DNA from: an uncultured Bacteroidales bacterium
GTDB lineage: Bacteria; Bacteroidota; Bacteroidia; Bacteroidales; FEN-979
Length of the DNA: 64,000 nt
Assembly (NCBI GenBank): GCA_903926565.1
Contig: CAIYJU010000052.1
Span: 18,581-82,580, forward strand
Direction of reading: 5' to 3'
The notes under the pieces are model-generated. The model was not told the origin of the DNA. It saw only the letters and a list, made by a program, of their open reading frames with translations, and did no database searches. A program made the translations under genes and the position numbers. Below, piece by piece: positions 1 through 64,000 of this stretch; position 1 is the stretch's first letter, and each line of letters begins with the position of its first letter.

Positions 1-183
1 GCCTGGATGATCAACGACCGCCCGGAGGCTATTGCAAACCAGGTAAAAAGTGATGTGCATTCACCGGCGAAATTCAGGGTACTTGGCCCCCTGGCAAACA
101 TCCCGGAGTTTTATGCAGCCTTTGATATTAAGGAGGGAGATGCCATGAAACGGGCAGACAGCCTTCGGGTGAAAATCTGGTAG
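1..183 (+). CDS. M13-family metallopeptidase (PepO/neprilysin-like), C-terminal fragment; the start lies upstream of the window
   Basis: The frame-1 translation AWMINDRPEAIANQVKSDVHSPAKFRVLGPLANIPEFYAAFDIKEGDAMKRADSLRVKIW* matches the conserved C-terminus of M13 peptidases (NxPEFxxAFxCK...IW). Confidence 0.6.
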   Translation, partial: AWMINDRPEAIANQVKSDVHSPAKFRVLGPLANIPEFYAAFDIKEGDAMKRADSLRVKIW

Positions 184-186
184 CCG

Positions 187-1314
187 TTATACTGCGTGTT
201 TTTTTTCTGAAAGTTTTTTCAGTGCCTTTTCAACAAGCCAACCTGTAACCAATGTGGCAGTGGTGACAAGGATAAACCAGGCTGCAAACTGGAAAAGGTC
301 CTGGGTGCGATAGAGCCATGTTGCAAGGTTCCCGATGATCAGCCACTGTATGACGTACAGGCTGGTCACTTTCCGGCCAATCCACTTAATAAACATCACC
401 ACTCCCTGTTCTCCATATATAATCTCAGTTAATTTCACCAGTACCAGGTAGGAGATCATAAAGAGGAGTGTCCATATGAAAAAGAGAATGCCGTGATGGT
501 AGTAACCTCCGGGTCCTGACAGGTTATGCGTTATGACAGAAGCATAGGGAATGGTTATCATAATGGCAATCCATAAGGGAATGATGTAAAGAAGTTGCTT
601 TTGAACATCAAACCGGTTCAAAAACGGGATCTGAAATAATAACAGGTGAAATGCATAGCCGGCAAGGACATATCCGAGCCATGGAAAAACCGGGAAATAA
701 GACCATTCTGACGTTCCCCAAAAAAACGCCGTGATATACACACCCACGGTGCCGGAGGAGGCAATTTTGTTTAACAACGGAGTGATTCCTGCAACAAGCA
801 GTGCAGCGGAGAGATATAACCAGCCATTATGTTTAAGGATCAAACGCAGCAAACCGGTAAAAATCAAACTGAGCCCTGCAAGTGTCAGTATATCCGCCCC
901 CATGATGAAAAACCAGGGATCGAGTGTTGTTTCACCCCGGATGATCTCTATCAGTAAATGTCCTGAACGTCCGATGTTCAGGAATATACCTGCCAGAAAT
1001 AACAATCCGCCGCGTTTAAGAAAATAGGCAAGCGGTTTCTCCGAAAATGCCAGGAAATAGCCCATCACAGCCAGAAATACCGGGGCACAGGCCGGCCCCC
1101 CAAGGAACATGGAGACTTTCCCGATCACACTTCCATGGGTATCGGTTGTAACAAACTGCTCCATGATGTGCACCTGGATCATCAAAAGCACAGCCAGCCC
1201 CTTTAAAAGGTCGGCCGTACCATCCCGGTAAGGCCGGTTGCGGTCCGGTTCACGGGAAAAAACAACAGGGGAAGCGTCAGAATCCGCTTTTTCAATCATA
1301 TGGAGTATTAGCAA
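187..1314 (-). CDS. polytopic membrane protein, acyltransferase-3 / HGSNAT-like (DUF1624/DUF5009-type)
   Basis: 375-aa ORF with about 10 predicted TM helices and an N-terminal LLKGLAVLLMIQVH motif typical of the heparan-alpha-glucosaminide N-acetyltransferase-like family. Confidence 0.45.
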   Translation of the reverse strand: MLILHMIEKADSDASPVVFSREPDRNRPYRDGTADLLKGLAVLLMIQVHIMEQFVTTDTHGSVIGKVSMFLGGPACAPVFLAVMGYFLAFSEKPLAYFLKRGGLLFLAGIFLNIGRSGHLLIEIIRGETTLDPWFFIMGADILTLAGLSLIFTGLLRLILKHNGWLYLSAALLVAGITPLLNKIASSGTVGVYITAFFWGTSEWSYFPVFPWLGYVLAGYAFHLLLFQIPFLNRFDVQKQLLYIIPLWIAIMITIPYASVITHNLSGPGGYYHHGILFFIWTLLFMISYLVLVKLTEIIYGEQGVVMFIKWIGRKVTSLYVIQWLIIGNLATWLYRTQDLFQFAAWFILVTTATLVTGWLVEKALKKLSEKKHAV

Positions 1315-1549
1315 GAAAGCAAAAATATTGCTATTACATCTGCAGATCGTTATGAAATTTTACTAAAATGTTATAACTTTTTAACGTGAAAATTGTTATC
1401 GGCAGCTCCTCCTTTTTTTTAACCGCAAAGAGGCTAAGGCGCAAAACAGGGATTCAGGGCGCTTTTTTTTGTCTTTGCGCCTTCACGGTGGAAAATTAAA
1501 ATAATTCCTGTAATTTCGTGACTGTTCATTAACCCGGAAAATATCAAAC

Positions 1550-2197
1550 ATGAACAAAATCATCCTTTCAATCTGCCTTGCAATGATCATGACCGGTAGT
1601 TTTGGTCAGACGCTGAATCTGAGGTTTGGCCCGTCATTCTCAAATCTTAACTGGAATAAATCCGGTGCTGACGATTACATCTTTGATGAAGGTATCATCG
1701 GGTTTAACTTCCTGCTTGGGCTGGATTACCTTGACTTCAGGTATTTCAACCTGACATCCAACATCGGTATTTTACAGAAAGGGGGCACCGGCTCACTGAC
1801 CGATTTACAAAACCCGGAAGGCATAACCGAATCATCGGCAACCACCATCCTGAATTATGTCACGTTTAATACAATGTTTGTAGCCAAACTTCCGGTGAAG
1901 GACCTGGTGGTCCCGTTTATTCATATCGGGCCACGGCTTGATTACCTGGTAAGTTATTCGCAAACATTCAATCTTTTTTCTCAATTCACCGAAACCGACC
2001 AGCTGAATAAAACCATGTACGGCCTGGTTGCAGGTGCGGGTGTTGATTTTAAGATTAAACGGTTTAAAATCGGGATCGTGGTCGACTATTATAAGAACTT
2101 CAATAAAATTGTCGATTACACCTCAGATTCGGGCAAAACGGATCAAATTGATGATCATACTTTCACCCTGAATTTCCAGGCAGGATACAAATTCTAA
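1550..2197 (+). CDS. outer-membrane beta-barrel (porin-family) protein
   Basis: Signal peptide MNKIILSICLAMIMTGSFGQ, an alternating amphipathic pattern, and a C-terminal aromatic ending ...QAGYKF. Confidence 0.55.
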   Translation: MNKIILSICLAMIMTGSFGQTLNLRFGPSFSNLNWNKSGADDYIFDEGIIGFNFLLGLDYLDFRYFNLTSNIGILQKGGTGSLTDLQNPEGITESSATTILNYVTFNTMFVAKLPVKDLVVPFIHIGPRLDYLVSYSQTFNLFSQFTETDQLNKTMYGLVAGAGVDFKIKRFKIGIVVDYYKNFNKIVDYTSDSGKTDQIDDHTFTLNFQAGYKF

Positions 2198-2234
2198 ATA
2201 GATTCGTATATTTGTTTGATATTCAATCCTGATC

Positions 2235-4706
2235 ATGCAAATAGTAATAAAATCCATGAAGTCTGTTGCCATTATGACCTTGATTTGCACCCTGTGGTTA
2301 CATGGCATTTCATTGCTTGCTCAGAATACCGATGCTCCGCCAACCGTTCAGGATTGCCTCGGAGCCATCCCGGTATGCCAGCCAATCTATACAACCACAA
2401 CATCCTATACCGGACATGGAAATGTCTATCCTGAAATCAGGAACAACAGCGTTTGCCCGCTCTGCATGGATGGCGAAAAAAATGATGTCTTTTATGTGAT
2501 CACGGTGCAGACAAGCGGAGTCCTGCGGTTCACGCTCACACCAAACAATCCTTCGAACGACTACGATTGGTCCCTGTTTAACATGACCAATGCAGGATGC
2601 GACCAGATATACATCAATGCATCAACACTTCAGGTGAGCTGCAACTCTTATGGTATTACCGGTACAAATGGTCCGACCGGCATCAACACTTTGCTTGGGA
2701 ATAATCTGAATTGCAACGGTCCCGGTCTATCCGGAAAGAAATTCAATAAAGATCTCGCAGTACTTACAGGCCAAACCTACGTTCTCAATGTGAGCAACTG
2801 GTCACCGACAAACCAATCGGGATATACCCTTGATTTCAGCGGGTCAACCGCTTCCATCTTCGACATCACTCCGGCAACGATCGACTCCATCCAGCAAACC
2901 GTTTCGTGCGCCGGTTCCGACAGCCTTTTTGTGCAGTTCTCCGAAAACATGAAATGTGTCGACCTCTTTCACAAACCTGAAAAATTCAGCCTGACAGGTC
3001 CGGCCGGAACCTACACCATTACCGATGTTACTTCTGTGGATTGCAGGACAGGCGCCACCAACGGCAGGAGCTGTAGCCTGAAAACCAACCCGGTGCTTTC
3101 AGCAGGCAGCTATACGCTGCATATCACCGGTGATATCCGCGATCTTTGCGATAACCTTTGTGTTTACCAGGATTACCCCTTCCAGTTAACTGAAATCAAT
3201 GCGCCGGTTGTTTCTGCCGGCAACGATACCACGGTTGCCAATGGCGCAATCATCACGCTTCACGGGGCCGTTTCAGGGGGTGCAAGTCCATACACATACC
3301 ATTGGGAACCTGCAAATTTACTTACCAACCCTGCTGTTTTACAACCTGTTACCATAAACATGGGTGCCTCTGTCAATTTCATCATGAATGTGACAGACCA
3401 GGCAGGCTGCCATGGAACCTCCGACGTTTTGGTTACCGTTGTTGGCGGGCCTTTGGGTGTATTTGCAGCGGCATCCCCCGGGACTATCTGTGCAGGTTCT
3501 TCCGCGGCACTGAATGCCATGGTATCCGGCGGAAGCGGTAACTATGCTTTTTCATGGTCATCAAATCCACCGGGGTTTACTTCTGCTCTTCCTAACCCCA
3601 CTGTTTTCCCGGTATCTACCACCACATACACCGTTCAAATCAGCGATGGTTTCAGCAATGTTTCCGGAACTGCGACAGTCATTGTAAACCCAAAGCCCAT
3701 CGCCGGTGCGGGTTCAAACACCAGCATCCCTTATGGCACAAACGCCACGCTGAATGGAACAGCATCCGGCGGGTCGGGAAATTACAGCGCTTACTGGACA
3801 TCAAGTCCCCCCGGTTTTTCATCGGCAAGCCTTATCGCCCAGGTCACCAACCTGACAGTGACTTCCATCTTCACTCTAACCGTCACCGACAATATCACCG
3901 GATGCATCAGTGAAGCGGCTCAGGTGATGGTTTCTGTTACCGGGAGCCCGCTGGCATGCAATCCGGTTGCAAACCCGGCGGTCATGTGCCAGGGGGAGCG
4001 CACCACGCTGCATCCCATGGTTGGAGGAGGCTCAGGAAGTTACACCTACACCTGGACCTCAACACCTCCGGGATTTACCTCGAATGAATCCGATCCGCAG
4101 GTTGTTCCGGATGAGACCACAAACTACATGCTCACCATCTTCGATGGGTTTAACCATGCATCCGGGGTCGTGAATGTGCATGTAAAGCCACTCCCGCTGA
4201 TACTCAACTGGCCTGCCGACACCACTGCCTGCATCTACCAGAAGCTCATCCTCGACGCCGGTAATCCGGGTTCCGCCTACTACTGGTCGAATGGAGCGAC
4301 GACGCAAACGATCGAAGTTGAAACCACCGGCCTTGGTTACGATGTGCAGACTTACCGCGTTAAGGTACTTAATGAATATGGTTGTGTTGATTCGGCAGAT
4401 TCCAGGGTAAGTTTCTCCTTCTCGGCTTGCACTGCAATTGAAGAGGTGCTGCCGGAAGGGTCCCTGAGAATCTATCCCAACCCCGGCAACTCAAAACTGC
4501 ATCTCGAAATCAGGTATCCGTGTCAGCTAATGGAAGTGGTCATCTCCACCATCGTCGGTGAACCTGTGCTGACCGACCGGATTGATCTCTCCGCAGGTGT
4601 AATGGTTGACCGTGAGTATGACCTATCCCCGTTTGCAAAAGGGCTTTACCTGGTTACGCTGAAAAGCAATGTAATTTCAAGAACGCTGAAATTTATCAAT
4701 CGTTAA
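2235..4706 (+). CDS. T9SS-secreted surface protein with tandem SprB-type repeats and a C-terminal T9SS sorting domain; the likely true start is MKSVAIM at 2256
   Basis: Signal peptide; at least 4 repeats of G-G-(A/S)-(S/G)-x-Y-x-(Y/F)-x-W...PPGF (SprB-repeat-like); C-terminus ...LRIYPNPGNSKLHLEI...KGLYLVTLKSNVISRTLKFINR is typical of Por_Secre_tail. Confidence 0.8.
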   Translation: MQIVIKSMKSVAIMTLICTLWLHGISLLAQNTDAPPTVQDCLGAIPVCQPIYTTTTSYTGHGNVYPEIRNNSVCPLCMDGEKNDVFYVITVQTSGVLRFTLTPNNPSNDYDWSLFNMTNAGCDQIYINASTLQVSCNSYGITGTNGPTGINTLLGNNLNCNGPGLSGKKFNKDLAVLTGQTYVLNVSNWSPTNQSGYTLDFSGSTASIFDITPATIDSIQQTVSCAGSDSLFVQFSENMKCVDLFHKPEKFSLTGPAGTYTITDVTSVDCRTGATNGRSCSLKTNPVLSAGSYTLHITGDIRDLCDNLCVYQDYPFQLTEINAPVVSAGNDTTVANGAIITLHGAVSGGASPYTYHWEPANLLTNPAVLQPVTINMGASVNFIMNVTDQAGCHGTSDVLVTVVGGPLGVFAAASPGTICAGSSAALNAMVSGGSGNYAFSWSSNPPGFTSALPNPTVFPVSTTTYTVQISDGFSNVSGTATVIVNPKPIAGAGSNTSIPYGTNATLNGTASGGSGNYSAYWTSSPPGFSSASLIAQVTNLTVTSIFTLTVTDNITGCISEAAQVMVSVTGSPLACNPVANPAVMCQGERTTLHPMVGGGSGSYTYTWTSTPPGFTSNESDPQVVPDETTNYMLTIFDGFNHASGVVNVHVKPLPLILNWPADTTACIYQKLILDAGNPGSAYYWSNGATTQTIEVETTGLGYDVQTYRVKVLNEYGCVDSADSRVSFSFSACTAIEEVLPEGSLRIYPNPGNSKLHLEIRYPCQLMEVVISTIVGEPVLTDRIDLSAGVMVDREYDLSPFAKGLYLVTLKSNVISRTLKFINR

Positions 4707-4775
4707 ACCTCCCCGCTACAAATCAGCAAGGTGTCAAAATTGACAATCACTATAAGAAATTTCAGGTATTTTACC

Positions 4776-6173
4776 TTATTCTTTGATGAGTTCAATGCTC
4801 TTTAAAGAACGGCCTGTAATGATTCTAAGCAAATACATCCCCGTCGGCAGTCCTGAAAAATCCTCACGTTCTATGTGTTTTCCGGTAAAAATTGCACATC
4901 CCGTGCTGTTCGTCAGCAAATAATCTTCATTCCCTGCCGCTCCTTTTATCCGAATATGATTTTTAAACGGGTTCGGAAAAGGTACCAGGGAATTATTACC
5001 CGGGTCAGCAGGTCCAGGGATGCTGGTCGGCAGATCCAGTCCGATACCCGTATCACATTTCCTGAGGCGGTAAGTACGTTCAGGCCCGCTTCGTTCGCTG
5101 ACTTCCGTATAATAAACCAGCAATGAATCGCTTGTGGCCAGTGTTTCAGGATCAGTACGGATACCTGCTACCGAATCGGAAACCATCCTGTAAAACGGGT
5201 TGATGCTGTCTATTTTTGCAATCCAAATTTCGCCGGGAACATTGGCTGTTTCAAATTCTGACGAAGATGCCATAAAGGTAATGTAGGATTGTCCGTTATA
5301 CACACAAGGTTCCGGGGATCCAAATTTATTGTAGGCAGGATTGGCGGATGGGCTGGTGAACGTCATATACAACCCATAGTTGTTGCTGTTGGGAGTGACT
5401 TCTTTGAACACCTGCAACTCTTCCCCGTTAGCGACCGCAAATAACATCCGTGCATTCTGATGTTCCGGCGCATGCCAGTTAAAGGGACGTGAATAGTGTT
5501 TATTGTAATCAAATGTCAGCTGAACCGGTATGGCAGGACTCGACGGATCAAACAGCCCCACCTGGTGATTACCCTTCAGGATCCCGGTTATAATCTGCTC
5601 ATCACTGCCCCAGTGCGCATCTTTGAAATCGTGAACCCAGTATTCGTGCGCCGGATTGTTGATGTATTTATATTTGGTGTAATTGGTCAGCATTGTTGAC
5701 ACATAGTGAATGGCAACAAAGGAGTCGGCCGGGTTTCTTGACGCATGCGGGTTCATCCGGTGCGGGGCATCGGTGAGGGTACACAGTGACCACGCCGAAC
5801 CATTCTCAGCTGCTACCGCCACGTACCGCTTTCTGTCAGTTTCCTTATTATACACGATGTAGGTCCCGTTCAGATCGTACCCCCATTCACCACTGTTCGA
5901 GGTAACATCAATAGAGGTGAGTAAACTGTCGACAAGAATCTCTCTGCCATCAGGAACTGTCAGTGACCAGGTGGTGGTGTCAAGATGGCACACCCACAAT
6001 TTGTTTTCATCCGGGGACTGGAAGCAGAGCCTTTTTTTAAACGGATCGATTTCAATATCACAAATTTTTGCACTCCGGCTGCTCACCAATACATCATGAA
6101 TGGCAAATGACTGAGACCTGCCCTGCAAAATAATGACTACCAACAAAAGGAAAAATACAAATCTGAATACCAT
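4776..6173 (-). CDS. T9SS C-terminal-domain protein of unknown function (possibly beta-propeller)
   Basis: Signal peptide and a C-terminal ...LVPFPNPFKNHIRIKG...GMYLLRIITGRSLKSIELIKE sorting domain. Confidence 0.7.
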   Translation of the reverse strand: MVFRFVFFLLLVVIILQGRSQSFAIHDVLVSSRSAKICDIEIDPFKKRLCFQSPDENKLWVCHLDTTTWSLTVPDGREILVDSLLTSIDVTSNSGEWGYDLNGTYIVYNKETDRKRYVAVAAENGSAWSLCTLTDAPHRMNPHASRNPADSFVAIHYVSTMLTNYTKYKYINNPAHEYWVHDFKDAHWGSDEQIITGILKGNHQVGLFDPSSPAIPVQLTFDYNKHYSRPFNWHAPEHQNARMLFAVANGEELQVFKEVTPNSNNYGLYMTFTSPSANPAYNKFGSPEPCVYNGQSYITFMASSSEFETANVPGEIWIAKIDSINPFYRMVSDSVAGIRTDPETLATSDSLLVYYTEVSERSGPERTYRLRKCDTGIGLDLPTSIPGPADPGNNSLVPFPNPFKNHIRIKGAAGNEDYLLTNSTGCAIFTGKHIEREDFSGLPTGMYLLRIITGRSLKSIELIKE

Positions 6174-6469
6174 GCCGATATATACAGGAATCTCTCTTAA
6201 CCGTTAATTCACAGATTCTTAACAGGTAACCGGTAAAAACAAGAGACTCTCAGAATACCAATTTTGAGATGCCTGGTAAGGGGATGATTTGTTAGTTCAC
6301 GGGAAAAGAATCAAATGAGTAAGCAAATATAGAATTTTATTTTCTATTTTATTTTAATCTGGACAAAATATTAATAGTTGTCAAATGATTTAAATATTAC
6401 AAAGATCAGATTCCTTATCTTATTTTTGTTCTGGGAACCAAATAAACCAAAAACGTTAAAAAAAAACTT

Positions 6470-7303
6470 ATGAAAAAATTTACATTTTTTGCCATTATGA
6501 TTGCTGCCTTAACACTGGGATTTCAATTAAGCAGCACGGCGCAAACCTTGCTGGAGGAGAACTTCGACTATCCAGCAAATGATCTGATCACTGCGCATGG
6601 CTGGACAGCTCACTCAGGTGCAAATTCTCAGCCAATCACCGTTGTTGCCCCCGGGCTTACATTTCCCGGTTATATTGCTTCCGGCATCGGCAATGCTGCA
6701 CTTGCTGATAATACAGGAGAAGACGATCATAAAACATTCGCGACCCAAACAACAGGGACAATCTATTCCTCAATGATGGTAAAGGTTACAACCACCTCAC
6801 TGGGGTATTTTTTCCATTTTGGCTTAAATCCGAATACAACATCTTTCAGGGGAAAATTATTCATGGATGCCACCAACCATTTTGGTATCAGCTTTACCAA
6901 TAATACCGGCACCTATGCTACTTCAACCTTTACACCCGGAACAACCTACCTCTTGGTAACGAAATATGAAATTGTCCCCGGAACCAATAATGACAAGGTA
7001 AGCCTTTTTGTATTTAACGGAACCATACCACTTTCGGAACCGGCAGCTACAGTAGGTCCCATTACCGAACCCACACAGTTGGACATCAATCCTGGTTCAG
7101 TTGGCATCCGTCAGTATTCAGCCACTCAGAATGTGACAGTTGACGGTATCAGAGTTGCCACAACATGGTCTGCCTTGTTGCCTCCTCCTCCGGCACCCAT
7201 CCCCACCGCATCAGAATGGGGCCTCATCTTTATGTTTGTAGCCCTGCTCAGCATTGGTGCAATCTATATCATGAGGAGAAGAAATTCGGAGTTATCGGTG
7301 TAA
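6470..7303 (+). CDS. secreted protein with an IPTL-CTERM-type C-terminal sorting signal
   Basis: Signal peptide MKKFTFFAIMIAALTLGFQLSSTAQ. The C-terminus is PPPPAP-IPTASEWGLIFMFVALLSIGAIYIMRRRNS: an IPTxSEWG motif, then a TM helix, then an RRR cluster. Confidence 0.65.
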   Translation: MKKFTFFAIMIAALTLGFQLSSTAQTLLEENFDYPANDLITAHGWTAHSGANSQPITVVAPGLTFPGYIASGIGNAALADNTGEDDHKTFATQTTGTIYSSMMVKVTTTSLGYFFHFGLNPNTTSFRGKLFMDATNHFGISFTNNTGTYATSTFTPGTTYLLVTKYEIVPGTNNDKVSLFVFNGTIPLSEPAATVGPITEPTQLDINPGSVGIRQYSATQNVTVDGIRVATTWSALLPPPPAPIPTASEWGLIFMFVALLSIGAIYIMRRRNSELSV

Positions 7304-7325
7304 ACTGACTTCTCTTTTTACCGCG

Positions 7326-7376
7326 AAGGCGCCAGTACATGAAAATATGTAAAATTATTTTCATGTACTGGCGCCT
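7326..7376. terminator. 21-bp perfect inverted repeat (aaggcgccagtacatgaaaat / attttcatgtactggcgcctt) with a 9-nt loop, just downstream of the IPTL-CTERM gene
   Basis: The palindrome is visible directly in the sequence. Its position after the stop codon at 7303 suits a terminator, although the stem is unusually long. Confidence 0.55.
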
Positions 7377-7901
7377 TTGTATTGATAAAACTTTCAGTAC
7401 CGGATTGATCAGAAATTAACATCCCTTACACCTCCATACCTTTTAATGATCACAATCACCTAAATAGTTTCAACTTTGTAAGGTAATCCCCTACATAAGA
7501 ATCAGACATCCCCCTACAAGAAATTACCGTATCCTGTATATACCGGTCCAACTACATTGTTTATTTTTGGGTCATCTATCATGCTAACACTTTGTTTGTC
7601 TGAAATTTCAATAGCTATCCAATAAAATAAAAATAAAAAAACTGCTGATATACCTGCAACGTGCAGGTAACAATGCTCTTAGTCATTCTTGTTTCATGCC
7701 GGAAAGATATTACTGGGTACATTCCTGTCCCCCCGGTTCCTCCGGTGCCTCCTGCAACACCCCTGACTTAATAGACGAAAGCACCATACATGAGATGGTT
7801 GAAAACCCTGCTGAGGTTATTGAACCCGTTCAACCAAAATGATCGATTAAAGATTGTAACATGTCCATTATTTTAAAAAATGTCTAATTAAGGAAAACAA
7901 A

Positions 7902-9620
7902 ATGAAAACAAAAAAGAGTACATGGATTTACCTGATGGCGATGGGTTTTACCTTATTATTTAACAACAGCTGCAGCAAGGATGACAGTCCCGTGCCAACC
8001 AGCAGCAAAGTGCCCACAACAGTTGACAGGACTATTGTTCCCGCCTTTGTGCCTACAACTCCGGTGTTGTATCCTTATCAGATCAGTAAATTTTCCGAAT
8101 TCCCGGGTTACGGGAAATGGAGTTATGGTTCGGGGAATCCTTACCAAAAACGAGTGGATCTTATGCCAGCCGGATATACCGGGGCCTCTGTTACCCATTC
8201 GGCAAGACTTTTGAATTTCTTCACCATTACCGATATTCATATTACCGACGAAGAGACACCCACATCGGCTATTTACTATGGCTACAAGGGTAGTCTTATC
8301 GGGGGTTATTCTCCGGTATGTTTGCTGACAACCCGGGTACTTGATGCGGCTGTAAGGACAATTAACCTCATTCATAAAGAAAAAGCCTTTGATTTCGGTC
8401 TCTCTCTGGGTGATGCCTGCAATAATACACAATATAACGAATTAAGGTGGTATATCGATATTCTTGATGGAAAATGGATCGACCCCGATTCAGGTATTAA
8501 AGATGATCCCATTCCAGGACCAAATAATGACTACCAGGATCCATTCCAGGCACAGGGGCTCGACAAGTCGATTCCATGGTACCAGACACTGGGCAACCAC
8601 GATCATTTCTGGACAGGTCTGCTCAATCCAAATGACTATGCTAGATCGGTCTACGTTGGTGACGAAATACTCAACCTGTGCGATATCTATGAAAACTGGC
8701 ACAATCCTCAGCCCTTTGACACCCCCGGTATTTATATGGGTACAATAGACGGCACAACACCTACCGGTAACATTTTAGGAGTTGGTCCGGTTGGCAGCAT
8801 ACCTGTACCTGGAAAGATACCAGCCGATGCAAACCGCCGTTCCCTTAAGCCAAATGAGTGGATGGGGGAGTTTTTTAATACCACCTCGCAACCGTCCGGA
8901 CATGGATTCAGCCAGTCAAATGTTGCCAACAATTTCGCCTGTTATTCGTTTGAGCCAAAGGCGAATTTACCAATCAAGGTCATTGTGCTCGATGATACCC
9001 AGAGCAATGATAATATAAACTGGGAATTCTATGGACATGGCGAACTCTCCCCCGAACGCTGGAGCTGGCTTCAAAGTGAACTCAGGTCGGGCCAGGCTGA
9101 AGGCAAGCTCATGATCATTTCAGCGCACATCCCCATCGGCTTTGTGCCTGTTGGCGGAGATGCAGGCTGGTATGCACATAATCTTGGCCCGTCGCAGCAA
9201 GAGGTGCTCGATACCCTTAATTCCTATCCGAATCTTCTCATGTGGCTCTCGGGGCATCTGCATCTGAATGCCGTCACACCGATGCCATCACCCGATCCAA
9301 CCCATCCGGAACTGGGTTTCTGGGAGGTACAGACCAGTTCATTAAGGGATTTCACCCAGCAGTTCCGCATGTTTGATATCCAGCGTAACAGCGACAATAC
9401 GATTTCAATATTTACAACAGATGTTGACCCCATCATGGAGCCCGGCTCACTACCGGCATTATCGCGGTATTATACCGTTGCAAACTTCCAGATTACAACA
9501 ATCCAGCAGGGAGAAATCGTTTATCCTCCTTCAGGCGTTTATAATGCAGAACTTGTTAAATATCTGACTCCGGAAATGCAGGCTAAAATACAGAGCTACG
9601 GGACACCGATCAACAAGTAG
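7902..9620 (+). CDS. calcineurin-like metallophosphoesterase lipoprotein
   Basis: Lipoprotein signal (…LLFNNSC). Metallophosphoesterase motifs TITDIHITDEE, GDACNN, GNHDHFW and SAHIP, with a GHLH element near the C-terminus. Confidence 0.7.
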   Translation: MKTKKSTWIYLMAMGFTLLFNNSCSKDDSPVPTSSKVPTTVDRTIVPAFVPTTPVLYPYQISKFSEFPGYGKWSYGSGNPYQKRVDLMPAGYTGASVTHSARLLNFFTITDIHITDEETPTSAIYYGYKGSLIGGYSPVCLLTTRVLDAAVRTINLIHKEKAFDFGLSLGDACNNTQYNELRWYIDILDGKWIDPDSGIKDDPIPGPNNDYQDPFQAQGLDKSIPWYQTLGNHDHFWTGLLNPNDYARSVYVGDEILNLCDIYENWHNPQPFDTPGIYMGTIDGTTPTGNILGVGPVGSIPVPGKIPADANRRSLKPNEWMGEFFNTTSQPSGHGFSQSNVANNFACYSFEPKANLPIKVIVLDDTQSNDNINWEFYGHGELSPERWSWLQSELRSGQAEGKLMIISAHIPIGFVPVGGDAGWYAHNLGPSQQEVLDTLNSYPNLLMWLSGHLHLNAVTPMPSPDPTHPELGFWEVQTSSLRDFTQQFRMFDIQRNSDNTISIFTTDVDPIMEPGSLPALSRYYTVANFQITTIQQGEIVYPPSGVYNAELVKYLTPEMQAKIQSYGTPINK

Positions 9621-9760
9621 TGGAACACACGTGAAGGAACACGATGGGAAAAATAATGCGCACGGGAGCATTTCATGAACCGGGTAGCGGTATTTTGTCA
9701 AACTGAATGGGTAGATTTATTCCCGGGGTAAGTCGCAATATAATGCCAATCTGAAAAAAA

Positions 9761-9790
9761 AATCCGACCGCTCAGCAATCGGATTTTTTG
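9761..9790. terminator. bidirectional rho-independent terminator between convergent genes
   Basis: atccga-ccgctcagcaa-tcggat hairpin flanked by an A-run upstream and a T-run downstream. Confidence 0.5.
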
Positions 9791-9810
9791 ATTGCTAAAT
9801 TGTGAAATCG

Positions 9811-10887
9811 TTAAAAAGCCCTCACCGCACGCACATAGGGGTCGGCGTAGTTCTTATTGGGGGTGTACTCGTTGCCATAGTAAAGGTACAGGAGCCACGC
9901 GGTGTTCTGATCGATCTCTGTGGAACTCCAATAGTACCAGTTAGCAAAACTTCCAAATCCAGCCACTTTCATCGCATAAAGTTTGAGTAACTCATACTTT
10001 GAAGGCAAATACCAATCAGTGTAACCGCCACCTGCATAATCTCTGCATATCTTAGCGGCATAAGTTCCTGTATTACCCTGGCTGGCGATAATTGCCGTGG
10101 TATTTGCACTGCCTGTACCCAAGGCGGTGCCTGTTGCTCCTGTTATTGTATATGTTCCATTATACCAGGTTTTGCCTGTACCCTGATCGCCAATGGCTGC
10201 TATTAAACCATGCGTTTCTCCTGCTATGTAACCCGGGTCGCCGGATTGCAAAACATAAGCTAGTATTCCTCCCCCGTAACTTTGGCCGATAGCCAATGCC
10301 ACGGGCGTTACTGAATTGGAAGCAGCGCTTGCCGCACCTGTACCCGTTGCATTGGTAGCTGCAACGGTAAAAGTGTAAGCTGTACCATTGGTCAGCCCGG
10401 TTACGGTAATGGTTCCGCTTCCTGCCTGTGTCAATGTACCGGTAAAACTGCCAGGCGTTGACGTAGCTGTGTAGGATGTTATTGTTGAACCGCCATTGGA
10501 AGCAGGCGCTGTAAAAGGGACTGATGCCTGTGCAGGTCCTGCAGTTGCTGTACCTGTTGTTGGCGCACCGGGCACGCCTGAGGCAGTGCCTGCGGTGAGG
10601 CTTGTCCAGATAGTCCCGTTATAAATCTGCAATTCGCCGGCTGCCCCGCAATTGCTGCACCATACGATCAGACCCGCAGGAGGACTGGAAATGAGAATCT
10701 TTTGCGCGTAAGTCATTCGCGGAGGTAACAAGCCCTTGGTGGTTGAACTTACATCGAGCATGGCTTTGCTGTTGGGGCTTGAGCCATTGTCGTTGATGCC
10801 CACGCTTCCGGTTTGGGCAAACATGCTGCCGGTTAAAAACAGCATCATGATTGTTACATAAATTGCTTTTGTCATTGTTGTTTTCAT
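9811..10887 (-). CDS. secreted fibronectin-III-like protein with a C-terminal DUF1566 (Lcl C-terminal) domain
   Basis: Signal peptide. Thr/Gly-rich Fn3-like segment (PGAPTTGTATAGPAQASVPFTAPASNGGSTITSYTATSTP). C-terminal GYTDWYLPSKYELLKLY...WYYWSST signature of DUF1566. Confidence 0.6.
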   Translation of the reverse strand: MKTTMTKAIYVTIMMLFLTGSMFAQTGSVGINDNGSSPNSKAMLDVSSTTKGLLPPRMTYAQKILISSPPAGLIVWCSNCGAAGELQIYNGTIWTSLTAGTASGVPGAPTTGTATAGPAQASVPFTAPASNGGSTITSYTATSTPGSFTGTLTQAGSGTITVTGLTNGTAYTFTVAATNATGTGAASAASNSVTPVALAIGQSYGGGILAYVLQSGDPGYIAGETHGLIAAIGDQGTGKTWYNGTYTITGATGTALGTGSANTTAIIASQGNTGTYAAKICRDYAGGGYTDWYLPSKYELLKLYAMKVAGFGSFANWYYWSSTEIDQNTAWLLYLYYGNEYTPNKNYADPYVRAVRAF

Positions 10888-10957
10888 AATTCTATAGCTT
10901 TCTGTGATTATTTTTTATCTATAACGGACTCAATTCGCTTTGTTGACCCCGGCAGAC

Positions 10958-11200
10958 TCAGTGAGCCGGAAACCGCAAGGTTTTCCTTTTCAATAATTTC
11001 CACGCGCCAAAGCCGGCCACCATGGCCAGTGAAACAACCAGCCCACCATCGATGGGAGCGCCGCCACCCGGGGCTTTGTTGCTATTGGTCCCTTTTTCTG
11101 CCGGAGGAGGCGGTGGTGCCTGGGTCATGCCTGTATGGGCAACCAGGATGAAACAGAGCATCAGCAGGGAAAAGATGAGGGGGTTACGTATTTTTTTCAT
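10958..11200 (-). CDS. 80-aa secreted mini-protein made up only of a signal peptide, poly-Pro linker, Gly-rich segment and a sorting-signal-like C-terminus (GGGAPIDGGL, TM helix, KRK)
   Basis: MKKIRNPLIFSLLMLCFILVAHTGMTQA | PPPPPAEKGTNSNKAPGGGAPIDGGLVVSLAMVAGFGAWKLLKRK. Lies 18 bp downstream of a T9SS cargo gene on the same strand. Confidence 0.55.
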   Translation of the reverse strand: MKKIRNPLIFSLLMLCFILVAHTGMTQAPPPPPAEKGTNSNKAPGGGAPIDGGLVVSLAMVAGFGAWKLLKRKTLRFPAH

Positions 11201-11218
11201 GATTTATCGTTTTGATAG

Positions 11219-11728
11219 TTATTTAATAAAAACTTTCCCTGAGAAAACCTGGTCGCCGGTTACCACCTTTACCAGGTAATACCCGGTGGCCCCGTTGAGG
11301 TTGATCCTTGCCAGCGAATTCTCGCTGAGTTGCTGTTGCATCACCTGCTGGCCAATCATGTTGTACACGATCACCCTGCCATTGAGCATAACGCCTGATG
11401 TACCGAAGATGTATATCGTATTACCAGAGGCATAAATTGTGACCGGTGATTCCATCTCTTTGTCATTCACGCTGAAAGTACCGCCAAAATGGAGCAGGAA
11501 ACGGGCTGCATCATCAGTTTTGGCGGAGGAAAAGGTGTAAGCCGGGTTGGTTACCCCGGGGCTGGTAAGGGTGAAGGCGCCATTATCAACCACCCAGTAA
11601 CTGCCTGTTTCTCTTATAATCCTGGCGCCGGATTCAGCTTTTATTAACCCCTGGGCGAATGAGTAAAATGGAATTAACACCGGTAATATTAATACCAGCA
11701 GTCTGATCATTCGTCTGTTCTTTTTCAT
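11219..11728 (-). CDS. small (169 aa) T9SS C-terminal-domain protein
   Basis: Signal peptide MKKNRRMIRLLVLILPVLIPFYSFAQG; C-terminus ...GYYLVKVVTGDQVFSGKVFIK. Confidence 0.65.
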   Translation of the reverse strand: MKKNRRMIRLLVLILPVLIPFYSFAQGLIKAESGARIIRETGSYWVVDNGAFTLTSPGVTNPAYTFSSAKTDDAARFLLHFGGTFSVNDKEMESPVTIYASGNTIYIFGTSGVMLNGRVIVYNMIGQQVMQQQLSENSLARINLNGATGYYLVKVVTGDQVFSGKVFIK

Positions 11729-11875
11729 TTGAATAATTTGAGGTTCTAAATTGTAACAGTTGAATTTTGAAAATGCATGAAAAGACGATAAAACTATGAT
11801 TAATAATTAGTTTCGATGATTCAAAGTGTATAATAAACCGTCCAAAACGTACATTTTTGAAGTCATTGCCTGGTT

Positions 11876-11965
11876 TTACCCCCTGATGATACGAATCGGA
11901 ACATGATTGGCGCCAGATTCAGCTTTTATCACCCCTTGAGGGAAAGCAGAAAATTGACAATTTAC
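11876..11965 (-). pseudogene. truncated paralogous copy of the 5-prime end of the 11219..11728 gene
   Basis: About 40 nt of DNA identity (ggcgccRgattcagcttttat...cccct) encoding AFPQGVIKAESGA..RIIRG* against FAQGLIKAESGARIIRETG... in the intact gene. The reading frame stops immediately afterwards. Confidence 0.4.
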
Positions 11966-12517
11966 TCTTGTACCAATAAAAAAATCAATGGCAAAGATTA
12001 CCCTGTCGAATAAACCCGCCGCCGTAAATAAAATGAAATTTAAAAGCAAATTCGCTGGAATAGTTGTAACAGAATTTTTAGTTCCTTTAGAAAACACCAA
12101 GGAAAGTCCTTCAGGCGTCTCTGCTTCCAATATATGTGCCAATAAATAAGAAAACTGCGGGATCACAGTGGATGATACAGTTAATTATTTGAAAATGAAA
12201 GCGAAAAAAATCAGTTAGTTTTCAGGTGGAAAGTATTCAGGCTGCAGCCTTCTCATCACAACAACATGTTTATTGAAATTTTCGCGTTAATGTGCGAAAA
12301 GGCGTGGGCTGTAAATATTGATGCCAGTCATTGACATGTTTCTGCAGAAGTTCTTTATTTTGGTCTTCAGAGGGTTCTTCTTGTTACCCCCATTAGGTGA
12401 GCGGGGGTGGTCAACTGAATCGGTTTGTCGCTTTGGCAGCCTGACTTTATTTCAGGTGAGTTTCAATCATTAAAATTGGTGGATTTTTCCTCAAACCCTG
12501 GCCAAAACCTGGCGGAA

Positions 12518-12605
12518 AACAAAAAACCACCTGCAGTTTAACGTGTAAGTGGTTGATTTTGAATTGGGGCCATCAGAACTTGAACTTGGGACCAATTGAC
12601 AATGA
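12518..12605 (-). repeat. degenerate duplicate of the tRNA-Met 3-prime half (T-arm and acceptor) plus its terminator hairpin; direct repeat of 20069..20156
   Basis: About 80-85 % identity over ~88 nt to the 3-prime half and terminator of the tRNA at 20116..20189. D-arm and anticodon arm are absent, so it is not a functional tRNA. Confidence 0.55.
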
Positions 12606-12676
12606 ACTTATTTATATGATTTTCAGCTCATTATAAAATTTCGTCATCTGATTGTTTTTCTTATCATTGATAATAA

Positions 12677-12919
12677 TTAAGGGTGTGTTGTAATGGCAGC
12701 AACGTTGGAATACTTCGCCTTATAAAGCATCCTTCCGCCATACGCTGCAACTATGGCCAGGAAGAGGGTCAAACTCCCATCGATGGGAGCGCCACCTCCG
12801 CCAACGGGGCCGAGGGTACCGCCATTTGAAGGATCAACAGGTGGAGCTGGCGGTGCCTGGGCTAAAAGTGAAATTCCGCTGATCATCAAAATTGCTGTAA
12901 TTGCTAAAATCTTTTTCAT
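12677..12919 (-). CDS. 80-aa secreted mini-protein, paralogue of 10958..11200 (signal peptide, PPAPP linker, Gly-rich, GGGAPIDGSL, TM helix, basic tail)
   Basis: MKKILAITAILMISGISLLAQA | PPAPPVDPSNGGTLGPVGGGGAPIDGSLTLFLAIVAAYGGRMLYKAKY... The start codon at 12919 was chosen because it gives a canonical signal peptide. Lies 65 bp downstream of the beta-helix T9SS gene. Confidence 0.55.
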   Translation of the reverse strand: MKKILAITAILMISGISLLAQAPPAPPVDPSNGGTLGPVGGGGAPIDGSLTLFLAIVAAYGGRMLYKAKYSNVAAITTHP

Positions 12920-13026
12920 TGTTATAGTTTTTAACTTTATATAAACACTTTTCATTACCACAGAGTAACGCAGAGATTTTCGCAGAGAACCGCAGAGATT
13001 TTTTGGTGGTTCTCTGCGGTAAACTT

Positions 13027-16000
13027 CTAATTTATTATAATTCCTTTTACCGTCATCACTTCATTTCCTGTCGTGAGTTTAGCTACAACAAAACCTTTGC
13101 AGTTAATTTGCAGTGTCGAAAGTTTGCTCAGAACGATGGTCTTGCTCAGCAGCTTTTGGCAGGAGGCGTTGTAAACTTCCAACAATCCGGTTTGTCCTGC
13201 AAGGCTGGGTGCATTGATGTAAACCGTATTTCCCGAAATCCATAAATTTCCCGAAAAGCTTGCCGGTTCTTCAATTCCGATTGTCCCACCAAAAACCAGT
13301 TTAAAACGGCTGGCATCATTTCCAGGATTGTGAATGAAGGTATAAACCGGCTGGTTGCGCAGGTTGATGGTTTGGTTGGTGAGTTCGTCTTTGAGGCAGA
13401 TGTTCAATGTCGGGTCGAAGCTTTCCATATTTGCGAAAGATAGATTCACCACACCTGCAAACTGGGTTTCAAAATTCATTGGAACCATTGTGTCATCCGA
13501 CAAATTGCCCAGGGCGTTAATGGTAACTTTGTTTTCGCCGGCCATCGTGTAAATTTGAGGAGCATCGTCAGCGCCATAAAACTTTACAGCGTCTTCGTAA
13601 GGACTGTAATCGTTCGTGTTGGTTTCGCCAAATCCCACAAGCAGTTCATCGGCCATGCCATTGGCGACAGCGTTTACGCGTAACTGCTGAGCTACCAATT
13701 CAGTATTTTTAAGGAACGTGGCACCCGAATGTGTACGTACACCGTTATCCATTATCAAGCTTGGGCTGGTGTTGGTGGTTTGAACAAAAAATGCCTGCCC
13801 AACTGCAATATACCGCGATGCATTAAAAGTTCCACCACTTCCATTCCAAACCCCATAATTACCGTTGTTATAAATCCAAATGGAAGTTCCGATATTGGTT
13901 TTTGTCCAGCCCGATGCAGCGTTCCAGTCAATGTTGGAAGGATAAGGGTTTGGGACGAGGGCAAAGTTGAGGCCATCGGCATGTCCGTGGTAAGTAACCG
14001 AAGGGGTAAACGTGCCGGTATTCGGAGCTCCTGTAAAACTGTAAGTTGTGCTGATGCCTGGGTAGTAAATCATATAACCTACCGTTTCATCGAGTTCAGT
14101 GGCAGAGCTGTTCCCCATGCCCGACCAGATGTTGGAGGTTGGCAAATACTCGTAAAGGTACGAACCCGAAAATAAGCCGGATAACGAATTGTTGCTTGTT
14201 GCCAACGGCACCGAAGCCAGGTGGTATTTGTATGCGTCCAGGTTGCTGCTTCCTTCAACCGTGCGTTGTATGCTTATATTTCCGCTAACACTGCCGTTTG
14301 TCATAAGCGAGCCACCGGATTGTACGGTAAGGCTGGCATCAGCGTTAACGGTAAGGTCAAAGCAATCGGCCGAACCGCCACTCAACACAACAGGCTGGTT
14401 GGCAGCAGTTCCGGGGATGGTTACATTTGCCGATGCATCGGGCACAGTGTTGCTGCTCCAGTTGGTTACCGTATTCCAGTCGTTGCCTGATGTACCTGTC
14501 CAGGTAAAGGTAACAGATGGAATGTATTCAAAAGAGCCAATATCTTTTACTCCGGAGTTGGAATAACCTCTTTGGTCGGTTGCCGGTATTTCAGTACCCG
14601 ACATACCGGCATTGATTGCCGGGCTGCCTGGCAGCAATGCAAAAGTTTTAGTATAACCACCATTATCGGCAAGTGAACCAAGTAAAGGGTCGGTTGCAAT
14701 CTGGCAATTAGTATAACTCCCTATTGCTGCACCTATATCATTGGTATTTTCAAGATTACAATTAGTAAAGTTATAACTGGTAGTGTTATTTGCAAAAAAC
14801 TGCGGTCCACCATCTGTTGCAGTATTTCCATACATTATATCGTTTTTAAAATTAACAGGGTTTGTTGTAGGCTGTCCATTGGTTGAATATGCACCGCCCC
14901 TTCCGGCTGCATTTCCCAAAAAAGTAGAGTTGATAATACCATAATTATTATTAGTTGTAGAAGGAAATACAAGAATAGCACCACCACAATTTCCTGCACT
15001 ATTGTTGCTGAAGGTTGTGTTTGTAATCAACAAATTTTTATCTCCATTAGAATTAACAAAAATGATCGCACCTCCACCCGACTTGTTAGCAATTTGCATT
15101 AAACTTGAAACATGATGATTATCAGAAAAGGTGGAATTCTCAACATCAAGATTACTATGTTGGGTATATAATCCTCCCCCACCTGTATAATCATAATCTC
15201 CAGCAGGAGTTGTTGCATAATTTGATTCAATAGCACAATTTTTGATATGAAGTGTGGTGTTTGCTACAAAAATACCACCTCCGTAATATGTAGATTTCCC
15301 ATTCCGGATAGTTACTTTTTCAAAACTATAAAAGGTATCATCCAAATAGCTCGAATTGCTAAAATTAAATACCCTGCCGGAAGCAGTATTAGGGATAGCA
15401 GCTGCCTGTATGATTGTCAGAGCCGGTCCTTGACCAATTATTGTTAATGATTTGTCTGACACATAAATTTCCGATTCAGTAAAAGTTCCTGCCGATAATA
15501 ACAGAATATCTCTTGATCCGGCAGCACTTGCGGCACTCGTAATAGTAGTGTACATTTGTCCTGCACCAACAGTCAGCACACCAATGAAATCAACTGAAAA
15601 GCTGCTGCTTGAGTTAGCCGTTCCGGCTGCATCTCCATTTGAGAAAGCACTATTATTGAACTGCAAATTAATATTATCGATTTCATCTGTAGTGGAATGC
15701 GATGCGGCATTACCTATCAAAGTGAGGGTTAAGGCAAGACTGTTATTCCTGATCAATGAAGCAGTAAGCCCGGTTGGAACATTGCTTATACTTACTTTCC
15801 CGGTATTTACAAAATTCTCACCATCTGTTCCGCTAAAACTGGTTCCATCAAAATTGTTGTGAACTATAGCGACTGAAGTGCCAATTGAACCATCATTTGA
15901 TAAATTTTCAAGAAATTTGAAGGAACTATAGGCCACTTCAGGCTGTGGCAGATAAACACTTAATGTTAATCCATTCCAGCCAGTTAATGGTGGGCTTCCG

Positions 16001-16257
16001 GCATCCATGCTCATATAATAATCCATAATATTACCCCCAAAATAATCTCCTATCACCCAAAAACTAGAGTTGTAACCAATTGCCCATTGTGTACTCCCAT
16101 CATTATACAAAAACAGGGGTTGCCCATTCATAGTGCCGGTTTCTATGTAAAGACCGTTAAGTGGAGTAAACCATGACCCACTCACCACATAATCTGTAGC
16201 CGAAACTGAAAAGGCCAAGGAAATAACCAGGCAAAAAGTGACGAAAATCTTTTTCAT
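13027..16257 (-). CDS. large secreted right-handed parallel beta-helix (pectin-lyase-fold) adhesin-like protein with a T9SS-type C-terminal domain
   Basis: Signal peptide MKKIFVTFCLVISLAFSVSA. Many N/G/T-rich beta-helix rungs (NSxFxxN, GGGI, AIIFVNSNG...). C-terminal beta-sandwich tail ...LLEVYNASCQKLLSKTIVLS...VKGIIIN. Confidence 0.7.
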   Translation of the reverse strand: MKKIFVTFCLVISLAFSVSATDYVVSGSWFTPLNGLYIETGTMNGQPLFLYNDGSTQWAIGYNSSFWVIGDYFGGNIMDYYMSMDAGSPPLTGWNGLTLSVYLPQPEVAYSSFKFLENLSNDGSIGTSVAIVHNNFDGTSFSGTDGENFVNTGKVSISNVPTGLTASLIRNNSLALTLTLIGNAASHSTTDEIDNINLQFNNSAFSNGDAAGTANSSSSFSVDFIGVLTVGAGQMYTTITSAASAAGSRDILLLSAGTFTESEIYVSDKSLTIIGQGPALTIIQAAAIPNTASGRVFNFSNSSYLDDTFYSFEKVTIRNGKSTYYGGGIFVANTTLHIKNCAIESNYATTPAGDYDYTGGGGLYTQHSNLDVENSTFSDNHHVSSLMQIANKSGGGAIIFVNSNGDKNLLITNTTFSNNSAGNCGGAILVFPSTTNNNYGIINSTFLGNAAGRGGAYSTNGQPTTNPVNFKNDIMYGNTATDGGPQFFANNTTSYNFTNCNLENTNDIGAAIGSYTNCQIATDPLLGSLADNGGYTKTFALLPGSPAINAGMSGTEIPATDQRGYSNSGVKDIGSFEYIPSVTFTWTGTSGNDWNTVTNWSSNTVPDASANVTIPGTAANQPVVLSGGSADCFDLTVNADASLTVQSGGSLMTNGSVSGNISIQRTVEGSSNLDAYKYHLASVPLATSNNSLSGLFSGSYLYEYLPTSNIWSGMGNSSATELDETVGYMIYYPGISTTYSFTGAPNTGTFTPSVTYHGHADGLNFALVPNPYPSNIDWNAASGWTKTNIGTSIWIYNNGNYGVWNGSGGTFNASRYIAVGQAFFVQTTNTSPSLIMDNGVRTHSGATFLKNTELVAQQLRVNAVANGMADELLVGFGETNTNDYSPYEDAVKFYGADDAPQIYTMAGENKVTINALGNLSDDTMVPMNFETQFAGVVNLSFANMESFDPTLNICLKDELTNQTINLRNQPVYTFIHNPGNDASRFKLVFGGTIGIEEPASFSGNLWISGNTVYINAPSLAGQTGLLEVYNASCQKLLSKTIVLSKLSTLQINCKGFVVAKLTTGNEVMTVKGIIIN

Positions 16258-16799
16258 ACCATATTTTTTATAAATTGTTTGTTTGCAAATCATGAGCAGA
16301 AACTATTTTATTCTGACAGTGGCCATTGACTTTTTTGGCGGGATCATTTACGGCCCCGGTTTTTACTGCCATAAAATGATAGTGGAAATGCCATCCGTTA
16401 ATTAACATCAGGCTGTATTTCGCTCCAGGTCTGGCTCAAAGCTGCAGTACCGAAACGGAGCATGGCCAACACTAAAAGCAGGGCCGGCAGAATATTTTTA
16501 AAGTTGAATTTGTTCATGGTTTATTTTTTGATGATACCCGGCAAAGTAAAAGCCAATTAAGCCTTCACGCAAATACTTGTTGTTCCAAAAGTGGCAAAAC
16601 GGCTTGCCGTTTTTGAGAGTTTGCACTATTGGCGGGGGATACAGAGGGTGCTGCGTTTTTGGATTCCCCCAAATAGGGAATAAGCAGAAGTGTGCCAAAG
16701 ATTAAAACCCGAAGAAAGCTGAATAAGAAATGGACCATTCAGGGTATGAATGAAGCAGGGAGAAATCGGATAAATAATGTTTTGGGTGGCCAAGGATCG

Positions 16800-18695
16800 T
16801 CAGGCAGCGTGCCCGGCAGGCGGTTTTGTGATGTTCTTCCTGTAATAATTAGGCAGCACCCCGGTAACTTGCTGAAAGGCCCTGTAAAAGCTTTGTGCAC
16901 TGCCAAAGCCTGCATCGGCAGCAATGGCCGTTATTTTATAATTACGGCCTTCGGCACTCTCGGCCAGCGTAATGGCATGCTCCACCCGGTACATATTGGT
17001 AAAAGAAACAAAGTTCGAATCGCTGTACTGACTCAATGAGGAAGCGATTGCCTTGCGGGTGGTGTTAAGGGTTTCGGCAATATCCTCTACCCGAAGCCGG
17101 GGATTCAGGTAAGGCTTTTCAGTTTCGTAATAATGATGCAATTGTTTCAGTAGCACCTGGCTTTCCACGGTTAGTGTGTTTGCATCGAACGGTGCATTAC
17201 CGGCACTCAGAATGGCTTCAGCCTGTTTATCGCGCTGGGCACGCTCCTCCCGGTAAAGTTTTATAAGTTTGTCGAAGGCTTCGCCCCGCTCCTTTGATAG
17301 ACGCGTATTCCTTTTTAGAAGCAGGCCCAGCAGCACTATTGCCAATACGATAACAGCAATGATGATTTCGCTTAACAGCAGTTTGTTTTCTTTGTTCTTC
17401 AGAAGAGAGCTCAGGTTAACATTTTCAAGTTCTTTTTTCTCAGCCTTCTGGTATTTGGCTATATAAGCGATGGTGGCTTGTTTATCCTTGTGCGTAACCG
17501 AATCCCTCTGAGCCATCACCTTATTCGACAGACGGGTGTATTCCGTCATTTTCCCCTGCACTTTGTACGACCGAAGCAATGTTTCGCTGAAATCCGGTAC
17601 CAGCGACAGTAGCCCGAGGGAATCAGCCATCCTTATCGACTGCTTAAGGTAAAAGTCAGCCCTGGGGAAATCCTGTGTAAGAATATATATTTCGCCGAAA
17701 GCATGGTAAACCCTGGCCATTCCTCCAAGCAACCGGTTTTGCCTGCAAAGCGATAATACAGTGTCGAATTCATGCAAGGCCATCGAATAGTCCTTCTTAT
17801 CAAAGTACAGATTGGCAATATTAAACCGGGTTATAATACTATTCATCGTCGAAGACTCCCTATTCAAAGCTAATGATTTCCTGTAAAAAAACATGGAACT
17901 GTCGGGCCTGACTGTACGCAGCGCAATGCCCAGGTTATTATAAGCAACAATCAGGCTGGCAGTATCCTGGACCTGTGCTATTTTTTCACATCCTATTCTG
18001 CTGTAACGGATGGCTTCCTCCATATTGCCCATCAGTCTGTAGTTGAATCCAATATTTATGCTTTCGTCACCCAGGGTTTTTATATCTCCAAGTTGCTCGG
18101 AAATTTCATACGCCTTCATCAGGTATTCGTGCGCTTTGATGTAATTGCCCATGTCGCTCAACAGGTTGCCATAAAGGTCGCAGGCATTCCCGAAACTGCG
18201 TTTATCCGCCAGCAGTTCAAAAAGGTGCAATGCCTCGAGAGTATATTTTTCGGCAAGCGTTGATTGTTCCTGGTTACGCAGAAAACGACCCATCCTCAGG
18301 CTCGACTTTGCGATATAAGCGTTATCCGATGCCTTAACGGAAATATAATGAGCTCTCAGCAATACGCTCATAGCCGAATCACTGAGCCCAAGGCTGACAA
18401 ATGCATCTGATTTAAGGAACAGCACCGGTATCAGTGATGTGTCATTCAACTTTGTGATGTGCGCATATACTAAAGCTGAATCAGCGAAAAGAATGGTGCT
18501 GTCGGGATTCCTGTTAACATAAAAGCCGGCTTTGGTAAATGCCTGATAAAAAGCTTTCTGTTCCTTGTTTTTTGTTTGATGAGATTGGTCTAACCTTTCG
18601 CAGGAATGCATGAGAACAGCAAAAATAATCAAACAACAACCCACAAAAATCAAAGCAGCGTTTTTCTGGTATTCCATCACATCAAAAGTTTTCAT
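16800..18695 (-). CDS. membrane-anchored TPR-repeat sensor fused to an AraC-type HTH transcriptional regulator
   Basis: N-terminal TM segment, multiple TPR-like repeats, an internal TM segment (LLLSEIIIAVIVLAIVLLGLLL), and a C-terminal AraC HTH (...KITAIAADAGFGSAQSFYRAFQQVTGVLPNYYRK). Confidence 0.75.
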   Translation of the reverse strand: MKTFDVMEYQKNAALIFVGCCLIIFAVLMHSCERLDQSHQTKNKEQKAFYQAFTKAGFYVNRNPDSTILFADSALVYAHITKLNDTSLIPVLFLKSDAFVSLGLSDSAMSVLLRAHYISVKASDNAYIAKSSLRMGRFLRNQEQSTLAEKYTLEALHLFELLADKRSFGNACDLYGNLLSDMGNYIKAHEYLMKAYEISEQLGDIKTLGDESINIGFNYRLMGNMEEAIRYSRIGCEKIAQVQDTASLIVAYNNLGIALRTVRPDSSMFFYRKSLALNRESSTMNSIITRFNIANLYFDKKDYSMALHEFDTVLSLCRQNRLLGGMARVYHAFGEIYILTQDFPRADFYLKQSIRMADSLGLLSLVPDFSETLLRSYKVQGKMTEYTRLSNKVMAQRDSVTHKDKQATIAYIAKYQKAEKKELENVNLSSLLKNKENKLLLSEIIIAVIVLAIVLLGLLLKRNTRLSKERGEAFDKLIKLYREERAQRDKQAEAILSAGNAPFDANTLTVESQVLLKQLHHYYETEKPYLNPRLRVEDIAETLNTTRKAIASSLSQYSDSNFVSFTNMYRVEHAITLAESAEGRNYKITAIAADAGFGSAQSFYRAFQQVTGVLPNYYRKNITKPPAGHAA

Positions 18696-18849
18696 AGCAA
18701 GCAAAGTTAGACTAAAGCTGATACCATCAATAAAATTGATTTAGATTGTTGATCATTTGGCGTGCAATCGAGATTTACACAACGAACTTGTTTGTAGTGG
18801 TCAGAGAAAAAGATAAAGCCCGCCTGTTTAAGGCGTTCGTTGGTAATGC

Positions 18850-20068
18850 TCCTTACTTAGGATTGGGCTATCGGCAACCCTCCAGTAGCCTTTTCTGGTA
18901 TTCGCAGATTCCCAGGCTTTAGGCCGTGGGATACCGAGTTTAATCAGGTTGTGGCGTTTGGATCTGATGCGTTTCCATTGTTTCCAAATCAATGATCTCA
19001 ACCGCCGTCTGAACCATTCGTCAGTTCACTCAAGCAGGATTTTCATGTCGGCAAGCCGGAAGTAATTCAGCCATCCTGTGATGAATTGGCGCAATGCTTC
19101 CTTTCTGCGTTCATTTCCCCAACCGTTGCTGCGACAGGTCAGCTCCCTGATTTTCGCATTCATCTTTTCTACGCTCTTCCGGTGAATGCGGATTTTGCAC
19201 CCATCCTTTGTAAAGTAAAATCCATACCCCAAAAACTTTACGTCTTTGATGTGGGCCACTACCGTCTTGTTTTGATTTACTTTCAGGCACAATGTACCTT
19301 CGATGTATTTCGTGATGCTTGCAAGCACCCTTGCGGCTGCCCATTCGCTTCGGCAAAATATCATACAATCGTCGGCGTACCTCACGAACCGGTGGGTTTG
19401 CAAATACAAACGCAGTGCTTCCGTATCCATCCCGTCTATCCCTCCACTCCCATTATTCCGCTTCACTTGTTTGTAAGCTGAATTTAGATTGGCAGGTGAC
19501 AGAATGTACTCAAATAGCTCTGCTCCTCCTGTCGTTATGTTGGTGTCTCCTTTTTCGGTCATCCATAGGAATGTCTGCCCTTCTGCGTAGCTTTCGAGTG
19601 CCGCTCTATCATTCTGCAAACAGGTGTCTTTATCCGTTTTCTGCTCTCTGCCATTCATACGGTAACGATCATTTGATGCTCACCTCTTAAGATTTGACCC
19701 TTCCAATATCAACCCATGGTATCGTACTATGGTCGCTGCTGACTCCTGTTGGCAATTGTTAGCCGTGTTTCTTACTCCGTTTCCACACGTCCAACAGGTC
19801 TCCCGTGGTAAACTTATTCCCTTTCATCCCAGGTAACCGCTGCATTTACACCCCAACATCCGGGTAGTTTTTGGACTTCGATTTGTCTTGCAATCTCATC
19901 CTGCCGGGTATGCCTGATGCAATTCGTGTTCCTCGGTACGGGACTTTGCCTCCTGCTTCCTTCAGATTCCGCTTCACAACGGACACCCTTGCTCCTGGCT
20001 AATGGTTGGTAACTACCGACCTCCATAAAGGACTTGCACCTTCAAGGTTATAAGTGTGCACGGCACAC
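18850..20068 (-). mobile_element. decayed group II intron (class C-like placement) inserted immediately downstream of the tRNA-Met terminator; the 3-prime boundary is approximate
   Basis: On the minus strand the terminator hairpin and U-run are followed directly by GTGTGCCGTGCAC (a GUGYG 5-prime intron consensus). An intron-encoded RT/maturase ORF lies within the element. Confidence 0.55.
19026..19658 (-). CDS. group II intron reverse transcriptase/maturase, internally deleted (RT domains 2-4 missing), probably non-functional
   Basis: ELFEYILSPANLNSAYKQVKRNNGSGGIDGMD (RT0/1) is joined directly to RFVRYADDCMIFCRS (the RT5 YADD box). The maturase X-domain motif QFITGWLNYFR is present. Total length is 210 aa against roughly 400+ aa for an intact protein. 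Confidence 0.65.
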   Translation of the reverse strand: MNGREQKTDKDTCLQNDRAALESYAEGQTFLWMTEKGDTNITTGGAELFEYILSPANLNSAYKQVKRNNGSGGIDGMDTEALRLYLQTHRFVRYADDCMIFCRSEWAAARVLASITKYIEGTLCLKVNQNKTVVAHIKDVKFLGYGFYFTKDGCKIRIHRKSVEKMNAKIRELTCRSNGWGNERRKEALRQFITGWLNYFRLADMKILLE

Positions 20069-20069
20069 A

Positions 20070-20110
20070 ACAAAAAACCACCTACAGTTTGACGTGTAAG
20101 TGGTTGATTT
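20070..20110 (-). terminator. rho-independent terminator of tRNA-Met (AACCAC...GUGGUU stem followed by U6)
   Basis: Hairpin plus T-run on the minus strand immediately 3-prime of the tRNA. Confidence 0.6.
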
Positions 20111-20115
20111 TGAAG

Positions 20116-20189
20116 TGGGCCCACTAGGACTTGAACCTAGGACCAATAGATTATGAGTCTACTGCTCTAACCATCTGAGCTATGGGCCC
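20116..20189 (-). tRNA. tRNA-Met (anticodon CAT; could alternatively be tRNA-Ile2 if lysidine-modified)
   Basis: GGGCCCATAGCTCAGATGGTTAGAGCAGTAGACTCATAATCTATTGGTCCTAGGTTCAAGTCCTAGTGGGCCCA folds as a cloverleaf: 7-bp acceptor stem, GTTCAAGTC T-loop, CTCATAA anticodon loop. Confidence 0.85.
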
Positions 20190-20194
20190 GAAAC

Positions 20195-20229
20195 GAATAT
20201 CGAATTTCGAATATTGAATATTGAATTTC
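20195..20229. repeat. heptanucleotide SSR (GAATWTY)x5 overlapping the annotated start of the HAD gene
   Basis: gaatatc gaatttc gaatatt gaatatt gaatttc read directly from the sequence. The same heptamer family recurs inside recO. Confidence 0.6.
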
Positions 20230-20993
20230 GAACTCGTTTGAGGGGCGCAAAGATAGAAATTTATTACGATTTTTGCAACCGGATATTTAATACTATTCCT
20301 TTGAAACTCAAACCGGCAAAGATTGAACAAGGTGACGCGTCACGAGTCACGAGTCACGAGTCACCTATCACGAGTCACGAAATCAAAAACATCATCTTCG
20401 ACTTTGGCGGTGTCATCTGCAACATCGATGTAACACTTACCGAAAAAGCGTTCATGGATCTCGGGTTGACAAATTATGACACCGGCCGGTCCATCGCCGA
20501 TTCCGCCGGCCTCTTCGAGGGTATCGAAACGGGGACCATCAGTTCCCGGCAATTCCGGGACGGGCTTAAACCACTGTTCAGCAACCCCGTTACGGATGAA
20601 CAGATCGATACCGCCTGGAATGCATTGCTCCTCGACATCCCCGGACCTCATATCAGAATGCTCGAAGCATTGCGGAAAAATTACCGCATTTTTCTGCTGA
20701 GTAATACCACCGAAATCCATTACCTGAAATATCTTGACGATTTCAGAAACAAATTCGGTTACGCAGGCTTTGATGCACTTTTTGAAAAAGCATATTTTTC
20801 ATTTCAGCTTGGATTGAAGAAACCTTCTCAGGAAATATTCAGGCATGTTCTACAGCAAAGCAGGCTGAACCCCGCAGAAACACTCTTTATCGACGATACC
20901 CTGAGACACGTGGAAGGCGCCAGAAAAGCGGGAATAAATGGGTATCACCTCGCGATCGGCAAGGGGGAACATATCCTTGATCTCTTTGATTAA
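20214..20993 (+). CDS. HAD-superfamily hydrolase; the real start is uncertain (TTG candidates at 20214 and 20301)
   Basis: HAD motif I IIFDFGGVI, a motif II Ser/Thr in LLSNTTE, and C-terminal motifs K...FIDDT. The N-terminal extension is encoded partly by SSRs. Confidence 0.65.
   Translation: MNIEFRTRLRGAKIEIYYDFCNRIFNTIPLKLKPAKIEQGDASRVTSHESPITSHEIKNIIFDFGGVICNIDVTLTEKAFMDLGLTNYDTGRSIADSAGLFEGIETGTISSRQFRDGLKPLFSNPVTDEQIDTAWNALLLDIPGPHIRMLEALRKNYRIFLLSNTTEIHYLKYLDDFRNKFGYAGFDALFEKAYFSFQLGLKKPSQEIFRHVLQQSRLNPAETLFIDDTLRHVEGARKAGINGYHLAIGKGEHILDLFD
20340..20381. repeat. heptanucleotide SSR (TCACGAG)x6 (4 perfect and 2 variant units) in the 5-prime region of the HAD gene
   Basis: tcacgag tcacgag tcacgag tcaccta tcacgag tcacgaa, encoding ...SRVTSHESPITSHE... 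Confidence 0.7.
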
Positions 20994-21058
20994 AAAAGAC
21001 TTGACACGCATCCAAAAAAACATTACCTTTGCCACCCCTTTTTAAACGGCAGAAAACC

Positions 21059-22108
21059 ATGAAATTATCTCAGTTTCGCTACCATCTCCCTCCAGATCTT
21101 ATCGCCAATCAGCCTTCGAAACATCGCGACGAAGTGCCCATGATCGTGCTTGACCGGAAGACACAGACCATTGAACATGCCCAGTTCAAGGACATTCTCA
21201 ACTATTTCGGAGACGGGGATGCGTTCATCATAAACAATACGAAAGTTTTTCCCGCCAGGCTATATGGGGAAAAAGAAAAAACAGGGGCCAAGATAGAAGT
21301 CTTCCTGCTCCGGGAACTGAACCGTGAATCACGGTTGTGGGATGTACTGGTTGACCCTGCCCGCAAAATAAGGATCGGCAACAAATTATATTTCGGCGAC
21401 GATGATGCGCTTGTTGCTGAAGTAATCGACAACACAACTTCGCGTGGCCGCACCATTCGATTCCTTTTCGACGGACCTTACGACGAGTTCAAAAAGACCA
21501 TTCAGCGCCTTGGGGAAACCCCGTTGCCAAAAATCCACAACCGCCAGGCCACTGTTGAAGATGAAGAACGTTATCAGACAATCTTCGCCAAACATGAAGG
21601 CGCTGTTGCCGCTCCTACGGCAGGATTGCATTTCAGCCGCGAGATCATCAAACGCCTTGAATTACAGGGAGTTTCATTTGCGGAAATCACCCTCCACCTC
21701 GGGCTCGGCAACTTCCGCACGATTGATGTGGAAGATCTGACCAAGCACAAAATGGATTCTGAGGAGATGATCATTGAACCGGAAGCCGCAGAGATCGTGA
21801 ACCGAGCCATGGCACGTAAAGGCCGTATTGTTGCGGTCGGCACAACTACGATGAAGGCCATCGAATCTTCCGTGACTGTTTCAGGAAACCTCAAACCCTA
21901 CCGGGGATGGACCAACAAGTTCATCTTTCCTCCCTATGAATTCAGCATCGCCAATGCCATGATCACCAACCTGCACATGTCACAGTCGCCGATGATGATG
22001 ATGGTGGCCGCATTTGCCGGTTACGACCTGCTGATGAAGGCGTATGACGTTGCCATCGACAAGAAGTATAAATTCTTTACCTACGGAAACCCGATGCTGA
22101 TCCTCTGA
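21059..22108 (+). CDS. queA: S-adenosylmethionine:tRNA ribosyltransferase-isomerase
   Basis: [33 protein letters not shown]..., then ...[10 protein letters not shown] and the rest of the QueA signature; about 350 aa. Confidence 0.88.
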
Positions 22109-22112
22109 TCAG

Positions 22113-22790
22113 ATGGTGAATTTGAAAAAATTCGCAATCATCGTTGCAGGCGGCGTGGGAACACGGATGAACGCCGGTATCCCGAAACAATTCCTTCTCC
22201 TGGGAGGAAAACCAGTCCTGATGCACAGCATGGAAGCTTTTGCCTTGGCTTACCCCGATATTTCAATTATTCTTGTATTGCCGGCCAGTCAGTTTTCGTC
22301 ATGGCAGTCGCTTTGTGAACAACATCTGTTTACCCTTCCCCACCAGGTTGTCGCAGGCGGAGAAACCCGGTTCCATTCAGTTAAAAATGCACTTTCAGCA
22401 ATCGGCAGCGATGGAGTGGTTGCCATTCACGACGGGGTAAGACCACTTATATCTGTTTCACTTATCCGGGAGGGCTTTCTCTCTGCCGGGCAGCTTGGGA
22501 ACTGTATCCCGGTCGTCCCTGTTAACGAATCATTGAGAATGCTTGAAAACGGTGGATCCCATGCGGTTGGACGCAGTGAATTCTGCATGGTCCAGACACC
22601 CCAGGTTTTTCGCTGCAACATCATAAAAAAGGCCTATGAACAGGCGTACCGTGAAAGCTTTACCGACGATGCAACGGTGGCAGAAAGCATTGGGGAGGTC
22701 ATTCACCTGATCGACGGAGACCCGGTAAATTTAAAAATCACCCACCCTTCCGACCTTGCTGCAGCCGAAGCGATATTCAGGTCAGTTTAA
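22113..22790 (+). CDS. ispD: 2-C-methyl-D-erythritol 4-phosphate cytidylyltransferase
   Basis: IVAGGVGTRMNAGIPKQFLLLGGKPVLMHS... IspD-family motifs; 225 aa. Confidence 0.82.
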   Translation: MVNLKKFAIIVAGGVGTRMNAGIPKQFLLLGGKPVLMHSMEAFALAYPDISIILVLPASQFSSWQSLCEQHLFTLPHQVVAGGETRFHSVKNALSAIGSDGVVAIHDGVRPLISVSLIREGFLSAGQLGNCIPVVPVNESLRMLENGGSHAVGRSEFCMVQTPQVFRCNIIKKAYEQAYRESFTDDATVAESIGEVIHLIDGDPVNLKITHPSDLAAAEAIFRSV

Positions 22791-22795
22791 CTCCT

Positions 22796-23950
22796 TTACA
22801 AGCCCCGTCTGCCTTTCCAGCGATATGGAATAAACAGCCCCATCAAACCTGCCAGGGGAACATAGATGAGCTGAAAAACCTGTGCGATAACATAGTAACA
22901 GGAAAGTCCTTCCTTTTTGAAAAACCGGCCCATGATCCAAACGAGGGGGTATTCCAGAACTATTTTCACCAGCCAGAGGAGCAGTGAAATTGAAAGAACT
23001 TCCGGAATACATATCCCTGAAATCAACCCGGCAAGCAACAGCAGATGAGTTAACCCGGTTATCAAACCCACGATAATCACAACCGGATCACGATTGCCAC
23101 GGCTCTTGGAGACCCACCTCATTCGCTGATGAATGAACCCTGTCAGGGTCGGTTCAGCCTCCGTACTTACAGCCGCCAATATATCCGAATTAAAAAAAAG
23201 CGCCTCTTTCCCGTGTTGTTTCCGCACTGCGCTCATCATAAACTGGTCATCACCGGAGGCATATCTGAGATTTCTGCCAAACCCTCCGGCCTGAAGAAAT
23301 GCACTTTTCCGGTATGCAAGGTTAGCCCCGTTACACATCACCGGAAACCCAAGCGCTGCACTGCCTGCAGTAACGCCCATCAATCCCAGGAATTCAAGTG
23401 ACTGAATTTTTTGAAACAGGCTTTTCTCATTGCAGAAATAAACAGTGCCCAGAACCATCTGAACTTTTGAAGAAGCAAATCCTGCAACCATGGAGGTAAT
23501 CCAACTGCTGCTTCGGCCTGTATCCGCATCCGTAAAGAGCAGGATATCTCCCCTTGCCCTGGCGATCGCTCTTGTAATGGCACTCTTTTTACCTGTTTCA
23601 CTATTTTCCTTTAGTACGGAAGACAACAATACCAATGAAAATCCTCTGTTTCCGGATGCAAAACCGTGAGCAATTGCCATGGTATCATCTTCAGAAAAAT
23701 CATCTGTGATGATCACCTCCAGGCGATCGCAGGGAAAATCCTGGTTACGCAGCTCTTCCAGTATCCGGAGGAGGTTTTTCGACTCATTGCGCACTGCTAC
23801 AATGACCGAGACAAACCCGGTATGCTGAGGTGTTTGCACCTGCCTGGCCCTCCGGATTCTGATCACCCCGATGGTAAACGCAAGGATGAGAATCCCATAT
23901 AATGTGACAAATACAGGAAGGAGGAGCATAAATATCTCAGGAATTACCAT
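22796..23950 (-). CDS. family-2 glycosyltransferase with C-terminal TM helices
   Basis: VSVIVAVRNESKNLLRILEELRNQDF...ITDDFSEDDT (GT2 DXD region), ending in a QRMRW-like motif (HQRMRWVSK). Confidence 0.75.
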   Translation of the reverse strand: MVIPEIFMLLLPVFVTLYGILILAFTIGVIRIRRARQVQTPQHTGFVSVIVAVRNESKNLLRILEELRNQDFPCDRLEVIITDDFSEDDTMAIAHGFASGNRGFSLVLLSSVLKENSETGKKSAITRAIARARGDILLFTDADTGRSSSWITSMVAGFASSKVQMVLGTVYFCNEKSLFQKIQSLEFLGLMGVTAGSAALGFPVMCNGANLAYRKSAFLQAGGFGRNLRYASGDDQFMMSAVRKQHGKEALFFNSDILAAVSTEAEPTLTGFIHQRMRWVSKSRGNRDPVVIIVGLITGLTHLLLLAGLISGICIPEVLSISLLLWLVKIVLEYPLVWIMGRFFKKEGLSCYYVIAQVFQLIYVPLAGLMGLFIPYRWKGRRGL

Positions 23951-24974
23951 CAGGGCTTATTTTTCGGAAAAACCGGAGGCGGAAGACAAATAAAGTTCCG
24001 ATCAGTGTCGGGATACCAAGATTGATCATCCATAATAGTGTTGAAGCGGCAAACACCCCAAGGCTGTTTTTCCCGGTCATGGGCACATGCTGCCCGAAAT
24101 AGAGTCCGAAAATGTACAGCGCCACCGAACCCCTGATGCCCAGTTCGGTGAGTGCGATGGTGGGAATGATCGCCATGACAAGGTAGATGATCGCAATCAG
24201 AACCAACGCATTAAAGTAAGGGATCCTGACATCAAACAACAGCAGGAGGAGGTAAAACTGGGTGGAGAAAACAAGGTACCGCGTAAAACTCAACAGCAGC
24301 ACCATGCCCATCTCGCGGTTATGATAGAAGGCAAAGACCCTGAAGAATTTCCGTAAGCGCCTGAGTCCGTTCTGCAGGATACGCTCCTTCAGGGTTGTCA
24401 GAAAGGAGAGTTTGAAAAACAGGCCCACCAGCAGAAAATCAAGGGAAAGCACAAGGACGATCAGGCTGTGGTAAAGATATCCATGAGCAAACCCGGAGGT
24501 TGAGAGGTATTGCGGTATGAAGACCAGCAGTGCAACACTGCCCATGATGACGGTTATCAGAAGCTGGCTGATGCTTCCAACCACGGTGATGAGTATCCCT
24601 TCAATTCGGCTGGCAGTTTTCAGGATAAAGATCCTCCCGAAGAATTCCCCCACCCTGTTCGGAATAAACGAGCTGACGCTGATCCCTGTCAGGACTGCCT
24701 GAAATGCATTAATAAAACTCACCTCCTCGACTTTCCCGATCAGGTATTTCCATTTAACAGCCTCGACGCTCCAGTTGACAAGCATCAGGGTGGCCACAAG
24801 CAAAAGTCCAGTCTGAAACTCGGGTTTTAGGAGGTCTGTTTTGAGTGCCACCTGCAGGCTTGAAAGATCAGCTTTTTGAAGCACCTGATGATAGATATAC
24901 AAATAGGTCATTACAAAAATCACCAGCTGGATCAGGAGGTTCAATAATTTCTGTAATTTTGACAGGTTTTTCAT
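23937..24974 (-). CDS. flippase-like polytopic membrane protein (lysylphosphatidylglycerol-synthase TM-region / UPF0104-like), probably partnered with the GT2
   Basis: About 8 TM helices. Overlaps the GT2 start by 14 bp. The start at 24974 (MKNLSKLQ) was chosen to avoid overlap with the divergent ruvC. Confidence 0.55.
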   Translation of the reverse strand: MKNLSKLQKLLNLLIQLVIFVMTYLYIYHQVLQKADLSSLQVALKTDLLKPEFQTGLLLVATLMLVNWSVEAVKWKYLIGKVEEVSFINAFQAVLTGISVSSFIPNRVGEFFGRIFILKTASRIEGILITVVGSISQLLITVIMGSVALLVFIPQYLSTSGFAHGYLYHSLIVLVLSLDFLLVGLFFKLSFLTTLKERILQNGLRRLRKFFRVFAFYHNREMGMVLLLSFTRYLVFSTQFYLLLLLFDVRIPYFNALVLIAIIYLVMAIIPTIALTELGIRGSVALYIFGLYFGQHVPMTGKNSLGVFAASTLLWMINLGIPTLIGTLFVFRLRFFRKISPDGNS

Positions 24975-24981
24975 CTCTCTT

Positions 24982-25533
24982 ATGGCAATCGAACGCATTA
25001 TTCTTGGTATAGACCCGGGCACCACCATCATGGGTTATGGCGTTATCAGCATAACCGGCACCAAAATGAGCGTACTTGCTTTGGGCGTGCTAAAATTAAG
25101 CAAATACGATGACCATGCGGTGCGGCTCAAAATTATTTTTGAACGGATGATCTCCCTGATTGAACAGTACCATCCGGATGAACTTTCCATCGAGGCGCCA
25201 TTTTTCGGGAAGAATGTTCAGTCGATGCTGAAACTCGGTCGGGCGCAGGGTGTTGCCATCGCGGCAGCACTGTCGCGTTCACTTCCCATTTTTGAATACT
25301 CCCCGCGAAAAATCAAGCAGTCGATCACCGGAAAAGGCGCTGCCTCGAAGGAGCAGGTTGCCGCCATGCTGATGCACCTGCTGCAAATCACCGAAAATCC
25401 TGAAACCCTGGATGCCACCGACGGACTGGCTGCCGCCGTGTGCCACTACTTTCAAAACGGCAAACCTGAAGCGGACAAGAAGTTTACAGGATGGAAAAGC
25501 TTTCTGGCGGCCAATCCGGAGAGGCGGGGATGA
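24982..25533 (+). CDS. ruvC: crossover junction endodeoxyribonuclease RuvC
   Basis: MAIERIILGIDPGTTIMGYGVI...; 183 aa; RuvC catalytic acidic residues are present. Confidence 0.88.
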   Translation: MAIERIILGIDPGTTIMGYGVISITGTKMSVLALGVLKLSKYDDHAVRLKIIFERMISLIEQYHPDELSIEAPFFGKNVQSMLKLGRAQGVAIAAALSRSLPIFEYSPRKIKQSITGKGAASKEQVAAMLMHLLQITENPETLDATDGLAAAVCHYFQNGKPEADKKFTGWKSFLAANPERRG

Positions 25534-25540
25534 CGCCACC

Positions 25541-26719
25541 CTACATCAACTTCTGATAGACCATCCACCACCTGTCGGGGATGTCGTTTTCACAGGCAAT
25601 CTGGTAATCTTTGTAGGAACACGGTACGAGATAGTGCCGTTCATACCTGATGCGCTGTTCGGCAGGTAATGGGATCTCCATCCACCAGCGGTCGGTCTTT
25701 TTGCTTTTATAAAACACGATCTCCTCTTTGTGGTCGCGGATGCTGACCCTGTATTTCATGTAATCCTCCTCGTTTTTAAACGGGAAATCGTGCGCCCGGT
25801 TATAATAGCCATCGATAAAATACCAGATCATCTGAGCCACAAGGTGCGCAGTCTGACCGGTTTTATCATGCCTCGGATTCACCTCGTAGAACCCTATGGA
25901 GGTAAGCTTGTCACTCAATCCGGCATACCGTACGATCTGGCAGGCCTCCTCCCCGTAAAAGCCGTTGGGGGTCGCATTTGCATTCCCGGGAGCGTCTGAG
26001 TTTCGGATCGAAGAGACATCGAAGGTAAGCATGTCGGCATTCCGGACAATTGGCTCCACATCCTCAATCGTTTCGCGTACAATACCAAGACGATACGTAT
26101 CGAAGAAGAGGTTTTTCATCAGTTTGAGCGCATCCTGATCTATGAAATAGGTCTGGTAACCAATGTTTGCATAGTTGAACAGGAAATTCGGCTGGTGCAG
26201 GATGATGCTGCTCAGGTATGACTGTGCATTGATCTCCTCATCGGGTTTTCCGAGATCAAACATCGGGTCAACCGCCACAATGTTGATGATCTGGCCCAGG
26301 CTCTGATATGCCTGGTAATTGGCAAAGGTCAGATCCTGGCTTCCGCCCAGTATTACCGGTACAACATTGTTTTCAACCATTTCAGCAATGACTGAACTTA
26401 AGGCAAAATAGGTATCCGAAACTGCAAAGCCCTTTTTAATATTTCCAAGATCCACCATTTTAACCGGATAGGGACCGATGTTGAGCCGGAAGAGGAATTT
26501 CCTGATCGAATCAGGGGCCAATCCGCAACCTTCATTGCCAATGGCACCCCGGTCATCTGTCACACCGATAAGTGCCAGGTTGCAATTTGAATAGTCAGGA
26601 AAACCACCGTCATCTGTATGGATATCGATGATATTGCCAAGCCGGAGTTGCCCGGTGGCTTCTCCGCTGTAGGGAAATTCATCCCTGCTGAGGGGCTCGA
26701 AAAAAGCTGAAATATCCAT
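25541..26719 (-). CDS. arginase/agmatinase/formimidoylglutamase-family hydrolase (HutG-like) with a C-terminal extension
   Basis: GGSQDLTF, DVSSIRNSDAPGNANATPNG and LTSIGFYEVNP motifs of the ureohydrolase fold. Confidence 0.6.
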   Translation of the reverse strand: MDISAFFEPLSRDEFPYSGEATGQLRLGNIIDIHTDDGGFPDYSNCNLALIGVTDDRGAIGNEGCGLAPDSIRKFLFRLNIGPYPVKMVDLGNIKKGFAVSDTYFALSSVIAEMVENNVVPVILGGSQDLTFANYQAYQSLGQIINIVAVDPMFDLGKPDEEINAQSYLSSIILHQPNFLFNYANIGYQTYFIDQDALKLMKNLFFDTYRLGIVRETIEDVEPIVRNADMLTFDVSSIRNSDAPGNANATPNGFYGEEACQIVRYAGLSDKLTSIGFYEVNPRHDKTGQTAHLVAQMIWYFIDGYYNRAHDFPFKNEEDYMKYRVSIRDHKEEIVFYKSKKTDRWWMEIPLPAEQRIRYERHYLVPCSYKDYQIACENDIPDRWWMVYQKLM

Positions 26720-26725
26720 GGGACA

Positions 26726-29047
26726 TTACTTTTTTTTCTTGGATTTTGATTTAGAGGGCTGTGTTTCTGCGATGATGGCCTTGCAGTCATCCAGTGTAAG
26801 GGTTTTTGGATCTTTCCCTTTCGGGATCTTGTAGTTCTCCTTATTGCAGGCAATGTAGGCTCCGTAGCGACCATTCAAAACCTGGATAAGCGTCTTGTTG
26901 TCATTGAATTCGGCTACAACCTTCTGACTGTCCGATTCACGTTTTGCCAGGATGATCTCGCCTGCCCTCTCAAGTTCAATGGTAAGCGGATCCACATCCT
27001 TTGGAAGTGAAAAGAAGAGTGAGTTATGGCGGATATACGGGCCAAACCTTCCTGTTGAAACAACCACTTCCTTTGATTCAAACTCACCAATGGTTCGTGG
27101 GAGTTTAAACAACTCGAGGGCCTCCTCCAGTGTAATGGTGTCGATGCTCTGCCCCTTTTTCAGGGAGGCAAATTTCGGTTTGACCTCGGCATCTGCATCA
27201 CCCATTTGCACCATTGCCCCATACCGGCCAATTTTCACGAATATATTTTCGCCGTTTTTGGGATCCTTTCCAAGGAGTTTCTCTCCGCTGACCTTACCGG
27301 TGTTTTCCAGGGTTCCTTCTATCTGCTTGTGAAACGGGAAATAGAACTCCTTGATCATCTGGTTCCATACCATCCTGCCTTCTGCAATTTCATCAAACTC
27401 CTCTTCAACATTTGCAGTAAAGTTGTAGTCGAGGATGTTGTTAAAATGCTGAACCAGGAAACTGTTCACCAGGGTTCCGATGTCAGTGGGAAAGAGTTTT
27501 GACTTCTCTGTCCCGACATTTTCAAACTTAACCTCTTCGGTAATCTTCGATTTTTTCAGGGTCACCAGGGTAAAGGCACGCTGGACACCTATCCGGTCTT
27601 CCTTGACCACATACTCCCGTTTCTGGATTGTGGAAATGGTCGGTGCGTAGGTTGAAGGACGACCGATTCCCAGCTCTTCAAGTTTCTTCACAAGCATGGC
27701 TTCAGTGTATCGGAAGGGCTGCTGGGTGAACTTTTCCTGGGCATTCATTTCAAACAGGTCGAGCTTTTCTCCGGCGCTCATGGGTGGCAACATCCCTTCC
27801 TCACCGGCTTGCTCTTCATCGTCGGTCGATTCCATGTATACTTTCAGAAAACCGTCGAATTTGATGACCTCACCCCTGGCAATAAACTTTTCCGTTGCCT
27901 TTGAAACACCAATGGTTACATTCGTTTTTTCAAGCTCCGCATCAGCCATTTGCGAGGCGATGGTGCGTTTCCAGATTAACTCATACAATCGTTTGTGCGA
28001 TTTGTCACCCTCGATGGTCCTGTTGGTCATGTATGTCGGGCGGATGGCTTCATGGGCCTCCTGTGCCCCTTTCGTTTTGGTCGCGAACTTGCGCATTTTT
28101 ACATATTCGGGACCAAAGGATGCGGTAATCTCGGTACTGGACATCGCCAGGGCCATATCGGAAAGGTTGACCGAGTCGGTACGCATGTAGGTGATCATCC
28201 CCGATTCGTAAAGCTCCTGCGCCACACGCATGGTATTTGCAACCGAGAATCCAAGTTTCCGTGATGCCTCCTGCTGAAGGGTGGATGTGGTAAACGGCGG
28301 TGCGGGAGATTTTTTCGATGGCCTGGTATCAACCTCCTCTATTGTATATTGTGCGTCGATGCATTTCTGCAGAAATGCCACGGCCTCTTCTTTGGTGACA
28401 AAGCGCTTGTTCAATTCGGCTTTGACCGTATTGACCTTATTCCCGGTCTTTAGGATAAAGTCGCCGGTGATCCTGAACGCAGAAGATGTCTGGAAATTTT
28501 TTATCTCCTCCTCCCGCTCCACGATCAACCGCACCGCAACAGACTGAACCCGGCCGGCAGATAAAGAAGGCTTGATCTTTTTCCACAGCAGCGGAGAGAG
28601 TTCAAATCCGACGAGACGGTCAAGCACACGGCGCGCCTGTTGTGCATCAACCAGGTTTTTATCAATGCTTCTGGGATGCTCTATCGCTTCCTGAATGGCT
28701 GATTTGGTTATTTCATGGAAGGCGATGCGTTTTGTTTTACTTTCATCCAGGCCCAGGGCCTCGATGAGGTGCCATGAGATGGCCTCCCCTTCACGGTCCT
28801 CGTCAGATGCAAGCCATACCCACTCAGAATCTTTGGCAAGTTTCGTGAGTTCGGCAACTACCTTTTTCTTCTCAGGAGAGATGATGTATTTTGGAATAAA
28901 TCCATTTTCAATATCAACACCCAGGTCTTTTTTCGACAGATCAACGACATGCCCCATGCACGACCGCACGATATAATCCTTCCCCAGAAACCCGCCAATG
29001 GTTTTGGCCTTGGCCGGAGACTCAACAATCACTAAGTTCTTTGTCAT
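26726..29047 (-). CDS. topA: DNA topoisomerase I
   Basis: MTKNLVIVESPAKAKTIGGFLGKDYIVRSCMGHVVDL (Toprim) plus C-terminal domains; 773 aa. Confidence 0.9.
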   Translation of the reverse strand: MTKNLVIVESPAKAKTIGGFLGKDYIVRSCMGHVVDLSKKDLGVDIENGFIPKYIISPEKKKVVAELTKLAKDSEWVWLASDEDREGEAISWHLIEALGLDESKTKRIAFHEITKSAIQEAIEHPRSIDKNLVDAQQARRVLDRLVGFELSPLLWKKIKPSLSAGRVQSVAVRLIVEREEEIKNFQTSSAFRITGDFILKTGNKVNTVKAELNKRFVTKEEAVAFLQKCIDAQYTIEEVDTRPSKKSPAPPFTTSTLQQEASRKLGFSVANTMRVAQELYESGMITYMRTDSVNLSDMALAMSSTEITASFGPEYVKMRKFATKTKGAQEAHEAIRPTYMTNRTIEGDKSHKRLYELIWKRTIASQMADAELEKTNVTIGVSKATEKFIARGEVIKFDGFLKVYMESTDDEEQAGEEGMLPPMSAGEKLDLFEMNAQEKFTQQPFRYTEAMLVKKLEELGIGRPSTYAPTISTIQKREYVVKEDRIGVQRAFTLVTLKKSKITEEVKFENVGTEKSKLFPTDIGTLVNSFLVQHFNNILDYNFTANVEEEFDEIAEGRMVWNQMIKEFYFPFHKQIEGTLENTGKVSGEKLLGKDPKNGENIFVKIGRYGAMVQMGDADAEVKPKFASLKKGQSIDTITLEEALELFKLPRTIGEFESKEVVVSTGRFGPYIRHNSLFFSLPKDVDPLTIELERAGEIILAKRESDSQKVVAEFNDNKTLIQVLNGRYGAYIACNKENYKIPKGKDPKTLTLDDCKAIIAETQPSKSKSKKKK

Positions 29048-29159
29048 TCGGATACCTTGTTTGGTTCTCTAAATCCGGTGCAAAAGTAAGACAATTAATT
29101 AAACCTTACCTTTGCACTTCGTTTAATGCTTAATCGGTTATCATGCCAAAAGGTAATTC

Positions 29160-30494
29160 ATGATTGTGAAAAATATAAAAAAAATCCATATTGAAACGTA
29201 CGGCTGCCAGATGAACATATCTGACAGTGAGATTGTTGCATCGATTCTGACAAGTAACGGATATACCTACACCGAAGATGTGTTGTCGGCAGATATTATT
29301 TTTGTAAATACCTGTTCCATCCGCGAAAATGCGGAGGACAGGGTCAGAAAAAGACTGCAATACTTCAAATCTCTGCGAAAAAAAAGGCCGGAATTGCTGA
29401 TCGGCCTGCTGGGATGTATGGCCGACCGGACAAAGACAGCCCTGATGGAAGAGGAGCAGCTTCTTGACCTGGTGGCGGGGCCCGATTCATACCGGCATCT
29501 CCCACAGTTACTCGAACAGGTAGGCACTGGCAGGAAAGCGATTGACACCATTCTGTCTGTTGATGAGACGTATGCCGACATCACACCCGTCAGGCTCGAT
29601 TCAAACGGTGTTTCTGCCTTCATCTCCATCATGCGTGGTTGCGAAAACTATTGCTCCTACTGCGTTGTTCCGTCCACCCGCGGACAGGAACGCAGCAGGG
29701 GTGCCGCTTCCATTGTGCGTGAAACCCGCGACCTTTTTGACAAAGGGTACAGGGAAGTAACCCTGCTTGGACAGAACGTAAACTCCTACAGCTGGAAAAC
29801 AGGTGACGAGGTAATAACCTTTGCAACACTGCTCGGGCGGGTTGCCGCAGTAAACCCATTGATGCGCATCCGGTTTGCGACATCCCATCCAAAAGACATA
29901 TCCGACGAACTCCTTCATACCATTTCAGGTACGCCGAATTTATGCAAGGCCATTCACCTACCGGTCCAGTCGGGAAGCAATCACATGCTCGACCTGATGA
30001 ACCGGAAATACACCCGGGAGGATTACATGGAACGGATCAGTGCCATCAGGAAAATCATCCCGGGTTGTGCAATAACAACGGATATAATTGCAGGGTTCTG
30101 CGACGAAACTGAGGCAGATCACCAGGATACACTCTCGCTGATGCAGTGGGTTGGCTACGACAGCGCCTTCATGTTCAAATATTCTGAACGACCTCAGACA
30201 CTGGCGGCAGATACCATGACCGACAATGTTCCGGAAGAGATTAAAGATCGCAGGCTCAGGGAAATCATTGACCTTCAGCAGCAACTTTCGCTGGCAAATA
30301 ACAAAACTGAGGTCGGGAGGATTTATGAAATATTGGTTGAAGGAAAATCCAAACGATCAGACAACCAGTATTTTGGACGAAATTCCCAAAATAAGGTCGC
30401 AGTTTTCACAAAAACGGAAACCGGGCCGGGGGAATATGTCACAGTAAAAATAACGGGCGCCACTTCTGCGACATTACTGGGGGAAGTTGTTTGA
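29160..30494 (+). CDS. miaB: tRNA-i6A37 methylthiotransferase
   Basis: IHIETYGCQMNISDSE (MTTase N-terminal cysteines), radical-SAM CxxxCxxC (CENYCSYC), and a TRAM domain. Confidence 0.88.
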   Translation: MIVKNIKKIHIETYGCQMNISDSEIVASILTSNGYTYTEDVLSADIIFVNTCSIRENAEDRVRKRLQYFKSLRKKRPELLIGLLGCMADRTKTALMEEEQLLDLVAGPDSYRHLPQLLEQVGTGRKAIDTILSVDETYADITPVRLDSNGVSAFISIMRGCENYCSYCVVPSTRGQERSRGAASIVRETRDLFDKGYREVTLLGQNVNSYSWKTGDEVITFATLLGRVAAVNPLMRIRFATSHPKDISDELLHTISGTPNLCKAIHLPVQSGSNHMLDLMNRKYTREDYMERISAIRKIIPGCAITTDIIAGFCDETEADHQDTLSLMQWVGYDSAFMFKYSERPQTLAADTMTDNVPEEIKDRRLREIIDLQQQLSLANNKTEVGRIYEILVEGKSKRSDNQYFGRNSQNKVAVFTKTETGPGEYVTVKITGATSATLLGEVV

Positions 30495-30531
30495 AAAATT
30501 AGTACTTTTGCCCTTTCAACTCCATGCCACT

Positions 30532-31332
30532 ATGAAACAAACATTTACGCTGGTCTCAAAATTTGCGCTTGTCTTTCTTCTATTTGCAATTTTGCTGGCT
30601 TCCTGCGTACCTCAGAAAAAGATAAAATATCTTCAAAAACAACAGGAAAAGGATACAACTAGTTTTGTCGCCAACACCCGCAGTGCCGACTACAAATTGC
30701 AGGTCAAAGACAACCTCTATGTCAGGGTGTTCGCTTTCGATGAAAAGGCATACCTGTTCTTCAACAAGCAATCCGGTTCAAGTTCATACAACGATTTTGC
30801 CAACGACGCTTCCATCTATCTCAACAGCTACAGTGTCAATTCCGATGGCAACATCGATTTTCCGATCATCGGGAAAGTTTATGTGCAGGGTTTAACTGTA
30901 GGCCAGGTCAAGACGCTGCTTCAGCAGATGATCGGTGAATACCTTAAAGAGACCACAGTGGTTGTAAAAACCGTCAACTTCAGGATCACGATGGTTGGTG
31001 AAGTGATGCGCCCCGGCGAATTTACCGTTTATAAAGATGACCTTAATCTTTTTGAAGCGATCGCCACTGCAGGAGATCTGACAGAATTTGCAAACCGTAA
31101 CCGGGTGGCCCTGATCCGCCAGGTAAATGGCGGATCACAGGTACATTACCTTGATCTCACGAGCCAGGATCTTCTGAGTTCGCCATATTACTACCTGCAG
31201 CCGAACGACATCATCTATGTTTCACCCCTTGGTTACAAGCGATGGGGTTTGGGATCTACCTTCCCATGGGCAATCGTGCTTGCCTCGCTTACCACAACCC
31301 TTTTGTTGATCAATTACGTTAAAACATTTTAA
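30532..31332 (+). CDS. Wza-like polysaccharide export protein (Poly_export plus SLBB)
   Basis: Signal peptide/lipoprotein N-terminus, the PGEF motif (VMRPGEFTV), and a soluble-ligand-binding beta-grasp segment. Confidence 0.7.
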   Translation: MKQTFTLVSKFALVFLLFAILLASCVPQKKIKYLQKQQEKDTTSFVANTRSADYKLQVKDNLYVRVFAFDEKAYLFFNKQSGSSSYNDFANDASIYLNSYSVNSDGNIDFPIIGKVYVQGLTVGQVKTLLQQMIGEYLKETTVVVKTVNFRITMVGEVMRPGEFTVYKDDLNLFEAIATAGDLTEFANRNRVALIRQVNGGSQVHYLDLTSQDLLSSPYYYLQPNDIIYVSPLGYKRWGLGSTFPWAIVLASLTTTLLLINYVKTF

Positions 31333-31337
31333 TTCCC

Positions 31338-33824
31338 GTGAACGAGAATATACAGGATTTAACACAGCAGCAACAGCAACAATCTGTTGACTACAAAATC
31401 ATCCTTTTCAAATTTTATCGCTTCTGGTATTTCTTTGCCATCACTATCTTTCTTGCACTCATCATCGCATTTATCTTCAACAAATACACCAAAGAGGTTT
31501 TTGAAGTAACCACAACTGTGCTCGTTAAGGATAAATCAGAAAACAAAATAAATCCCCAGGATCTGCTCGGCATGGGACTCTTCAATAACATGCAGAACCT
31601 GCAGAATGAGATCGGGATATTGTCCTCCTACACGCTTACCTATCGTGCAGTGACCAAAATCGGGTTCGAGGTTTCGTACTTTACGGAAGAGAATTTTGTT
31701 ACAAAAGAGCTTTATCTCGACAGTCCTTTCAAAGTAATCATGGATACAACGGTTCCCCAACCGGTAAACATGTTCTTTAAACTCAAGATTCTTTCGAAGG
31801 AGAAATTCAAACTGGAAACAAATGACGAGGCGATCAAATTCTTTGACTTTTCATCCCGGAAAATGGTTGAGGATCGTAAAGACAACATCGTGGTTGATCA
31901 GACCTTTTCATTCGGACAGCCGATTCAGTCAAAGCACTTCAAATTCAGGGTCATCCTTAAAGAAAAATTTGACGTGACACAGGATATCAGCAAATCCTTT
32001 TCATTTATTTTCAAGAATTATGACGCCCTCGTAACAGAGTTCAAGACATTCAACATCGAACCGATCAACAAGGAGGCATCTATCGTTGAGATAAAACTCA
32101 AAGGCGGCAATGTTGATAAACTGGTCGTATTTTTAAACACCCTCACCAAGGAGTACCTTGCCAAAGGGCTGGAAAAGAAAAACATTGTCGCATCACGCAC
32201 CATCACATTTATCGACAACGAGTTAAGAGGAATAACTGATTCCCTGAATGCCTCTGAAAAAGCCCTCATGCTTTTCAGGACCAACAAGGAGATCATGAAC
32301 CTCAACGATGAAGCCAAGCAGGTTTTCGAAAAAATGATGCAGCTTCAGGATGAGAAAGCAATTCTGATGGTTAAATCGAAATACCTTCAGAACATGAAGG
32401 AGTATATCGAAAAAAATCAGAAATTCGATGAGCTGATTGTTCCTGCATCGATGGGGATTGAAAACACGGTGCTGAACGATCTGACCATGCAGCTGACCAA
32501 CCTCTACATGAAGCGGACGGAGACCTCCCAATATTCCAAGTCGAAGAATCCCAGTCTCATGGCCATTGATTTACAGATTGCAACAACTAAAAACGCGTTG
32601 TATGAAAATGTAAAAAGTGCCATCAATTCCAATGACATTGCCCTGAAAGAGGTCAACGACAGGGTCTCCGTGATCAACTCACGCATCAGCAATCTGCCTG
32701 AAACACAGCGTGTTCTGTTTGGCATAGAACGCAAATTCAAGCTTACCGATGCCATCTACACCTACCTTTTGCAAAAACGTTCGGAGGCACAAATATCACA
32801 GGCTTCGAACCTTTCCGACAACGAGGTATTGGATGAAGCATCCTCCATCGGGCTGAAACCGGTTTTTCCGAAGAAAACGCTGAATTATGTGATCGCACTG
32901 ATACTCGGGGTCCTGATTCCGATCCTGTATATCTTTGGAAGAGATTATTTCAATGACAAGGTGATGGAGCGGGAAGACGTTGAAAAACTGACAAAACTTC
33001 CGATCGTCGGGCACATCATTCACAGTGATAAACCAAGTACGGTGGTGGTTCTTGACTCGCCGAAATCGTCCATCGCCGAGTCGTTCAGATCGGTAAGAAC
33101 CAACATTAACTACCTGCTCCAGGGAAAGGAGAAGCAAACAGTGCTGATTACAGCCGACATGGTCAATGCCGGTAAAACGTATGTTTCGATCAACCTTGCC
33201 CTCATTTTCGCCATGTATGGCAAAAAGACACTGCTCATGGGTTTTGACCTGCGGAAACCCAAAATCTTTGAAGATTTCGGATTGACAAATAAAGAGGGTA
33301 TCAGCTCCTATATCATCGGCAAAAGCAAGCTGGAAGACATCATTCAATTTTCGACCATCGAAAATCTTGACATCATCATGTCGGGCCCTGTCCCGCCAAA
33401 TCCTGCAGAATTAATTGCCTCGGCAAAGTGTTCTGAGATGTTTGCCCTTTTGAAAGAAAAATATGATTACATCATTATTGACACACCCCCTGTTGGTCTG
33501 GTGACAGATGCGTTTCTTCTTATGAAACATGCGGATGCCAACCTATTCCTGGTGCGTCAGGGCTACACCCACAAAAAAATATTCGGATCAATTATCCACG
33601 ACATGGCGCAACGCAACATCTCCAATCTGGCCATTCTGATCAACGACGTTAAACTTAACCGCAGCTCTTACGGATACGGATATGGCTATGGATATGGATA
33701 CGGGTATGGCTACGGATACGGGTCGGGTTATGGTTATGGTTATGGTTATGGTTATTATTCAGATGATAAAGAGGCGTCTAATAAAAGCAAATCATTTCTT
33801 CAGCGTGTTTTTGGAAAATCTTAG
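31338..33824 (+). CDS. Wzc-like chain-length determinant with a bacterial tyrosine (BY) kinase
   Basis: Two TM segments flank a periplasmic coiled-coil. Walker A motif GKTYVSINLA. The C-terminal tyrosine cluster appears as a (GY)n repeat. Confidence 0.8.
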   Translation: MNENIQDLTQQQQQQSVDYKIILFKFYRFWYFFAITIFLALIIAFIFNKYTKEVFEVTTTVLVKDKSENKINPQDLLGMGLFNNMQNLQNEIGILSSYTLTYRAVTKIGFEVSYFTEENFVTKELYLDSPFKVIMDTTVPQPVNMFFKLKILSKEKFKLETNDEAIKFFDFSSRKMVEDRKDNIVVDQTFSFGQPIQSKHFKFRVILKEKFDVTQDISKSFSFIFKNYDALVTEFKTFNIEPINKEASIVEIKLKGGNVDKLVVFLNTLTKEYLAKGLEKKNIVASRTITFIDNELRGITDSLNASEKALMLFRTNKEIMNLNDEAKQVFEKMMQLQDEKAILMVKSKYLQNMKEYIEKNQKFDELIVPASMGIENTVLNDLTMQLTNLYMKRTETSQYSKSKNPSLMAIDLQIATTKNALYENVKSAINSNDIALKEVNDRVSVINSRISNLPETQRVLFGIERKFKLTDAIYTYLLQKRSEAQISQASNLSDNEVLDEASSIGLKPVFPKKTLNYVIALILGVLIPILYIFGRDYFNDKVMEREDVEKLTKLPIVGHIIHSDKPSTVVVLDSPKSSIAESFRSVRTNINYLLQGKEKQTVLITADMVNAGKTYVSINLALIFAMYGKKTLLMGFDLRKPKIFEDFGLTNKEGISSYIIGKSKLEDIIQFSTIENLDIIMSGPVPPNPAELIASAKCSEMFALLKEKYDYIIIDTPPVGLVTDAFLLMKHADANLFLVRQGYTHKKIFGSIIHDMAQRNISNLAILINDVKLNRSSYGYGYGYGYGYGYGYGYGSGYGYGYGYGYYSDDKEASNKSKSFLQRVFGKS

Positions 33825-33838
33825 GAGGTAAAAGGGCA

Positions 33839-34744
33839 ATGGGTAACTATCATTTGACTCACCTGAAAGAGCTGGAGTCGGAAGCAATTTATGTATTGAG
33901 AGAGGTGGCTGCTCAATTCGAACGCCCGGTTTTACTCTTCTCCGGCGGTAAAGACTCCATCGTGCTTGTTCACCTCTCCCGCAAGGCCTTTTTCCCGGCA
34001 AAGATCCCATTTCCTTTACTGCACATTGATACCGGTCACAATTTCATTGAAACCCTGGAATTCAGGGATCGGATGGCTAATTCGGTAAATGCAAGGCTGC
34101 TGGTGGGTTCTGTACAGGAATCGATTGACAAAGGAAGGGCTGTAGAAGAAACAGGTGTCAATGCCAGCCGGAATGTGCTGCAAACCGTTACCCTGCTTGA
34201 TGCCATCGAAGCACACAAATTCGATGCGGCCATCGGGGGTGCGCGCCGCGATGAAGAGAAGGCCCGGGCCAAAGAGCGGTTCTTTTCCCATCGTGATGAA
34301 TTCGGACAATGGGACCCAAAGAACCAGCGGCCGGAACTCTGGTACATGTTCAACGGAAAAAAAAGGATGGGGGAACATTTCAGGGTTTTCCCGATCAGCA
34401 ACTGGACAGAGATGGATGTGTGGCAATATATCCTGGCAGAAAATATCGACCTGCCCAGCATCTATTTCACCCATGAACGCGACGTTTTTTACCGCGATGG
34501 CGTTTGGCTCGCAGCAGCTCCGTTCATGGAGATGAAACCAAATGAAAAGATTGAGTACCGCAGGGTTCGCTGCCGCACTGTAGGAGATATCTCGTGCACA
34601 GGGCTGACTTTGTCATCCGCTGATACTGTTGAAGATATTATTCAGGAGATCGCAGCCACCCGTGTTACCGAACGAGGTGGCCGTTACGACGATAAACGGT
34701 CTGAAGCCGCAATGGAAGACCGAAAAAAAGAGGGCTATTTTTAA
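33839..34744 (+). CDS. cysD: sulfate adenylyltransferase subunit 2
   Basis: LESEAIYVLREVAAQFERPVLLFSGGKDSIVLVHL PAPS-reductase-like fold; 301 aa. Confidence 0.9.
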   Translation: MGNYHLTHLKELESEAIYVLREVAAQFERPVLLFSGGKDSIVLVHLSRKAFFPAKIPFPLLHIDTGHNFIETLEFRDRMANSVNARLLVGSVQESIDKGRAVEETGVNASRNVLQTVTLLDAIEAHKFDAAIGGARRDEEKARAKERFFSHRDEFGQWDPKNQRPELWYMFNGKKRMGEHFRVFPISNWTEMDVWQYILAENIDLPSIYFTHERDVFYRDGVWLAAAPFMEMKPNEKIEYRRVRCRTVGDISCTGLTLSSADTVEDIIQEIAATRVTERGGRYDDKRSEAAMEDRKKEGYF

Positions 34745-36024
34745 TGGAACGAACATTTTCTTCTAAAGCATATCTCGACATGGAACTGCTGCGTTTTACC
34801 ACCGCAGGAAGTGTTGATGATGGAAAGAGCACCCTGATAGGAAGGCTGTTATACGACAGCAAATCGATTTTCGAGGACCAGCTCGATGCAGTCAGACGGG
34901 CAAGTGTTCAAAAAGGCAGCGAGCATATCAACCTTGCCCTGTTTACCGACGGGCTCAGGGCTGAACGGGAACAAGGCATCACCATTGATGTTGCTTACCG
35001 CTATTTTGCCACCCCGAATCGCAAGTTTATCATTGCCGATACCCCCGGACACATTCAGTATACCCGGAACATGGTTACCGGCGCATCCACTGCCAACGCA
35101 GCCATTGTACTCATCGATGCGAGAAACGGCGTGATCGAACAAACCCACCGCCATACGTTTATTGCCGCACTTCTTGGCATTCCCCATATCATCGTTTGTA
35201 TCAACAAAATGGACCTGATGGATTACCGGGAAGAGGTTTACACCGCCATCAGGAATGAATACCAGGCTTTTGCCAGCCAGGTTTTTCCCGGCCAGGATAT
35301 CCGTTTTATTCCGATCAGCGCCCTGAAAGGTGACAATGTGGTAAAACCATCTGAAAACATGCCATGGTATGATGATGGCACCCTTCTGTACCACCTTGAA
35401 ACCATCCCCATCAGCCAGGACCATGACCTGAAAAATCAGCGGTTTCCTGTACAATACGTCATCAGGCCTGAATCAGAAGAGTTCCACGACTACCGCGGTT
35501 ACGCCGGAAGGGTTGCCGGGGGCTTTTTTCATCCGGGAGATAAAATTGTGGTTCTCCCTTCCGGAATTGAAAGTGAAATTACTGCCATCGATACCCTGTC
35601 GGGTCCCCTTGCTGAAGCTCACCCGCCAATGTCGGTAACGATTACCCTGAAGGACGACGTTGACTTAAGCCGGGGCGGAATGATCGCCGGGGTCGGAAAT
35701 ATCCCGCAGGAGAGTTGTGACATAACCACTATGATTTGCTGGATGAACCCGAAACCCCTGCAAATCCAGGGGAAATATGCCCTCAAACATACGACCAAAG
35801 ATGTTCGCTGCATTATCCAGGATGTCGATTATGTATTAAATATCAGCACGTTGGAAAAAGTGCTTGAAAACAAAACAATCCGTATGAATGACATTGCCCT
35901 CATCCGGTTGCGCACCACCAAACCTTTGTTTTTTGATCCTTACACCACAAACCGCATCACCGGAAGTTTAATCCTTATCGATGAAACGACCAACGAAACC
36001 GTTGCTGCCGGCATGATCGTATGA
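34744..36024 (+). CDS. cysN: sulfate adenylyltransferase subunit 1 (GTPase)
   Basis: LRFTTAGSVDDGKSTLIGRLL G1 motif, DTPGH, NKMD; 426 aa. Confidence 0.9.
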   Translation: MERTFSSKAYLDMELLRFTTAGSVDDGKSTLIGRLLYDSKSIFEDQLDAVRRASVQKGSEHINLALFTDGLRAEREQGITIDVAYRYFATPNRKFIIADTPGHIQYTRNMVTGASTANAAIVLIDARNGVIEQTHRHTFIAALLGIPHIIVCINKMDLMDYREEVYTAIRNEYQAFASQVFPGQDIRFIPISALKGDNVVKPSENMPWYDDGTLLYHLETIPISQDHDLKNQRFPVQYVIRPESEEFHDYRGYAGRVAGGFFHPGDKIVVLPSGIESEITAIDTLSGPLAEAHPPMSVTITLKDDVDLSRGGMIAGVGNIPQESCDITTMICWMNPKPLQIQGKYALKHTTKDVRCIIQDVDYVLNISTLEKVLENKTIRMNDIALIRLRTTKPLFFDPYTTNRITGSLILIDETTNETVAAGMIV

Positions 36025-36088
36025 AAACCACATGGTTTTCTACAATAAATCCTGAAAAAAACAGTTATCTTTCTTCAAGATAAATCCC

Positions 36089-38458
36089 ATGAAATTTATT
36101 CGTTACATCCTTTCCTGCCTGTTTATCTTCTCAGGTTTAATACAGGCATTTTCACAACAGGTTCCCATTGGCCAGTGGCGTGATGAACTTCCCTACACCC
36201 TCGTCAACTCCCTCACGGATGCGGGCAACAGGATCTATGCATCCACACCTTATGCCATTTTTTATTATGACAAGGATGATAACAGCGTGGTACGTATCAC
36301 CAAAATCACAGGACTGTCAGACATCGGGATCAGCTGCATCAATTACAACAAAGAATACAAGACGCTTGTCATTGCCTATTCCAATGCCAACATCGATCTG
36401 ATCAAGGACAATGTCATCATTAATATCTCAGATATCAAACGCAAGCAAATCCTTGGAAATAAAACCATCAACAGCATTTACTTCATCGGAAAAGACGCAT
36501 ATCTGTCATGCGGATTTGGCATCGTCGTACTCGATATCAACAAGGAGGAGATCCGCGATACCTATTATATAGGCAAAGGTGGCAGCCAGGTGAATGTACT
36601 TGCCCTGACCAAAGACCCCCAGGATACGCTGTTTGCCGCAACCGAAAAAGGAATCTATAAAGGCTGGGCAAATGATCCCAACCTCGCAAATTTCTCCTCC
36701 TGGAAAAAAGATTCACGCATTGATACCACCGCAACATATAATTCGATTACAAGTTTTACCGGGAAAATTTTTGTCAATAAAAAGAAAAGTTCAGCAACCA
36801 CTGATACAATATGTGTCTATTCCAATGGCGCATGGAGCCGCCTGGTCCAGGAACCCTATTATCCGATCATGCACATTGAAGCAAATGACCAATACCTGGT
36901 TATTGCATATAATTATTTCGTTAAAGCCATTAACACCGGCCTTGATGTGACTACCAATGTTCCCGGGTCCGATTATCCGCTTTACGCAATTGCCGACCAG
37001 GACGGGCAGATGTGGGTGGGTGATAACTATAACGGACTTGTTAATTACATTCCCTCAACAAATGCCATCAACCACATAAAACTCAGCGGCCCGTCAACCG
37101 CGCTGGCTTTCAGCATGACCAGCAGGGGCAATGAACTCTTTGTTGCACCCGGAGGAAGAAACGGCTCCTACGGCCCCATCTACAGCCGGCCCCAGGTTTA
37201 CCACTTCAACAATACCGACTGGTATAACCTCGAAGGCTACAACAATCCCATCCTCGATATGACGCATGATGTGGTCACCATTGCCATTGATCCGAACGAC
37301 AGCAAACATGTCTTTGCAGGAACCTACGGAAAAGGGCTCGTTGAAATTTACAACGATTCAGCTGTCAGGCGGTTTACTTATGGCAACAGTACACTTCGCA
37401 ACTACTCCGGCTCAGACACCTCTGATGTGCGGGTTGGGGGTGTCGCTTATGATAACGACGGCAACCTGTGGGTGGTCAACTCCTTCAACAACAGGTGCCT
37501 CTCCATGAGAAAAGGGAATACCTGGACAGGTTTTAACATCCCTGTTGAGAGCGACCTGGGTCAGCTCCTCATCGACAGGCACAATCAGAAATGGATCCAG
37601 ATGCGCTACGGCACCATGAATGCGAATGCGCTGTTGGTCTTTACCGATAACAACACCCCTGAAAATCCAGGAGATGATGACTACAAGCTCCTGAATTCAA
37701 TGGTGGGCAGTGGTAATATCCCCGGAACAACAGTCCTGGCCATGGCCGAAGATAAGAAAGGGGAGATCTGGGTCGGTACAGAAAAAGGGATTGCTGTCTT
37801 TTATTCTCCCGAGAATGTGTTTGGCGGAGGCAACTTCGACGCCCAACGAATCCTGGTCACCCAGGGAAGCAATGTTCAATACCTGCTTGAAAATGAATCG
37901 GTCACAGCCATCGCCGTGGATGGAGCCAACCAGAAATGGGTCGGCACCGATCGTGGCGGAGTGTTCCTTTTTTCAGAAGACGGCACCAGGGAGATCTTTC
38001 ATTTTACTGCTGAAAACAGTCCGTTGCTGTCGAACAGGATTATATGCATAGCAGTGAATGCAGATGGAAATGTGTTTTTCGGCACCGACAATGGCATAAT
38101 CTCATACAGGGGTTCAGCAACACCGGGTGGTGAAACAAACGGGGAGGTATATGCCTTTCCCAATCCGGTCAGGGAAGATTACGACGGCGTGATCGCTGTT
38201 AAAGGCCTTGTCAGCAATGCAGAAGTAAGAATCACGGATGTGAATGGCACACTGGTTTTTTCAGGTCATGCAGGCAGCGTGAATTCGGGCGGAAGCACGA
38301 CAGGAGCGAACGGCCAGACAGGCGTGTATGGCGGCCAGGTTGTATGGGATGGTAAAAATTTCGACGGGAAAAAAGCCCATACCGGGGTTTACCTGGTGTT
38401 TGCGGCCGACGAAACCGGCGCCGAACGGGTGGTAACCAAAATCCTCATCGTGAACTGA
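36089..38458 (+). CDS. secreted two-component-regulator-propeller (double beta-propeller) protein with a T9SS-type C-terminal domain; possible PorZ-like T9SS component
   Basis: Signal peptide, repeated propeller blades (…MWVGDNYNGLVNY…, …WVGTEKGIAVF…), and a C-terminal beta-sandwich ending ...GVYLVFAADETGAERVVTKILIVN. Confidence 0.55.
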   Translation: MKFIRYILSCLFIFSGLIQAFSQQVPIGQWRDELPYTLVNSLTDAGNRIYASTPYAIFYYDKDDNSVVRITKITGLSDIGISCINYNKEYKTLVIAYSNANIDLIKDNVIINISDIKRKQILGNKTINSIYFIGKDAYLSCGFGIVVLDINKEEIRDTYYIGKGGSQVNVLALTKDPQDTLFAATEKGIYKGWANDPNLANFSSWKKDSRIDTTATYNSITSFTGKIFVNKKKSSATTDTICVYSNGAWSRLVQEPYYPIMHIEANDQYLVIAYNYFVKAINTGLDVTTNVPGSDYPLYAIADQDGQMWVGDNYNGLVNYIPSTNAINHIKLSGPSTALAFSMTSRGNELFVAPGGRNGSYGPIYSRPQVYHFNNTDWYNLEGYNNPILDMTHDVVTIAIDPNDSKHVFAGTYGKGLVEIYNDSAVRRFTYGNSTLRNYSGSDTSDVRVGGVAYDNDGNLWVVNSFNNRCLSMRKGNTWTGFNIPVESDLGQLLIDRHNQKWIQMRYGTMNANALLVFTDNNTPENPGDDDYKLLNSMVGSGNIPGTTVLAMAEDKKGEIWVGTEKGIAVFYSPENVFGGGNFDAQRILVTQGSNVQYLLENESVTAIAVDGANQKWVGTDRGGVFLFSEDGTREIFHFTAENSPLLSNRIICIAVNADGNVFFGTDNGIISYRGSATPGGETNGEVYAFPNPVREDYDGVIAVKGLVSNAEVRITDVNGTLVFSGHAGSVNSGGSTTGANGQTGVYGGQVVWDGKNFDGKKAHTGVYLVFAADETGAERVVTKILIVN

Positions 38459-39174
38459 TGCTTCATTCAACAAAAGGCATTGTTTTTCATTCCCTTAAAT
38501 ACTCAGAAACCAGTATCATCGTTAAAATTTACACCGATCTTTTCGGGATTCAATCTTACCTGATCAAAGGAATCCGGAATGCAAAGTCAAAAGTAAAACC
38601 CGGACTCTTCCAATCGATGACGCTGCTCGATCTCGTCGTTTACCACAAAGAAAAACAGTCGCTGCAATCAATAAAAGAGGTCCAGCTCTCCTGCCCTTTT
38701 AAAACTATTCCATTCGATATCCGTAAAAGTTCAGTGGTTATGTTTATCAACGAACTGGTTTATAAATCGATTCGTGAAGAGGAGGCAAATCCTGAACTTT
38801 TCGGTTTTCTCTGGCAATCCTGCCGTGATCTTGATGAAACTGAAGAGAGCGTATCCGGCTTTCATCTCCGTTTTTCCCTTCAGCTGATGCAATACCTTGG
38901 GATCTTTCCTCAGAACAACAGGGCTGACAGTTTTCCAATATTTAACCTGCGTGAAGGATGTTTTCAGGCGAGGGTTCCAAATCATCCCCATTACCTTGAC
39001 CCGGAGCAGAGCAGGGTGTTTTCTGAGATACTGGATATGAATATCGAATATCGAATATTGAATATCGAATATCGAAGGAAGATTCTTGAAACCATCCTTC
39101 TTTATTACCAGTTGCACCTGCCCGGGTTCAAAGGAGTTCAATCGCATCACATCCTCCATGATGTGTTGGCCTAA
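38458..39174 (+). CDS. recO: DNA repair protein RecO
   Basis: An N-terminal OB-fold region ([20 protein letters not shown]...) followed by a helical C-terminal domain; 238 aa. Confidence 0.78.
39039..39073. repeat. heptanucleotide SSR (GAATATC)x5 inside the recO coding sequence
   Basis: gaatatc gaatatc gaatatt gaatatc gaatatc, encoding [13 protein letters not shown]. Confidence 0.65.
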
Positions 39175-39203
39175 ATCCGTATCTTTGCCAAAAATCTGGC
39201 ATT

Positions 39204-40721
39204 ATGATAACAGGATTAACCGAACAGGAAACAATACGCAGGAATTCTTTAAATGAACTGACCAGGCTTGGCATCAATGCCTACCCTCCTGAAACATTTG
39301 AGGTCAATGTAAAAGCCGCTGAAATAAAGCAAAATTTTCCCAACGATAACACCCTGTACCAGCAGGCGAGTATTGCCGGACGCATCATGAGCAGGCGAAT
39401 CATGGGCGCTGCCTCTTTTGTGGAACTGCAGGACGAAAGCGGCCGGATTCAACTTTACGTCAAACGGGATGACATCTGCCCCTCGGAGGATAAAACCCTC
39501 TACAATACGGTCTTCAAGAAGCTGCTCGACATCGGCGACATCATCGGCATCACGGGGTTTGTATTCATCACCCAGATGGGCGAGATCACCATCCATGTTC
39601 AATCACTGAAGCTGCTGAGCAAATCGTTACGGCCCCTGCCTATCGTGAAAGAGAAGGAAGATGAAGTATTCGACGCCTACACCGACCCCGAACAGCGGTA
39701 TCGCCAGCGCTATGTCGATATGATCGTGAACCCTGAAGTCCGTGATGTGTTTGTTAAACGGAACATCCTGCAGAACTCCATGCGCAATTACCTGAACGCC
39801 AAATCATACCTGGAGGTGGAAACCCCGATTCTCCAGCCGCTTTACGGCGGTGCTGCAGCAAGGCCCTTTAAAACCTTTCACAACACCCTCGACATGACCC
39901 TCTATCTCAGGATTGCAAATGAGTTATACCTGAAAAGGCTGATTGTTGGTGGTTATGACGGCGTATATGAGTTCTCCAAAGATTTCCGCAACGAAGGAAT
40001 GGACCGCTTCCACAACCCCGAATTCACCCAGATGGAACTCTATGTCGCCTACAAAGATTATGAATGGATGATGGACCTCGTGGAGGAGATGGTGGAAAAA
40101 ATCGCCATGGACCTGCACGGAACCACACAGGTCCGGGTGGGTGAAAACCTCATCGATTTCAAACGGCCGTGGACAAGGTTCACGATGTTTGAAGCCATTC
40201 AGCATTTTACCGGGGTTGACATCAGCGACAAATCGGAAGAAGAGCTGGGCAGCATCGCCAAAGAACTTGACGTGCCCATCGACCGCACCATGGCAAAAGG
40301 GAAGATCATTGACCAGATCTTCGGGGAGAAATGCGAACCATTCCTTATCCAGCCAACTTTCATCACCGATTACCCGGTTGAGATGTCGCCACTCGCGAAG
40401 AAACACCGCAGCAAAGAGGGACTCGTTGAGCGTTTTGAGGCGATCTGCAACGGAAAAGAGTTGTGCAACTCCTTTTCGGAATTAAACGATCCCATCGACC
40501 AGCGTGAACGGTTTGAGTCACAGCTTGAACTTGGCAAGCGCGGCGATGATGAGTCGATGGTGCTGGATGAGGATTTCCTGCGCGCACTCGAATTCGGAAT
40601 GCCTCCGACCGCCGGGCTTGGAATCGGAATCGACCGGCTGACCATGATCATGACCAACTCTCAGTCCATCCAGGATGTACTCTTCTTCCCCCAGATGAGG
40701 CCGGAGAAACGGAACAGCTAG
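39204..40721 (+). CDS. lysS: lysine--tRNA ligase (class II)
   Basis: An OB anticodon-binding domain and class II motifs ([14 protein letters not shown]); 505 aa. Confidence 0.9.
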
Positions 40722-40737
40722 CTGAACTGAAAATCCC

Positions 40738-41238
40738 TCAGCGCCTGTTCATCCATCCTTTGCGGAACCGCTCCTGCGTGGGATCATGCCTGATCAGATC
40801 GTCAATAAATGTTGCTCTGGCATCAGCGATTTTACCATGAATCTCTTGCTGATTTGCTGAATTCAGCGCGGTGACGGTTTTCGGTCCTACCGACCCGTCG
40901 TCGGCAACACCCAGCAATCGCTGCGGAATGACAATTCCCCATTTGCCCGAAGCCCATACCCAGTCAACCAGGATATCTGCCACTGACTGATTCACAATTT
41001 GGTCTGCCTTCCAGCGGTCCCAGTAGAATTTCTTCAGCACCACCGTGGCATCTGCCCGGGTGAGGAGCCGCATATCGGCGGCATCTATGTCTCCATCGCC
41101 ATCCTTGTCATACCCGACCTGCCTCCAGGTTGCGAGGGTAACACCCATGTTTGTTGCACCGCCCCGGTCGAGCGGGTCATTCACAAAACCCCCTTCCCAT
41201 TTGAATATTTTGGGGGCTAAAATATTTACATCGGCCAT
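40738..41238 (-). CDS. GH108-family N-acetylmuramidase-like domain plus PG_binding_3 peptidoglycan-binding domain, with an inserted EF-hand-like Ca-binding loop; no signal peptide
   Basis: [23 protein letters not shown] (GH108 signature, catalytic-Glu context); [12 protein letters not shown] fits the 12-residue EF-hand loop; C-terminal [12 protein letters not shown] is PG_binding_3-like. Confidence 0.65.
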
Positions 41239-41673
41239 CGTTTTTCGTTTTTAACTTGTTTGACAAATAGAAACAAAGATAAATGAATAAAATTTCAGGT
41301 TGGACAATTTACGATTGACGAATAAATTTCATTTTCTTTCGTATCAGACCGGTCAAATTTAGGATATTAAGTTCACATTTGTTGTTTATGGATAAGAGCA
41401 ATGTGAGGTACAACAATCGCAGATGAGAACAGAACAATCTTTTCGTGTTCGACGCGACCGGAATACTTGTCCGGAAATTCTCCATTCCAAAAAACTCACA
41501 AGGGCTTGTTACCTGGGATGGCAGGATCTCATGCAACTAAATCACACCATATTGTGATTTAGTTGGTTTTGCTGTTAACGCGTTGCATTATATCCGGAAA
41601 AAACACAAAATAGTGTGATATTTATGGTTATTTGAAAAACAATCTTTACATTTGTCAATATAATCACTTTAAA

Positions 41674-41886
41674 ATGTTAGCCGGGCAACTTGGAAAAACC
41701 ATAAAACTCAGACGAAAAGAGTTGAGTTTAACTCAGCCGCACCTGGCTGAATTGGCAAATATCAGCACCAATACTTTGTATAAACTGGAGCGTGGGCAGG
41801 GAAATCCATCATTGGCGGTGCTGAACAAATTAGCCGAAGTATTGGGTATGGAACTATCCCTTCGCGTTAAACGAATTATTGAATAA
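41674..41886 (+). CDS. hipB: XRE-family HTH antitoxin (HipB-like)
   Basis: LSLTQPHLAELANISTNTLYKLERGQGNPSLAVLNKLAEVLGMEL. A TAcaTTTG -7-like promoter motif sits about 20 nt upstream. Confidence 0.7.
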   Translation: MLAGQLGKTIKLRRKELSLTQPHLAELANISTNTLYKLERGQGNPSLAVLNKLAEVLGMELSLRVKRIIE

Positions 41887-42216
41887 ATGAGAAAAGCGGA
41901 GGTCTATAACAATGGGGTACTCGCGGGCTTTCTCATCGAAGAAGGCCGGAATCATTATATATTCCGGTATGAGGATGCTTATTTTAACGACCCGGGTAAA
42001 CCGGCAATAAGTTTAACACTTCCAAAATTTCAACAGGAATACGACAGTGAGTTTTTGTTTCCATACTTCAGCAACATGGTAGCAGAAGGAATCAATTTAG
42101 CAATACAAAGCAGGTACCTGAAAATAGATGAGAGAGATTTGTTAAGCTTACTGGGAGCAACAGCAACAAGCGACACTATCGGTGCAGTAACGGTAAAATT
42201 GATTGTAAGGAAATGA
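41887..42216 (+). CDS. HipA N-terminal-subdomain-like small protein (HipS-like)
   Basis: MRKAEVYNNGVLAGFLIEEGRNHYIFRYEDAYF...AISLTLP matches the HipA_N (Couple_hipA) pattern. 109 aa. The start is adjacent to the hipB stop, and the gene overlaps the next gene by 4 bp. Confidence 0.65.
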   Translation: MRKAEVYNNGVLAGFLIEEGRNHYIFRYEDAYFNDPGKPAISLTLPKFQQEYDSEFLFPYFSNMVAEGINLAIQSRYLKIDERDLLSLLGATATSDTIGAVTVKLIVRK

Positions 42217-43244
42217 ACCTGGACGACATTAAATATTGCCCGTGTACATTGGCTGAAGGTTTTAAAACATACAGCCCTGCTGGATTACGCATCATGTTTG
42301 GCCGGAAAAAAGTAAGTCATGTTTTAGACTTTAATGCTCCTGAAGCAGATGAAGAAGTAGCTGAACGACTCAGATTGAACAGCAGCACAATTTCCATAAG
42401 CGGAGCACAGTTTAAACAATCGCTGGTGGTTGAAAACAACAAACTCCGCCTGACAAAACAGGGAGAACCAGGGCAATATATCCTTAAGCCAATCCCCTTC
42501 AGTCCACCTTTTGGGAAAAAAGAAGAGCTACCGGCAAATGAGCACCTGACCATGCAAATAGCCAAACAAGCTTTCAGCATGCTTGTTGCGGAATGTGCTC
42601 TGATATTCTTTAAAAATGGCGAGCCGGCATATATTACGAAGCGATTTGACTACGCAAAAGACGGAAGAAAAATAGCACAGGAGGATTTTGCCTCAATTTC
42701 CGGCATGTCAAAAGAAAAAGACGGAGAAAGTTACAGAAACAGCGGAAGCTATGAAGATATCGCCATTCATATGAAAAAGTACGTTATGGCGCATGCTGTG
42801 GAATTAGAAAAATATTTTGAGCGTATTGTTTTCAACTATTTGTTTAGCAACGGAGATGCGCACCTTAAAAATTTCTCACTTCAACAGACCACAAGCGGTG
42901 ATTACCTGTTAAGTCCGGCTTATGATTTGATTGATACCGCCATACATATTCCTGCAGATTCGTTTTTTGCACTGAGCGATGGACTATTTTCAAATGAATT
43001 TAATACAGAAAGCTTTAAAGTTTTAGGCTTTTACGCTTACGATGATTTTTTTGAATTTGGTATACAAATTGGCATGATGGAGAGCCGCATCAGGAAGATA
43101 TTGGATAAATACCGAAATAAAAATCAAAAAGCGTTGATCCTTACCCAATCTTCTTTTTTAAGTGACTCAATAAAGCAATTGTATACAGATCATTACATTG
43201 ACCGGCTTAAAATGCTTAACACCTCATTCTCGCATAAAATATAA
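42213..43244 (+). CDS. HipA-family Ser/Thr kinase toxin lacking the N-terminal subdomain (HipT-like)
   Basis: Gly-rich loop ISGAQFKQSLVV, catalytic DAHLKNFSL, and SPAYDLIDT motifs of HipA_C; 343 aa. Confidence 0.72.
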   Translation: MNLDDIKYCPCTLAEGFKTYSPAGLRIMFGRKKVSHVLDFNAPEADEEVAERLRLNSSTISISGAQFKQSLVVENNKLRLTKQGEPGQYILKPIPFSPPFGKKEELPANEHLTMQIAKQAFSMLVAECALIFFKNGEPAYITKRFDYAKDGRKIAQEDFASISGMSKEKDGESYRNSGSYEDIAIHMKKYVMAHAVELEKYFERIVFNYLFSNGDAHLKNFSLQQTTSGDYLLSPAYDLIDTAIHIPADSFFALSDGLFSNEFNTESFKVLGFYAYDDFFEFGIQIGMMESRIRKILDKYRNKNQKALILTQSSFLSDSIKQLYTDHYIDRLKMLNTSFSHKI

Positions 43245-43275
43245 CTTGCGAATATCCAGGATTGCCTTCATTTTT

Positions 43276-45321
43276 TTACCTGATCAGCACCATCCTCCCC
43301 GTTTCTGTCCTGTTTCCGCTCGTGACGTTGAAAAAGTAAATTCCCCCCGGAAGTTTGTTTCCCCCGGCATCGGTTCCATCCCATTGAATTGTCGAGGCTC
43401 CCGGTTCGAAAATTTCCGACACCAGGGTTTTAACTTTTGATCCCATGATATCTGAAATGTCAAGAGTCACCAAGCCTCGTCGTGTTATTTCAAGCGGAAT
43501 CGAGGTTGTTGAACTGAACGGGTTGGGGTAATTGGGGCGTATCATCCGATGAGTCGATTGCTTACTGATGGATTGCAGGAGATCATGGTTGACCATGATG
43601 ATCACATGGAAACTACCGGCTACGGTCGTTACCCTCATGCTGTCAAGATCAAAGAGGATTGCTGGAATAAGATTCAGAGGAATATTGAATTTAACACGTA
43701 CAGCAAAGCTGTCGGCAGGGTTCACCATGTGTGGTACAGTAGCCACCGACATGGAATCGACATACCACCAGCCCAAATCGCCCTGTTGCTGAACAGCGTC
43801 CAGCATTAGTCCGCCAGTGGTATAGTTGTGGAGCTGCGTGATTTTCCCGTTAAACATATCTGCAAATGTGAGAAACCATAACGTATCGGCAACCGGCGTC
43901 AGATTGGTATAAACCGTTTGAAAGGTAAACGGATCGGCTGCACCAATAAACGGGGCAGAAGCATGGCGACCCGACTGATCAGCGGCAGTAAGATAATACT
44001 TAATCACACTGCCTCCTGGCTGCTTCGGAATGGTGCCCGAATAACGTCCTGTTGAGATATTCGCCATCAGGGTAATATGATACGGTCCGCCGTTGACCTG
44101 GTAATGTATGAGTACCGAATCGGATTTTACCGGCTGATGGCTGCTGGCAATGATATCCGCATTGATCACATAATCATGTTCACAGGGCTGGTTGCCGGAG
44201 ATGGGAATATGTTTGATGTGCAGCAGGCCGATATCTGCAATGCCCATCACACGGCAATGCAGCGCATCAGTTGAAACCCATGGTGTGGATGGGTTTCCGA
44301 TGAAACCAATCACTTCGTATCCCGGCATGGCAGCTTCATACACTGCTTTCGCACTGTCGTCCCAGGGAGAATTCATGAACGGCACCAGTACCTTGTTGTT
44401 CAGGATCACCGAGTTCGAGTAGGGCTGATCCTGCGGGGTCATCACCCGGAAAATTTTATAATTGTAGCCATAGGAGCAGATTTGCGATGCCCAGTAAGTG
44501 GCGGCAGCCTCCAGGGGTGCATATTCGGGATCAGACGTAAGCACTTTTCTGATAAGCATTTTATCCGGGGCCAGAAATTTTCCCCAGCAATCGATGTGGT
44601 CGATGGAAGAAGATATGTTCGGATCGGGAACAACCTGGAAGTTCGTAATACCAACATAGTCATTCATTTTCTGTGCAATCTGGTCATGGGTCTGGGTTGG
44701 GTTTTCGACCCAGACGAGATCAGTCGAAGCACCTATTCCCAATCCGTCGGTCATATAATCCCCTCCTGTGGATATCACATTCATTCCGTACCATTGAATT
44801 CCAAGCATCTCTGCTACTTTTTTAGGAATCTCATCATCATTGGGGCGGGGACGGTTGTACGGGAAGTCAACAATCCCGATCTGGCTGGCGCTGTCCGATT
44901 CGAACCAGGGTCCGTAGTCGCGGGTCCAATAGCTGTCGGACAGGGCAATAATGAAATTACAGTGGCTTGTATCAACGCCGTTGCTGACATATTGACTTAT
45001 CACGGTATTCTTCTGGGCGACAGAAGCCACTACGGTAGTAACAGTAACGTCTGTGGCCATCTCTTTGATCAATGATATCGGAATGCCAAAGGGATACCGC
45101 ACCAGGGCCCCCTGCATCCGGTCAAATTCTTCCACATTGCGGACTGGTGCAACCGGGGGATTGGTTTCTACAAAACCTCTGCCGATTTCATTCCTGCGTA
45201 ACAGCTCATCCGGCGTCATTTCATGCCGGAGAGCCGGCCTGGCATCCTGCGGACTATCCTGGGCAAAGGAAGCTGCTGTTGTAATAAAAACAAGTAAAAG
45301 CGTGCTTAAAATCTGTCTCAT
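43276..45321 (-). CDS. secreted agmatine deiminase / Porphyromonas-type peptidylarginine deiminase-like enzyme with a T9SS C-terminal sorting domain
   Basis: Signal peptide. A PAD_porph-like catalytic region (…FIIALSDSYWTRDYGPWF…, …ALHCRVMG…). C-terminal …NYPNPFSSTTSIPLEI…GGIYFFNVTSGNRTETGRMVLIR. Confidence 0.68.
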   Translation of the reverse strand: MRQILSTLLLVFITTAASFAQDSPQDARPALRHEMTPDELLRRNEIGRGFVETNPPVAPVRNVEEFDRMQGALVRYPFGIPISLIKEMATDVTVTTVVASVAQKNTVISQYVSNGVDTSHCNFIIALSDSYWTRDYGPWFESDSASQIGIVDFPYNRPRPNDDEIPKKVAEMLGIQWYGMNVISTGGDYMTDGLGIGASTDLVWVENPTQTHDQIAQKMNDYVGITNFQVVPDPNISSSIDHIDCWGKFLAPDKMLIRKVLTSDPEYAPLEAAATYWASQICSYGYNYKIFRVMTPQDQPYSNSVILNNKVLVPFMNSPWDDSAKAVYEAAMPGYEVIGFIGNPSTPWVSTDALHCRVMGIADIGLLHIKHIPISGNQPCEHDYVINADIIASSHQPVKSDSVLIHYQVNGGPYHITLMANISTGRYSGTIPKQPGGSVIKYYLTAADQSGRHASAPFIGAADPFTFQTVYTNLTPVADTLWFLTFADMFNGKITQLHNYTTGGLMLDAVQQQGDLGWWYVDSMSVATVPHMVNPADSFAVRVKFNIPLNLIPAILFDLDSMRVTTVAGSFHVIIMVNHDLLQSISKQSTHRMIRPNYPNPFSSTTSIPLEITRRGLVTLDISDIMGSKVKTLVSEIFEPGASTIQWDGTDAGGNKLPGGIYFFNVTSGNRTETGRMVLIR

Positions 45322-45398
45322 CTTGAAAAGAATAGGATTACAAATATACCAATTTCAATGTTCTCATAAAATCACTATTTTTGCTGAAATTAATGTGA

Positions 45399-46253
45399 AT
45401 GAACAAAAAGATCAGGGTTGCCCGCCTCTCAATTTTTTCAAACAGCCTGCTGATCATCCTCAAGCTGGGCGTAGGTTTATTGTCAGGCTCTGTGAGCATC
45501 ATCTCGGAGGCCATCCATTCATTCATGGACCTCCTGGCATCTTTTGTTGCGTTTTTCTCTGTAAAGATTTCCGACACACCTGCCGATGAAAGGCATCCCT
45601 ACGGGCATGGAAAATTTGAGAACATCTCCGGCGTGGTCGAAGCGCTCCTTATTTTTGTTGCGGCATTCTGGATCATTTATGAAGCCATCAAGAAAATAAT
45701 CAACCCGGGAGAAGTTGAAAAGATAGGCTTTGGTTTTGCTGTGATGCTTATTTCTGCCGCCGTCAACATTTTTGTTTCCAGGAAACTTTACCGGGTCGCA
45801 AAGGAGACCGATTCAGTTGCGCTGGAAGCCGATGCGCTGCATCTTAAAACCGATGTTTACACCTCCATTGGCGTGGCTGCTGGGTTATTGCTGATGTGGA
45901 TCAGCGGCATTCACATGGTTGACCCGATTGCTGCCATCCTTGTAGCCCTGTTGATTTTAAAAGAGTCCTACGAACTGTTCTCAAAGGCTTATGCTCCGCT
46001 GCTTGACCTTGCATTGCCCGCAGCAGATGTAGAACAAATCTCGGGGATCATTCACCATCATTGCACCGCAGAAATGAGTTTCCATGAGCTGCGGACAAGA
46101 AAAGCCGGAAATTATAAATACATCGATTTTCACCTGAACCTGGACGCTGATAAAACGGTGAAGGAAGCCCATGAGATTTGCGACCGCATAGAAGAAGAGA
46201 TCAAAAAAGCCTTTGATCATGCCGAAGTCACGATCCATGTAGAGAATTTTTAA
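45399..46253 (+). CDS. cation diffusion facilitator family transporter (CzcD/FieF-like)
   Basis: Six TM helices with HSxxD motifs (AIHSFMDLL) and a C-terminal cytoplasmic domain. Confidence 0.82.
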   Translation: MNKKIRVARLSIFSNSLLIILKLGVGLLSGSVSIISEAIHSFMDLLASFVAFFSVKISDTPADERHPYGHGKFENISGVVEALLIFVAAFWIIYEAIKKIINPGEVEKIGFGFAVMLISAAVNIFVSRKLYRVAKETDSVALEADALHLKTDVYTSIGVAAGLLLMWISGIHMVDPIAAILVALLILKESYELFSKAYAPLLDLALPAADVEQISGIIHHHCTAEMSFHELRTRKAGNYKYIDFHLNLDADKTVKEAHEICDRIEEEIKKAFDHAEVTIHVENF

Positions 46254-46298
46254 AATAAAACCCTATTTTTGCAGTTATTATCATAAGTAGGTTCATTC

Positions 46299-48095
46299 AT
46301 GAAATTTTTCCCAGTGGTATTGACAAAAATCCGGTTTACTCTCCTTTCCCTGTTATTTTTACCTTTTTTCCTTACAGCCCAGGTTCCCATACGACCTGAT
46401 TCAGCAATTAAAAACAGTCGTTTTATCGAAGATGACCAGGTGGTGGTCATGCTCGACAGTCTGGCAAACCTTAAAATATTTGAAGATACCCGGTTCCCGA
46501 ATGCCAACCAGTATCAGAACTGGAGCACCTATTCAGATACTGATATCCCTGCATTCCCCGACTCCGTTTATCGTGAAAGGATCGCACTGATGAACGACCA
46601 GTCGCCATTCGAGTTTGTTTATAACACAGAGGTCAAAAATTTCATCGACTTATACGGTGTCAGAAAACGAAAGCTGACAGCCCGCATCCTCGGACTGGCC
46701 CAGATTTATTTTCCGCTTTTTGAGGAGCAGCTTGATAAATTCAACATGCCATTGGAACTGAAATATCTGGCTGTGATTGAATCTGCGCTCAACCCCATCG
46801 CCAATTCACCGGCCGGCGCAAAAGGGCTCTGGCAGTTTATGTATGGTACCGGGAAAGTTTACGGGCTGAAAGTAAGTACCTATGTTGACGACCGGTTTGA
46901 TCCGTACAAGTCAACAATTGCGGCTTGCGAGCATCTTACCGATCTGTACGACATCTATGGAAGCTGGTCACTGGCCCTTGCTGCCTACAATTCGGGTGCC
47001 GGCAATGTGAATAAGGCGATCCGCCGCTCAGGAGGCATCAAGAACTTCTGGGCCATCAAGAAATACCTCCCAAAGGAAACCGCTTCTTATGTTCCCGCTT
47101 TTATCGCCGCAAGCTATGTGATCACTTATGCAAATGAGCATAAGATTCATCCGGTTGACCCGGGGATTCTGTACTACGAGGTTGATACGGTAACAGTGAG
47201 AAATCCACTTTCTTTCGATCAGATCTCGGAAATGCTTAACATCCCGATGGAGGAGATCATGTTCTTAAATCCGGCGTATAAGCGTAAAATAATCCCGGCT
47301 ACAGCCGAGAATCCCTATAAACTGCGTTTGCGGAAAAAATATATCGGTAATTTTATCAATAATGAAACCGCGCTTTATGCATACCGGACAAAAGAGGGTT
47401 TGGCCAGCGATGCCATGATGCAAATGGTTTACAGTACCTATCGTGAATCTGAGCTGTATACAGTAAAAAGTGGTGAAACAGTCGCCTCTGTTGCAAAGAA
47501 ATTTCACATGACGCCCGCCGAGCTTAAATCACTCAACGGGTTAAAGAAAAACACCATCAAACCGAATAAAAAAATCCTGGTCTATACCAATTCCGGTAAG
47601 GGGAAACCGCAGGAAACAGGCGTTACATCAACCTACGTGCCACAGGAGGTCTCCAAAGACACCTCCATAAAGACATCTTCGTCAAATCCGGCTCCCGAGG
47701 CGGTAGTGCCTAAACCCACAATGCAGGAAAGCCAGTCTGACGAAACTCCAAAAACAGTCCATGTCGTTAAAAGCGGTGAAAACCTGGGCATCATCGCCAA
47801 AAAATATCATTGTACGACCGCAGATTTGATGAAGTGGAACAATCTTCCCAACCAGACACTGCTTGTTGGCCAGAAAATCAAAGTAGTGTCAAACGGAAAT
47901 ATTCCGGCATCGGGTTCCAAGGCAAAAACATCCTCCGGTTCTCAAAAATTTACCTGGTATACCATTGTTTCCGGGGATAACCTGTGGGAAATCGCAAATA
48001 AATTTGATGTTACCGTTGCCCAGCTAAAGGCTATCAATAATTTTAAAACCAACAGCAGGTTGTCGCCGGGGCAAAAGATCAAAATACCCAAATAA
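46299..48095 (+). CDS. MltD-like lytic transglycosylase with three C-terminal LysM domains
   Basis: SLT core (ESALNPIANSPAGAKGLWQFMYGTG...AYNSGAGNV) and three LysM repeats (YTVKSGETVASVAKKF..., HVVKSGENLGIIAKKY..., YTIVSGDNLWEIANKF...). Confidence 0.75.
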   Translation: MKFFPVVLTKIRFTLLSLLFLPFFLTAQVPIRPDSAIKNSRFIEDDQVVVMLDSLANLKIFEDTRFPNANQYQNWSTYSDTDIPAFPDSVYRERIALMNDQSPFEFVYNTEVKNFIDLYGVRKRKLTARILGLAQIYFPLFEEQLDKFNMPLELKYLAVIESALNPIANSPAGAKGLWQFMYGTGKVYGLKVSTYVDDRFDPYKSTIAACEHLTDLYDIYGSWSLALAAYNSGAGNVNKAIRRSGGIKNFWAIKKYLPKETASYVPAFIAASYVITYANEHKIHPVDPGILYYEVDTVTVRNPLSFDQISEMLNIPMEEIMFLNPAYKRKIIPATAENPYKLRLRKKYIGNFINNETALYAYRTKEGLASDAMMQMVYSTYRESELYTVKSGETVASVAKKFHMTPAELKSLNGLKKNTIKPNKKILVYTNSGKGKPQETGVTSTYVPQEVSKDTSIKTSSSNPAPEAVVPKPTMQESQSDETPKTVHVVKSGENLGIIAKKYHCTTADLMKWNNLPNQTLLVGQKIKVVSNGNIPASGSKAKTSSGSQKFTWYTIVSGDNLWEIANKFDVTVAQLKAINNFKTNSRLSPGQKIKIPK

Positions 48096-48185
48096 TTTTT
48101 TTCGTTTGTTATCCGGATGTCTATCCAAACTATCTTTGGCATGCCAGATGAGATTAAATTAATCCCTTATTAATCCAAAAAAAAT

Positions 48186-48656
48186 ATGAAAAAAATCACA
48201 TCAACCTTATTATTGGCAGTCGTCATCTCCCTTTGGTCAGGGATAACAGTTTCAGCCCAAACTCACAAAGCTGATGATCTTCTTGGCACATGGCTCAACC
48301 AGGAAGCAACAGGAAAGATTACCCTTTACAAAGAGGGCTCAAAGTATTTCGGAAAACTGGTATGGCTCAGGGAGCCGCTTGACAAAGTGACGGGCAAGCC
48401 ACGTACAGACAAGGAAAATCCGGAAGAAAAGCTGAAAGCAACCCCATTGATTGGCATGGTCAACATGAAGAACTTTACCTTCGACGGCAAGGATGAGTGG
48501 TCGGGTGGCACCATCTACGATCCGAAAAACGGTAAAACCTATAAATGCTATATCGCCTTCGACGGACCCTCAAAATTGAAGGTGCGCGGTTACATTGGTG
48601 TCTCCCTGCTTGGAAGAAACACCTATTGGACCAAAACAACGCCTCCGCAGAATTAA
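48186..48656 (+). CDS. DUF2147-domain secreted protein
   Basis: Signal peptide; GTWLNQEATGKITLYKEG...GKLVWL...DPKNGKTYKC pattern. Confidence 0.55.
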   Translation: MKKITSTLLLAVVISLWSGITVSAQTHKADDLLGTWLNQEATGKITLYKEGSKYFGKLVWLREPLDKVTGKPRTDKENPEEKLKATPLIGMVNMKNFTFDGKDEWSGGTIYDPKNGKTYKCYIAFDGPSKLKVRGYIGVSLLGRNTYWTKTTPPQN

Positions 48657-48726
48657 AACAATGCCGGGCATAAAAGCTATGCCCAACGTAAAAAGGCCTT
48701 GCTCCCTTGCGGTAAAAAACAATTCG

Positions 48727-49173
48727 ATGAATCTGCTCGAAAAGTATAAACCCTCCATCAGCAAACACAACCTCCTGCTCATTGCAGGCCTGGCATGGAC
48801 TACCGCGGGAGGTATTCTTGCCGGCCGTGGGTTGAGTTACCTCCTTGAGCATCCCGATCATCCGGGCTGGCGACTGGCTGGGAGCGTAGTTTGCGGATTC
48901 ATTTTTTATATCCTCCTCTTTGCAAAAATATCGCGCAAGCACATCCGGCGGATCCATGGCATCAACATCCCCTACCCCTGTGCCTTTTCGTTTTTCAACT
49001 TCCGTGGATATTTCATGATGGCGATCATGATCACCGGCGGAATCATGCTGCGCAAACTGGATGTGATCAACAAAGAGTGGCTCTATACGTTCTATGTCAC
49101 GATGGGAATACCTTTGCTGATCTCAGCTTCGCGGTTTTTCTATTTCTGGGCCACCAATAATGAGATTACATAA
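48727..49173 (+). CDS. small membrane protein of unknown function
   Basis: Three to four hydrophobic helices. The start was chosen at MNLLEKYKP to avoid overlap with the upstream gene. Confidence 0.35.
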   Translation: MNLLEKYKPSISKHNLLLIAGLAWTTAGGILAGRGLSYLLEHPDHPGWRLAGSVVCGFIFYILLFAKISRKHIRRIHGINIPYPCAFSFFNFRGYFMMAIMITGGIMLRKLDVINKEWLYTFYVTMGIPLLISASRFFYFWATNNEIT

Positions 49174-49202
49174 TGAGATACAAAATCTCTTAACCCTATA
49201 TA

Positions 49203-50627
49203 TTGAATAAGACATCCAGGAAATACATCATCCTCAGAGCCATTCTGCTGGGCCTGGCTATTGTTGCCATTGCATTTTTTGTAACAAGAAGCCTGTATCA
49301 TCGTGAGGAGGCCAAAAAAGACGCACTCCGCCGTATCCGTGAACGGGGATACCTCATTGCCCTTACCGACCAAAACACACTTAACTACTTTATTTACAAA
49401 GGGCATCCAATGGGTTACCAGCTTGCCCTGCTGGAATCATTTGCCAAATACCTGGGTGTTCCGCTCCGGATAATTGCCAGCAATGATATCTCGAAGCTGG
49501 AATATTATATGTATTACAACGCCGCCGACCTCATTGCACTCAACATTCCCATAACCAGTGATGGAAAAAAGCTGGTCAGGTTTTCCGACCCCTTTGGCGA
49601 AACCCGGCTGGTGCTTGTACAACGAAAAAGTCAAAACCCTGCGAAAGATGGACCAGGGCTCATCACCAACCTGGCCGACTTCCCTCAGGATACGGTTTAC
49701 GTTCGGAAAAGTCCGTTCCTGGCTTCCCAGTATCATTCATTTTACAAGAAAACCGGAAAAAATGCCATTCTGAAAGAGGAGTCTGACGTCAGCGAGGAGG
49801 AGCTTATCCGGCGTGTTTCTGCCGGAACCATCCGCTTTGCACTATGCCAGGAAAATGTGGCCATGGTCTACCACCGGTACTATCGCAACCTCGACATGTC
49901 TGTGCTGGCCTTCCCGCTTTTTTCATATGGATGGGGTGTCGGCCATTCTTCCGATTCGCTGCGCACAGAAGTCAACAACTGGCTGAAGGAGTTCAAATCA
50001 TCGCGGGATCTGAAACAAACCTACCTCGAATATTTCGACAACCAGCGCATCGCCGGATTCCTTCAGAATGACTACTTCTCGGTGACCGGAAAGAATAAGA
50101 TTTCACCATTTGATGACGTCATCAGGCAGCAGAGCAGGCTGGTGATGTGGGACTGGCGCCTGGTTGCCTCGCTGATCTACCAGGAATCGAATTTCAAACC
50201 AGGACTGACGTCGTCGCGGAGTGCCAGCGGTCTGATGCAGCTGATGCCCGAAACCGCTGCAAAATTCGGGATCGACAGTGCAGCCACACCGGCAAGGCAA
50301 ATCACCGGAGGGATAAAATACCTTCGGTTTATCGACTCACAGCTCCCCGATGAAATTACCAGCCCGGTTGAACGAATCTATTTTGTGCTGGCCTGTTACA
50401 ATGTCGGCATCGGTAAGGTACTGGCCGCCAGGGAAAAAGCGGAAAAATTCGGCAAGGATAAAAACAGGTGGAACGGCAACGTGGACTACTACCTGTTGCG
50501 CCGGTCAAAAAAAGACCCTGTCGCAAAAAATGACTCTGTCGACGATTACCCGATCGATTATAAAACCGAAGGGTTTGTCGATGACATTGTGAGCCGGTAT
50601 TATCATTATAAGAACCTGATCAGATAA
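49203..50627 (+). CDS. MltF-like protein: periplasmic solute-binding (SBP_bac_3) domain fused to an SLT lytic transglycosylase domain; TTG start
   Basis: N-terminal TM anchor; C-terminal ESNFKPGLTSSRSASGLMQLMPETAAKFG...CYNVGIGKV SLT motifs. Confidence 0.68.
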   Translation: MNKTSRKYIILRAILLGLAIVAIAFFVTRSLYHREEAKKDALRRIRERGYLIALTDQNTLNYFIYKGHPMGYQLALLESFAKYLGVPLRIIASNDISKLEYYMYYNAADLIALNIPITSDGKKLVRFSDPFGETRLVLVQRKSQNPAKDGPGLITNLADFPQDTVYVRKSPFLASQYHSFYKKTGKNAILKEESDVSEEELIRRVSAGTIRFALCQENVAMVYHRYYRNLDMSVLAFPLFSYGWGVGHSSDSLRTEVNNWLKEFKSSRDLKQTYLEYFDNQRIAGFLQNDYFSVTGKNKISPFDDVIRQQSRLVMWDWRLVASLIYQESNFKPGLTSSRSASGLMQLMPETAAKFGIDSAATPARQITGGIKYLRFIDSQLPDEITSPVERIYFVLACYNVGIGKVLAAREKAEKFGKDKNRWNGNVDYYLLRRSKKDPVAKNDSVDDYPIDYKTEGFVDDIVSRYYHYKNLIR

Positions 50628-50690
50628 ATCAGCAACCTTTAGCTCAATCTGAGGTTTTAAGCATTAACTTTGAGCTAAATTCAGATCACC

Positions 50691-52997
50691 ATGGAAACAA
50701 CATCAATTTTAATGATTGCAGCCATCAGCGTAGCTGCAATTTTTGTTTTTATCCTCCTCTACAGTTCAATTCTGATCGTTGGAGGCAAAGAGATCAACAT
50801 CCTCGAACGGCGTTGGTTCGGCAAAGAGATGCCCAAAGACCGGATCTTTGCCCTGAGCAATGAAATCGGTGTTCAGGCCAGGGCCAAAGGGCCGGGTTTG
50901 TACCTCCTGATCCCGTTCATCTATAAAACCAAGAAGCAGGAATTCACGGTCATCGGCAACAATGAAATCGGTGTCGTCGTTTCTGTCGATGGCAACCCGG
51001 TTCCTTCCGGGAAGATCTTTGCGAAAACCGTTGAATGCAACCTTTTTCAGGATGGTGAGTTATTCCTGACCAATGGCGGTGAGAAAGGTGTTCAGATTCA
51101 ACTGTTGCCCCCGGGAATCTACCGGATAAACCCGTTGCTTTTTAACCTGAAAATCGAGCCGGTCACCGTAATCGATGAAAACCAGGTTGGTATCGTGGAG
51201 TCCATCGACGGGGCTCCGATCCCTGCGGGACGTATCTTTGGAAAGGTCGTTGATTGTGATCTGTACCAGGACGGGGAAGCCTTTTTGAAAAACGGCGGAG
51301 AAAAAGGGCCGCAGATCAAAGCACTGCCTCCGGGCAATTACCGTATCAACCCGCTGCTGTTCAAAATAAAAAAAGTAAATGTTACCGTTATCGACAAAGG
51401 ACAAATCGGGATCATCACCTCTCAGGATGGAAAGCAGATCAGTGGCGGACGGTTGCTGGCAAAAACCGTTGAAGGGCACAGCAATTATGAAGACGGGGAG
51501 ACATTTTTGAATAATGGCGGTGAAAAAGGGCCACAGGTTTCCATTTTATTGCCGGGAAAATACCGAATCAACACCGATCTTTTCAGGGTGGAGATTAAGG
51601 AGACCATCATCATTCCGGATCAGAAAGTAGGAATTGTGGTTGCCCGCGACGGCCAGCCATTGCCGGAGTCGGAATTTGTTGCCAAACCTGTTACCGGGCA
51701 CAACAACTTCCAGGATGTTACTAAATTCCTTGAAAACGGCGGACAGCGCGGCCCGCAGTTCGATGTGCTGAAACCGGGCACCTATTATATCAATTCACTG
51801 ATGTTCAGCGTTGAACTGGACAGTGTTGCTGTTGTTGAACGTGGCCAGGTTGCTGTACTGGTTTCAAATGTTGGCAAGGAGCCGGTCCAGATCAAAGAGA
51901 TTGCTGAAAAAATTGCTGAAGCCGAAATAAAAGATCAACGCATCGATGCCACTACAAAAGAGGTGATGAATGCAGAAACGCGAATCGATGTCGGTATTGA
52001 GCGATATGTGGTACCCAAAGGCTACCGCGGAATCCAGCAGGAGGTCGCCGGGCCGGGGATTTACTACCTGAACCGCAGGGCTTATATTGCTTATGTTGTA
52101 GATACCACGAACATTACCATCGATTGGGATGAAAACCAGAGCACCCCGTTTGATCCGCTGGTGGTGGTTTCCAATGATGGTTTCGAGATAAAAGTTGCCG
52201 TCAAGGTCGTCATCCGGGTACGCCCTGACCAGTCTCCTTACATGGTAGCGAAGATTGGTTCCATCCAGAACCTCATCGAACATGTGATTCATCCGATGAT
52301 CGATTCCAGTTTCAGAAACCAGGCCTCCACAACCTCTGCCATGAGTTTCATGCAAAACAGGCATGAAGAGCAGCAGAAAGCCGAAGACCGTGCCCGCCAT
52401 GAACTCGAAAAATATCATGTTGAGCTGGTTTCGGTGCTGATCTGCCAGATACAATTGCCAGAAAACCTGATGAAAACCCAAACCGACCGCATCATTGCCC
52501 AGCAGGAGCAGGCCATGTACGTGGAACAGCAAAAAGCGCAGCAAACCCGCATTGCCATGGCAAAAACAACGGCGGAGGCAGACAAGCAGGTTGACCTGGT
52601 CCAGAGCGAAATTGAAGTGAAAATTGCCGAAAACCGCAAACTCAAGGCAATCAAGGAAGCCGAAGGGAAAGGTGAATCCACGAGACTTGAGAAGGCCGGT
52701 GAGGCTTCCGGGATTGAATCCATCGGGAAAGCCAAAGGTGTGGCCATTCTCGCCGAAGGTACGGCAACCGCTGAGGCCTACGAAAAACAACGGCAGGCCA
52801 TCGGACAGGAGGGTGTCATCGCAGTTCAGGTGGCTGAAAAACTGGCAACCGGCAATGTAAAAGTCGTCCCCGACACGCTGGTAACCAGCAATGATGGTGG
52901 CGGTGGCCTGGGCCAGTTGCTTGGCGCCTATTTAACTAAAAAGATTGTCGAGCCCAAAGGGAATCTGGTTAAACCGATGGAATCTTCAACTGAATGA
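50691..52997 (+). CDS. flotillin-like SPFH/band-7 protein with four tandem 74-aa repeats inserted after the TM anchor
   Basis: N-terminal TM segment. Four repeats of (N/Q)xVGIVxSxDGxPxPxGxIFAKxVE...FQDGExFLxNGGEKGPQ...PGxYRINPLLF. The C-terminal half is a flotillin/YqiK-like coiled coil (HELEKYHVELVSVLICQIQLPE...). Confidence 0.7.
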   Translation: METTSILMIAAISVAAIFVFILLYSSILIVGGKEINILERRWFGKEMPKDRIFALSNEIGVQARAKGPGLYLLIPFIYKTKKQEFTVIGNNEIGVVVSVDGNPVPSGKIFAKTVECNLFQDGELFLTNGGEKGVQIQLLPPGIYRINPLLFNLKIEPVTVIDENQVGIVESIDGAPIPAGRIFGKVVDCDLYQDGEAFLKNGGEKGPQIKALPPGNYRINPLLFKIKKVNVTVIDKGQIGIITSQDGKQISGGRLLAKTVEGHSNYEDGETFLNNGGEKGPQVSILLPGKYRINTDLFRVEIKETIIIPDQKVGIVVARDGQPLPESEFVAKPVTGHNNFQDVTKFLENGGQRGPQFDVLKPGTYYINSLMFSVELDSVAVVERGQVAVLVSNVGKEPVQIKEIAEKIAEAEIKDQRIDATTKEVMNAETRIDVGIERYVVPKGYRGIQQEVAGPGIYYLNRRAYIAYVVDTTNITIDWDENQSTPFDPLVVVSNDGFEIKVAVKVVIRVRPDQSPYMVAKIGSIQNLIEHVIHPMIDSSFRNQASTTSAMSFMQNRHEEQQKAEDRARHELEKYHVELVSVLICQIQLPENLMKTQTDRIIAQQEQAMYVEQQKAQQTRIAMAKTTAEADKQVDLVQSEIEVKIAENRKLKAIKEAEGKGESTRLEKAGEASGIESIGKAKGVAILAEGTATAEAYEKQRQAIGQEGVIAVQVAEKLATGNVKVVPDTLVTSNDGGGGLGQLLGAYLTKKIVEPKGNLVKPMESSTE

Positions 52998-53027
52998 TAA
53001 AATATTTCGAATCTTAAAAAACCGTTT

Positions 53028-53705
53028 ATGAAAAAGTTTTTTTGTGTTCTGGTTCTAGGGGTTATTTCCGGATTTTCGATGATGGCGCAAACCGTGTCGG
53101 ACCAACAATCTTCATCAAAGGATGACGGTGAAATTAAAACACTCTTCCACAAATCCGGGCATCCGATGAAAATTGGATATTACATCAGTCCTGAAAGTGC
53201 TTATACTCAGTTCGACGGCAAAGATGTTTTCATGGCAGGCCTGAGTTTTGGCGCCATCATCGACCATTTCTTCTCTGTCGGCCTGGCCGCCAGCGGCATC
53301 GTGAATCCGGGAAACCTCTGGTATGACAATGTTAAAGATTCAGCAGGCGCTTACCTGTATGGTGCTTATGGCGGTTTGAAATTTGAGTTCAGGGTATTCC
53401 CGGCTTATCCCGTTCATGTCAATTTCCCCATCCTGATCGGAGGCGGAGGGATGGCATTTAACACTGATATGTATCACCATGATGGTCAAAACAACAATGA
53501 CAATTATAACGGTACAACACTTGACTGGGATGCTTTTTTTGTGGTGGAACCCGGGGTGATGCTCGAACTTAACCTGGTAAAATTCATGCGGGTTGATGCA
53601 GGTGTCTCCTATCGCTACACTCCCGACCTGGATTTAATCAATACCAGCAGTGGACTGATCAACAACTTCAATGCGAACTTATCTTTGAAATTCGGTAAGT
53701 TTTAG
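53028..53705 (+). CDS. outer-membrane beta-barrel protein
   Basis: Signal peptide and C-terminal ...LSLKFGKF. Confidence 0.5.
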   Translation: MKKFFCVLVLGVISGFSMMAQTVSDQQSSSKDDGEIKTLFHKSGHPMKIGYYISPESAYTQFDGKDVFMAGLSFGAIIDHFFSVGLAASGIVNPGNLWYDNVKDSAGAYLYGAYGGLKFEFRVFPAYPVHVNFPILIGGGGMAFNTDMYHHDGQNNNDNYNGTTLDWDAFFVVEPGVMLELNLVKFMRVDAGVSYRYTPDLDLINTSSGLINNFNANLSLKFGKF

Positions 53706-53728
53706 TATAACGCAATTTCATTGGCACG

Positions 53729-54106
53729 ATGAAGGAAGCTGCACCATTTGGGCTGATCATAATCTTTTCCATAACCGGTGTATTTCACCTGCTGGTGCTT
53801 GCAAAAGTGATTCCATACACCATCATCTGGGGCAGCCGGCTTAAGTCTGATGCTGCCATGTACCGGTTTGAAATCTTTTCAATCTTGGTGAATTTCCTGT
53901 TCCTGATGGTTGTCATGGTGAAAATTCAGTTAATCCCTCTCAACATCAATCATCGCTTTTTAAATGTGATCCTGTGGCTCATGCTGGGCATGTTCATTCT
54001 GAATACCATTGCAAATCTTACTTCCCGCAATTTTCTTGAAAAGGTCATTTTCACACCATTAACCATCCTGTTATCTGTTTTTATCCTTATTTTACTCCTT
54101 TGTTGA
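53729..54106 (+). CDS. small 4-TM membrane protein
   Basis: Hydropathy only. Confidence 0.35.
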   Translation: MKEAAPFGLIIIFSITGVFHLLVLAKVIPYTIIWGSRLKSDAAMYRFEIFSILVNFLFLMVVMVKIQLIPLNINHRFLNVILWLMLGMFILNTIANLTSRNFLEKVIFTPLTILLSVFILILLLC

Positions 54107-54223
54107 TTTTCCTTTATTACAATTCAACCATCCAAATCAACAGCTCACAGGTTTTCTTCTTTCACAGGCATCCCCGCTTTCCGAATTTTGCCGGAAACAA
54201 TTAATCAATAAAATCAGCCAAAA

Positions 54224-54802
54224 ATGAAAAAAATACTGATCATCAACGGACACCCAAATAAGCTAAGTTTTAACTTCGCCCTTGCTAATGCTTATAAACA
54301 AGGAGCATCATCGGCCGGCCATGAAATTAAAGAGATCATGATCTGTGACTTACGGTTCAATCCAAATTTACAGTCAGGATATCAAAAACGGATGGACCTG
54401 GAACCGGATTTACTGGAGGCCTGGGAAAAAATAAAATGGGCAGATCACCTGGTGTGGGTTCATCCTGTCTGGTGGGGCGGACTTCCGGCAATCATGAAAG
54501 GTTTTATCGACAGGCTCTTTTTGCCCGGAATGGCCTTTCAATACCGCGAAAACTCTGTTTGGTGGGATAAATTGCTCAAAGGGAAAACAGCACATATTAT
54601 CACAACACTTGACCAGCCAGGCTGGTATTACAGGTTCATGTTCCACCAGCCGAGCGTGAACCAGCTGAAGAGATCAACACTGGAGTTTTGCGGTGTAAAA
54701 CCGGTGAAAGTCTCCTGCTTCGGGCCTGTTAAAAGTGCCACAGAGGTAACCCGGAAAACCTGGCTGGACAGGGTTGAAAAATCAGGAAAGGAAGTACGGT
54801 AA
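54224..54802 (+). CDS. flavodoxin-like-fold NAD(P)H dehydrogenase (quinone) / FMN reductase family
   Basis: MKKILIINGHPNKLSFNFALANAYKQGA...HLVWVHPVWWGGLPAIMKGFIDR. Confidence 0.68.
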   Translation: MKKILIINGHPNKLSFNFALANAYKQGASSAGHEIKEIMICDLRFNPNLQSGYQKRMDLEPDLLEAWEKIKWADHLVWVHPVWWGGLPAIMKGFIDRLFLPGMAFQYRENSVWWDKLLKGKTAHIITTLDQPGWYYRFMFHQPSVNQLKRSTLEFCGVKPVKVSCFGPVKSATEVTRKTWLDRVEKSGKEVR

Positions 54803-54836
54803 AATAAATTCGTGACTCACAGCGAGTCAACAAAAT

Positions 54837-56141
54837 ATGAGAGTTGTATTTATTGTCATCATTATTCCCCTTTTCTGGAAAATTTTATCGGCACAGGAGG
54901 TGGTGGTTCCCTACTCGCTGAAAAAAATGGTTGACCAATCGTTTCAGAACTATCCCCGGGTGGGGGAAATGAGCGACCTTGTCAGGATGAGTGAGGTAAA
55001 AGTCTCCTTCGGCAAAGCGGGTTACCTGCCGGTTGCCGGCGGAGATTTGTCGTATCGCCGGCAATACCCCACGCCTGCCATCCAGTTCCCGACAGGAGGA
55101 GGTCAATACCAGGAGGTCAAAATTCAGCCTGCCGACAACTACAACGCCTCTGTCAGCCTGGTACAGCCACTGGTCGACTTACGCACTTCTGCAACGATTA
55201 ATAAGGCAAAAAGTGACCTGGAAACTTCAAGAGATAACTTCGAAAGTTTCAAAATTCAGCTGGCTTACCAGGTTGCACAGATTTACTATTCCATCATCTT
55301 TCTCAACAAAAGCCTGGTGGTGCAGCAGGACCAGATCGGTCTTCTGGGGACCACACTGAAACAGATCAGTGTCAAGGTGAAAAGCGGCGATGCCCTTACC
55401 TATGATCTTGTTTCAACCCAGGTAAAATATACGAACGCGGAAAATTTCTATACAGACCTTTCAACACAGCTCAGCAAACAATACAACATGCTCAACATGC
55501 TGACCGGGAATACCGGAACAGCTTATCAGAAGGATACGGTTGTCGATCAATCCACGTTTAGCGTCGCAACCGGCTCCATTATCAGCCTGGCTTTACAGAA
55601 CAACCCTGAAATCATCATTGCCGGGGATAAAATAAAATCAGCCGGATGGGATATTGTCTCAGCCAATCGCGACTACCTGCCAACTCTGAACTTCCTGGCA
55701 GGTGTTGGCTATAAAAACGGCTTCATGCCTGAAATCGATGTACCGGAATTCAACTATTTTGTCGGCGCCGGCGTTTCCATCCCGATTCTGGCTGCATCCA
55801 GGCCCGGGTTGCAGAAGAAGATGGCGACCATCAACCTCAATGCATCTAAACTGGCGCTGGAATCGCAAAAGGTAACGTTAAACAAAGATCTCCTCAATGC
55901 CATGGATGACATACAGAAGAGCCGGAAAAAACTTTCAGGTGCAGATACACTGATCAGGCAGGCGCAGCTTGCGATGGATCTGGCTTCCGACCGGTATAAG
56001 TACGGCGTAATTACCAACCTCGACCTGCTCACATCCATCACCAATTACAAGGACGCCCAGCTAAGCCGGCTTCAGTTTGAATATTACCTGCTTATCTCCC
56101 GGATGGAGTTGTGCCGGCTCGCCGGGGTCAGATGGTGGTAG
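54837..56141 (+). CDS. TolC-family outer-membrane efflux protein (orphan; no adjacent pump genes)
   Basis: Two-repeat OEP architecture with alternating helical and beta segments; signal peptide. Confidence 0.65.
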   Translation: MRVVFIVIIIPLFWKILSAQEVVVPYSLKKMVDQSFQNYPRVGEMSDLVRMSEVKVSFGKAGYLPVAGGDLSYRRQYPTPAIQFPTGGGQYQEVKIQPADNYNASVSLVQPLVDLRTSATINKAKSDLETSRDNFESFKIQLAYQVAQIYYSIIFLNKSLVVQQDQIGLLGTTLKQISVKVKSGDALTYDLVSTQVKYTNAENFYTDLSTQLSKQYNMLNMLTGNTGTAYQKDTVVDQSTFSVATGSIISLALQNNPEIIIAGDKIKSAGWDIVSANRDYLPTLNFLAGVGYKNGFMPEIDVPEFNYFVGAGVSIPILAASRPGLQKKMATINLNASKLALESQKVTLNKDLLNAMDDIQKSRKKLSGADTLIRQAQLAMDLASDRYKYGVITNLDLLTSITNYKDAQLSRLQFEYYLLISRMELCRLAGVRWW

Positions 56142-56252
56142 GCTGTTCCACTCAATTAACAACTTTTAACTTTATTCATTCTAAATAACAATATTTTTAG
56201 TGGTACTTTTGCCGTGGAAGTTCAAGATTAAACCCAAATCCACAGGCAGAGT

Positions 56253-57074
56253 ATGAAATCAAAATATTTAGTAAGCTTGCATGTCATGATGATCACCATG
56301 GTTGCAATCAACTCATTTGCTCAATCCGGCAGTAAGACATTCACTATAAAGGAAGAAATTGTAAACTACCATTCATCCGATGGCCTCACACTTACCGGTT
56401 TCATCGCATATAACGGAAGCAGCGATGAAAAACTGCCGGTGGTAATTGTTGTGCCAGAGTGGTGGGGAGTGAATGATTACACCAGGATGAGAGCCCGGAA
56501 ATTAGCAGAATTGGGCTATTTCGCAATGGTTGCCGACATGTACGGCAATGGGAAAACTGCGGCGGACCCGAAGGAAGCCCAGTCACTCACCATGCCTTTC
56601 TACCAGGATCCTCACCTGGCTAAAAGCAGGTTGGATGATGCAATCAACAAAATACACGAATATCCCCAGGCAGATCAGGGCGATATGGCGGCAATTGGTT
56701 ATTGTTTCGGCGGTTTTGTGGTTTTAAACGCTGCAAAGCTGGGGACCGGATTGAAAGGTGTCGTCAGCTTTCATGGAAGCCTTGGGGGCGTTTCACCCGA
56801 CAAAAAACTGTTAACAGCAAAGATCCTCATATGCCATGGAGGAAGCGACAAGTTTGTTTCTCAGCAGGACGTTGGTGCTTTTCAGCACAAAATGGATTCT
56901 ATTGGCGCCACGTATTCGTTTAAAACCTATGCAGATGCGACCCATGCATTTACAAACCCTGATGCGACAGAGCTCGGCAAGAAATTCAGCATGCCCATTG
57001 AATATAATGCAAAGGCAGACCAGGATTCATGGAATGACATGAAGGTGTTTCTTGCCGCATTATTTAAGAAGTAA
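56253..57074 (+). CDS. secreted dienelactone hydrolase family protein
   Basis: Signal peptide; nucleophile elbow GYCFGG; C-terminal His-containing motif. Confidence 0.72.
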   Translation: MKSKYLVSLHVMMITMVAINSFAQSGSKTFTIKEEIVNYHSSDGLTLTGFIAYNGSSDEKLPVVIVVPEWWGVNDYTRMRARKLAELGYFAMVADMYGNGKTAADPKEAQSLTMPFYQDPHLAKSRLDDAINKIHEYPQADQGDMAAIGYCFGGFVVLNAAKLGTGLKGVVSFHGSLGGVSPDKKLLTAKILICHGGSDKFVSQQDVGAFQHKMDSIGATYSFKTYADATHAFTNPDATELGKKFSMPIEYNAKADQDSWNDMKVFLAALFKK

Positions 57075-57338
57075 TTCAGTAGCATCTTACGGAAACATTA
57101 AGTGCCGGATCCTTTTGGTCACCGATTGAATGATTCATCATCGGAGACCAGCGCCCCCCCCCATTGAGATATATCAACTTTTTTTACGTTTTTTTCCTTC
57201 CAAAAACCGTTTTAAATCCCCACGGAAGAGGCTTTATCACAGCCTGATTTAAGGCAATACGATACCGAAATGCTATAACTTTGTTCAGACAATCTGATTC
57301 TGTTTAGTTTTCATTTAACCTAAGTAAAACCAAATTTT

Positions 57339-60300
57339 ATGAAAAACATTTACTCTCTTCAGGTTCAGTTAAGGGTATTAATATTCCTCTGTTTACAGGG
57401 ATTTTTATTCTCGGCTGCACAATCCCAATCTGTTGGAAATGCTTCTGTTGAAGCGATTGAGCATTTTATTGACAACAATCTTCTTCCCCGCAAAATACCT
57501 CTACAACATGTTACGGCAGGAACTTTCAGTCAGAATGAAAAACACATTCTTAATACCTTAACACCAACAGAACGAAAAGGTATTGAAGATGCTGTTGACC
57601 CTCCTGCAATTGGAGTTGTACGTGACCTGAAGGATCCAATTCAGTTTACGCTGAATGTTACGGATATTCCGGAACCCGGATCACAGAAAACTGTTTCAGG
57701 CGGTATACTGGCCAGGTTCACTGAGGATTCCCTGGTCTGGTCAACCTACATCAGGTCTGAATCAGCTGAAGAACTGAGGATTTTCTTCTCAGGAGGGAAT
57801 TTCCCGGCCGGCGTGCAGGTGAACCTGTTCAGCAAAGACGGGTATGCATTTAATCAAACCGAATTACAAGGAAAAGTAAATGAAAACGGTTTTTACACTA
57901 CAACTACTTTTGCAGATTATGTTTACCTGGAGGTTGTAATCCCGGTGAATGTGTTAACTGAGAATGTGTATTTTACCATCCCCAGGGTTGTCCATGCAAA
58001 CAACAGGCTGCTTCCCGATGCCCCTAATGTCGATTGCTATGAAGATGTCAACTGTGCTTATGCCAATGGTTTCGCCAGTATTGGCGCATTAAAGGCTGCC
58101 ACCTCACAACTCCGGTTTGTTGATGGGGGATTTTATTACATCTGTTCAGGAACTTTGCTTAATGACATCAGGGCTGTTGACTATCAGCCGTTTTTATTGA
58201 CTGCAAACCATTGTTTTTCAACACAGGCTTCAGCAGCTTCGCTCGAAGCAAAATTCGATCTCTATACCACCTCGTGTAATGGAGCTACCAATACCAGTGT
58301 TATCCTGATAAACGGCTCAAACCTGCTTGCGACCAACAGCCAGAGTGATTTCACCCTGGTGCTGTTAAACGATAATCCCGGCGGATACAGATATTACCTT
58401 GGGTGGACAGCCGGTGGAGTTGCGAATGATGCCACCGTACACTCGGTAAACCACCCGGCAGGCATGCCACAAAAATACCAGCGCGCCCTGAATAAAACAT
58501 CGCCTACTTTCTCATGCGGAGGCCTGAGTACTTCAAATTTCCATTATACCAGGGCCCTTGGGGGTGAATCGGTAGGGGGCAGTTCCGGAGGAAACCTGGT
58601 TGATGCAGGAGGTGTAGTAATCGGACAACTTTATGGATGGTGCCACCTCACCGGTGTGACAGAATGTGATTATCCTAATTTTTATAATGTGTGGGGCAAG
58701 TTTGAAGTTTCCTACAACAATAATAATTTAGCATATTGGCTATATAACGGCGGGTCAAGTGTCAGCATGGCCACTTCTCCGGCAGCATCTCTTTCATACT
58801 CACAACTCAATGTGGGATCCTACCAGGACCTGGCAATAACCGTTTACAACAATGGCACTGCTCCTAATTATCTGAATCTTGAGGCTGGAAATGCATACAT
58901 CACAGGTACCGATGCCAGTCAGTTCTCAATTGTCGGAACTCCCTATCTCTACCTGGAACCCAACACGTCCGGTACCATTTGGGTTCGGTTCACGCCATCC
59001 TCTTCAGGTTTGAAGACCGCTTCATTTAACCTCCCCCACAATGCCAACAATACAGTAACCCCGAGGGTCATTTCACTTTCGGGAACAGCAGAACCCTGTT
59101 CAAATGTTATTGCACTCAACAACGGAGGTGCAGCCAATGCGAAAACGTACTCCAAAAGCGGATCGGGAATCTGGTACACATCCTGGACTACTCCATGTGG
59201 CTATTCATGCCCCGGAAATGAACAAATCTACAGCTTTGTCGCACCCTATACCGGGTATTACAGCGTCAATGTTTCTGCAGCAAACGGTTACTTTATCGAT
59301 TACATGTGGAGACCTGCCGACTGTAGTGGCGGAGTATGGAACTGCATCCAGGATATTGCCTCAGTCGGAACCTTTGGTTCAGTATACTGGACAGCAGGAT
59401 CCACCTATTATATTCTCGCTGATGCGGAAAGTACAGTCCTTACTACCCAGACATTTGCTATCATCCTCAATCCCTGTCTGAATACCACACCAATCGCAGG
59501 GACAGGAGCCGCCAATTCCGCAACATACTCAAATACAGGAAACGGAGCGTGGAATACCTATTCCCCTGCTCCCTGTAACTACACGTGCCCGGGAATGGAA
59601 CAGATCTATACTTTCGTGGCACCATATACCGGCTATTACAGCATCGAGGTTACCGATGCGTCAAGCTGGGTCGACTATATGTGGAGCACTTCCTGTGGCT
59701 CGACCGGATGGAATTGCATTCAGGATGTTTACTGGCCCGGTTCCTATGGTTCCATGTACTGGACTGCCGGTACAACATACTATATATTGTTGGATGGGGA
59801 GTTGACGGGTGCAGGTCCGCATACGTTTTATATAAATGACCCAAATCCGTGTATAGGAATCACCCCTCTGGCCTGTAACCAGGCTGTCGAATTCCCTGGT
59901 GGCGGACCAGGTGTATGGAACAATTATACTTGTTACTATAGTACACCAGGCGTCGAAAAAATTTACAGTTTTGTCGCACCAGCAACCGGTCAATACAGCA
60001 TCCAGGTAAATGCAGCCGGTAACTGGGTTGATTACATGTGGTCGACTTCCTGTTCTCCTGCTTCCTGGACATGTATTCAGGACGTTTATAACCCCGGACA
60101 GTACGGTTCAATGTCGTGGACTGCTGGCACCACTTACTACATTTTGCTGGATGACGAAGACAACCTTCCCGGCATCCATAGTTTCAGCATCGTTTGTCCT
60201 GAACTGTGTCATGCTTGTCCTACCTATGATTTCAACATTTATCCGGAAATTTCCTGGCTTACATCTTCCTCCTCAATCGATGCTTCCGGATGTAAAAATT

Positions 60301-61346
60301 ACAGATTCTATGCATACACCGGATACCATTACACTTTTAAAACCGGCTGCGGGGATGGAGCTGGTGCCGATTACGACACTTTCCTTCAGTTGTATGATGC
60401 AGCCTGCACACTGGTTACATACAACGATGATGGTTGCGGATATCCTCTTTCAAAAATCGAATGGACACCTGCCACATCAGGCTATTATACGCTGAAGGTA
60501 ATGGGATACAGCAGCAATTTTGGAAACTACACCCTGGCGTACAACCTGTGTGCTGCAGCCCCTGAACAGCCCGGGTCAATCACCGGGCCGGCAACAGTTG
60601 TCAGCGGGGTACCGCAAACATATACCATTTCCGATGTGCCCGGTGCGACCTCCTATACCTGGACCTACAGCGGAACCGGAACTGTTACGGGAAGCGGAAC
60701 AAGTGGCACCCTGACCGCAACCGGCAATGGCTTACTCAGCGTCATGGCCAATAACTTATGTGGCACCAGTATTGAAAGCGCCACGTACATCAATGTTGTT
60801 CCTCTTAATCTTAACATTCAGAATGTCCTGGCAATTCCCGGGTCACCCGTTTGCTATCCGGCCGGGCAGACCATTACACTCGCTGGTGGAGGCACTGTCT
60901 TTATCATGCCGTTGGGAAGCAGCGTTGAGCTGGTTGCGGGACAAAACATTTTGTTCTATCCTGGTGTTCAGGTTCAAAACGGGGCATACCTGCTCGGCCG
61001 GATTTCAACTGACGGGACCTATTGTCCCCCGCTTGCCAAGTTTGCAGAAATCACCGGGGATGGCAACAATGGAAATGCAATTCCTGCGATCACCAGCGGA
61101 GATGCTTTTTTCAAGGTATTCCCCAATCCCACAACCGGCAATTTCACCCTTGAATTATCTTCAGAACCTGAAGGAACTGTAGTAAAAGTGCTGTGTTATA
61201 ATCTTTTGGGAGGATTGATCATGGAGAAGGAGTTCACCTCCGGTAAGCTGCATGAATTAACCCTGATCGATCAGAAACCAGGATTGTATATGTTGAAGGT
61301 TGTGCAGAATGAATCAACAGGGATGCAAAAGATTATACGGCAATAG
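57339..61346 (+). CDS. large T9SS-secreted trypsin-like (S1-family) serine protease with three tandem ~118-aa Cys-rich PPC-like domains, one divergent PPC-like domain, a PKD-like region and a T9SS C-terminal sorting domain
   Basis: Catalytic motifs LLTANHCF (His), SDFTLVLL (Asp context) and GGSSGGNLVD (Ser). Three repeats of C..Y.CPG.EQIY.FVAP.TGYYS...DYMW...W.CIQD...WTAG.TYYIL.D. C-terminus ...KVFPNPTTGNFTLEL...GLYMLKVV.... Confidence 0.75.
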   Translation: MKNIYSLQVQLRVLIFLCLQGFLFSAAQSQSVGNASVEAIEHFIDNNLLPRKIPLQHVTAGTFSQNEKHILNTLTPTERKGIEDAVDPPAIGVVRDLKDPIQFTLNVTDIPEPGSQKTVSGGILARFTEDSLVWSTYIRSESAEELRIFFSGGNFPAGVQVNLFSKDGYAFNQTELQGKVNENGFYTTTTFADYVYLEVVIPVNVLTENVYFTIPRVVHANNRLLPDAPNVDCYEDVNCAYANGFASIGALKAATSQLRFVDGGFYYICSGTLLNDIRAVDYQPFLLTANHCFSTQASAASLEAKFDLYTTSCNGATNTSVILINGSNLLATNSQSDFTLVLLNDNPGGYRYYLGWTAGGVANDATVHSVNHPAGMPQKYQRALNKTSPTFSCGGLSTSNFHYTRALGGESVGGSSGGNLVDAGGVVIGQLYGWCHLTGVTECDYPNFYNVWGKFEVSYNNNNLAYWLYNGGSSVSMATSPAASLSYSQLNVGSYQDLAITVYNNGTAPNYLNLEAGNAYITGTDASQFSIVGTPYLYLEPNTSGTIWVRFTPSSSGLKTASFNLPHNANNTVTPRVISLSGTAEPCSNVIALNNGGAANAKTYSKSGSGIWYTSWTTPCGYSCPGNEQIYSFVAPYTGYYSVNVSAANGYFIDYMWRPADCSGGVWNCIQDIASVGTFGSVYWTAGSTYYILADAESTVLTTQTFAIILNPCLNTTPIAGTGAANSATYSNTGNGAWNTYSPAPCNYTCPGMEQIYTFVAPYTGYYSIEVTDASSWVDYMWSTSCGSTGWNCIQDVYWPGSYGSMYWTAGTTYYILLDGELTGAGPHTFYINDPNPCIGITPLACNQAVEFPGGGPGVWNNYTCYYSTPGVEKIYSFVAPATGQYSIQVNAAGNWVDYMWSTSCSPASWTCIQDVYNPGQYGSMSWTAGTTYYILLDDEDNLPGIHSFSIVCPELCHACPTYDFNIYPEISWLTSSSSIDASGCKNYRFYAYTGYHYTFKTGCGDGAGADYDTFLQLYDAACTLVTYNDDGCGYPLSKIEWTPATSGYYTLKVMGYSSNFGNYTLAYNLCAAAPEQPGSITGPATVVSGVPQTYTISDVPGATSYTWTYSGTGTVTGSGTSGTLTATGNGLLSVMANNLCGTSIESATYINVVPLNLNIQNVLAIPGSPVCYPAGQTITLAGGGTVFIMPLGSSVELVAGQNILFYPGVQVQNGAYLLGRISTDGTYCPPLAKFAEITGDGNNGNAIPAITSGDAFFKVFPNPTTGNFTLELSSEPEGTVVKVLCYNLLGGLIMEKEFTSGKLHELTLIDQKPGLYMLKVVQNESTGMQKIIRQ

Positions 61347-61609
61347 CGACGTAACTGCATTTCTCTTATATTTCAATTGGTTATGTATGGCAGGAAGAGA
61401 CTACATTAAAAAGTGTGGTCTCTTTCTGTTTTACATCCGGAGTGCGAGATCAGAAAACCCGGCAGGATTGCAGAGGTCCTGGCGGAAAAATGATTCAATC
61501 AGGAATATCAAAAAAAATCAGGCAAAATCGGACAGACTCACATATTACGTATATTTGTATGACTTCCATGGTCTACGTTCAGTTATTTACACACACTCAA
61601 AAACAAAAG

Positions 61610-62113
61610 ATGAAAAAGCTACTCTGTTATCTGATCCCGGTGCTGATGATTTCAGCCATCTCGTGCAAAAAAAAATCTGACCCGGTTGAACCTGTGCCAT
61701 ACACCTCGTATAAGATTAATACTGTGTCGCAGACACTCAACTACGCCTCGAATTTTTCGAAGGATTTTTGTTCTACATCCACATTCTGCTGCAGGTTTAC
61801 TGCAACCAGCACCAGCGATACTGTCAACATGGAAACGATGAAAATCGGGATTCCGGGAGATCCGATCGTGGGTTATGTCTATTATACCGGGCTCTATCGG
61901 TTTTCCTGCTTTTATGTAAACCCGGCAGGGGTCAGATACGATCTGACCTATAACAACTCTTCCCTTTTCTCCGTGGTTTTTACCCAATGGGACGGACAAG
62001 GCGGATGGGGCAAGGGATACTTTTCCGGCTGGCTGAGATCCGCCAACAACGACTCCATTCTGATACAAAACGGGTATTTCCAGAATAAGATCTGGACTAT
62101 GGGGACAAATTAA
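61610..62113 (+). CDS. lipoprotein of unknown function
   Basis: MKKLLCYLIPVLMISAISC lipobox; the start was chosen at 61610 instead of the ORF-track start at 61415. Confidence 0.45.
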   Translation: MKKLLCYLIPVLMISAISCKKKSDPVEPVPYTSYKINTVSQTLNYASNFSKDFCSTSTFCCRFTATSTSDTVNMETMKIGIPGDPIVGYVYYTGLYRFSCFYVNPAGVRYDLTYNNSSLFSVVFTQWDGQGGWGKGYFSGWLRSANNDSILIQNGYFQNKIWTMGTN

Positions 62114-62351
62114 TCGAGCTTAAAATTGACATTTCTTAGAGACTGTTTAAAAATACTTGTTAATCCCTTTAGGGATTTTACATGGGTAGAAAATCATGCA
62201 TAATTGCATTATTTCGTCCCGTACGGGACGAAATGGCTGTGTAAACATTCAACTTCTTCTACCCACATTTTGTGCCTACGGCACAGGTTTAAATTTAGAA
62301 AGACAGCCCATTAAAAAATTTAAACAGACTCTTAATTTATGAAATTCAATT

Positions 62352-64000
62352 TCAGTCAATGGTAAACTTTGCGGTAAACACACGCGAACTGTTCATGAGT
62401 TTGATCAGGTAAACACCTTTTGCAAATCTGCTGACATCAATTTGCCTGGTGCATTCGGCCGGTAAGTTATCAAGCTGTTGGTCATAGATTTGCCGGCCGC
62501 TCACATCTGTAATTTGAACCTGGAGTTTCCGCTCCATTCCTTTGATCGACAGGGTGAGAAGATCATGAACCGGGTTGGGATAGATCAGAACCTCGGAACG
62601 AAGCCTGTTCTCATTGATTCCGGCACAAACCTCCACCTGGATGTATGCTGTACTTTCCGTTCCAGTGCCACACATGTTGACTCCTGCCGCTTTGATATCG
62701 CCGGAAAGGGCCGACCCGCTGAAATCAACAGTGACGGCGTTTGTACCCTGGCCCTGTGAAATAACCGCGCCCTGTGGCAACGTCCAGTCGTATGTAGTGG
62801 CATTTGATATCGCCGGGATACTATACTGATAACCTCCATAACCCTGGCAAACAGTATCGGGCCCCGAAATAGCCTGGGCCATGCCGGGGAGTATTTCCAC
62901 ATTGACACCCATGATCGATGCAGAACTTATGCAGGTGCCAATTTGAGCAGTAACGCTGACAAAACCGGCGTTGACTCCCCACTGTACTGTGATGGCATTT
63001 GTTCCCTGTCCTGCTGTAATCATAGCATCGGGAGGAACCGTCCATACGTTGGTAACGCCGGCTACAGCCGGAATGCTGAAATTGGCAATGGCGCTGGTGC
63101 AAACGGTTGACGGTCCGGTTAGCGGGTCAGGCGTTGCAGGCGCAGGGTTAATGGTTACGGCAAGAAGGCTGGCGTTACTGCTTCCGCAGCTGTTGCCGGC
63201 TGTAACCGAAATACTTCCTGAAGTTGTTCCCCATTGAACATAAATTGCCGTGGTGTTCTGTCCTGAAAGAATAGAAGCCCCCGCCGGAACATTCCAGCTG
63301 TAGGACGTTGCACCAGGTACATATGCTATGTTGTAGTTTTCTGTAACGCCCGCGCAAGGAGCCTGGTTACCCGAAATGGTACCCGGGGTTGCAGGTGCAT
63401 TCAATATTGTAACGTAGACGCTGTCTTTTTTCACATGGGCTGCATTATCATGCACAGTGCAGATGTACCAGGTGTTGACAGATGGCGAAGCAACAGGGTT
63501 TGGCAGAGTAGCGTTGAACCCGGCAGGATTGGAGGACCATGCATAGGTATAAGGCCCTGTTCCACCGCTGGCAAACGCCTGCAATTGCGTTGAACTCCCG
63601 GCACATACAGCAGCAGGGGTCGCAGTCACAACAACAGCCAGACCCAGTGATGCCAGGACAGTGATGTTGGCATTGCGCTGGTGTGCAGGTGTTCCGTTTG
63701 GCCCCTTTGCAAAGAACTGAGCCTGGTAGTTTGACAGCGGAACATTTCCGGTCAGTTTAATCCGAACTATTTTGGACCCGGGGAACGTGGTGATTGTGTT
63801 TCCCTGCGGATAGGTAAAGGTGATGCTGCCGGTTGCCGGAGCAGGAGTTATCTGGCCAGTCAGAATGACTGTATCTGTGTAAAGTTTAACCCCGGGGATG
63901 CTGACAATGAAATCGACGCTGTCGTTCGGAATATAAAGGTTGGCGGTGGTGTTATTAATCGCCATGGCAAAATCCGGGAAATACGAGGTTACGCTCATAA
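62352..64000 (-). CDS. T9SS-secreted SprB-repeat surface protein; the N-terminus probably lies beyond the window end
   Basis: SprB-like repeat ASGGTGPYTYAWSSNPAGFNATLPNP and Ig-like repeats. C-terminus ...LIYPNPVHDLLTLSIKGME...KGVYLIKLMNSSRVFTAKFTID. Confidence 0.7.
   Translation of the reverse strand, partial: MSVTSYFPDFAMAINNTTANLYIPNDSVDFIVSIPGVKLYTDTVILTGQITPAPATGSITFTYPQGNTITTFPGSKIVRIKLTGNVPLSNYQAQFFAKGPNGTPAHQRNANITVLASLGLAVVVTATPAAVCAGSSTQLQAFASGGTGPYTYAWSSNPAGFNATLPNPVASPSVNTWYICTVHDNAAHVKKDSVYVTILNAPATPGTISGNQAPCAGVTENYNIAYVPGATSYSWNVPAGASILSGQNTTAIYVQWGTTSGSISVTAGNSCGSSNASLLAVTINPAPATPDPLTGPSTVCTSAIANFSIPAVAGVTNVWTVPPDAMITAGQGTNAITVQWGVNAGFVSVTAQIGTCISSASIMGVNVEILPGMAQAISGPDTVCQGYGGYQYSIPAISNATTYDWTLPQGAVISQGQGTNAVTVDFSGSALSGDIKAAGVNMCGTGTESTAYIQVEVCAGINENRLRSEVLIYPNPVHDLLTLSIKGMERKLQVQITDVSGRQIYDQQLDNLPAECTRQIDVSRFAKGVYLIKLMNSSRVFTAKFTID

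What the first reader, a model, noticed from the sequence alone, without database searches (positions are those of the whole stretch)
6470..7303. IPTL-CTERM-type sorting signal on a secreted protein in a T9SS-rich Bacteroidota locus
The 277-aa protein ends with PPPPAP-IPTASEWGLIFMFVALLSIGAIYIMRRRNS. This matches the IPTLxxWG, TM helix, Arg-cluster architecture of the IPTL-CTERM sorting domain and resembles no T9SS CTD. The window therefore carries three proteins that use non-T9SS C-terminal sorting tags (this one plus the two mini-proteins 4-6 kb away) alongside at least eight T9SS cargos. No sorting enzyme is encoded in the window.
Basis: partly seen in the sequence, partly recalled or inferred. 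Interest (0 to 1): 0.55.

Follow-up and report, generated by a model that had tools for sequence, protein, structure and literature searches.

The report
IPTL-CTERM exosortase-H cargo in Bacteroidales
A small secreted lectin-fold protein in a Bacteroidales genome ends in a real IPTL-CTERM sorting tag, the kind cut by the membrane enzyme exosortase H, which is encoded outside this window; databases already annotate this system in such bacteria, so it is a correct but fairly ordinary find.

Summary
The ORF at 6470..7303 (+) is real. It encodes 277 aa ending ...PPPPAP-IPTASEWG-LIFMFVALLSIGAIYIM-RRR-NSELSV.

The tail matches IPTL-CTERM over the full model but falls just under the curated cutoffs (TIGR04174 19.3 vs 20.5 bits; PF18203 18.9 vs 20.8). 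The likely cause is Ala in place of the canonical Leu. Orthologues with IPT[LVM]SEWG pass (24.5 and 25.7 bits), and NCBI already names one [quoted passage not shown].

The tail is as constrained as the folded domain (dN/dS 0.11 vs 0.12).

The window holds no exosortase. However, exosortase H plus its partner membrane protein lie directly beside IPTL-tailed genes in Prolixibacteraceae, Draconibacterium, Chitinophagales and Saprospiraceae. They also occur in the same MAG (GCA_049317265.1) that carries the 67%-identical, syntenic orthologue.

The passenger is a ConA-like lectin jelly-roll from a large family with no Pfam or NCBIfam model. Most relatives end in a T9SS CTD, and a few carry a dockerin-like tail (one tested scores at the Dockerin_1 cutoff).

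This is a sub-threshold new member of a known kind. The only mild interest is the natural anchor swap. XrtH in the window's own genome could not be checked.

The parts
6421..6428 (+). TATTTTTG, a match to the Bacteroidota -7 promoter consensus TAnnTTTG, 42 nt upstream of the ATG (candidate promoter only)
   Evidence: pattern search; 64 matches in the window against 45 expected by chance, so this is weak on its own. That this consensus marks Bacteroidota promoters is from my own knowledge.
6470..7303 (+). Complete gene for the 277-aa IPTL-CTERM-tailed secreted protein (the end coordinate includes the stop codon)
6470..6541 (+). N-terminal Sec signal peptide (residues 1-24, MKKFTFFAIMIAALTLGFQLSSTA). 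There is no Cys, so it is not a lipoprotein. The likely signal peptidase I cut is after STA, leaving an N-terminal Gln.
   Evidence: Sequence; AF2 models residues 2-21 as a separate helix. The cleavage site is inferred; no signal-peptide predictor was available.
6542..7177 (+). Passenger domain (residues 25-236): a ConA-like lectin/glucanase beta-sandwich. It belongs to a large family with no Pfam or NCBIfam model.
   Evidence: AF2 pLDDT 91.5, pTM 0.82. Foldseek against PDB hits calreticulin lectin domains, legume lectins and ERGIC-53, at E about 1e-6, TM about 0.5 and about 10% identity. No Pfam or NCBIfam hit. 2005 representatives of 50%-identity clusters.
7178..7198 (+). Pro-rich linker LLPPPPA (residues 237-243)
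   Evidence: Sequence; variable in length among orthologues
7199..7222 (+). Signature motif IPTASEWG (residues 244-251). This is the IPTLxxWG motif with Ala at position 4.
   Evidence: Position 4 in 128 genomic occurrences: L 90, V 23, M 10, A 3, I 2.
7223..7273 (+). Transmembrane helix LIFMFVALLSIGAIYIM (residues 252-268)
   Evidence: Sequence; AF2 helix 247-273
7274..7300 (+). Basic cluster RRR (residues 269-271) and short cytoplasmic tail NSELSV (residues 272-277)
   Evidence: Sequence; RR is invariant in orthologues
7328..7375 (+). 20-bp-stem hairpin followed by a TTTGTATT tail, 25 nt after the stop: a terminator-like site that suggests a monocistronic gene

Best explanation
The gene encodes a Sec-exported, roughly 210-residue ConA-like (lectin-fold) protein. 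Its last 34 residues form an IPTL-CTERM tripartite sorting signal: the motif IPTASEWG, a membrane-spanning helix, and an RRR cluster.

The most likely mechanism runs as follows:
1. The signal peptide is removed after export.
2. The C-terminal helix holds the protein in the inner membrane, with RRR on the cytoplasmic side and the motif at the periplasmic face.
3. Exosortase H (XrtH) recognises the IPT..WG motif. XrtH is a roughly 195-aa polytopic membrane enzyme with conserved Cys, Arg and His, encoded elsewhere in the genome next to a roughly 200-aa partner membrane protein.
4. XrtH removes the helix and releases or transfers the lectin-like domain towards the cell envelope or surface. This happens without the T9SS.

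Shown here: the ORF and its architecture; the near-threshold family match; motif conservation and purifying selection on the tail; adjacency of xrtH to IPTL-tailed genes in Bacteroidota; and co-occurrence of xrtH with the orthologue in one MAG.

Inferred only: cleavage itself, the acceptor, the final location, carbohydrate binding, and the presence of xrtH in the window's own genome.
For: - Family match. TIGR04174 aligns over 1-27 of 27 positions at 19.3 bits, E 0.001. PF18203 scores 18.9 bits. The motif region of midcut-by-XrtH scores 24 bits.
- Orthologues. Twelve orthologue tails (62-97% identical proteins) keep P, T, W, L, I and RR invariant. P0005 and P0010 pass TIGR04174 at 24.5 and 25.7 bits. 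NCBI names P0005 an IPTL-CTERM protein.
- Tail conservation. The P0002 tail is identical to the window's tail over the last 37 aa, although the proteins are 79% identical overall. In the comparison of the window with the L014 orthologue, dN/dS is 0.11 for the tail, 0.12 for the passenger and 0.64 for the signal peptide.
- Motif position. In 128 motif occurrences across species-representative genomes, the motif sits a median of 31 aa from the stop. Ala at position 4 recurs three times: once in the L014 orthologue itself and twice in unrelated Saprospiraceae proteins (L043, L104).
- xrtH adjacency. Clustering multi-TM ORFs in those loci gave XrtH (TIGR04177: L057 245 bits, L019 117, L112 95.7, P0264 95.9, L032 88.9, L130 85.1; cutoff 86) and a partner membrane protein (weak match to NF041730) directly beside IPTL-tailed genes. 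Bacteroidota examples are L032 Prolixibacteraceae, L112 Draconibacterium, L109, L037 Chitinophagales, and L045 and L036 Saprospiraceae.
- Catalytic residues. The Cys/Arg/His positions (GCD, LNxxRI, MHV) are invariant in five Bacteroidota XrtH sequences.
- Distribution. 494 homologues were found, many named 'exosortase H (IPTLxxWG-CTERM-specific)' or 'exosortase H [Bacteroidota]'.
- Co-occurrence. XrtH P0272 lies on contig JBMOIP010000004.1 of GCA_049317265.1. This is the same MAG whose contig JBMOIP010000006.1 carries the syntenic 67% orthologue P0005. XrtH P0264 and orthologue P0004 come from the same assembly, ERZ27245625.
Against: - The window protein itself misses both curated cutoffs, by 1.2 bits (TIGR04174) and 1.9 bits (PF18203).
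- No xrtH lies in the 64-kb window. The rest of this genome could not be searched. Two attempts to find an XrtH in a sample carrying the window protein failed.
- Same-MAG co-occurrence rests on binning.
- xrtH is not adjacent to this gene family in any locus examined.
- Some Bacteroidales XrtH sequences score at or just under the XrtH cutoff, with XrtX as second-best match. The enzyme subtype is therefore at the edge of the family.
- No exosortase H substrate has been shown biochemically to be cleaved. The only experimental paper found that mentions IPTL-CTERM is on an S-layer protein of Methylomirabilis lanthanidiphila (PMC8671808).
Confidence: 0.8

Rival explanations
1. The C-terminus is only an ordinary membrane anchor. 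The protein stays tethered to the inner membrane facing the periplasm and is never processed by a sorting enzyme. The resemblance to IPTL-CTERM would then be coincidental or vestigial, for example if this lineage lost xrtH.
For: The protein scores below the curated cutoffs. The canonical Leu is replaced by Ala. No exosortase is in the window.
Against: The residues outside the helix (P, T, W, G/S) are conserved across orthologues and across phyla. Tail dN/dS is 0.11, equal to that of the folded domain. Three diverged orthologues (P0001-P0003) keep IPTASEWG intact. Ala also occurs at position 4 in unrelated Saprospiraceae IPTL tails. The related MAG has xrtH.
Confidence: 0.08
2. The tail is a sorting signal, but it is processed by a different enzyme than XrtH. 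Candidates are another Bacteroidota exosortase (XrtF- or XrtX-like), possibly the one that also serves the two PID-CTERM-like mini-proteins nearby.
For: Bacteroidales XrtH homologues sit at the XrtH cutoff, with XrtX as second-best match at 79-82 bits. The window also carries PID-CTERM-like mini-proteins, which implies at least one further sorting system in this genome.
Against: XrtH is the best-scoring model for every enzyme found next to IPTL-tailed genes. XrtX scores lie far below its cutoff of 170. The PID-type motif differs from the IPT..WG motif. Gene adjacency links IPTL tails specifically to this enzyme clade in seven Bacteroidota loci.
Confidence: 0.08
3. The protein is a T9SS cargo with a cryptic or degenerate C-terminal domain.
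For: Most homologues of the passenger domain carry a T9SS CTD: 75 of the 120 listed have PF18962. The locus is rich in T9SS cargos and encodes PorZ.
Against: No match to any T9SS CTD model, even at E <= 10. Only 41 residues follow the passenger domain. They are modelled as a single helix, not the roughly 70-100-aa beta-sandwich of a CTD.
Confidence: 0.02

Closest known systems
IPTL-CTERM sorting domain (TIGR04174 / PF18203) with exosortase H, XrtH (TIGR04177)
   Same: Both have the same tripartite tail at the extreme C-terminus of a signal-peptide protein, with an IPTxxxWG motif, a TM helix and an Arg cluster. The alignment covers the full model. Orthologues pass the cutoff. XrtH and its partner protein sit next to IPTL-tailed genes in related Bacteroidota.
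   Different: Ala replaces the canonical Leu, so the score is 1.2 bits under the cutoff. A six-residue extension (NSELSV) follows the Arg cluster. The Bacteroidales XrtH clade scores at the edge of the XrtH model (85-96 bits vs cutoff 86, against 245 bits for a Burkholderiaceae XrtH).
Methylomirabilis lanthanidiphila S-layer protein mela_00855 (PMC8671808)
   Same: [quoted passage not shown] It is the only experimentally localised IPTL-CTERM protein found in the literature search.
   Different: It comes from a different phylum. No sequence relationship of the passenger was tested. Nothing suggests the window protein forms an S-layer.
PEP-CTERM/XrtA and PGF-CTERM/ArtA systems (PMC1569441 for PEP-CTERM; ArtA from my own knowledge)
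   Same: They follow the same logic: a short C-terminal motif, a TM helix and a basic cluster, recognised by a polytopic Cys/Arg/His exosortase- or archaeosortase-family enzyme.
   Different: The signature motif and the enzyme subfamily differ. No PEP-CTERM or PGF-CTERM model matched. XrtH is a minimal enzyme of about 195 aa.
NCBIfam 'choice-of-anchor' domains
   Same: The passenger domain recurs with alternative C-terminal anchors. Among the 120 listed relatives, 75 have a T9SS CTD, 14 have IPTL-CTERM and about 10 have a dockerin-like tail.
   Different: No existing choice-of-anchor model, nor any Pfam or NCBIfam model, matches this passenger. The IPTL-tailed clade is narrow: it collapses into one 50%-identity cluster, and none of 137 other representatives has a C-terminal TM tail.
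T9SS C-terminal domain cargos (TIGR04183 / PF18962)
   Same: Both are found in the same phylum and the same locus, and paralogues carry the same passenger family. Both are Sec-exported proteins with a C-terminal targeting element.
   Different: The tail here is a 34-residue motif plus helix, not a folded beta-sandwich CTD. There is no model match.

Membership tests
IPTL-CTERM (TIGR04174 / PF18203) | Score at or above the curated HMM cutoff (an operational criterion) | tested here: inconclusive
   TIGR04174 scores 19.3 bits against a cutoff of 20.5 (E 0.001, model positions 1-27 of 27). PF18203 scores 18.9 against 20.8. The cutoff is formally missed by 1.2-1.9 bits. Among orthologues, P0005 scores 24.5 and P0010 25.7 (both pass), while P0004 scores 19.1 (misses).
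IPTL-CTERM (TIGR04174 / PF18203) | Signature motif IPTLxxWG immediately before the helix | tested here: met
   The motif is IPTASEWG, matching 5 of the 6 specified positions with L replaced by A. Position 4 is naturally variable (L 90, V 23, M 10, A 3, I 2 in 128 occurrences). P, T and W are invariant in orthologues.
IPTL-CTERM (TIGR04174 / PF18203) | TM helix followed by a basic cluster at the extreme C-terminus, on a protein with an N-terminal signal peptide | tested here: met
   The helix is LIFMFVALLSIGAIYIM, followed by RRR, and the motif lies 34 aa from the stop. AF2 models a helix at 247-273 and an N-terminal helix at 2-21. The signal peptide was judged by inspection only.
IPTL-CTERM (TIGR04174 / PF18203) | Cognate exosortase H encoded in the same genome | not testable with these tools
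   Only 64 kb of this genome is available, and it holds no XrtH. The feature is met in the MAG of the syntenic orthologue (GCA_049317265.1) and at assembly level for P0004 and P0264.
midcut-by-XrtH (NF033207) | Full-length match above cutoff, with the motif in the middle of the protein | tested here: not met
   The score is 24 bits against a cutoff of 45. Only profile positions 32-64 of 175 (the motif and helix) align, and the motif here is C-terminal.
T9SS type A/B/C C-terminal sorting domain | Match to TIGR04183, PF18962 or related CTD models | tested here: not met
   No hit at E <= 10 in NCBIfam or Pfam.
Other exosortase/sortase-type tails (PEP-CTERM, PID-CTERM, LPXTG, GlyGly-CTERM and others) | Match to the respective NCBIfam model | tested here: not met
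   The only other hit is LPXTG_anchor at 9.4 bits, E 1.7.
Concanavalin A-like lectin/glucanase fold (passenger) | Beta-sandwich jelly-roll superimposable on known lectin domains | tested here: met
   AF2 pLDDT is 91.5. Foldseek against PDB hits calreticulin, legume lectins, ERGIC-53 and alginate lyase at E 1e-6 to 1e-5 and TM 0.4-0.56. This is fold-level only; no ligand-binding residues were checked.
Exosortase H (TIGR04177), for the Bacteroidales enzymes proposed as the processing partner | Score above cutoff 86, conserved Cys/Arg/His, adjacency to IPTL-tailed genes | tested here: met
   Scores are P0264 95.9, L112 95.7, L032 88.9 and L130 85.1 (just under the cutoff). C, R and H are invariant. 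Adjacency is seen in L032, L112, L109, L037, L045 and L130.

The most novel reading that the evidence does not exclude
Bacteroidales run a second surface-sorting route alongside the T9SS. It uses a minimal XrtH-clade exosortase with a catalytically dead-looking partner membrane protein. In one recent clade, a lectin-fold passenger that ancestrally carried a T9SS CTD was re-tagged with IPTL-CTERM, while other relatives carry a dockerin.

This natural anchor swap in a diderm with a well-understood alternative pathway would make the still-unknown destination and acceptor of exosortase substrates directly testable. One could follow the same passenger with three different tails.
Probability: 0.3. 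Interest if true: 0.5.

Novelty: new member of a known kind. Interest (0 to 1): 0.3.

Why it matters
The finding shows that a curated-cutoff miss (Leu to Ala in the motif) hides a genuine exosortase-H cargo. It also documents that T9SS-rich Bacteroidales carry the XrtH/IPTL-CTERM system.

About a quarter of the IPTxSEWGLI hits in species-representative genomes were Bacteroidota (30 of 119 stretches, from the titles).

The literature search found almost nothing on this system: one paper mentions IPTL-CTERM and none mentions XrtH. NCBI and JGI pipelines already annotate both parts, so this is not new biology.

The practical value is modest. It gives an annotation fix for this gene and its P0001-P0004 relatives. 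It also offers a handy comparative set, the same lectin-like passenger with T9SS, IPTL or dockerin tails, for anyone wanting to test where exosortase substrates end up in diderm bacteria.

Tried and rejected
- Neighbourhood look-ups. I looked for xrtH next to the gene or its orthologues and next to IPTL mini-proteins in nine contexts (the ERZ1426853 contig of the window gene, the P0005 and P0004 loci L001-L005, and L006-L010). No PF09721 gene lay within 10 kb, and unannotated neighbours gave no exosortase hit.
- Plasmid search. A tblastn of the tail consensus against plasmids found no match.
- Literature. The searches gave one IPTL-CTERM paper and nothing for XrtH or PID-CTERM. The Haft 2012 paper is not held.
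- Short profile. The 37-aa tail profile was too short for the protein search. The 47-aa profile returned mainly short fragments.
- Linking an XrtH to the window's own organism. The listing of cluster members gave no accessions. It showed only that the exact window protein is held by NCBI and ENA, with a longest contig of 116 kb. Two XrtH candidates with 'NCBI, ENA' sources, P0267 and P0381, turned out to come from other samples.
- Rejected readings. A T9SS CTD is ruled out because no model hit was found. Membership of midcut-by-XrtH is ruled out because only the motif region aligns.
- Circularity caveat. The local tail HMM score of 50 bits is partly circular. The training tails were selected with a pattern that the window tail satisfies, and they include two orthologues. 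It is not used as independent evidence.

Full report
**Observation.** The ORF at 6470..7303 (+) is present exactly as described. It starts at ATG and encodes 277 aa. The N-terminus (MKKFTFFAIMIAALTLGFQLSSTA|Q) looks like a signal peptidase I signal peptide and has no lipobox Cys (inspection). A TAnnTTTG match lies at 6421-6428. A 20-bp-stem hairpin with a T-rich tail lies at 7328-7375. Together they suggest a monocistronic gene.

**Family tests.** NCBIfam gives TIGR04174 IPTL_CTERM at 19.3 bits (E 0.001) over model positions 1-27 of 27, against a curated cutoff of 20.5. It also gives 24 bits to the motif and helix segment (positions 32-64 of 175) of the midcut-by-XrtH model. Pfam PF18203 scores 18.9 bits against 20.8. 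Nothing else matches: no T9SS CTD and no PEP-CTERM or PID-CTERM.

**Why it misses, and whether the motif is real.**
- The closest homologues are 62-97% identical, 262-304 aa long, and come from metagenomes and Bacteroidales MAGs. All end in the same tail: IPT[A/M/V/L]SEWG or VPTLSQWG, then a helix, then RRRNS or RRNG. In an alignment of 12 tails, P, T, W, L, I and RR are invariant.
- Orthologues with Val or Leu at position 4 pass TIGR04174 (P0005 24.5 bits, P0010 25.7 bits). P0004, with Met, scores 19.1 like the window protein. NCBI already names P0005 'IPTL-CTERM sorting domain-containing protein [Bacteroidales bacterium]'.
Among 128 translated occurrences, position 4 is L 90, V 23, M 10, A 3 and I 2. 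The motif lies a median of 31 residues (mostly 27-38) from the stop. Ala is therefore a rare but recurrent variant; two of its three occurrences are in unrelated Saprospiraceae proteins and the third is the L014 orthologue.
- The tail is under purifying selection. Against the 75%-identical orthologue in the LacPavin Bacteroidetes MAG (L014), dN/dS is 0.11 for residues 237-277, 0.12 for the passenger and 0.64 for the signal peptide (counts are small, with 13 synonymous and 6 non-synonymous differences in the tail).
- P0002 is 79% identical overall but identical over the last 37 residues.

**The sorting enzyme.**
- No exosortase, archaeosortase or rhombosortase model matches any sizeable ORF in the window. 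The multi-TM proteins that lacked NCBIfam hits are an acyltransferase-3 and an LPG-synthase-TM-like protein.
- None of nine neighbourhoods of orthologues or IPTL mini-proteins held an exosortase.
- I clustered all multi-TM ORFs in the 119 genome stretches. Two recurrent families of about 200 aa emerged beside the IPTL-tailed genes.
- The first family is exosortase H. TIGR04177 scores are 245 bits for a Burkholderiaceae member (L057), 117 for Zixibacteria (L019), 95.7 for Draconibacterium (L112), 88.9 for Prolixibacteraceae (L032), and 70-81 for Saprospiraceae, 'Bacteroidetes' and Phycisphaeraceae members. The cutoff is 86.
- The second family weakly matches NF041730, 'exosortase H-associated membrane protein' (L032 23.6 bits vs cutoff 35). 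It lacks the conserved Cys and His.
- In L032 the gene order is a 574-aa Fn3-repeat protein ending ...NIPTLSEWGLIILGLVLLGAGTLYITRWHS, then xrtH (1927-2565), then the partner (2471-3181). L112 has xrtH, the partner, and a convergent IPTL-tailed gene.
- Sixteen of the 119 stretches contain xrtH within the same 8-kb piece. Seven of these are Bacteroidota.
- Five Bacteroidota XrtH sequences share invariant GCD, LNxxRI and H positions. These correspond to the Cys/Arg/His triad of the exosortase/archaeosortase family; that correspondence is from established knowledge.
- A profile search found 494 homologues. Many are named 'exosortase H (IPTLxxWG-CTERM-specific)' by JGI, or 'exosortase H [Bacteroidota]' and 'archaeosortase/exosortase family protein [Bacteroidales]' by NCBI.

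**Link to this gene family.**
- XrtH P0272 is encoded on contig JBMOIP010000004.1 (168 kb) of MAG GCA_049317265.1. It is followed by the partner protein and a convergent 282-aa protein with a different passenger ending ...AIPTLSQWGLIILGCVLLGFGTFYILKMRG, which scores 25.1 bits on TIGR04174.
- The same MAG's contig JBMOIP010000006.1 (136 kb) carries P0005, the 67%-identical orthologue of the window protein. Its neighbours match the window's: an 823-aa T9SS protein and an OMP beta-barrel.
- XrtH P0264 and orthologue P0004 both occur in assembly ERZ27245625, on 99-kb and 81-kb contigs.
- For the window's own organism the link could not be made. The exact protein is held by NCBI and ENA, with a longest contig of 116 kb. 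Two candidate XrtH proteins came from other samples.

**The passenger.**
- AlphaFold2 with 46 homologues gives pLDDT 91.5 and pTM 0.82. Residues 26-230 form a beta-sandwich and residues 247-273 form a single helix.
- Foldseek against the PDB returns calreticulin lectin domains, legume lectins, ERGIC-53, an alginate lyase and sialidase lectin-like domains, at E about 1e-6, TM 0.4-0.56 and about 10% identity. This is the ConA-like lectin/glucanase fold. Carbohydrate binding is an inference from the fold only.
- The domain has no Pfam or NCBIfam model but is common. It has 2005 representatives of 50%-identity clusters at E <= 1e-3, and is often N-terminal in proteins of up to 4127 aa.
- Among the 120 listed relatives, 75 carry PF18962, the T9SS CTD. 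Fourteen carry the IPTL tail. About ten end in a D/N-rich repeat; of the two tested, P0071 scores at the Dockerin_1 cutoff (23.1 vs 22.9 bits) and P0098 gave no hit.
- None of 137 further representatives has a C-terminal TM tail. The IPTL-tailed clade is therefore narrow and looks like a recent replacement of a T9SS CTD.

**Mechanism.** By analogy with the exosortase/archaeosortase paradigm (PEP-CTERM/XrtA in PMC1569441; PGF-CTERM/ArtA from my own knowledge), the most likely path has four steps:
1. Sec export and signal-peptide removal.
2. Retention in the inner membrane by the C-terminal helix, with RRR on the cytoplasmic side.
3. Recognition of IPT..WG by XrtH.
4. Removal of the helix, with release or transfer to an unknown acceptor.

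Only the sequence features and the genomic associations are shown here. Cleavage, the acceptor and the final location are inferred. The one experimentally localised IPTL-CTERM protein I could find is the S-layer protein of Methylomirabilis lanthanidiphila (PMC8671808).

**Rivals.**
- A plain membrane anchor or a decayed signal is disfavoured by motif conservation and by dN/dS.
- Processing by a different exosortase cannot be fully excluded. The Bacteroidales enzymes sit at the XrtH cutoff with XrtX as second-best match, and the genome evidently has another tail type, the PID-like mini-proteins. However, adjacency consistently pairs IPTL tails with this enzyme clade.
- A cryptic T9SS CTD is excluded by the length and fold of the tail and by the absence of any model hit.

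**Side claims.**
- The mini-proteins at 10958..11200 (-) and 12677..12919 (-) have a signal peptide, a Pro-rich stretch, GGGAPIDG[G/S], a TM helix and a basic tail. They score only 14.7 and 18.8 bits on PID-CTERM against a cutoff of 26.
- T9SS cargos are five above cutoff, one marginal, and PorZ, rather than 'at least eight'.

**Verdict.** The protein is a sub-threshold but genuine IPTL-CTERM/XrtH-type cargo, so it counts as a new member of a known kind whose components public pipelines already annotate in Bacteroidota. Interest is modest at 0.3. It rests mainly on the natural T9SS-CTD / IPTL-CTERM / dockerin anchor swap on one lectin-like passenger, and on the near-absence of literature on this system.

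Noticed in passing
window 10958..11200 (-) and 12677..12919 (-): Two 80-aa mini-proteins share one layout: signal peptide, Pro-rich stretch, GGGAPIDG[G/S], a TM helix and a basic tail, with the motif 32-36 aa from the stop. They match PID-CTERM (NF046080) only weakly (14.7 and 18.8 bits vs cutoff 26). No cognate enzyme is in the window and no literature on PID-CTERM was found.
   Followed up: partly
window 6542..7177 (+) and homologues P0019-P0120, P0383-P0519: The passenger is a ConA-like lectin-fold domain with no Pfam or NCBIfam model, yet it has about 2000 representatives of 50%-identity clusters. It behaves like a 'choice-of-anchor' domain: 75 of 120 relatives have a T9SS CTD, 14 of 120 have IPTL-CTERM, and about 10 of 120 have a dockerin-like tail (P0071 scores at the Dockerin_1 cutoff; P0098 gave no hit).
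   Followed up: partly
L036 5280-7450, L037 ~1900-2300, L083 5460-7700, L094, L109: Saprospiraceae, Chitinophagales and 'Bacteroidetes' MAGs encode proteins in which IPTMSEWGLI plus a helix is followed by about 75 more residues containing two further hydrophobic segments. This is a midcut-type layout. Several lie directly upstream of xrtH, some as tandem duplicates.
   Followed up: no
L130 6575..7177, L112 571..1266, L032 2471..3181 and others (alignment A5): The roughly 200-aa membrane protein always downstream of xrtH overlaps its stop. It gives faint hits to XrtH itself (17-22 bits) but lacks the Cys and His. It may be a degenerate exosortase paralogue acting as a partner.
   Followed up: partly
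L130 2618..5790 and L132 3505..5820: In two Bacteroidales contigs the xrtH cassette is preceded by a response regulator and histidine kinase pair and by small secreted proteins of 83-119 aa. Further upstream is a large Fib_succ_major or choice-of-anchor-L surface protein. This hints at regulated expression.
   Followed up: no
window 19026..19658 (-): A 210-aa ORF matches only the C-terminal part of group II intron reverse transcriptase/maturase (TIGR04416, 117.7 bits vs cutoff 300, profile positions 206-332). It is probably a truncated intron remnant.
   Followed up: no
window 41887..43244 (+): Two adjacent ORFs carry the HipA N-terminal domain (109 aa) and the HipA C-terminal kinase domain (343 aa). 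This is a split or two-gene HipA-like toxin module.
   Followed up: no
window 13027..16293 (-): A 1088-aa surface-type protein has a choice-of-anchor Q domain (71.7 bits) but no detectable C-terminal sorting domain in NCBIfam or Pfam, although its C-terminal sequence resembles T9SS cargo ends.
   Followed up: partly
window 7328..7375 (+): A perfect 20-bp-stem hairpin (GGCGCCAGTACATGAAAATA...TATTTTCATGTACTGGCGCC) lies 25 nt after the stop codon. It is unusually long for a simple terminator.
   Followed up: no
window 30487..38458 (+): A Wza-like polysaccharide exporter, a Wzc-like tyrosine autokinase, CysD and CysN, and then PorZ lie in one co-directional block. Their weak similarity to XrtA-associated EPS genes comes from shared domains and is not evidence of an exosortase system.
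   Followed up: no

Follow-up and report, generated by a model that had tools for sequence, protein, structure and literature searches.

Sorting signals have been described by a set of common criteria (Haft, bioRxiv 10.1101/2023.06.07.544157): they occur in multiple copies per genome, have a transmembrane segment in the middle, finish with 2-5 basic residues (chiefly Arg), stand on proteins with an N-terminal signal peptide, form a portable tag on many otherwise dissimilar proteins whose homologues elsewhere are untagged or differently tagged, and co-occur with a dedicated cognate processing enzyme. In the GlyGly-CTERM/rhombosortase system, processing comes ahead of secretion by a separate outer-membrane system, the T2SS (PMC3237569). 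In type IX secretion (T9SS), PorP/SprF-like partners are outer-membrane beta-barrels serving type-B C-terminal domains (CTDs) (PMC9143113), and the PorU/PorZ pathway of A-LPS attachment, as described, includes no peptide anchor or small membrane protein (PMC7468200). Previous work on F. johnsoniae showed that mutants in xrtF have the surface-colonisation, biofilm and zorb phenotypes also seen when porU or porZ is mutated, and stated that the substrates of the Bacteroidota exosortase (XrtF) are unknown (PMC10936215). Little is known about the handling of type-A cargo in bacteria other than Porphyromonas and Tannerella.

We analysed a 64-kb window (the whole stretch of DNA, positions counted from its first letter) encoding two mini-proteins, A and B, and compared them and their relatives (minis) with these systems. 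As in PEP-CTERM/exosortase (EpsH, Xrt) systems, we found a tripartite signal, multiple copies per genome, an N-terminal signal peptide and, near some of the modules, an exosortase gene, assigned at the family level, whose product keeps conserved Cys, Arg and His residues; unlike PEP-CTERM proteins, the minis have neither a PEP motif nor a passenger, and their tail is longer and Lys-rich. The Gly-rich juxtamembrane motif, the transmembrane segment and the basic cluster are shared with GlyGly-CTERM (PMC3237569), and the inner-membrane sorting step combined with T2SS there parallels the link to T9SS which we propose here, but the minis have no match to the GlyGly-CTERM model, no rhombosortase was seen in their neighbourhoods, and the taxa are different. 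PorP/SprF-like partners (PMC9143113) are likewise encoded next to a T9SS cargo gene and are CTD-class-specific, whereas a mini is an inner-membrane-type protein of about 75 aa beside type-A CTD cargo. A PorP/SprF-type partner was considered and rejected for the minis, which have two helices and a disordered linker, no beta-barrel, and cargo of type A. With A-LPS attachment by PorU/PorZ (PMC7468200) the locus shares a PorZ gene in the window and type-A CTD cargo genes upstream of the minis; since the upstream genes encode type-A CTD cargo, a surface-anchoring step is expected.

Two mini-genes in the window

The original prediction described two ORFs of the same layout (10958..11200 and 12677..12919), and both are present, 80 aa each and 43% identical to one another (BLASTP, E=4e-9, Table 1). 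All the features listed for them were found: an N-terminal hydrophobic signal, PPPPP/PPAPP, a Gly-rich stretch, a hydrophobic segment and a basic tail. In B, the signal peptide covers residues 1-20 and QAPPAPP residues 21-27, the Pro/Gly-rich ectodomain reaches to residue 46, and a hydrophobic segment (about 46-62) is followed by the tail RMLYKAKY...; the tail of A is KLLKRK. The AlphaFold (AF2) model of the mini-protein consists of helices 3-19 and 48-77 (pLDDT about 90 for the latter), with residues 20-47 disordered. A matches the family HMM at E=2e-24; an identical protein is present in public assemblies for A, and on 10 public contigs for B.

Other details of the prediction stood in part. 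A signal peptide cleaved after ..TQA/..AQA had been proposed; the hydrophobic signal is there, but the cut is more likely at A|Q, because a cut after 'AQA' puts Pro at +1, and cleavage of B at A20|Q21 appears probable. The core GG(G)APIDG[GS]L occurs in both A and B, whereas the family-wide core is GGGAPIGSG and the Asp of 'APID' is atypical. The spacing to the upstream gene is indeed 18 nt for A, from the stop codon of the 169-aa gene to the start of A, but 65 nt holds for B only from a GTG at 12961, and the ATG at 12919, the start common to the homologues, lies 107 nt past the adhesin stop. An imperfect hairpin (18-nt arms, 16-nt loop) follows the stop codon of the cargo gene and precedes mini-gene B; it has no T-run, and the terminator scan made no call there.

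Table 1. Features of the window, in order of position.
Feature	Position	Strand	Remarks
Five other CTD proteins, without module and mini-gene	2235..4706, 4776..6173, 43276..45321, 57339..61346, 62352..63998
Mini-protein A	10958..11200	-	ORF, 80 aa; more divergent paralogue
Motif of mini-protein A, GGGAPIDGG	11042..11068	-	Residues 45-53
Minimal T9SS type-A CTD protein, 169 aa	11219..11728	-	TIGR04183; directly upstream of mini A
Mini-protein B	12677..12919	-	ORF, 80 aa; start fixed by homologues
Signature motif of mini-protein B, GGGAPIDGS	12773..12799	-	Residues 41-49; (nearly) invariant columns
Imperfect hairpin	12974..13025	-	Inverted repeat
Adhesin-like T9SS cargo, 1088 aa	13027..16293	-	ORF; upstream of mini B; likely start MKKIF at 16257
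C-terminal module of the 1088-aa cargo, about 330 aa	13030..14019	-	Two beta domains and a divergent type-A CTD
Membrane regulator, TPR + TM + AraC-HTH	16800..18704	-	Pfam TPR_12, HTH_18, HTH_AraC; upstream of the 1088-aa cargo
PorZ	36089..38458		NF052228, 626.7 bits

A large family of stand-alone mini-proteins

Both ORFs are real and belong to a family of stand-alone mini-proteins that is large and unnamed; every family member seen was called "hypothetical protein" in its source. We found 79 close homologues and 1764 representative clusters at E<=1e-3 (451 at E<=1e-10), and 2833 clusters when the C-terminal profile alone was the query. The family comprises thousands of proteins of 60-85 aa. 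The median dN/dS was 0.18 across 100 pairs, with every pair below 0.5, indicating purifying selection. Therefore, given the 79 close homologues, the 1764 clusters and this median, the mini-ORFs are not chance ORFs. The family is also multi-copy: at least seven contigs of the MAG Ja1_bin-3933 carry a copy, several other MAGs have at least six each, and one locus (L034) holds four copies inside 12 kb, compared with two in the window.

The layout runs from a signal peptide ending at A|Q through QxPPxP, a Pro/Gly-rich stretch and GGGAPIGSG to a transmembrane segment and a Lys-rich tail. The signal peptide, judged by eye and by the Q-rule, begins with MKK, differs from member to member in its h-region and is 22 residues long at the median. 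The A-Q pair, unlike the h-region, is conserved, in keeping with the Bacteroidetes Q-rule for signal-peptide cleavage (PMC5837995, PMC10653852), and cleavage probably falls at A|Q. The ectodomain has a median of 25 aa with 52% Pro+Gly and no Cys. After the GSG, an uncharged run of 12-13 residues was present in 85 of the 85 members scored (about 17-19 counting PIGSG); the transmembrane segment is short, Gly/Ala-rich and ends with a conserved AYG, and the first eight tail residues, with the pattern KK.Y..RK, have a median net charge of +3. Conservation is concentrated in the motif: G-G-G-A-P-I-G-x-G is at least 90% conserved among 91 sequences, and the mean pairwise identity is 0.82 in the motif block versus 0.2-0.5 in the rest of the protein.

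Resemblance to C-terminal sorting signals

The reading of the minis as exosortase-, archaeosortase- or rhombosortase-type sorting domains with essentially no cargo was supported by the HMM search and by the lengths of the homologues. The only family model matched by A or B was a C-terminal sorting domain, NF046080 PID-CTERM (same name as Pfam PF28310). The match spans residues 49-72 of A (model positions 2-25 of 25) and residues 45-67 of B (positions 2-24), but both window copies (14.7 bits for A, 18.8 bits for B) are below the curated cutoff of 26 bits. PID-CTERM was matched at E<=10 by 29 of 30 relatives and was the only recurrent model; taking E<=7e-6 family-wide as an estimate of 26 bits puts about 16 of 91 relatives at or above the cutoff (best E 9e-7), and about a third of the database relatives carry a precomputed PF28310 match. 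Our literature search found no publication mentioning this curated HMM. The model covers the motif, transmembrane segment and basic cluster of the minis, while most family members differ from it in reading PIGSG rather than PID, and every mini is an independent protein of about 75 aa rather than the terminal domain of a passenger. The minis had no match to the PEP-CTERM model (TIGR02595) even at E<=10, their motif being A-P-I-G/D without PEP, nor to the GlyGly-CTERM model at E<=10.

Among the criteria of sorting signals, multiple occurrences per genome, a conserved motif, a hydrophobic transmembrane segment and an N-terminal signal peptide were all found in the family. The position is also C-terminal, the motif, transmembrane segment and basic cluster ending 8-15 residues ahead of the stop, with a median tail of 12 aa, slightly longer than usual for sorting signals. 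A basic cluster is present as well; where the criterion has mostly Arg, it is Lys-rich, and it is followed by 8-15 more residues, often acidic. The minis are not a portable tag: even with the C-terminal half as the only query, the best matches were all of 50-155 aa and homologous end to end, and no ORF of more than 115 aa carried the tag in 77 sequence sources (76 loci and the window), start-codon artefacts aside. No tag-lacking or differently tagged homologues were seen among the family matches, and such passenger homologues cannot exist because the minis have no passenger.

Synteny with T9SS cargo genes

As had been predicted, each mini-gene in the window lies just 3' of a T9SS cargo gene on the same strand, and both upstream genes encode type-A CTD cargo, as judged by TIGR04183/PF18962 and, for the 1088-aa protein, by a relative and by its modelled CTD. 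The 169-aa protein scores 31.9 bits with TIGR04183 (cutoff 23) and 23.1 bits with Pfam Por_Secre_tail, and has the pre-CTD element AYTFSSAKTDDAARFLLHF (pre-CTD HMM, 36.2 bits). The 1088-aa cargo gave a weak Chlam_PMP repeat match and nothing else in the Pfam search; its TIGR04183 score is 14.8 bits, under the cutoff of 23, and its relative in locus L016 scores 26.9. Alignment of 55 cargo tails showed the beta domains of its C-terminal module to be marked by GWNLVGNPYPSAIDW ... YIPPGQGFFV and by ... YxFxxxxxDDxxRFxLHF, and the 73 homologues of the module are all "hypothetical protein". The AF2 model of the module (pLDDT 88.4) has three beta domains, the last of which matches the T9SS CTDs 8gl6_D and 8gl8_D and superposes on the RemA/RemZ CTDs with a TM score of 0.67-0.73. 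PorZ (Table 1) places T9SS machinery in the same genome. The window also encodes an IPTL-CTERM-like tagged protein.

The arrangement is a conserved two-gene module, as the original prediction had suggested. A CTD gene was located within 600 nt upstream of 71 of the 83 evaluable minis; the median gap was 67 nt, many gaps being of 11-12 nt, and 62 of 69 upstream C-termini matched TIGR04183. Cargo followed by mini was found in Bacteroidales, in one Chlorobiota MAG and in one Ca. Tenebribacter MAG; in uncultured Bacteroidales the module is very common, with thousands of instances. The mini-gene is inherited together with the upstream cargo gene and is probably co-transcribed with it.

The synteny is very strong and specific to one CTD cargo subclass, marked by the conserved C-terminal module of about 330 aa, a restriction that the original prediction had not noted. 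Among CTD genes with the pre-CTD element, 64 had a mini following and 7 did not (3 of the 7 are at locus edges, and 3 have a mini 490-531 nt downstream); among those without the element, 2 had one and 16 did not. The five other CTD proteins of the window have neither the module nor a mini-gene. On the other side, a cargo gene is missing upstream of 10 of the 83 evaluable minis, so cargo is not obligatory for the mini; tandem mini pairs adjoin an RNase H gene. Mean identity is 82% in the mini motif versus 29% in the pre-CTD and 24% in the CTD of the cognate cargo, and mini divergence is almost uncorrelated with cargo divergence (Spearman <=0.17). These identities and the near absence of correlation imply a common reader of the motif.

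Exosortase genes near the minis

A sortase-type gene accompanying the minis, as the original reading would lead one to expect, was found in four other loci but not here: neither the 64-kb window nor the adjoining 10 kb on its left contains an exosortase gene. Locus L079 has a PF09721 exosortase-family gene 4.3 kb from the cargo and mini pair, and homologues of this gene occur in the mini loci L060, L078 and L021, giving 4 of 73 loci with an exosortase-family gene 4-6 kb from the mini. This association, found post hoc, amounts to 4 genes in 664 kb versus 0.13-0.22 expected (P about 1e-5 to 8e-5). Only three or four of the arrangements are independent, because five loci (L139, L150, L154, L060, L078) share one syntenic block, which includes the housekeeping PRTase and RNase R genes; counted as three independent arrangements, the enrichment has P about 4e-4 to 1.5e-3.

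The nearby exosortase family is short (about 190-205 aa), with Cys100 (CSG), Asn138/Arg141 and His160 invariant in 75 sequences. Conversely, a search of 80 exosortase loci, most of them short, turned up a mini in 4, each about 4.4 kb upstream, and the minis were the only tripartite-tailed proteins in those loci. The exosortase gene is often beside FemAB-like and DUF3473 deacetylase genes, a combination typical of PEP-CTERM loci.

Proposed function and alternative explanations

We tentatively propose, at somewhat less than even confidence, that the minis are stand-alone exosortase-type substrates working with the neighbouring T9SS cargo. The mini would be exported by Sec and its signal peptide probably cut at A|Q, which would make the N-terminus pyroglutamyl; the resulting mature form, about 55 aa long, would then sit in the inner membrane, with about 25 Pro/Gly-rich residues in the periplasm, one helix across the membrane and the Lys-rich tail in the cytoplasm. 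One conserved membrane enzyme might read the invariant motif GGGAPI[G/D][S/G]G, the best candidate being the short exosortase-family protein encoded near modules in several lineages. By analogy with other such systems, it could cleave the mini at the motif and then attach the short Pro/Gly-rich piece to a lipid or glycan, and the product may act with the membrane-proximal module of the cargo, for example by retaining or anchoring the cargo at the envelope. In a stronger version, the minis would be the long-sought natural substrates of a short Bacteroidota/FCB exosortase, and the processed peptide would be needed for surface retention or anchoring of the cargo; we regard this version as unlikely. 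If true, it would connect exosortases with type IX secretion through a direct mechanism and would explain why F. johnsoniae xrtF mutants phenocopy porU and porZ mutants. If the exosortase link is false, the family is still a clean case of a sorting-tag-like sequence turned into an independent gene. The module pairs one structurally defined class of T9SS surface proteins with a cargo-less, sorting-signal-like membrane peptide.

It is possible, if somewhat improbable, that the mini is instead an unprocessed bitopic inner-membrane partner which escorts, tethers or hands over the cargo before T9SS transport, acting through a periplasmic Pro/Gly tether or a GxxxG-like helix and perhaps docking on a T9SS or Sec component. 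Such a protein would be the type-A counterpart of the cargo-specific partners encoded beside type-B CTD genes, the PorP/SprF-like proteins that give T9SS its precedent (PMC9143113). The near-obligatory adjacency with short gaps, the specificity for one cargo subclass and the Gly/Ala-rich helix with its conserved AYG end are consistent with this explanation, and a conserved docking partner would account for the invariant motif too. However, the periplasmic part offers about 25 low-complexity Pro/Gly residues and no foldable domain, the variable regions of the mini do not co-vary with the cognate cargo, copies without a cargo gene exist, and both the fixed geometry resembling a sorting signal and the nearby exosortase genes are left unexplained.

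Cleavage by an intramembrane protease of the rhomboid/rhombosortase or CPBP type in place of an exosortase, again with release or re-anchoring of the peptide, appears improbable. Rhomboids prefer a small residue at P1 and hydrophobic residues at P4 and P2', which I-G-S-G|L suits, and the window has no exosortase. The Gly-rich juxtamembrane motif, helix and basic tail resemble GlyGly-CTERM (PMC3237569). Yet PID_CTERM was the only model recurrently matched and exosortases the only sorting-type enzymes enriched nearby, and no rhomboid or CPBP genes were present in the mini neighbourhoods inspected. We give similarly little credence to the explanation that the mini is a small membrane protein of unrelated function, carried as a passenger on the duplicating 3' end of the cargo gene. 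Cargo and mini are both multi-copy, their divergence is weakly correlated, and orphan and tandem copies occupy a conserved site beside the RNase H gene, as a passenger cassette might; but the adjacency outlasts divergence of the cargo C-terminus to about 25% identity, spans Bacteroidales, Chlorobiota and Ca. Tenebribacter, and is specific to the module-bearing subclass, with purifying selection on all copies.

TPR domains commonly bind short Pro-rich peptides, and related TPR-HTH proteins are a recurrent type of neighbour, with TPR+TM+HTH regulators (AraC or LuxR type) in 24 loci including the window (Table 1). The QxPPxP peptide could thus be a signalling ligand of their periplasmic TPR domain, coupling cargo expression to envelope status, which we judge very unlikely: the regulator occurs in only about a third of the loci and its cluster is heterogeneous, the highest conservation lies at the membrane-proximal motif and not at the Pro-rich end, and the mini-cargo link is much tighter than the mini-regulator link. 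Finally, spurious ORFs in GC-rich, repeat-like intergenic DNA, suggested by short, low-complexity sequences called "hypothetical protein" in every source, are effectively refuted by dN/dS below 0.5 in 100 of 100 pairs, by homologues in the thousands that keep a constant length and invariant columns, and by the match to a curated HMM. The finding also offers a rule by which thousands of "hypothetical" 75-aa genes, a kind of gene that gene callers may miss, could be annotated.

Mini-protein genes and their family

The two mini-genes of the window, A and B, encode proteins of common layout with 43% identity (E=4e-9), and each exact protein is present, without a name, in several public assemblies. 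The originally predicted spacing of 18 nt between A and the gene upstream was correct, and the 65 nt predicted for B had to be replaced by 107 nt after the upstream stop: an upstream GTG at 12961 would lengthen the B ORF, and its start was placed at the methionine of MKKIL because all homologues begin there. Neither mini-protein matched Pfam, searching PDB sequences with the family profile gave only noise (E=2.4), Rfam had nothing in the mini region, and a scan of that region for promoters and terminators did not rise above shuffled controls.

A word-indexed search with B returned 79 relatives of about 70-75 aa, and a profile search of 1.84 billion representatives returned 1764 clusters at E<=1e-3, including 451 at E<=1e-10. 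The best 150 of the 1764 clusters were all 50-155 aa long, the longest being tandem fusions in which two stretches were matched; searching with only the C-terminal half as profile gave 2833 clusters at E<=10, the best 120 of which were all 59-79 aa. In 77 sequences (76 loci and the window) tag-bearing ORFs of more than 115 aa were start-codon extensions only, and neither these ORFs nor the C-terminal-half profile yielded a passenger-bearing version of the tag, which bears out the predicted cargo-less nature of the proteins. Source names of the relatives, where given, were always 'hypothetical protein'. A scan of species-representative genomes showed several mini copies per genome, and nearly all of its 70 loci came from MAGs of Bacteroidales or Lentimicrobiaceae; one was from Chlorobiota and one from Ca. 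Tenebribacter. Median dN/dS was 0.18, with each value below 0.5 (100 gene pairs, 70-97% nucleotide identity), and the mini ORFs are real genes.

Anatomy was drawn from 91-93 distinct members. The proteins begin with MKK and a variable hydrophobic stretch (median signal length 22), followed by a conserved A-Q pair, Q-x-P-P-x-P and a variable linker, the motif G-G-G-A-P-I-G-S-G (at least 90% conserved), a Gly/Ala-rich uncharged run of constant 12-13 residues ending in A-Y-G-G, then K-K-x-Y-x3-K and a tail (median 12 residues); the APIDG[GS] of the window copies is atypical within the family. AlphaFold placed helices at 3-19 and 48-77 with a disordered linker between them. The predicted ectodomain has a median of 25 aa, 52% Pro+Gly and no Cys, and a lipoprotein was rejected on the lack of Cys. 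Pro at +1 is disfavoured for signal-peptide cleavage, and the cut after AQA that had first been proposed would put Pro there. Under the Q-rule described for Bacteroidetes, SPase I cleavage leaves Gln as the first residue, and this Gln afterwards cyclises (PMC5837995, PMC10653852). The variable h-region beside a conserved A-Q is consistent with this rule, and the cut was accordingly moved to a probable A|Q; because of both points the N-terminus is probably pGlu-A-P-P, in a protein that would lie N-out, C-in.

Between the two modules of the window lies a 96-aa ORF (11876..12166, minus strand) whose end, FPQGVIKAESGA, duplicates the signal-peptide junction found in the 169-aa cargo gene. A DNA repeat is present at 11623..11672 and 11908..11957 (78% identical), and the ORF looks like a decayed duplicate of the 5' end of that cargo gene.

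Coupling to one class of T9SS cargo

The predicted order of T9SS cargo gene and then mini-gene recurs: a CTD gene lay within 600 nt upstream in 71 of 95 minis (median gap 67 nt, often 11-12 nt), and the remainder comprised 2 behind another mini, 12 too near the locus edge and 10 orphans. The codirectional gene directly before the mini encodes a type-A CTD at its end: of 69 distinct C-terminal 110-aa pieces, 62 matched TIGR04183. Of the two cargo proteins of the window, the 169-aa one before A passes this model (31.9 bits against 23) and the 1088-aa adhesin-like one before B falls below it (14.8 bits), with a relative in locus L016 passing at 26.9 bits.

The cargo genes have in common a pre-CTD element, NLxxxxYxFxxxxxDDxxRFxLHFxxTGIxE, outside the coverage of TIGR04183. 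Within the same loci, a mini followed 64 CTD ORFs with this element and was missing after 7 (3 at locus edges, 3 with the mini 490-531 nt away, 1 truly without), and followed 2 CTD ORFs without the element and not 16 others. Five further CTD proteins of the window have neither the module nor a downstream mini-gene. Conservation of the cargo reaches about 330 aa from the C-terminus, and over this tail Pfam found nothing except the CTD, leaving the pre-CTD region unmatched; the 73 homologues of the cargo module are all unnamed and many are about 530-560 aa long. The AF2 model of the C-terminal module (pLDDT 88.4) has three beta domains, of which Foldseek matched the last to the RemA and RemZ CTDs known from structures of the T9SS translocon, and the two pre-CTD domains to generic beta-sandwiches that gave no functional clue. 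The pre-CTD region of about 250 aa, with the motifs GWNLVGNPYPSAIDW, YIPPGQGFFV, APQLYS and RFxLHF, two confident beta domains and no Pfam or NCBIfam model, is an undescribed T9SS-cargo module in its own right.

Relation to curated sorting signals

The curated sorting-domain model NF046080 (PID_CTERM) was the only model matched by A or B, so the proposed likeness to a sorting domain held as the sole match, at scores (14.7 and 18.8 bits) below the cutoff of 26. A precomputed Pfam match, PF28310, bears the same name. PID_CTERM matched 29 of 30 family members at E<=10 and 16 of 91 at E<=7e-6 (best 9e-7), the latter threshold being our estimated equivalent of the 26-bit cutoff. Matches to Bdellovibrio Bd0108 (NCBIfam, 8 of 30 members, best E=0.011) were put down to Pro/Gly low complexity.

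Set beside the attributes published for tripartite sorting signals (bioRxiv 10.1101/2023.06.07.544157), the minis agree in their near-C-terminal position, several copies per genome, signature motif, hydrophobic segment and signal peptide, and agree in part in their basic cluster, where Lys predominates and which does not end the protein; unlike those signals, they are no portable tag on unrelated passengers. The mini sequence is built like a sorting signal, yet it tags no passenger protein. PID-CTERM as a curated model, T9SS cargo and exosortases are already known. Our literature search found no papers on PID-CTERM, NF046080, PF28310 or PFE-CTERM, and none describing the tag-like sequence as an independent gene of about 75 aa, its near-obligatory coupling to a single subclass of type-A CTD cargo with a defined structure, or an exosortase gene near mini modules in some lineages.

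A classic passenger-bearing tripartite signal, the sole example in all loci scanned, is a 277-aa protein of the window (6470..7303, plus strand) in which a signal peptide precedes a domain of about 215 aa and a PPPPAP linker leads on to IPTASEWG, a TM and RRRN (TIGR04174 IPTL_CTERM 19.3 bits, cutoff 20.5; midcut_by_XrtH 24 bits). This IPTL-CTERM-like protein suggests that the window genome has an exosortase-type sorting system.

Exosortase genes near the mini modules

Locus L079 carries a short exosortase-like gene 4.3 kb from its cargo and mini pair, and homologues were found in three further loci with minis: L060 (E=1.5e-46), L078 (frameshifted) and L021, the one from Chlorobiota. A gene of the exosortase family, for which a search had been suggested, lay near minis in 4 of 73 loci; neither the 64-kb window nor the genes in the 10 kb on its left side include a homologue. 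For a single-copy gene 0.13-0.22 would be expected in these 664 kb, and in this post hoc test P was about 1e-5 to 8e-5; counting only three of the four as independent raises it to 4e-4 to 1.5e-3. The exosortase-like family (about 190-205 aa) keeps Cys100 (CSG), Asn138/Arg141 (NxxR) and His160 across 75 sequences, a pattern in agreement with the Cys-Arg-His set known from exosortases and archaeosortases.

A reverse scan of 80 exosortase loci, mostly short, found a mini in 4, each 4.38-4.41 kb upstream, and the minis were the sole tripartite-tailed proteins found in exosortase loci. Loci L139, L150, L154, L060 and L078 have in common a block of cargo, mini, PRTase, RNase R, polytopic membrane protein and exosortase, which may be clade synteny because it includes housekeeping genes; L088, L079 and L021 have arrangements that differ from it. 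Elsewhere the exosortase loci contain FemAB-like and DUF3473 deacetylase genes, which are typical of PEP-CTERM and EPS loci, and the exosortase gene is often convergent with these and with unknown 231-240-aa genes. The polytopic membrane protein (about 270-460 aa: a core of about 270 aa, lengthened in some copies by a basic N-terminal stretch of about 170 aa) adjoins minis in three loci and is divergent beside the exosortase gene in five; it has no Pfam match, and none of its invariant residues looks catalytic. For F. johnsoniae, PMC10936215 describes colonisation, biofilm and zorb phenotypes that xrtF and its partner gene have in common with mutants of porU and porZ, and gives the substrates of the exosortase as unknown.

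Possible roles of the mini-proteins

The mini-gene is real and linked to a class of cargo, and from there we infer every further step of a mechanism. Our tentative preference, held at somewhat below even confidence, is that the mini would be a stand-alone exosortase-type substrate cut at the invariant motif, that a short periplasmic peptide would be released or re-anchored there, and that the processed peptide would act with the conserved membrane-proximal module of the neighbouring cargo. Mean identity was 82% in the motif block, 52% in the TM and QxPPxP, and 20-26% in signal, linker and tail, against 29% (pre-CTD) and 24% (CTD) in the cognate cargo; because the motif is far more conserved than the neighbouring cargo, one conserved reader, an enzyme or machine, would seem to explain it better than the fast-evolving cognate cargo.

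An unprocessed escort or partner in the inner membrane is rather unlikely: it would agree with the close linkage to one cargo class, and a mirror-tree comparison of mini regions with cognate cargo regions (Spearman <=0.17) gave no support for pairwise co-evolution. Cleavage by another intramembrane protease appears improbable beside the exosortase genes near minis. The same low probability is given to a hitch-hiker on a duplicating cassette, a reading to be set beside both the multiple copies per genome and the overlapping tandem mini pairs that stand with no cargo gene. Such pairs lie between pseudouridine synthase and RNase H (Cauli_VI+RNase_H) genes in L078 and L081, and beside the RNase H gene and related genes in L060; this cargo-less site may be the family's conserved 'core' locus. 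Regulators of TPR+TM+HTH type are encoded in 24 loci, the window (16800..18704) among them, and a mini acting as their ligand is less probable still. An artefact, with the low dN/dS, has almost no probability.

Several other candidates were dropped. A cargo acceptor, with PorU joining cargo to the mini N-terminus, was set aside by reasoning from the probable pyroglutamate N-terminus, the lack of a conserved ectodomain Lys and the presumed inner-membrane location. A SecM-like arrest peptide was rejected, the mini-gene being downstream of the cargo and not upstream of a regulated gene. An immunity protein or RiPP precursor fell because the partner is conserved against variable cargo N-termini and no modification enzymes lie nearby.

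Coordinates of features in the window and in related database loci (L-numbers)
Feature	Location	Strand	Remarks
Mini A	window 10958..11200	-	80-aa ORF
Mini B	window 12677..12919	-	80-aa ORF
Conserved cargo C-terminal module	window 13030..14019	-	tails also in L004-L076
Short exosortase-like gene	L079 5094..5660	-	PF09721 (Exosortase_EpsH), 188 aa
Exosortase homologues	L060 10663..11268; L078 14917..15529; L021 10991..11221		further in L083-L162
Polytopic membrane protein, beside minis	L028 6751..8211; L032 7318..8133; L049 3377..4195		
Polytopic membrane protein, exosortase loci	L060 9239..10549; L139 6146..7468; L150 5617..6936; L154 4454..5839	-	
Overlapping tandem mini pairs	L078 472..964; L081 10001..10439; L060 472..916; L054 5780..6222		no cargo gene
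358-aa protein	window 9811..10887	-	fn3 + Lcl_C domains
Poly_export gene with Wzc-like tyrosine kinase	window 30487..33824	+	beside CysD/CysN-like genes
PorZ	window 36089..38458	+	NF052228, 626.7 bits
Peptidylarginine-deiminase-like (PAD_porph; PPAD-like) protein	window 43276..45321	-	T9SS CTD

Other genes of the neighbourhoods

At 19026..19983 and 20116..20189 (minus strand) the window holds a group II intron (RF02001 D1-D4, 133.9 bits) that has a tRNA gene as neighbour and the TPR-AraC regulator a short way downstream; an apparently truncated RT/maturase ORF of 210 aa belongs to it. HipA/HipB-type toxin-antitoxin genes (HTH, Couple_hipA, HipA_C) occur in the window at 41.6..43.2 kb and near the module of the unrelated locus L004 (2334..3967), which is probably a coincidence. 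In addition, proteins of the Lcl_C/DUF1566 and Fib_succ_major (FISUMP) types are repeatedly encoded a short distance downstream of modules in the window, L004, L032, L035, L045 and L053.

Follow-up and report, generated by a model that had tools for sequence, protein, structure and literature searches.

The window is a 64,000-nt stretch of DNA from an uncultured Bacteroidales bacterium, in which ARAGORN found a single tRNA, tRNA-Met(CAT) (Rfam RF00005, 73.9 bits at 20116-20189). On the 5' side of the tRNA lies a HAD-family hydrolase gene, which is its conserved neighbour; the tRNA-Met-HAD-QueA linkage is conserved, and we used the HAD gene as the anchor to find relatives. On the 3' side, we found a group II intron remnant, a three-gene cassette and, at the far end, a second copy of the tRNA 3' part and its terminator (Table 1). 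We call the far copy A and the copy within the intact tRNA gene copy B. An earlier sequence-only reading of this DNA had listed the same contents: a mini-protein, a 1088-aa T9SS adhesin, a TPR-AraC regulator and the intron remnant.

Table 1. Features at the tRNA-Met locus, with positions in the window.
Feature	Position	Strand	Composition or evidence
Native flank, directly after the tRNA-Met terminator in relatives	12481..12517	-	L071 match, alignments
Repeat copy A	12518..12605	-	displaced native tRNA 3' part (~12565-12605, decayed), spacer, native terminator (12518-12554)
Insert-side junction DNA, mini-protein gene to copy A	12606..12676	.	no similarity found anywhere else
80-aa mini-protein, last cassette gene	12677..12919	-	translation
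1088-aa secreted surface protein, T9SS-type C-terminal tail	13027..16293	-	NCBIfam choice_anch_Q, 71.7 bits
TPR + AraC-type HTH regulator, 631 aa, first cassette gene	16800..18695	-	Pfam TPR_12, HTH_18, HTH_AraC
Group II intron remnant	18768..20068	-	RF02001; RVT_1/GIIM fragments; directly after terminator B T-run
Repeat copy B	20069..20156	-	tRNA U33 to 3' end, short spacer, terminator hairpin + T-run (20069-20105)
Intact tRNA-Met(CAT) gene	20115..20189	-	ARAGORN; Rfam RF00005; T-arm hairpin folds; alignment with relatives
HAD-family hydrolase gene	20238..20993	+	Pfam Hydrolase/HAD_2

The regulator has a homolog (P0121) in a near relative (L076-L081) that is 95% identical in amino acids, with nucleotide identity of 92.6-95.5%. 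In this relative, the cassette is part of an adhesin array, and neither a tRNA nor a tRNA fragment lies nearby; the same three-gene cassette also occurs in unrelated contexts. Because the cassette is found away from any tRNA in the near relative, we regard the present segment as remnant or composite DNA rather than an intact element. The 1088-aa protein, whose start is probably the second Met at 16257, has no Pfam match, and over its C-terminal 111 aa it shares 32% identity with the tail of a Por_Secre_tail protein encoded at 11219-11728. The mini-protein has a signal peptide, a Pro-rich stretch, the motif GGGAPIDG, a TM helix and a basic tail. It scores 18.8 bits against NF046080 (PID_CTERM), below the curated cutoff of 26, and its paralog at 10958-11200 (38% aa and 54% nt identity) has no NF046080 match; the apparent likeness to PID-CTERM sorting-domain proteins is taken as a resemblance only. 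GC content was mildly deviant in the composition check (0.439 vs 0.463), and tetranucleotide distance peaks at 0.237 (mean 0.162, sd 0.024), centred on the compositionally odd adhesin gene.

The two copies belong to a direct repeat with 84% identity over 95 nt (12511-12605 and 20062-20156). Copies A and B, both on the minus strand, align without gaps and are identical at 76/88 positions, as compared to 40-43/88 at best for any other 88-mer in the window. The terminator pattern, even when up to 3 mismatches are allowed, occurs at only these two places in the window, where shuffles expect 0, and copy B folds at -32.7 kcal/mol (z = -5.0). Read along the minus strand, the similarity begins at U33 in the tRNA-Met anticodon loop and ends at the last T of the terminator T-run. 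In the 34 columns 5' of U33, there are 22 mismatches between the copies, as in unrelated sequence; beyond the T-run, copy B continues into the group II intron and copy A into unrelated DNA. The sequence-only reading had reported a same-orientation duplication of the tRNA-Met 3' half and terminator between unrelated flanks, and the alignment places this repeat far above chance level. Its identity, put at about 80-85% over roughly 88 nt, is unevenly distributed (tRNA part, 32/42; spacer and terminator, 44/47). Insertion into the tRNA gene also holds; however, the break point is in the anticodon loop and not at the 3' end, where that reading had placed it.

In three related lineages (L071, L072 and L074/L075; adjacent HAD protein 69-74% identical), we found the empty site for which the sequence-only reading had proposed a search. 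In each, an intact tRNA-Met and the same terminator are contiguous with the flank of copy A (window 12517 to 12481). The DNA just below 12518 reads TTCCGCCAGGTTTTGGCCAGG.TTTGAGG, directly 3' of the tRNA-Met terminator in these lineages, and the blastn alignment of L071 4397-4521 to window 12481-12605 spans 125 nt at 86.4% identity. The native flank, in which GCCAGGTTTTG is present twice, has 1/30 mismatch to the relatives' consensus. No second tRNA fragment was found in any fetched relative. In all four empty sites, the T-stem is CCAGG/CCTGG and the terminator loop is ACGTTAAAC. Copy A shares the T-stem C..G and the terminator-loop T of these sites; in copy B, the T-stem is CTAGG/CCTAG and the loop has a C. 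The T-stem and terminator-loop states that it shares with the relatives identify copy A as the native 3' part, now displaced. The working tRNA-Met gene is native up to C32; from U33 onward it was supplied by the insert, with which copy B arrived, and has its own T-stem. Every same-species contig examined is occupied, no same-species empty allele was seen, and the segment is fixed in this species.

Copy A has decayed unevenly. Its tRNA part carries 8/42 changes, as compared to 4/77 in the terminator and flank (Fisher p = 0.025), and the T-stem and acceptor strand are broken. Within this scar, the terminator and the 37-nt flank are under selection and the tRNA fragment is drifting. The conserved terminator of copy A now probably ends the adhesin/mini-protein transcript.

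In relatives, the same tRNA-Met is a transfer hot spot. Across HAD and the tRNA, identity between L073 and L074 is 99.8%, with the same T-A vs C-G T-stem pair as the exception; from the tRNA 3' end onward the two are unrelated. The downstream 2 kb of L073 is 99% identical to that of L029, although identity between their HAD genes is just 74%. At least three different occupants of the site among relatives mark this tRNA-Met as an exchange hot spot for surface-protein genes in this Bacteroidota clade. In a viral contig (L066), only part of tRNA-Met is present, from the anticodon loop to CCA, as an attP would carry.

At the other end of the segment, the junction after terminator B reads ...GGTGGTTTTTTGTT followed by GTGTGCC (20069/20068), and GTGTGCC is the 5' end of the intron (RF02001, 133.9 bits at 19812-19983; Pfam RVT_1 and GIIM fragments at 19026-19658). 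Group IIC introns are defined by placement just downstream of a terminator stem-loop and a 5' GUGYG (PMC1702495), and both are found here; the intron thus appears IIC-like, a class assigned from placement and 5' end and not from phylogeny. Among group IIC introns, B.h.I1 of Bacillus halodurans (PMC1702495) has the same position immediately 3' of an intrinsic terminator stem-loop and its T-run and the same GUGUGCC 5' end. Unlike B.h.I1, the window intron survives as a remnant, with neither the full set of ribozyme domains I-VI nor a whole RT/maturase. An internal deletion has removed RT domains 1-4; the ORF matches GIIM and, of the RVT_1 profile, only the C-terminal end (positions 139-204 of 205). 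Domains V/VI are absent, with a match to RF02001 (D1-D4) and none to RF00029 (DV-DVI). The intron is truncated at 18768, and this joint (18768/18767) is the exact start of similarity to the L076/L078 cassette. Matches to plasmid and phage records within the segment cover the intron part only, and the matched records are other group II introns.

We found no integrase or recombinase domain in the tested ORFs of 1-22108, including all large ORFs of 12606-20069, and no integrase, excisionase or recognisable remnant in 12606-20069, in agreement with the sequence-only reading. Because an integrase gene is absent, we call the segment a remnant and not an active island. The same reading had proposed that any island here is old and decayed, and this is borne out by the damage to the displaced tRNA part, by the presence of the segment in every same-species contig, by the missing integrase and by the truncated intron that abuts a deletion joint. 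The segment is a fixed, old, decayed tRNA-integrated island, which is an ordinary kind of feature.

That DNA was inserted into tRNA-Met is highly probable. In the history that we favour, about 7.55 kb of DNA (now 12606-20156) would have entered the gene at the anticodon loop, most likely by tyrosine-integrase-type site-specific recombination, a route to which the anatomy of the site points. The incoming DNA would have brought its own tRNA sequence from U33 to the 3' end and a terminator (copy B), regenerating a working gene, and the original 3' part and terminator (copy A) would have been displaced to the far end, beside the old downstream DNA. Afterwards, the tRNA part of copy A would have decayed as its terminator stayed conserved. 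Later, a terminator-seeking (IIC-like) group II intron would have landed right after terminator B, and a deletion that began within the intron and reached a point 70 nt upstream of the AraC gene would have removed the intron 3' end and the DNA beyond, leaving the TPR-AraC / T9SS adhesin / mini-protein cassette as the survivor. The deleted DNA probably included the integration module. Of this history, the repeat, the empty sites in relatives, the identity of the native copy, its decay and the position and joint of the intron are observed; the integrase, and the removal of its module by this deletion, are inferred. The whole chain, from insertion through copy A decay and intron arrival to deletion of the integration module, is somewhat more probable than its alternatives combined. 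Counted against this explanation were the missing integrase, the closeness of the copy B terminator to the native consensus, the chromosomal-type cargo, the mild composition deviation, the unrooted direction of change and the lack of a same-species empty allele.

The rival that survives best differs from this history solely in the enzyme of the final crossover. Circular or linear DNA of a closely related strain, with about 90 nt of homology in the tRNA 3' part and terminator, would have integrated without an integrase by a single Campbell-type crossover that duplicated the homology. The copy B spacer and terminator are near the native consensus (2/47 differences), which indicates donor DNA from the same lineage; with such a donor, duplication or homologous recombination explains the repeat equally well. 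The absence of an integrase from the tested ORFs also favours this route, as do the 99%-identical tRNA-adjacent DNA of L073 and L029 across species and the case of 9B0AETQm, where QueA is 100% identical to that of the window but identity in HAD drops to 95% and the tRNA has a different neighbour, which suggests flank-mediated recombination at this locus. However, the homology begins exactly in the anticodon loop, the typical att sublocation; a random fragment would have no reason to end there unless it was itself an excised island, and about 90 nt is short for RecA-dependent integration. We consider this route unlikely, at odds of a few to one against it.

A single tandem segmental duplication of a unit running from the tRNA 3' part and terminator to a T9SS protein and mini-protein is improbable. 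Such a protein pair does follow each repeat copy: the adhesin and mini-protein after copy B (16293-12677), and a 169-aa T9SS protein and mini-protein after copy A (11728-10958). However, these modules are far more diverged than the repeat, with the mini-protein genes at the identities given above and the T9SS tails at 32% aa, as compared to 76% for the unconstrained tRNA part. Comparable similarity along both whole units was not found; the one alignable stretch beyond the 88-nt repeat is a 64-nt block at 70%. Copy B would also need a compensatory double change in a working T-stem that matches the exact state of the L073/L029 inserts. Because the three-gene cassette recurs in unrelated contexts, the parallel order reflects a repeated cassette family and not one duplication.

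We give marginally less credence to an ancestral two-copy state, in which the single copies in L071, L072 and L074/L075 would be products of deletion between the repeats (excision in their ancestor). Direct-repeat recombination yields exactly such a single-copy product, and the available relatives, with no outgroup, cannot root gain versus loss. On the other hand, the single copies are fully functional and bear the copy A T-stem and terminator-loop states, which would require a crossover on the 5' side of the T-stem before copy A had begun to decay, soon after insertion; more distant relatives also have no second fragment. This would still be an insertion/excision history and no different phenomenon. 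Equally slim is the prospect of an integrase-free insertion in which the tRNA 3' part and terminator act as a portable homology and termination unit that exchanges T9SS adhesin cassettes between strains and loci. Excised cassette circles may recombine in Campbell fashion, or the group II intron RT may copy its 5' exon (tRNA 3' part and terminator) together with the intron, and the cDNA may recombine into the tRNA gene; if true, this would be an integrase-independent way to build tRNA-linked islands. Finally, chance resemblance or an assembly artefact is refuted by the match score (76/88 against a background maximum of 43/88) and by the recurrence of both junctions in independent assemblies from other samples (L061 and L084 at 99.5-99.7% identity, L030 at 100%; the gene orders of 4HnkeMCK and TAJxhOsx agree).

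Taken together, these data describe a known mode of bacterial DNA gain in which, here, the insertion machinery is lost. Current understanding is unchanged; the value of the locus is in annotation and in dating the gene gain, as a clean case, verified by comparison with relatives, of an old tRNA-integrated island now fixed and without its integrase. Integrase-dependent island finders miss such integrase-less fixed islands by design.

Among small elements of Bacteroidota, the mobilizable Bacteroides elements NBU1 and NBU2 use the 3' ends of tRNA-Leu and tRNA-Ser genes as integration sites and restore the genes; their common cores at these ends are short, and both encode int and mob. The window segment resembles them in tRNA targeting and restoration, and lacks the short 3'-end cores, int and mob. 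In the Islander database, anticodon-centred att sites are found in 2083 of 3919 tDNA islands, and 3760 left a 3' fragment (PMC4383910). With islands of this anticodon-centred class (Hudson, Lau and Williams 2015, PMC4383910; Williams 2002 cited there), the segment shares an intact regenerated tRNA gene at one end, a displaced 3' fragment in direct orientation at the other end that starts at the canonical anticodon-loop sublocation, cargo in between and an unoccupied attB in relatives. Unlike Islander islands, it contains no tyrosine integrase gene, which Islander requires; its repeat, at 86% identity, is not perfect and continues through the terminator to 47 nt beyond the tRNA, and the island is small, fixed and decayed with chromosomal-type adhesin cargo. 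The 10K island of Riemerella anatipestifer (PMC6764341) has perfect 53-bp repeats in tRNA-Arg and an adjacent tyrosine integrase that was experimentally verified to integrate and excise the island, whereas the window has a tRNA-Met target, diverged repeats and no integrase. The two share the phylum Bacteroidota, a size near 10 kb, occupied and empty sites among strains or relatives, and direct repeats made of the tRNA 3' end, a downstream hairpin and a T-run. The Riemerella att, which runs through the hairpin and T-run, is thus a same-phylum precedent for the extent of the repeat in the window.

We found that the 3' part of the tRNA-Met gene and its terminator are present twice in the same orientation, once inside the working tRNA gene (copy B) and once as a displaced copy (copy A) on the far side of a segment of accessory DNA. 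Without gaps, 12518-12605 and 20069-20156 are identical at 76/88 positions, well above chance, whereas the best other 88-mer match anywhere in the window reaches at most 43/88. The sequence-only reading had proposed 80-85% identity over roughly 88 nt; the repeat is real, and the figures become 76/88 and, for 12511-12605 against 20062-20156, 84% over 95 nt. Chance resemblance and assembly artefact are excluded as its source. Read on the minus strand, the repeat opens at U33 of the anticodon loop, takes in the variable loop, T-arm, acceptor 3' strand, the short spacer and the hairpin, and closes where the T-run ends. The sequence 5' of U33 is unrelated, with 22 mismatches in 34 alignment columns. 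The copies agree less well in the tRNA part (32/42) than in the spacer and terminator (44/47; Fisher p = 0.03). In copy A, T-stem pairing is lost and the acceptor strand has one mismatch; by folding, the terminator hairpin forms in both copies alike, and the terminator pattern occurs at these two places only in the window. A simple terminator scanner passed over the hairpin, whose 10-nt loop is above the scanner's limit. The string specific to copy B is CCTAGTGGGCCCACTTCAAAATCAACCACTTACACGTCAAAC. ARAGORN names the tRNA from its CAT anticodon only (elongator Met or lysidine-modified Ile2), and it is not of the initiator type because of its G1-C72 pair.

Features at the tRNA-Met locus, in tRNA orientation (window positions)
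Feature	Position	Strand	Remarks
tRNA-Met(CAT)	20115-20189	-	ARAGORN; Rfam 73.9 bits; sole tRNA gene in the window
Repeat copy B	20069-20156	-	inside tRNA-Met and its terminator
Group II intron remnant	20068-18768	-	GTGTGCC immediately after the T-run; RF02001 at 19812-19983
TPR + AraC-type regulator	18695-16800	-	
1088-aa surface protein (adhesin)	16293-13027	-	choice-of-anchor Q domain; T9SS-like tail
80-aa mini-protein	12919-12677	-	signal peptide, Pro-rich stretch, GGGAPIDG, TM helix, basic tail
Unique DNA, 71 nt	12606-12676		between mini-protein gene and copy A
Repeat copy A	12518-12605	-	displaced
Conserved flank, 37 nt	12481-12517		
Stray fragment	11908-11957		78% identical to 5' end of the 169-aa gene
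Second T9SS protein (169 aa) + mini-protein (80 aa)	10958-11728	-	just outside copy A

Scans with the protein of the HAD hydrolase gene, the 5' neighbour of tRNA-Met, against species-representative genomes and JGI metagenome contigs gave a best match of 63% identity and no close relative. Closer relatives were reached via a protein database (HAD homologs at 69-95%), and their contigs were then read. In contigs L071, L072 (HAD 74% identical to the window in each) and L074/L075 (69%), an intact tRNA-Met lies on the far side from HAD-QueA, and after it come the spacer and terminator known from the window. The next DNA, TTCCGCCAGGTT..GCCAGGTTTTGAGG, is that of window 12517->12481, which follows copy A; at species level, an empty junction would have the 5' half of the tRNA, a single repeat and then TTCCGCCAGG. 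By blastn, L071 4397-4521 and window 12481-12605 are 86.4% identical along 125 nt, and the search for a second tRNA fragment in the fetched relatives gave background-level matches only. The configuration expected of an empty site, tRNA-Met followed by the DNA now below 12518, is thus contiguous in all of these contigs. About 37 nt beyond the terminator, the DNA differs in every lineage. The 37-nt flank itself is conserved in L071 (about 4397-4433), L072, L074 and L075, lineages whose coding DNA is ~75% identical; it holds GCCAGGTTTTG twice (once in L072) and could belong to the terminator region or represent an old att-associated site. Within the species, we found no empty allele among the contigs that carry the flanking proteins (4HnkeMCK, TAJxhOsx, L061 and L084, all occupied). 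The occupied arrangement is present in every same-species contig, these four and L030, and therefore the insertion is fixed and old.

All four empty sites have the T-stem CCAGG/CCTGG and the terminator loop ACGTTAAAC. Copy A (CCAAG/TCTGA, loop T) keeps the C..G and T states of the relatives, and copy B has CTAGG/CCTAG and loop C. Measured against the consensus of the relatives, 8/42 positions have changed in the tRNA part of copy A, compared with 3/47 in its spacer and terminator and 1/30 in its flank (Fisher p = 0.025). The corresponding counts for copy B are 2/42 and 2/47, after which its sequence is unrelated. Because copy A shares the relatives' states and has changed little in its terminator and flank, it is the original 3' part, displaced together with them; copy B arrived with the insert. 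The pattern of changes points to long drift in the tRNA part of copy A and to continuing constraint on its terminator and flank, with terminator A plausibly held by a new role in ending the adhesin/mini-protein transcript. The description of the island as old and decayed is borne out by these changes in the displaced tRNA part, the broken T-stem, the lack of an integrase and fixation in the species.

The bracketed segment holds what the sequence-only reading had listed, in the order tRNA/terminator B, intron, regulator, adhesin, mini-protein, 71 nt, copy A, and a domain search of the segment and the tested ORFs of 1-22108 found no integrase or recombinase domain, again as that reading had it. 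The intron's 210-aa ORF matches the RVT_1 profile at its C-terminal end only, together with a maturase domain, and no domain V/VI was found in the remnant. Its position directly after the terminator T-run is IIC-like and matches the site behaviour of group IIC introns (PMC1702495), although here only a remnant is present. When the whole segment was compared with phage and plasmid collections by blastn, matches were confined to the intron portion. The mini-protein scores 18.8 bits on the PID_CTERM profile, under the cutoff, and in its sequence resembles a cargo-less sorting tag. GC content is 0.439 in the segment and 0.463 in the window, and tetranucleotide distance peaks at 0.237 over 12001-17000 (mean 0.162, sd 0.024), which is uninformative because the peak lies over the adhesin gene, itself unusual in composition.

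Nucleotide identity to contigs L076-L081 is 92.6-95.5% across the regulator gene and its 70-nt leader; in these contigs a cassette of regulator, 1473-aa adhesin and 79-aa mini-protein lies within an adhesin/mini-protein array. We found no tRNA or tRNA fragment beside that array and no link from it to the tRNA-Met locus of that organism. Similarity to L076-L081 starts at window 18767, the exact end of the intron remnant, which makes 18768|18767 a joint, from deletion or recombination, at which the intron lost its 3' end. If the segment is an island, the integration module would be among the DNA that went missing at this joint, because such a module usually adjoins an att site. The cassette is also present in L082/L083 and L085, in other contexts again, and thus in four genomic contexts (window 12677-18695 (-), L076 870-7821, L082 6956-14044 and L085 159-5266). 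Its mini-proteins of ~80 aa carry GGGAPIDG or similar, and the adhesins of the window and L076-L081 are strongly different (1088 vs 1473 aa) despite 92-95% nucleotide identity of the regulator. The stray fragment outside copy A is a sign of repeated cassette rearrangement. At L082 14137-14218 (-), another group II intron (DV-DVI match) abuts the end of the mini-protein gene, and terminator-seeking introns seem common around these cassettes.

Other occupants were found at tRNA-Met in related contigs. L073 and L074/L075 code for one and the same HAD protein, and along 877 nt (L073 1874-2750 vs L074 288-1164) they are 99.8% identical, the T-A vs C-G T-stem pair accounting for the only two mismatches. 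[quoted passage not shown] One species has two tRNA-Met alleles, which coincide as far as the tRNA and are unrelated beyond it. The downstream 2 kb of L073 is 99% identical to L029 (L073 1-2023 vs L029 278-2296), but the L029 HAD gene is only 74% identical, so DNA with the T-A-type tRNA 3' part recently moved between species; both contigs stop soon after the Lcl_C gene. The one clearly different near relative of the window, 9B0AETQm (ERZ1426830; QueA 100%, HAD 95% identical), has a 399-aa gene without a Pfam match, convergent on the tRNA, where the window has the intron and cassette, which suggests that recombination broke the sequence between QueA and HAD and that the site has a further occupant. 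In viral contigs, the generic tRNA-Met 3' part matches phage tRNA clusters and one fragment, in L066, that runs from the anticodon loop to CCA only, as an attP would; this lineage's tRNA-terminator junction and native flank were not found in viral contigs. Tandem repeats with a 7-nt period (GAATATT-type and GTCACGA-type) lie between tRNA and HAD at 20195-20232 and 20332-20380, and a similar one lies at 39034-39076. Their copy number varies among relatives, and L029 has many more, with PSPVTRH heptads in an extended ORF.

Taken together, we consider insertion into tRNA-Met highly probable. The whole chain, in which an integrase-type insertion would have been followed by decay of the element, with a later deletion at 18768|18767 taking the intron 3' end and probably the integration module too, is somewhat better than an even bet. 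Its chief competitor, which we consider rather unlikely, is a Campbell-type homologous crossover of related DNA that needs no integrase; terminator B, whose sequence is close to native, and the signs of flank recombination at the locus speak for it. Loss in the relatives rather than gain here is improbable, though formally possible in this unrooted comparison, and it would itself be a history of insertion and excision. A single tandem duplication of a unit from the tRNA 3' part to the T9SS protein and mini-protein, attractive at first for the parallel gene pair after each repeat copy, fails on divergence: the mini-protein genes are 54% identical in nucleotides and 38% in amino acids, the tails are 32% identical in amino acids and no other part aligns, yet identity is 76% in the tRNA part, which is free of constraint. 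Such a duplication would also call for a compensatory double change in a working T-stem.

Integrase-mediated insertion into the tRNA, as first proposed, is supported by the anatomy and the empty site, from which we infer the role of the integrase itself. At this locus the tRNA is regenerated, a 3' fragment is displaced in direct orientation, the boundary falls within the anticodon loop and relatives have the empty site, all features of tDNA islands. Of the 3919 islands in Islander, 3760 leave such a fragment and 2083 use anticodon-centred sites (PMC4383910). In a Bacteroidota island whose integrase has been verified, the 53-bp att repeat likewise extends across a hairpin and T-run (PMC6764341). 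This anatomy and these precedents therefore favour integrase-mediated insertion. The value of the locus is a clean comparative proof of insertion and differential decay within the scar, and tRNA-Met is a hot spot for T9SS surface-protein cassette exchange in this clade. The segment shares the four features just named with Islander islands but would fail Islander's integrase filter, and its repeat runs through hairpin and T-run as in the Bacteroidota island, although an integrase is verified only there. Genomic islands integrated in tRNA genes are a well-known class, and this segment is a member that has decayed and has no integrase; it is nothing new in kind.

Follow-up and report, generated by a model that had tools for sequence, protein, structure and literature searches.

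Heptanucleotide repeat arrays in a tRNA(CAT) leader and in the N-terminal linker of a HAD phosphatase from uncultured Bacteroidales

The window, meaning the whole 64,000-nt stretch of DNA analysed here, comes from an uncultured Bacteroidales bacterium (GCA_903926565.1, CAIYJU010000052.1:18581-82580). It contains a tRNA(CAT) gene and a HAD-superfamily phosphatase gene in divergent orientation, and two arrays of 7-nt units (tracts 1 and 2) lie within the tRNA/HAD region. The HAD gene (to 20993) is followed on the plus strand by queA and ispD, and this order is conserved in relatives. Related loci are numbered with the prefix L and database proteins with the prefix P. The features are:

19026-20075, minus strand: group II intron remnant (Rfam RF02001 at 19812-19983; 210-aa RT/maturase fragment at 19026-19658)
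20115-20189, minus strand: tRNA gene with anticodon CAT, called tRNA-Met (ARAGORN; Rfam RF00005, 73.9 bits)
20190-20246, minus strand: 5′ leader of the tRNA precursor, with a hairpin that stops 1 nt short of the mature 5′ end (folding)
20194-20236, unstranded: tract 1, a degenerate heptamer array of 5-6 CGAATWT-like units (direct reading, TRF)
20248-20255, minus strand: TATCTTTG, putative Bacteroidetes-type -7 box (TAnnTTTG) of the tRNA gene, conserved in 106 related contexts
20264-20278, unstranded: conserved block TTACGATTTTTGCAA, nearly invariant in an 8-locus alignment
20301-20993, plus strand: HAD-superfamily (YihX-like) phosphatase gene, 230 aa from a predicted TTG start at 20301-20303 (Pfam, alignment to the ATG of orthologues, frame statistics)
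20333-20381, plus strand: tract 2, seven heptamer units coding ASRVTSHESPITSHE in the linker of the N-terminal extension (direct reading, TRF)
20391-20414, plus strand: HAD motif I (IIFDFGGV), invariant in alignment A1
39035-39076, plus strand: third heptamer array, (GAATATC)x6, 42 nt, with the unit of tract 1 and in frame in recO (TRF, reading)

Tract 1 reads GAATATC, GAATTTC, GAATATT, GAATATT, GAATTTC over 20195-20229 and ends in a degenerate sixth unit, GAACTCG (20230-20236). Tract 2 opens with a degenerate unit, TGACGCG (20333-20339), and continues over 20340-20381 as three TCACGAG units followed by TCACCTA, TCACGAG and TCACGAA; it is impure, with two variant units, and repeats perfectly over at most 26 nt (~3.7 units). 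TRF assigned period 7 to both, with 5.6 copies and a score of 50 for tract 1 and 6.6 copies and a score of 64 for tract 2. Our own period scan found exactly three period-7 runs in the window, namely the two tracts and the recO array. Three runs scored at least 14, versus none in 100 dinucleotide-preserving shuffles of the window, where the best run scored 11. The two heptamer tracts reported in a first-pass annotation of this DNA are thus real, no shuffle having matched their scores. Nor are they an assembly artefact, because two independent assemblies (L164 from ENA and L166 from Logan) carry the same DNA, with 100% identity across 1952 and 2480 nt respectively, tracts included. The Logan contig, otherwise identical to the window, stops inside tract 1, its position 1 corresponding to window position 20200; this could reflect a break of the assembly graph at the repeat or simply low coverage.

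Tract 1 and the tRNA(CAT) leader

The tRNA(CAT) is not an initiator, because its G1-C72 is paired; it is either an elongator Met or an Ile2 tRNA. In the tRNA orientation TATCTTTG is followed by 57 nt and then by the mature 5′ end. The sequence TAnnTTTG is the Bacteroidetes -7 promoter consensus. Since tract 1 lies downstream of this box, it would be inside the transcribed leader. On the minus strand, the conserved block TTACGATTTTTGCAA may serve as the -33 TTG region for the tRNA gene, and on the plus strand it probably supplies the HAD promoter with a -7-like element. A sigma-70 promoter scan of 19900-21100 returned no promoter in the intergenic region, an uninformative outcome because Bacteroidetes promoters follow another consensus, and TAnnTTTG boxes were therefore read directly.

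Tract 1 makes up most of the stem of the leader hairpin, which has an MFE of -14.3 kcal/mol and a z-score of -4.38 relative to 200 dinucleotide shuffles. Among 96 distinct related leaders, a hairpin is found at the same position beside the tRNA (mean z of -2.3, with 54% below -2), with unrelated sequences; the leaders measure 11-80 nt and are too variable in length and sequence for alignment. Conservation of the tRNA(CAT) leader hairpin across Bacteroidota relatives is thus one of position and not of sequence. No such hairpin was observed beside the Ser and Phe tRNAs of these loci, of which there are few. Of 112 distinct tRNA-CAT contexts, 16 have a heptamer array at this place in the leader, versus none of 22 other tRNAs; the arrays are often CGTAATT-like in the tRNA orientation. 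L165, a relative of 85% identity, matches the window in the unit number of tract 1.

The first-pass annotation had placed tract 1 in the start region of the HAD gene. Tract 1 belongs instead to the leader of the divergent tRNA(CAT) gene and not to HAD translation. The HAD reading frame merely happens to be open through the tract; TGA occurs there in both other plus-strand frames, and orthologues do not keep the upstream ORF.

On its other side the tRNA gene is followed by a hairpin resembling an intrinsic terminator (20105-20076, minus strand) and then by the group II intron remnant, a placement directly after a terminator that is typical of class C introns. Of the RVT_1 profile, the 210-aa RT/maturase ORF covers just the final third, which suggests an internal deletion of the intron. 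A strain with an identical QueA protein has a different gene upstream in place of the remnant.

Start codon and reading frame of the HAD gene

The HAD gene product, a predicted phosphatase, matches Pfam families PF00702 (8.8e-13) and PF13419 (2.2e-10). With the YihX-type phosphatases (the alpha-D-glucose-1-phosphatase family, HAD subfamily IA) it shares the HAD fold, these profiles, an FDxGxV motif I with its aspartate and a core of ~200 aa. The clade of the window differs from YihX-type phosphatases in its upstream start and in a repeat-hosting extension, which separates the start codon from motif I by 16 to 58 codons.

As was first noted, the window has no ATG ahead of motif I; the accompanying claim that tract 1 overlaps the only start candidates was mistaken. 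In-frame TTG codons lie upstream of motif I at 20214, 20238 and 20301. The longest ORF begins at the first of these, inside tract 1, and public gene calls for the window allele use the second, which gives 251 aa and lies upstream of the putative promoter block. The third aligns with the ATG of L001, L003, L005, L086, L091 and L167 (window TTG AAA CTC AAA C against ATG CAC CTC AAC C), and L163 and L165, the closest relatives with DNA, likewise have TTG at the equivalent of 20301. Homologues of 59-95% identity open with M-[EKH]-L-N-L-A-K-I, continue with a short variable stretch and then reach IKNIIFDFGG; the N-terminal peptide M-x-L-N-L-A-K-I is conserved at the amino acid level. Distant homologues lack the extension and open M-x-IKNIIFDFGG, which indicates that this HAD clade has lost the old start beside motif I and now uses the upstream one.

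The frame was evaluated at each distinct locus with adjacent tRNA and HAD genes, taking the first ATG past the conserved promoter box regardless of frame. This ATG was in frame with motif I at 41 of 47 testable loci (from ~66 orthologous loci) versus one-third expected, a count over phylogenetically related loci that are not independent events. L008 and L017 are among the cases where the in-frame start sits farther downstream. The HAD frame is open through the arrays in all examined loci but L167. Judged by this alignment and frame comparison, HAD translation probably starts at TTG 20301, upstream of tract 2, at a codon homologous to the ATG of orthologues; the peptide predicted if translation begins there opens MKLKPAKIEQGDASR... 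We correct the gene start to TTG 20301 (230 aa), replacing both the database call (20238) and the start of the longest ORF (20214). With this start, tract 2 lies within translated sequence near the 5′ end of the HAD gene, which bears out its first placement.

A different possibility is that translation begins at a non-canonical ATC (20382) before motif I, leaving tract 2 in the 5′ UTR, where its copies would tune the spacing between promoter and start. Such a start would fit the absence of an ATG before motif I in the window and the distant homologues, which start two codons before IKN. It does not fit the upstream start, which is an ATG in most orthologues and in frame at those 41 of 47 related loci, or the conserved M-x-L-N-L-A-K-I peptide, or arrays that are open in the HAD frame save at L167, or the steps in length, which are of 21 nt (see below) and not of 7 nt. 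We consider it extremely improbable, and on the strength of frame conservation and the 21-nt ladder we rejected any non-AUG start that would leave tract 2 untranslated. Frame conservation likewise contradicts the first-pass suggestion that the tracts alter the spacing to a downstream start.

With the start at TTG 20301, tract 2 would encode part of the protein. An AF2 model of the HAD protein (31-sequence alignment) has a mean pLDDT of 87.8, with values of at least 90 for 171 of 230 residues, including most of the catalytic core. Values fall below 50 at residues 13-22, the segment coded by the tract, and also at residues 60-67 inside the domain. No significant mRNA structure was found around tract 2 (z of -0.32). 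Tract 2 is thus predicted to behave as a disordered, length-tolerant linker just before motif I.

Copy number, the 21-nt ladder and the search for out-of-frame alleles

The distance from the start codon to IIFDFGG was 48 nt at 20 loci, 69 at six, 90 at four and 111 and 174 at one each, so that 32 of the 41 in-frame loci, again related and not independent, fit the series 48+21n. Distances from the TTG starts, 90 in the window and 69 in L163 and L165, fall on the same series. Because 21 nt is three heptamers, the site would have grown by heptamers with only three-unit multiples surviving. The array units themselves vary by lineage at this one site, while the 7-nt register beside the IKN codons is kept:

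Window: TCACGAG
L165: TCACSCG
L001: GTCACCC, 18.7 units (90% matches)
L003: AATCGTC, 4.7 units
L086: AAATCTC
L107: CATCCCT
L108: GGCATCC
L167: AATCCGA, ~13 units
L005: decayed array

Many database proteins have 7-aa periodic peptides, such as NPKSEIR, IRHSSFV and SPVTRHP. Many orthologues have no array, among them the 20 loci at the 48-nt baseline. At L084 and L085 a GC-rich palindromic element coding ...DPTPGPSPQREGS... sits in the HAD N-terminal linker that elsewhere hosts heptamer arrays; the site therefore accepts several kinds of repeat.

Copy number also differs between close strains. Tract 2 has seven units in the window, L164 and L166 versus four in L163 and L165 (87-90% DNA identity), with flanks that align exactly. 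The exact window locus is present in samples ERZ18638125, ERR4195033 and ERZ1426853, and the four-unit relative in ERR3856788; the L001 lineage is represented in JGI 3300045648 and ENA ERZ27313530. A look-up of the exact QueA sequence returned a contig with identical QueA and with a HAD allele, P0001, that is 95-97% identical to that of the window. P0001 has three substitutions elsewhere and seven residues fewer in the tract (GDASPVTRHEIKN vs GDASRVTSHESPITSHEIKN), equivalent to four units, a count read back from the peptide as no DNA was available for the contig. Its occurrence beside an identical QueA indicates that copy number changes quickly; both alleles are in frame.

Simulated changes of tract 2 by one or two units in either direction gave products of 41-61 aa, and changes by three units gave 223 or 237 aa. 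The earlier statement that any change in copy number shifts the frame holds, then, for changes of one or two units. This bears on the proposal, made in the first-pass annotation, that the locus is phase-variable, with slippage of one or two units in tract 2 switching the HAD phosphatase off and on reversibly as a form of bet-hedging. Two of its parts stood. Tract 2 lies between TTG 20301 and motif I, where a one-unit change alters the frame, as at a contingency locus, and very close strains are polymorphic in copy number (7 vs 4). Arrays also persist at the HAD site in many lineages, some of them long and pure (L001, 18.7 units), and phase variation by a coding heptanucleotide repeat is known for Neisseria meningitidis pglE (PMC7157529).

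The part that found no support concerns the alleles themselves. ON and OFF alleles were not seen together in populations: no frameshifted allele was found in ~66 distinct orthologous loci or among database proteins of at least 85% identity, all from consensus assemblies, which cannot reveal minority out-of-frame variants and could miss low-frequency switching. The alleles, also at the consensus level, differ in length by multiples of 21 nt only. The window tract is interrupted, with 3.7 perfect units, and its sequence is identical in three assemblies. The nearly pure 19-unit array of L001 should be highly mutable. This allele (P0007, P0244) was nevertheless invariant over ~21 contig records, and no length variant of it was found in its 90% cluster; the exact 251-aa product of the window allele is recorded on seven contigs. 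Exact-protein look-ups recover same-length alleles only, which biases such counts of invariant contigs. Finally, the product is a cytoplasmic phosphatase of housekeeping type in conserved synteny with tRNA, queA and ispD, and not a surface or restriction-modification gene. Phase variation of the HAD locus is mechanically possible but unsupported, and we regard a true contingency locus as unlikely. Out-of-frame subpopulations, if they do exist, would make the locus an unusual example of an environmental bacterium with a phase-variable metabolic enzyme.

Two kinds of candidate allele were rejected. P0104 (193 aa) is not a frameshifted allele: its locus, L167, is in frame, and a TGA lies inside a variant unit. 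The array there (L167 161-320) has ~13 AATCCGA units, one of them a CTGA variant that creates the in-frame TGA, at 3x coverage. This apparent null allele, which is not a slippage product, may represent either a genuine pseudogene or an error in sequencing. Length variants in the clusters of ten orthologues were alternative start calls, none of them a change in copy number; the exception among cluster members is P0249 (163 aa), an N-terminally incomplete sequence.

Heptamer arrays in related Bacteroidales and their interpretation

Heptamer units had been described as rare, which is wrong for this group. In 1.24 Mb of related Bacteroidales loci, tandem tracts of at least three copies numbered 25 for period 7 versus 5, 4 and 2 for periods 5, 6 and 8, making period 7 the commonest among periods 5-12; period 4 had 27. 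A metagenome contig scan returned no close relatives (best identity 68%) and served clade-wide statistics only. The tracts exceed chance, and their class is enriched (three tracts in the 64-kb window); both are heptanucleotide long simple sequence repeats (SSRs), a further case of a known class. These uncultured Bacteroidales (Prolixibacteraceae-like) genomes can be flagged as rich in heptamer repeats.

The third array of the window codes 14 aa of RecO (gene at 38458-39174). The length of RecO homologues varies between 231 and 282 aa, and it does so exactly at the array site, where several have heptamer-coded 7-aa repeats. Peptide repeats observed at that site include PSPVPRP and ASRIPHP (heptamer-coded). 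RecO homologues also carry GRDVACNVS repeats, which, judging from the protein, would back-translate to a palindrome.

Our preferred reading, to which we give a probability of about 0.7, is that slippage-prone heptamer repeats are tolerated in this lineage where length is unimportant, and that tract 2 is locked in frame by purifying selection. Replication slippage would generate and resize heptamer arrays, a repeat class common in this Bacteroidales lineage. Tract 1 would lie within the tRNA(CAT) leader hairpin and be removed by RNase P, as in standard tRNA maturation. Tract 2 would lie in a disordered linker between the M-x-L-N-L-A-K-I peptide and the YihX-like catalytic core, where changes of one or two units would truncate the enzyme and be purged by selection and three-unit changes (21 nt, 7 aa) would persist. 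Selective persistence of three-unit changes would then explain both the quantised lengths across species and the 4- versus 7-unit alleles. That adaptive switching is absent is an inference, as is the placement of the promoters. On this reading the site is a clean natural example of reading-frame selection acting as a filter on 7-nt slippage, with protein lengths in a clade set on a 21-nt ladder. What stands out most is this ladder, together with the repeated appearance of arrays at orthologous sites.

Against mere tolerance, arrays recur at the same two sites in many lineages, and this recurrence could point to selection for mutability or to a cis-acting function. The arrays might be binding sites for an RNA- or DNA-binding regulator, as has been proposed for TAACTGA repeats (PMC4679880). 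Their recurrence across species at two fixed positions of the divergent tRNA/HAD region would agree with this, as would the CGTAATT-type units in tRNA leaders of several species and the inverted pairs at L051 and L080. It is countered by the units at the tract 2 site, which are wholly different between species while the 7-nt periodicity and the reading frame are kept, and by the position of tract 2, 30-80 nt past the start codon and not before it, in RNA without significant structure. No candidate binding protein was identified, and many orthologues, including the 20 loci at 48 nt, are arrayless. We hold such a binding-site role to be quite improbable. Maintenance of the arrays as evolvable devices seems similarly improbable: these would be an ON/OFF or linker-length switch for the HAD protein and a tunable hairpin in the tRNA(CAT) leader, possibly involving a lineage-specific factor for 7-nt arrays. 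A factor that recognises or generates 7-nt arrays would explain the unrelated units at the same orthologous sites and the inverted pairs elsewhere.

The reading of tolerated, frame-filtered slippage agrees with what is known of long SSRs. According to PMC4679880, which cites Mrazek 2007, heptamers are the most abundant class of long SSRs in most genomes surveyed, and coding regions favour frame-compatible repeat lengths. As far as that account goes, the arrays described here resemble those SSRs in being head-to-tail, beyond chance and dominant among longer units, in keeping frame-compatible lengths in coding sequence, and in having slippage as proposed generator. They differ from them in lying at orthologous sites (a tRNA leader hairpin and an enzyme linker) in many uncultured Bacteroidales species. 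In the long-SSR papers compared, we found no description of recurrence at orthologous sites, unit turnover or 21-nt quantisation.

Phase variation by heptanucleotides in coding regions is established for N. meningitidis pglE (PMC7157529) and is described for variants of the Haemophilus influenzae IgA protease (PMC8178019). As in the HAD gene, a 7-nt unit lies in the 5′ part of the ORF. At those loci both ON and OFF alleles occur, within single isolates as well as between them, and the genes serve surface-modifying or virulence functions, whereas the HAD locus has in-frame alleles only (at the consensus level), an impure tract and a cytoplasmic phosphatase as its product.

TAACTGA arrays lie upstream of start codons in Beggiatoaceae, Cyanobacteria and some Bacteroidetes (PMC4679880). 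Together with the cyanobacterial STRR heptamers they are, like the arrays here, dispersed tandem heptamers that sometimes form inverted arrays, and they occur mostly in non-coding DNA near gene starts. The STRR units are CCCCAGT, TTGGTCA and CAACAGT. Unlike in these families, the window units are CGAATWT and TCACGAG and no single unit dominates across species; tract 2 is coding and begins 30 nt past the start codon, and tract 1 lies in the leader of a tRNA gene on the opposite strand.

Inverted heptamer arrays were observed at two related loci. At L051 (15361-15506) arrays of (AATTACG)n and (CGTAATT)n flank 87 nt of non-tRNA sequence, and at L080 (4545-4804) arrays of (AATTATG)n and (CATAATT)n flank 198 nt of non-tRNA sequence; both resemble terminal inverted repeats built of heptamers. 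Tracts 1 and 2 were considered as an inverted pair of this type and rejected, since their units are not complementary. A repeat of another period occurs elsewhere in the window, where a hexamer/18-mer repeat (33669-33755) lies in an 828-aa ORF (31338-33824) and codes its tyrosine cluster, a C-terminal (GY)n stretch. The ORF resembles a polysaccharide co-polymerase/tyrosine kinase, and the repeat is an ordinary feature.
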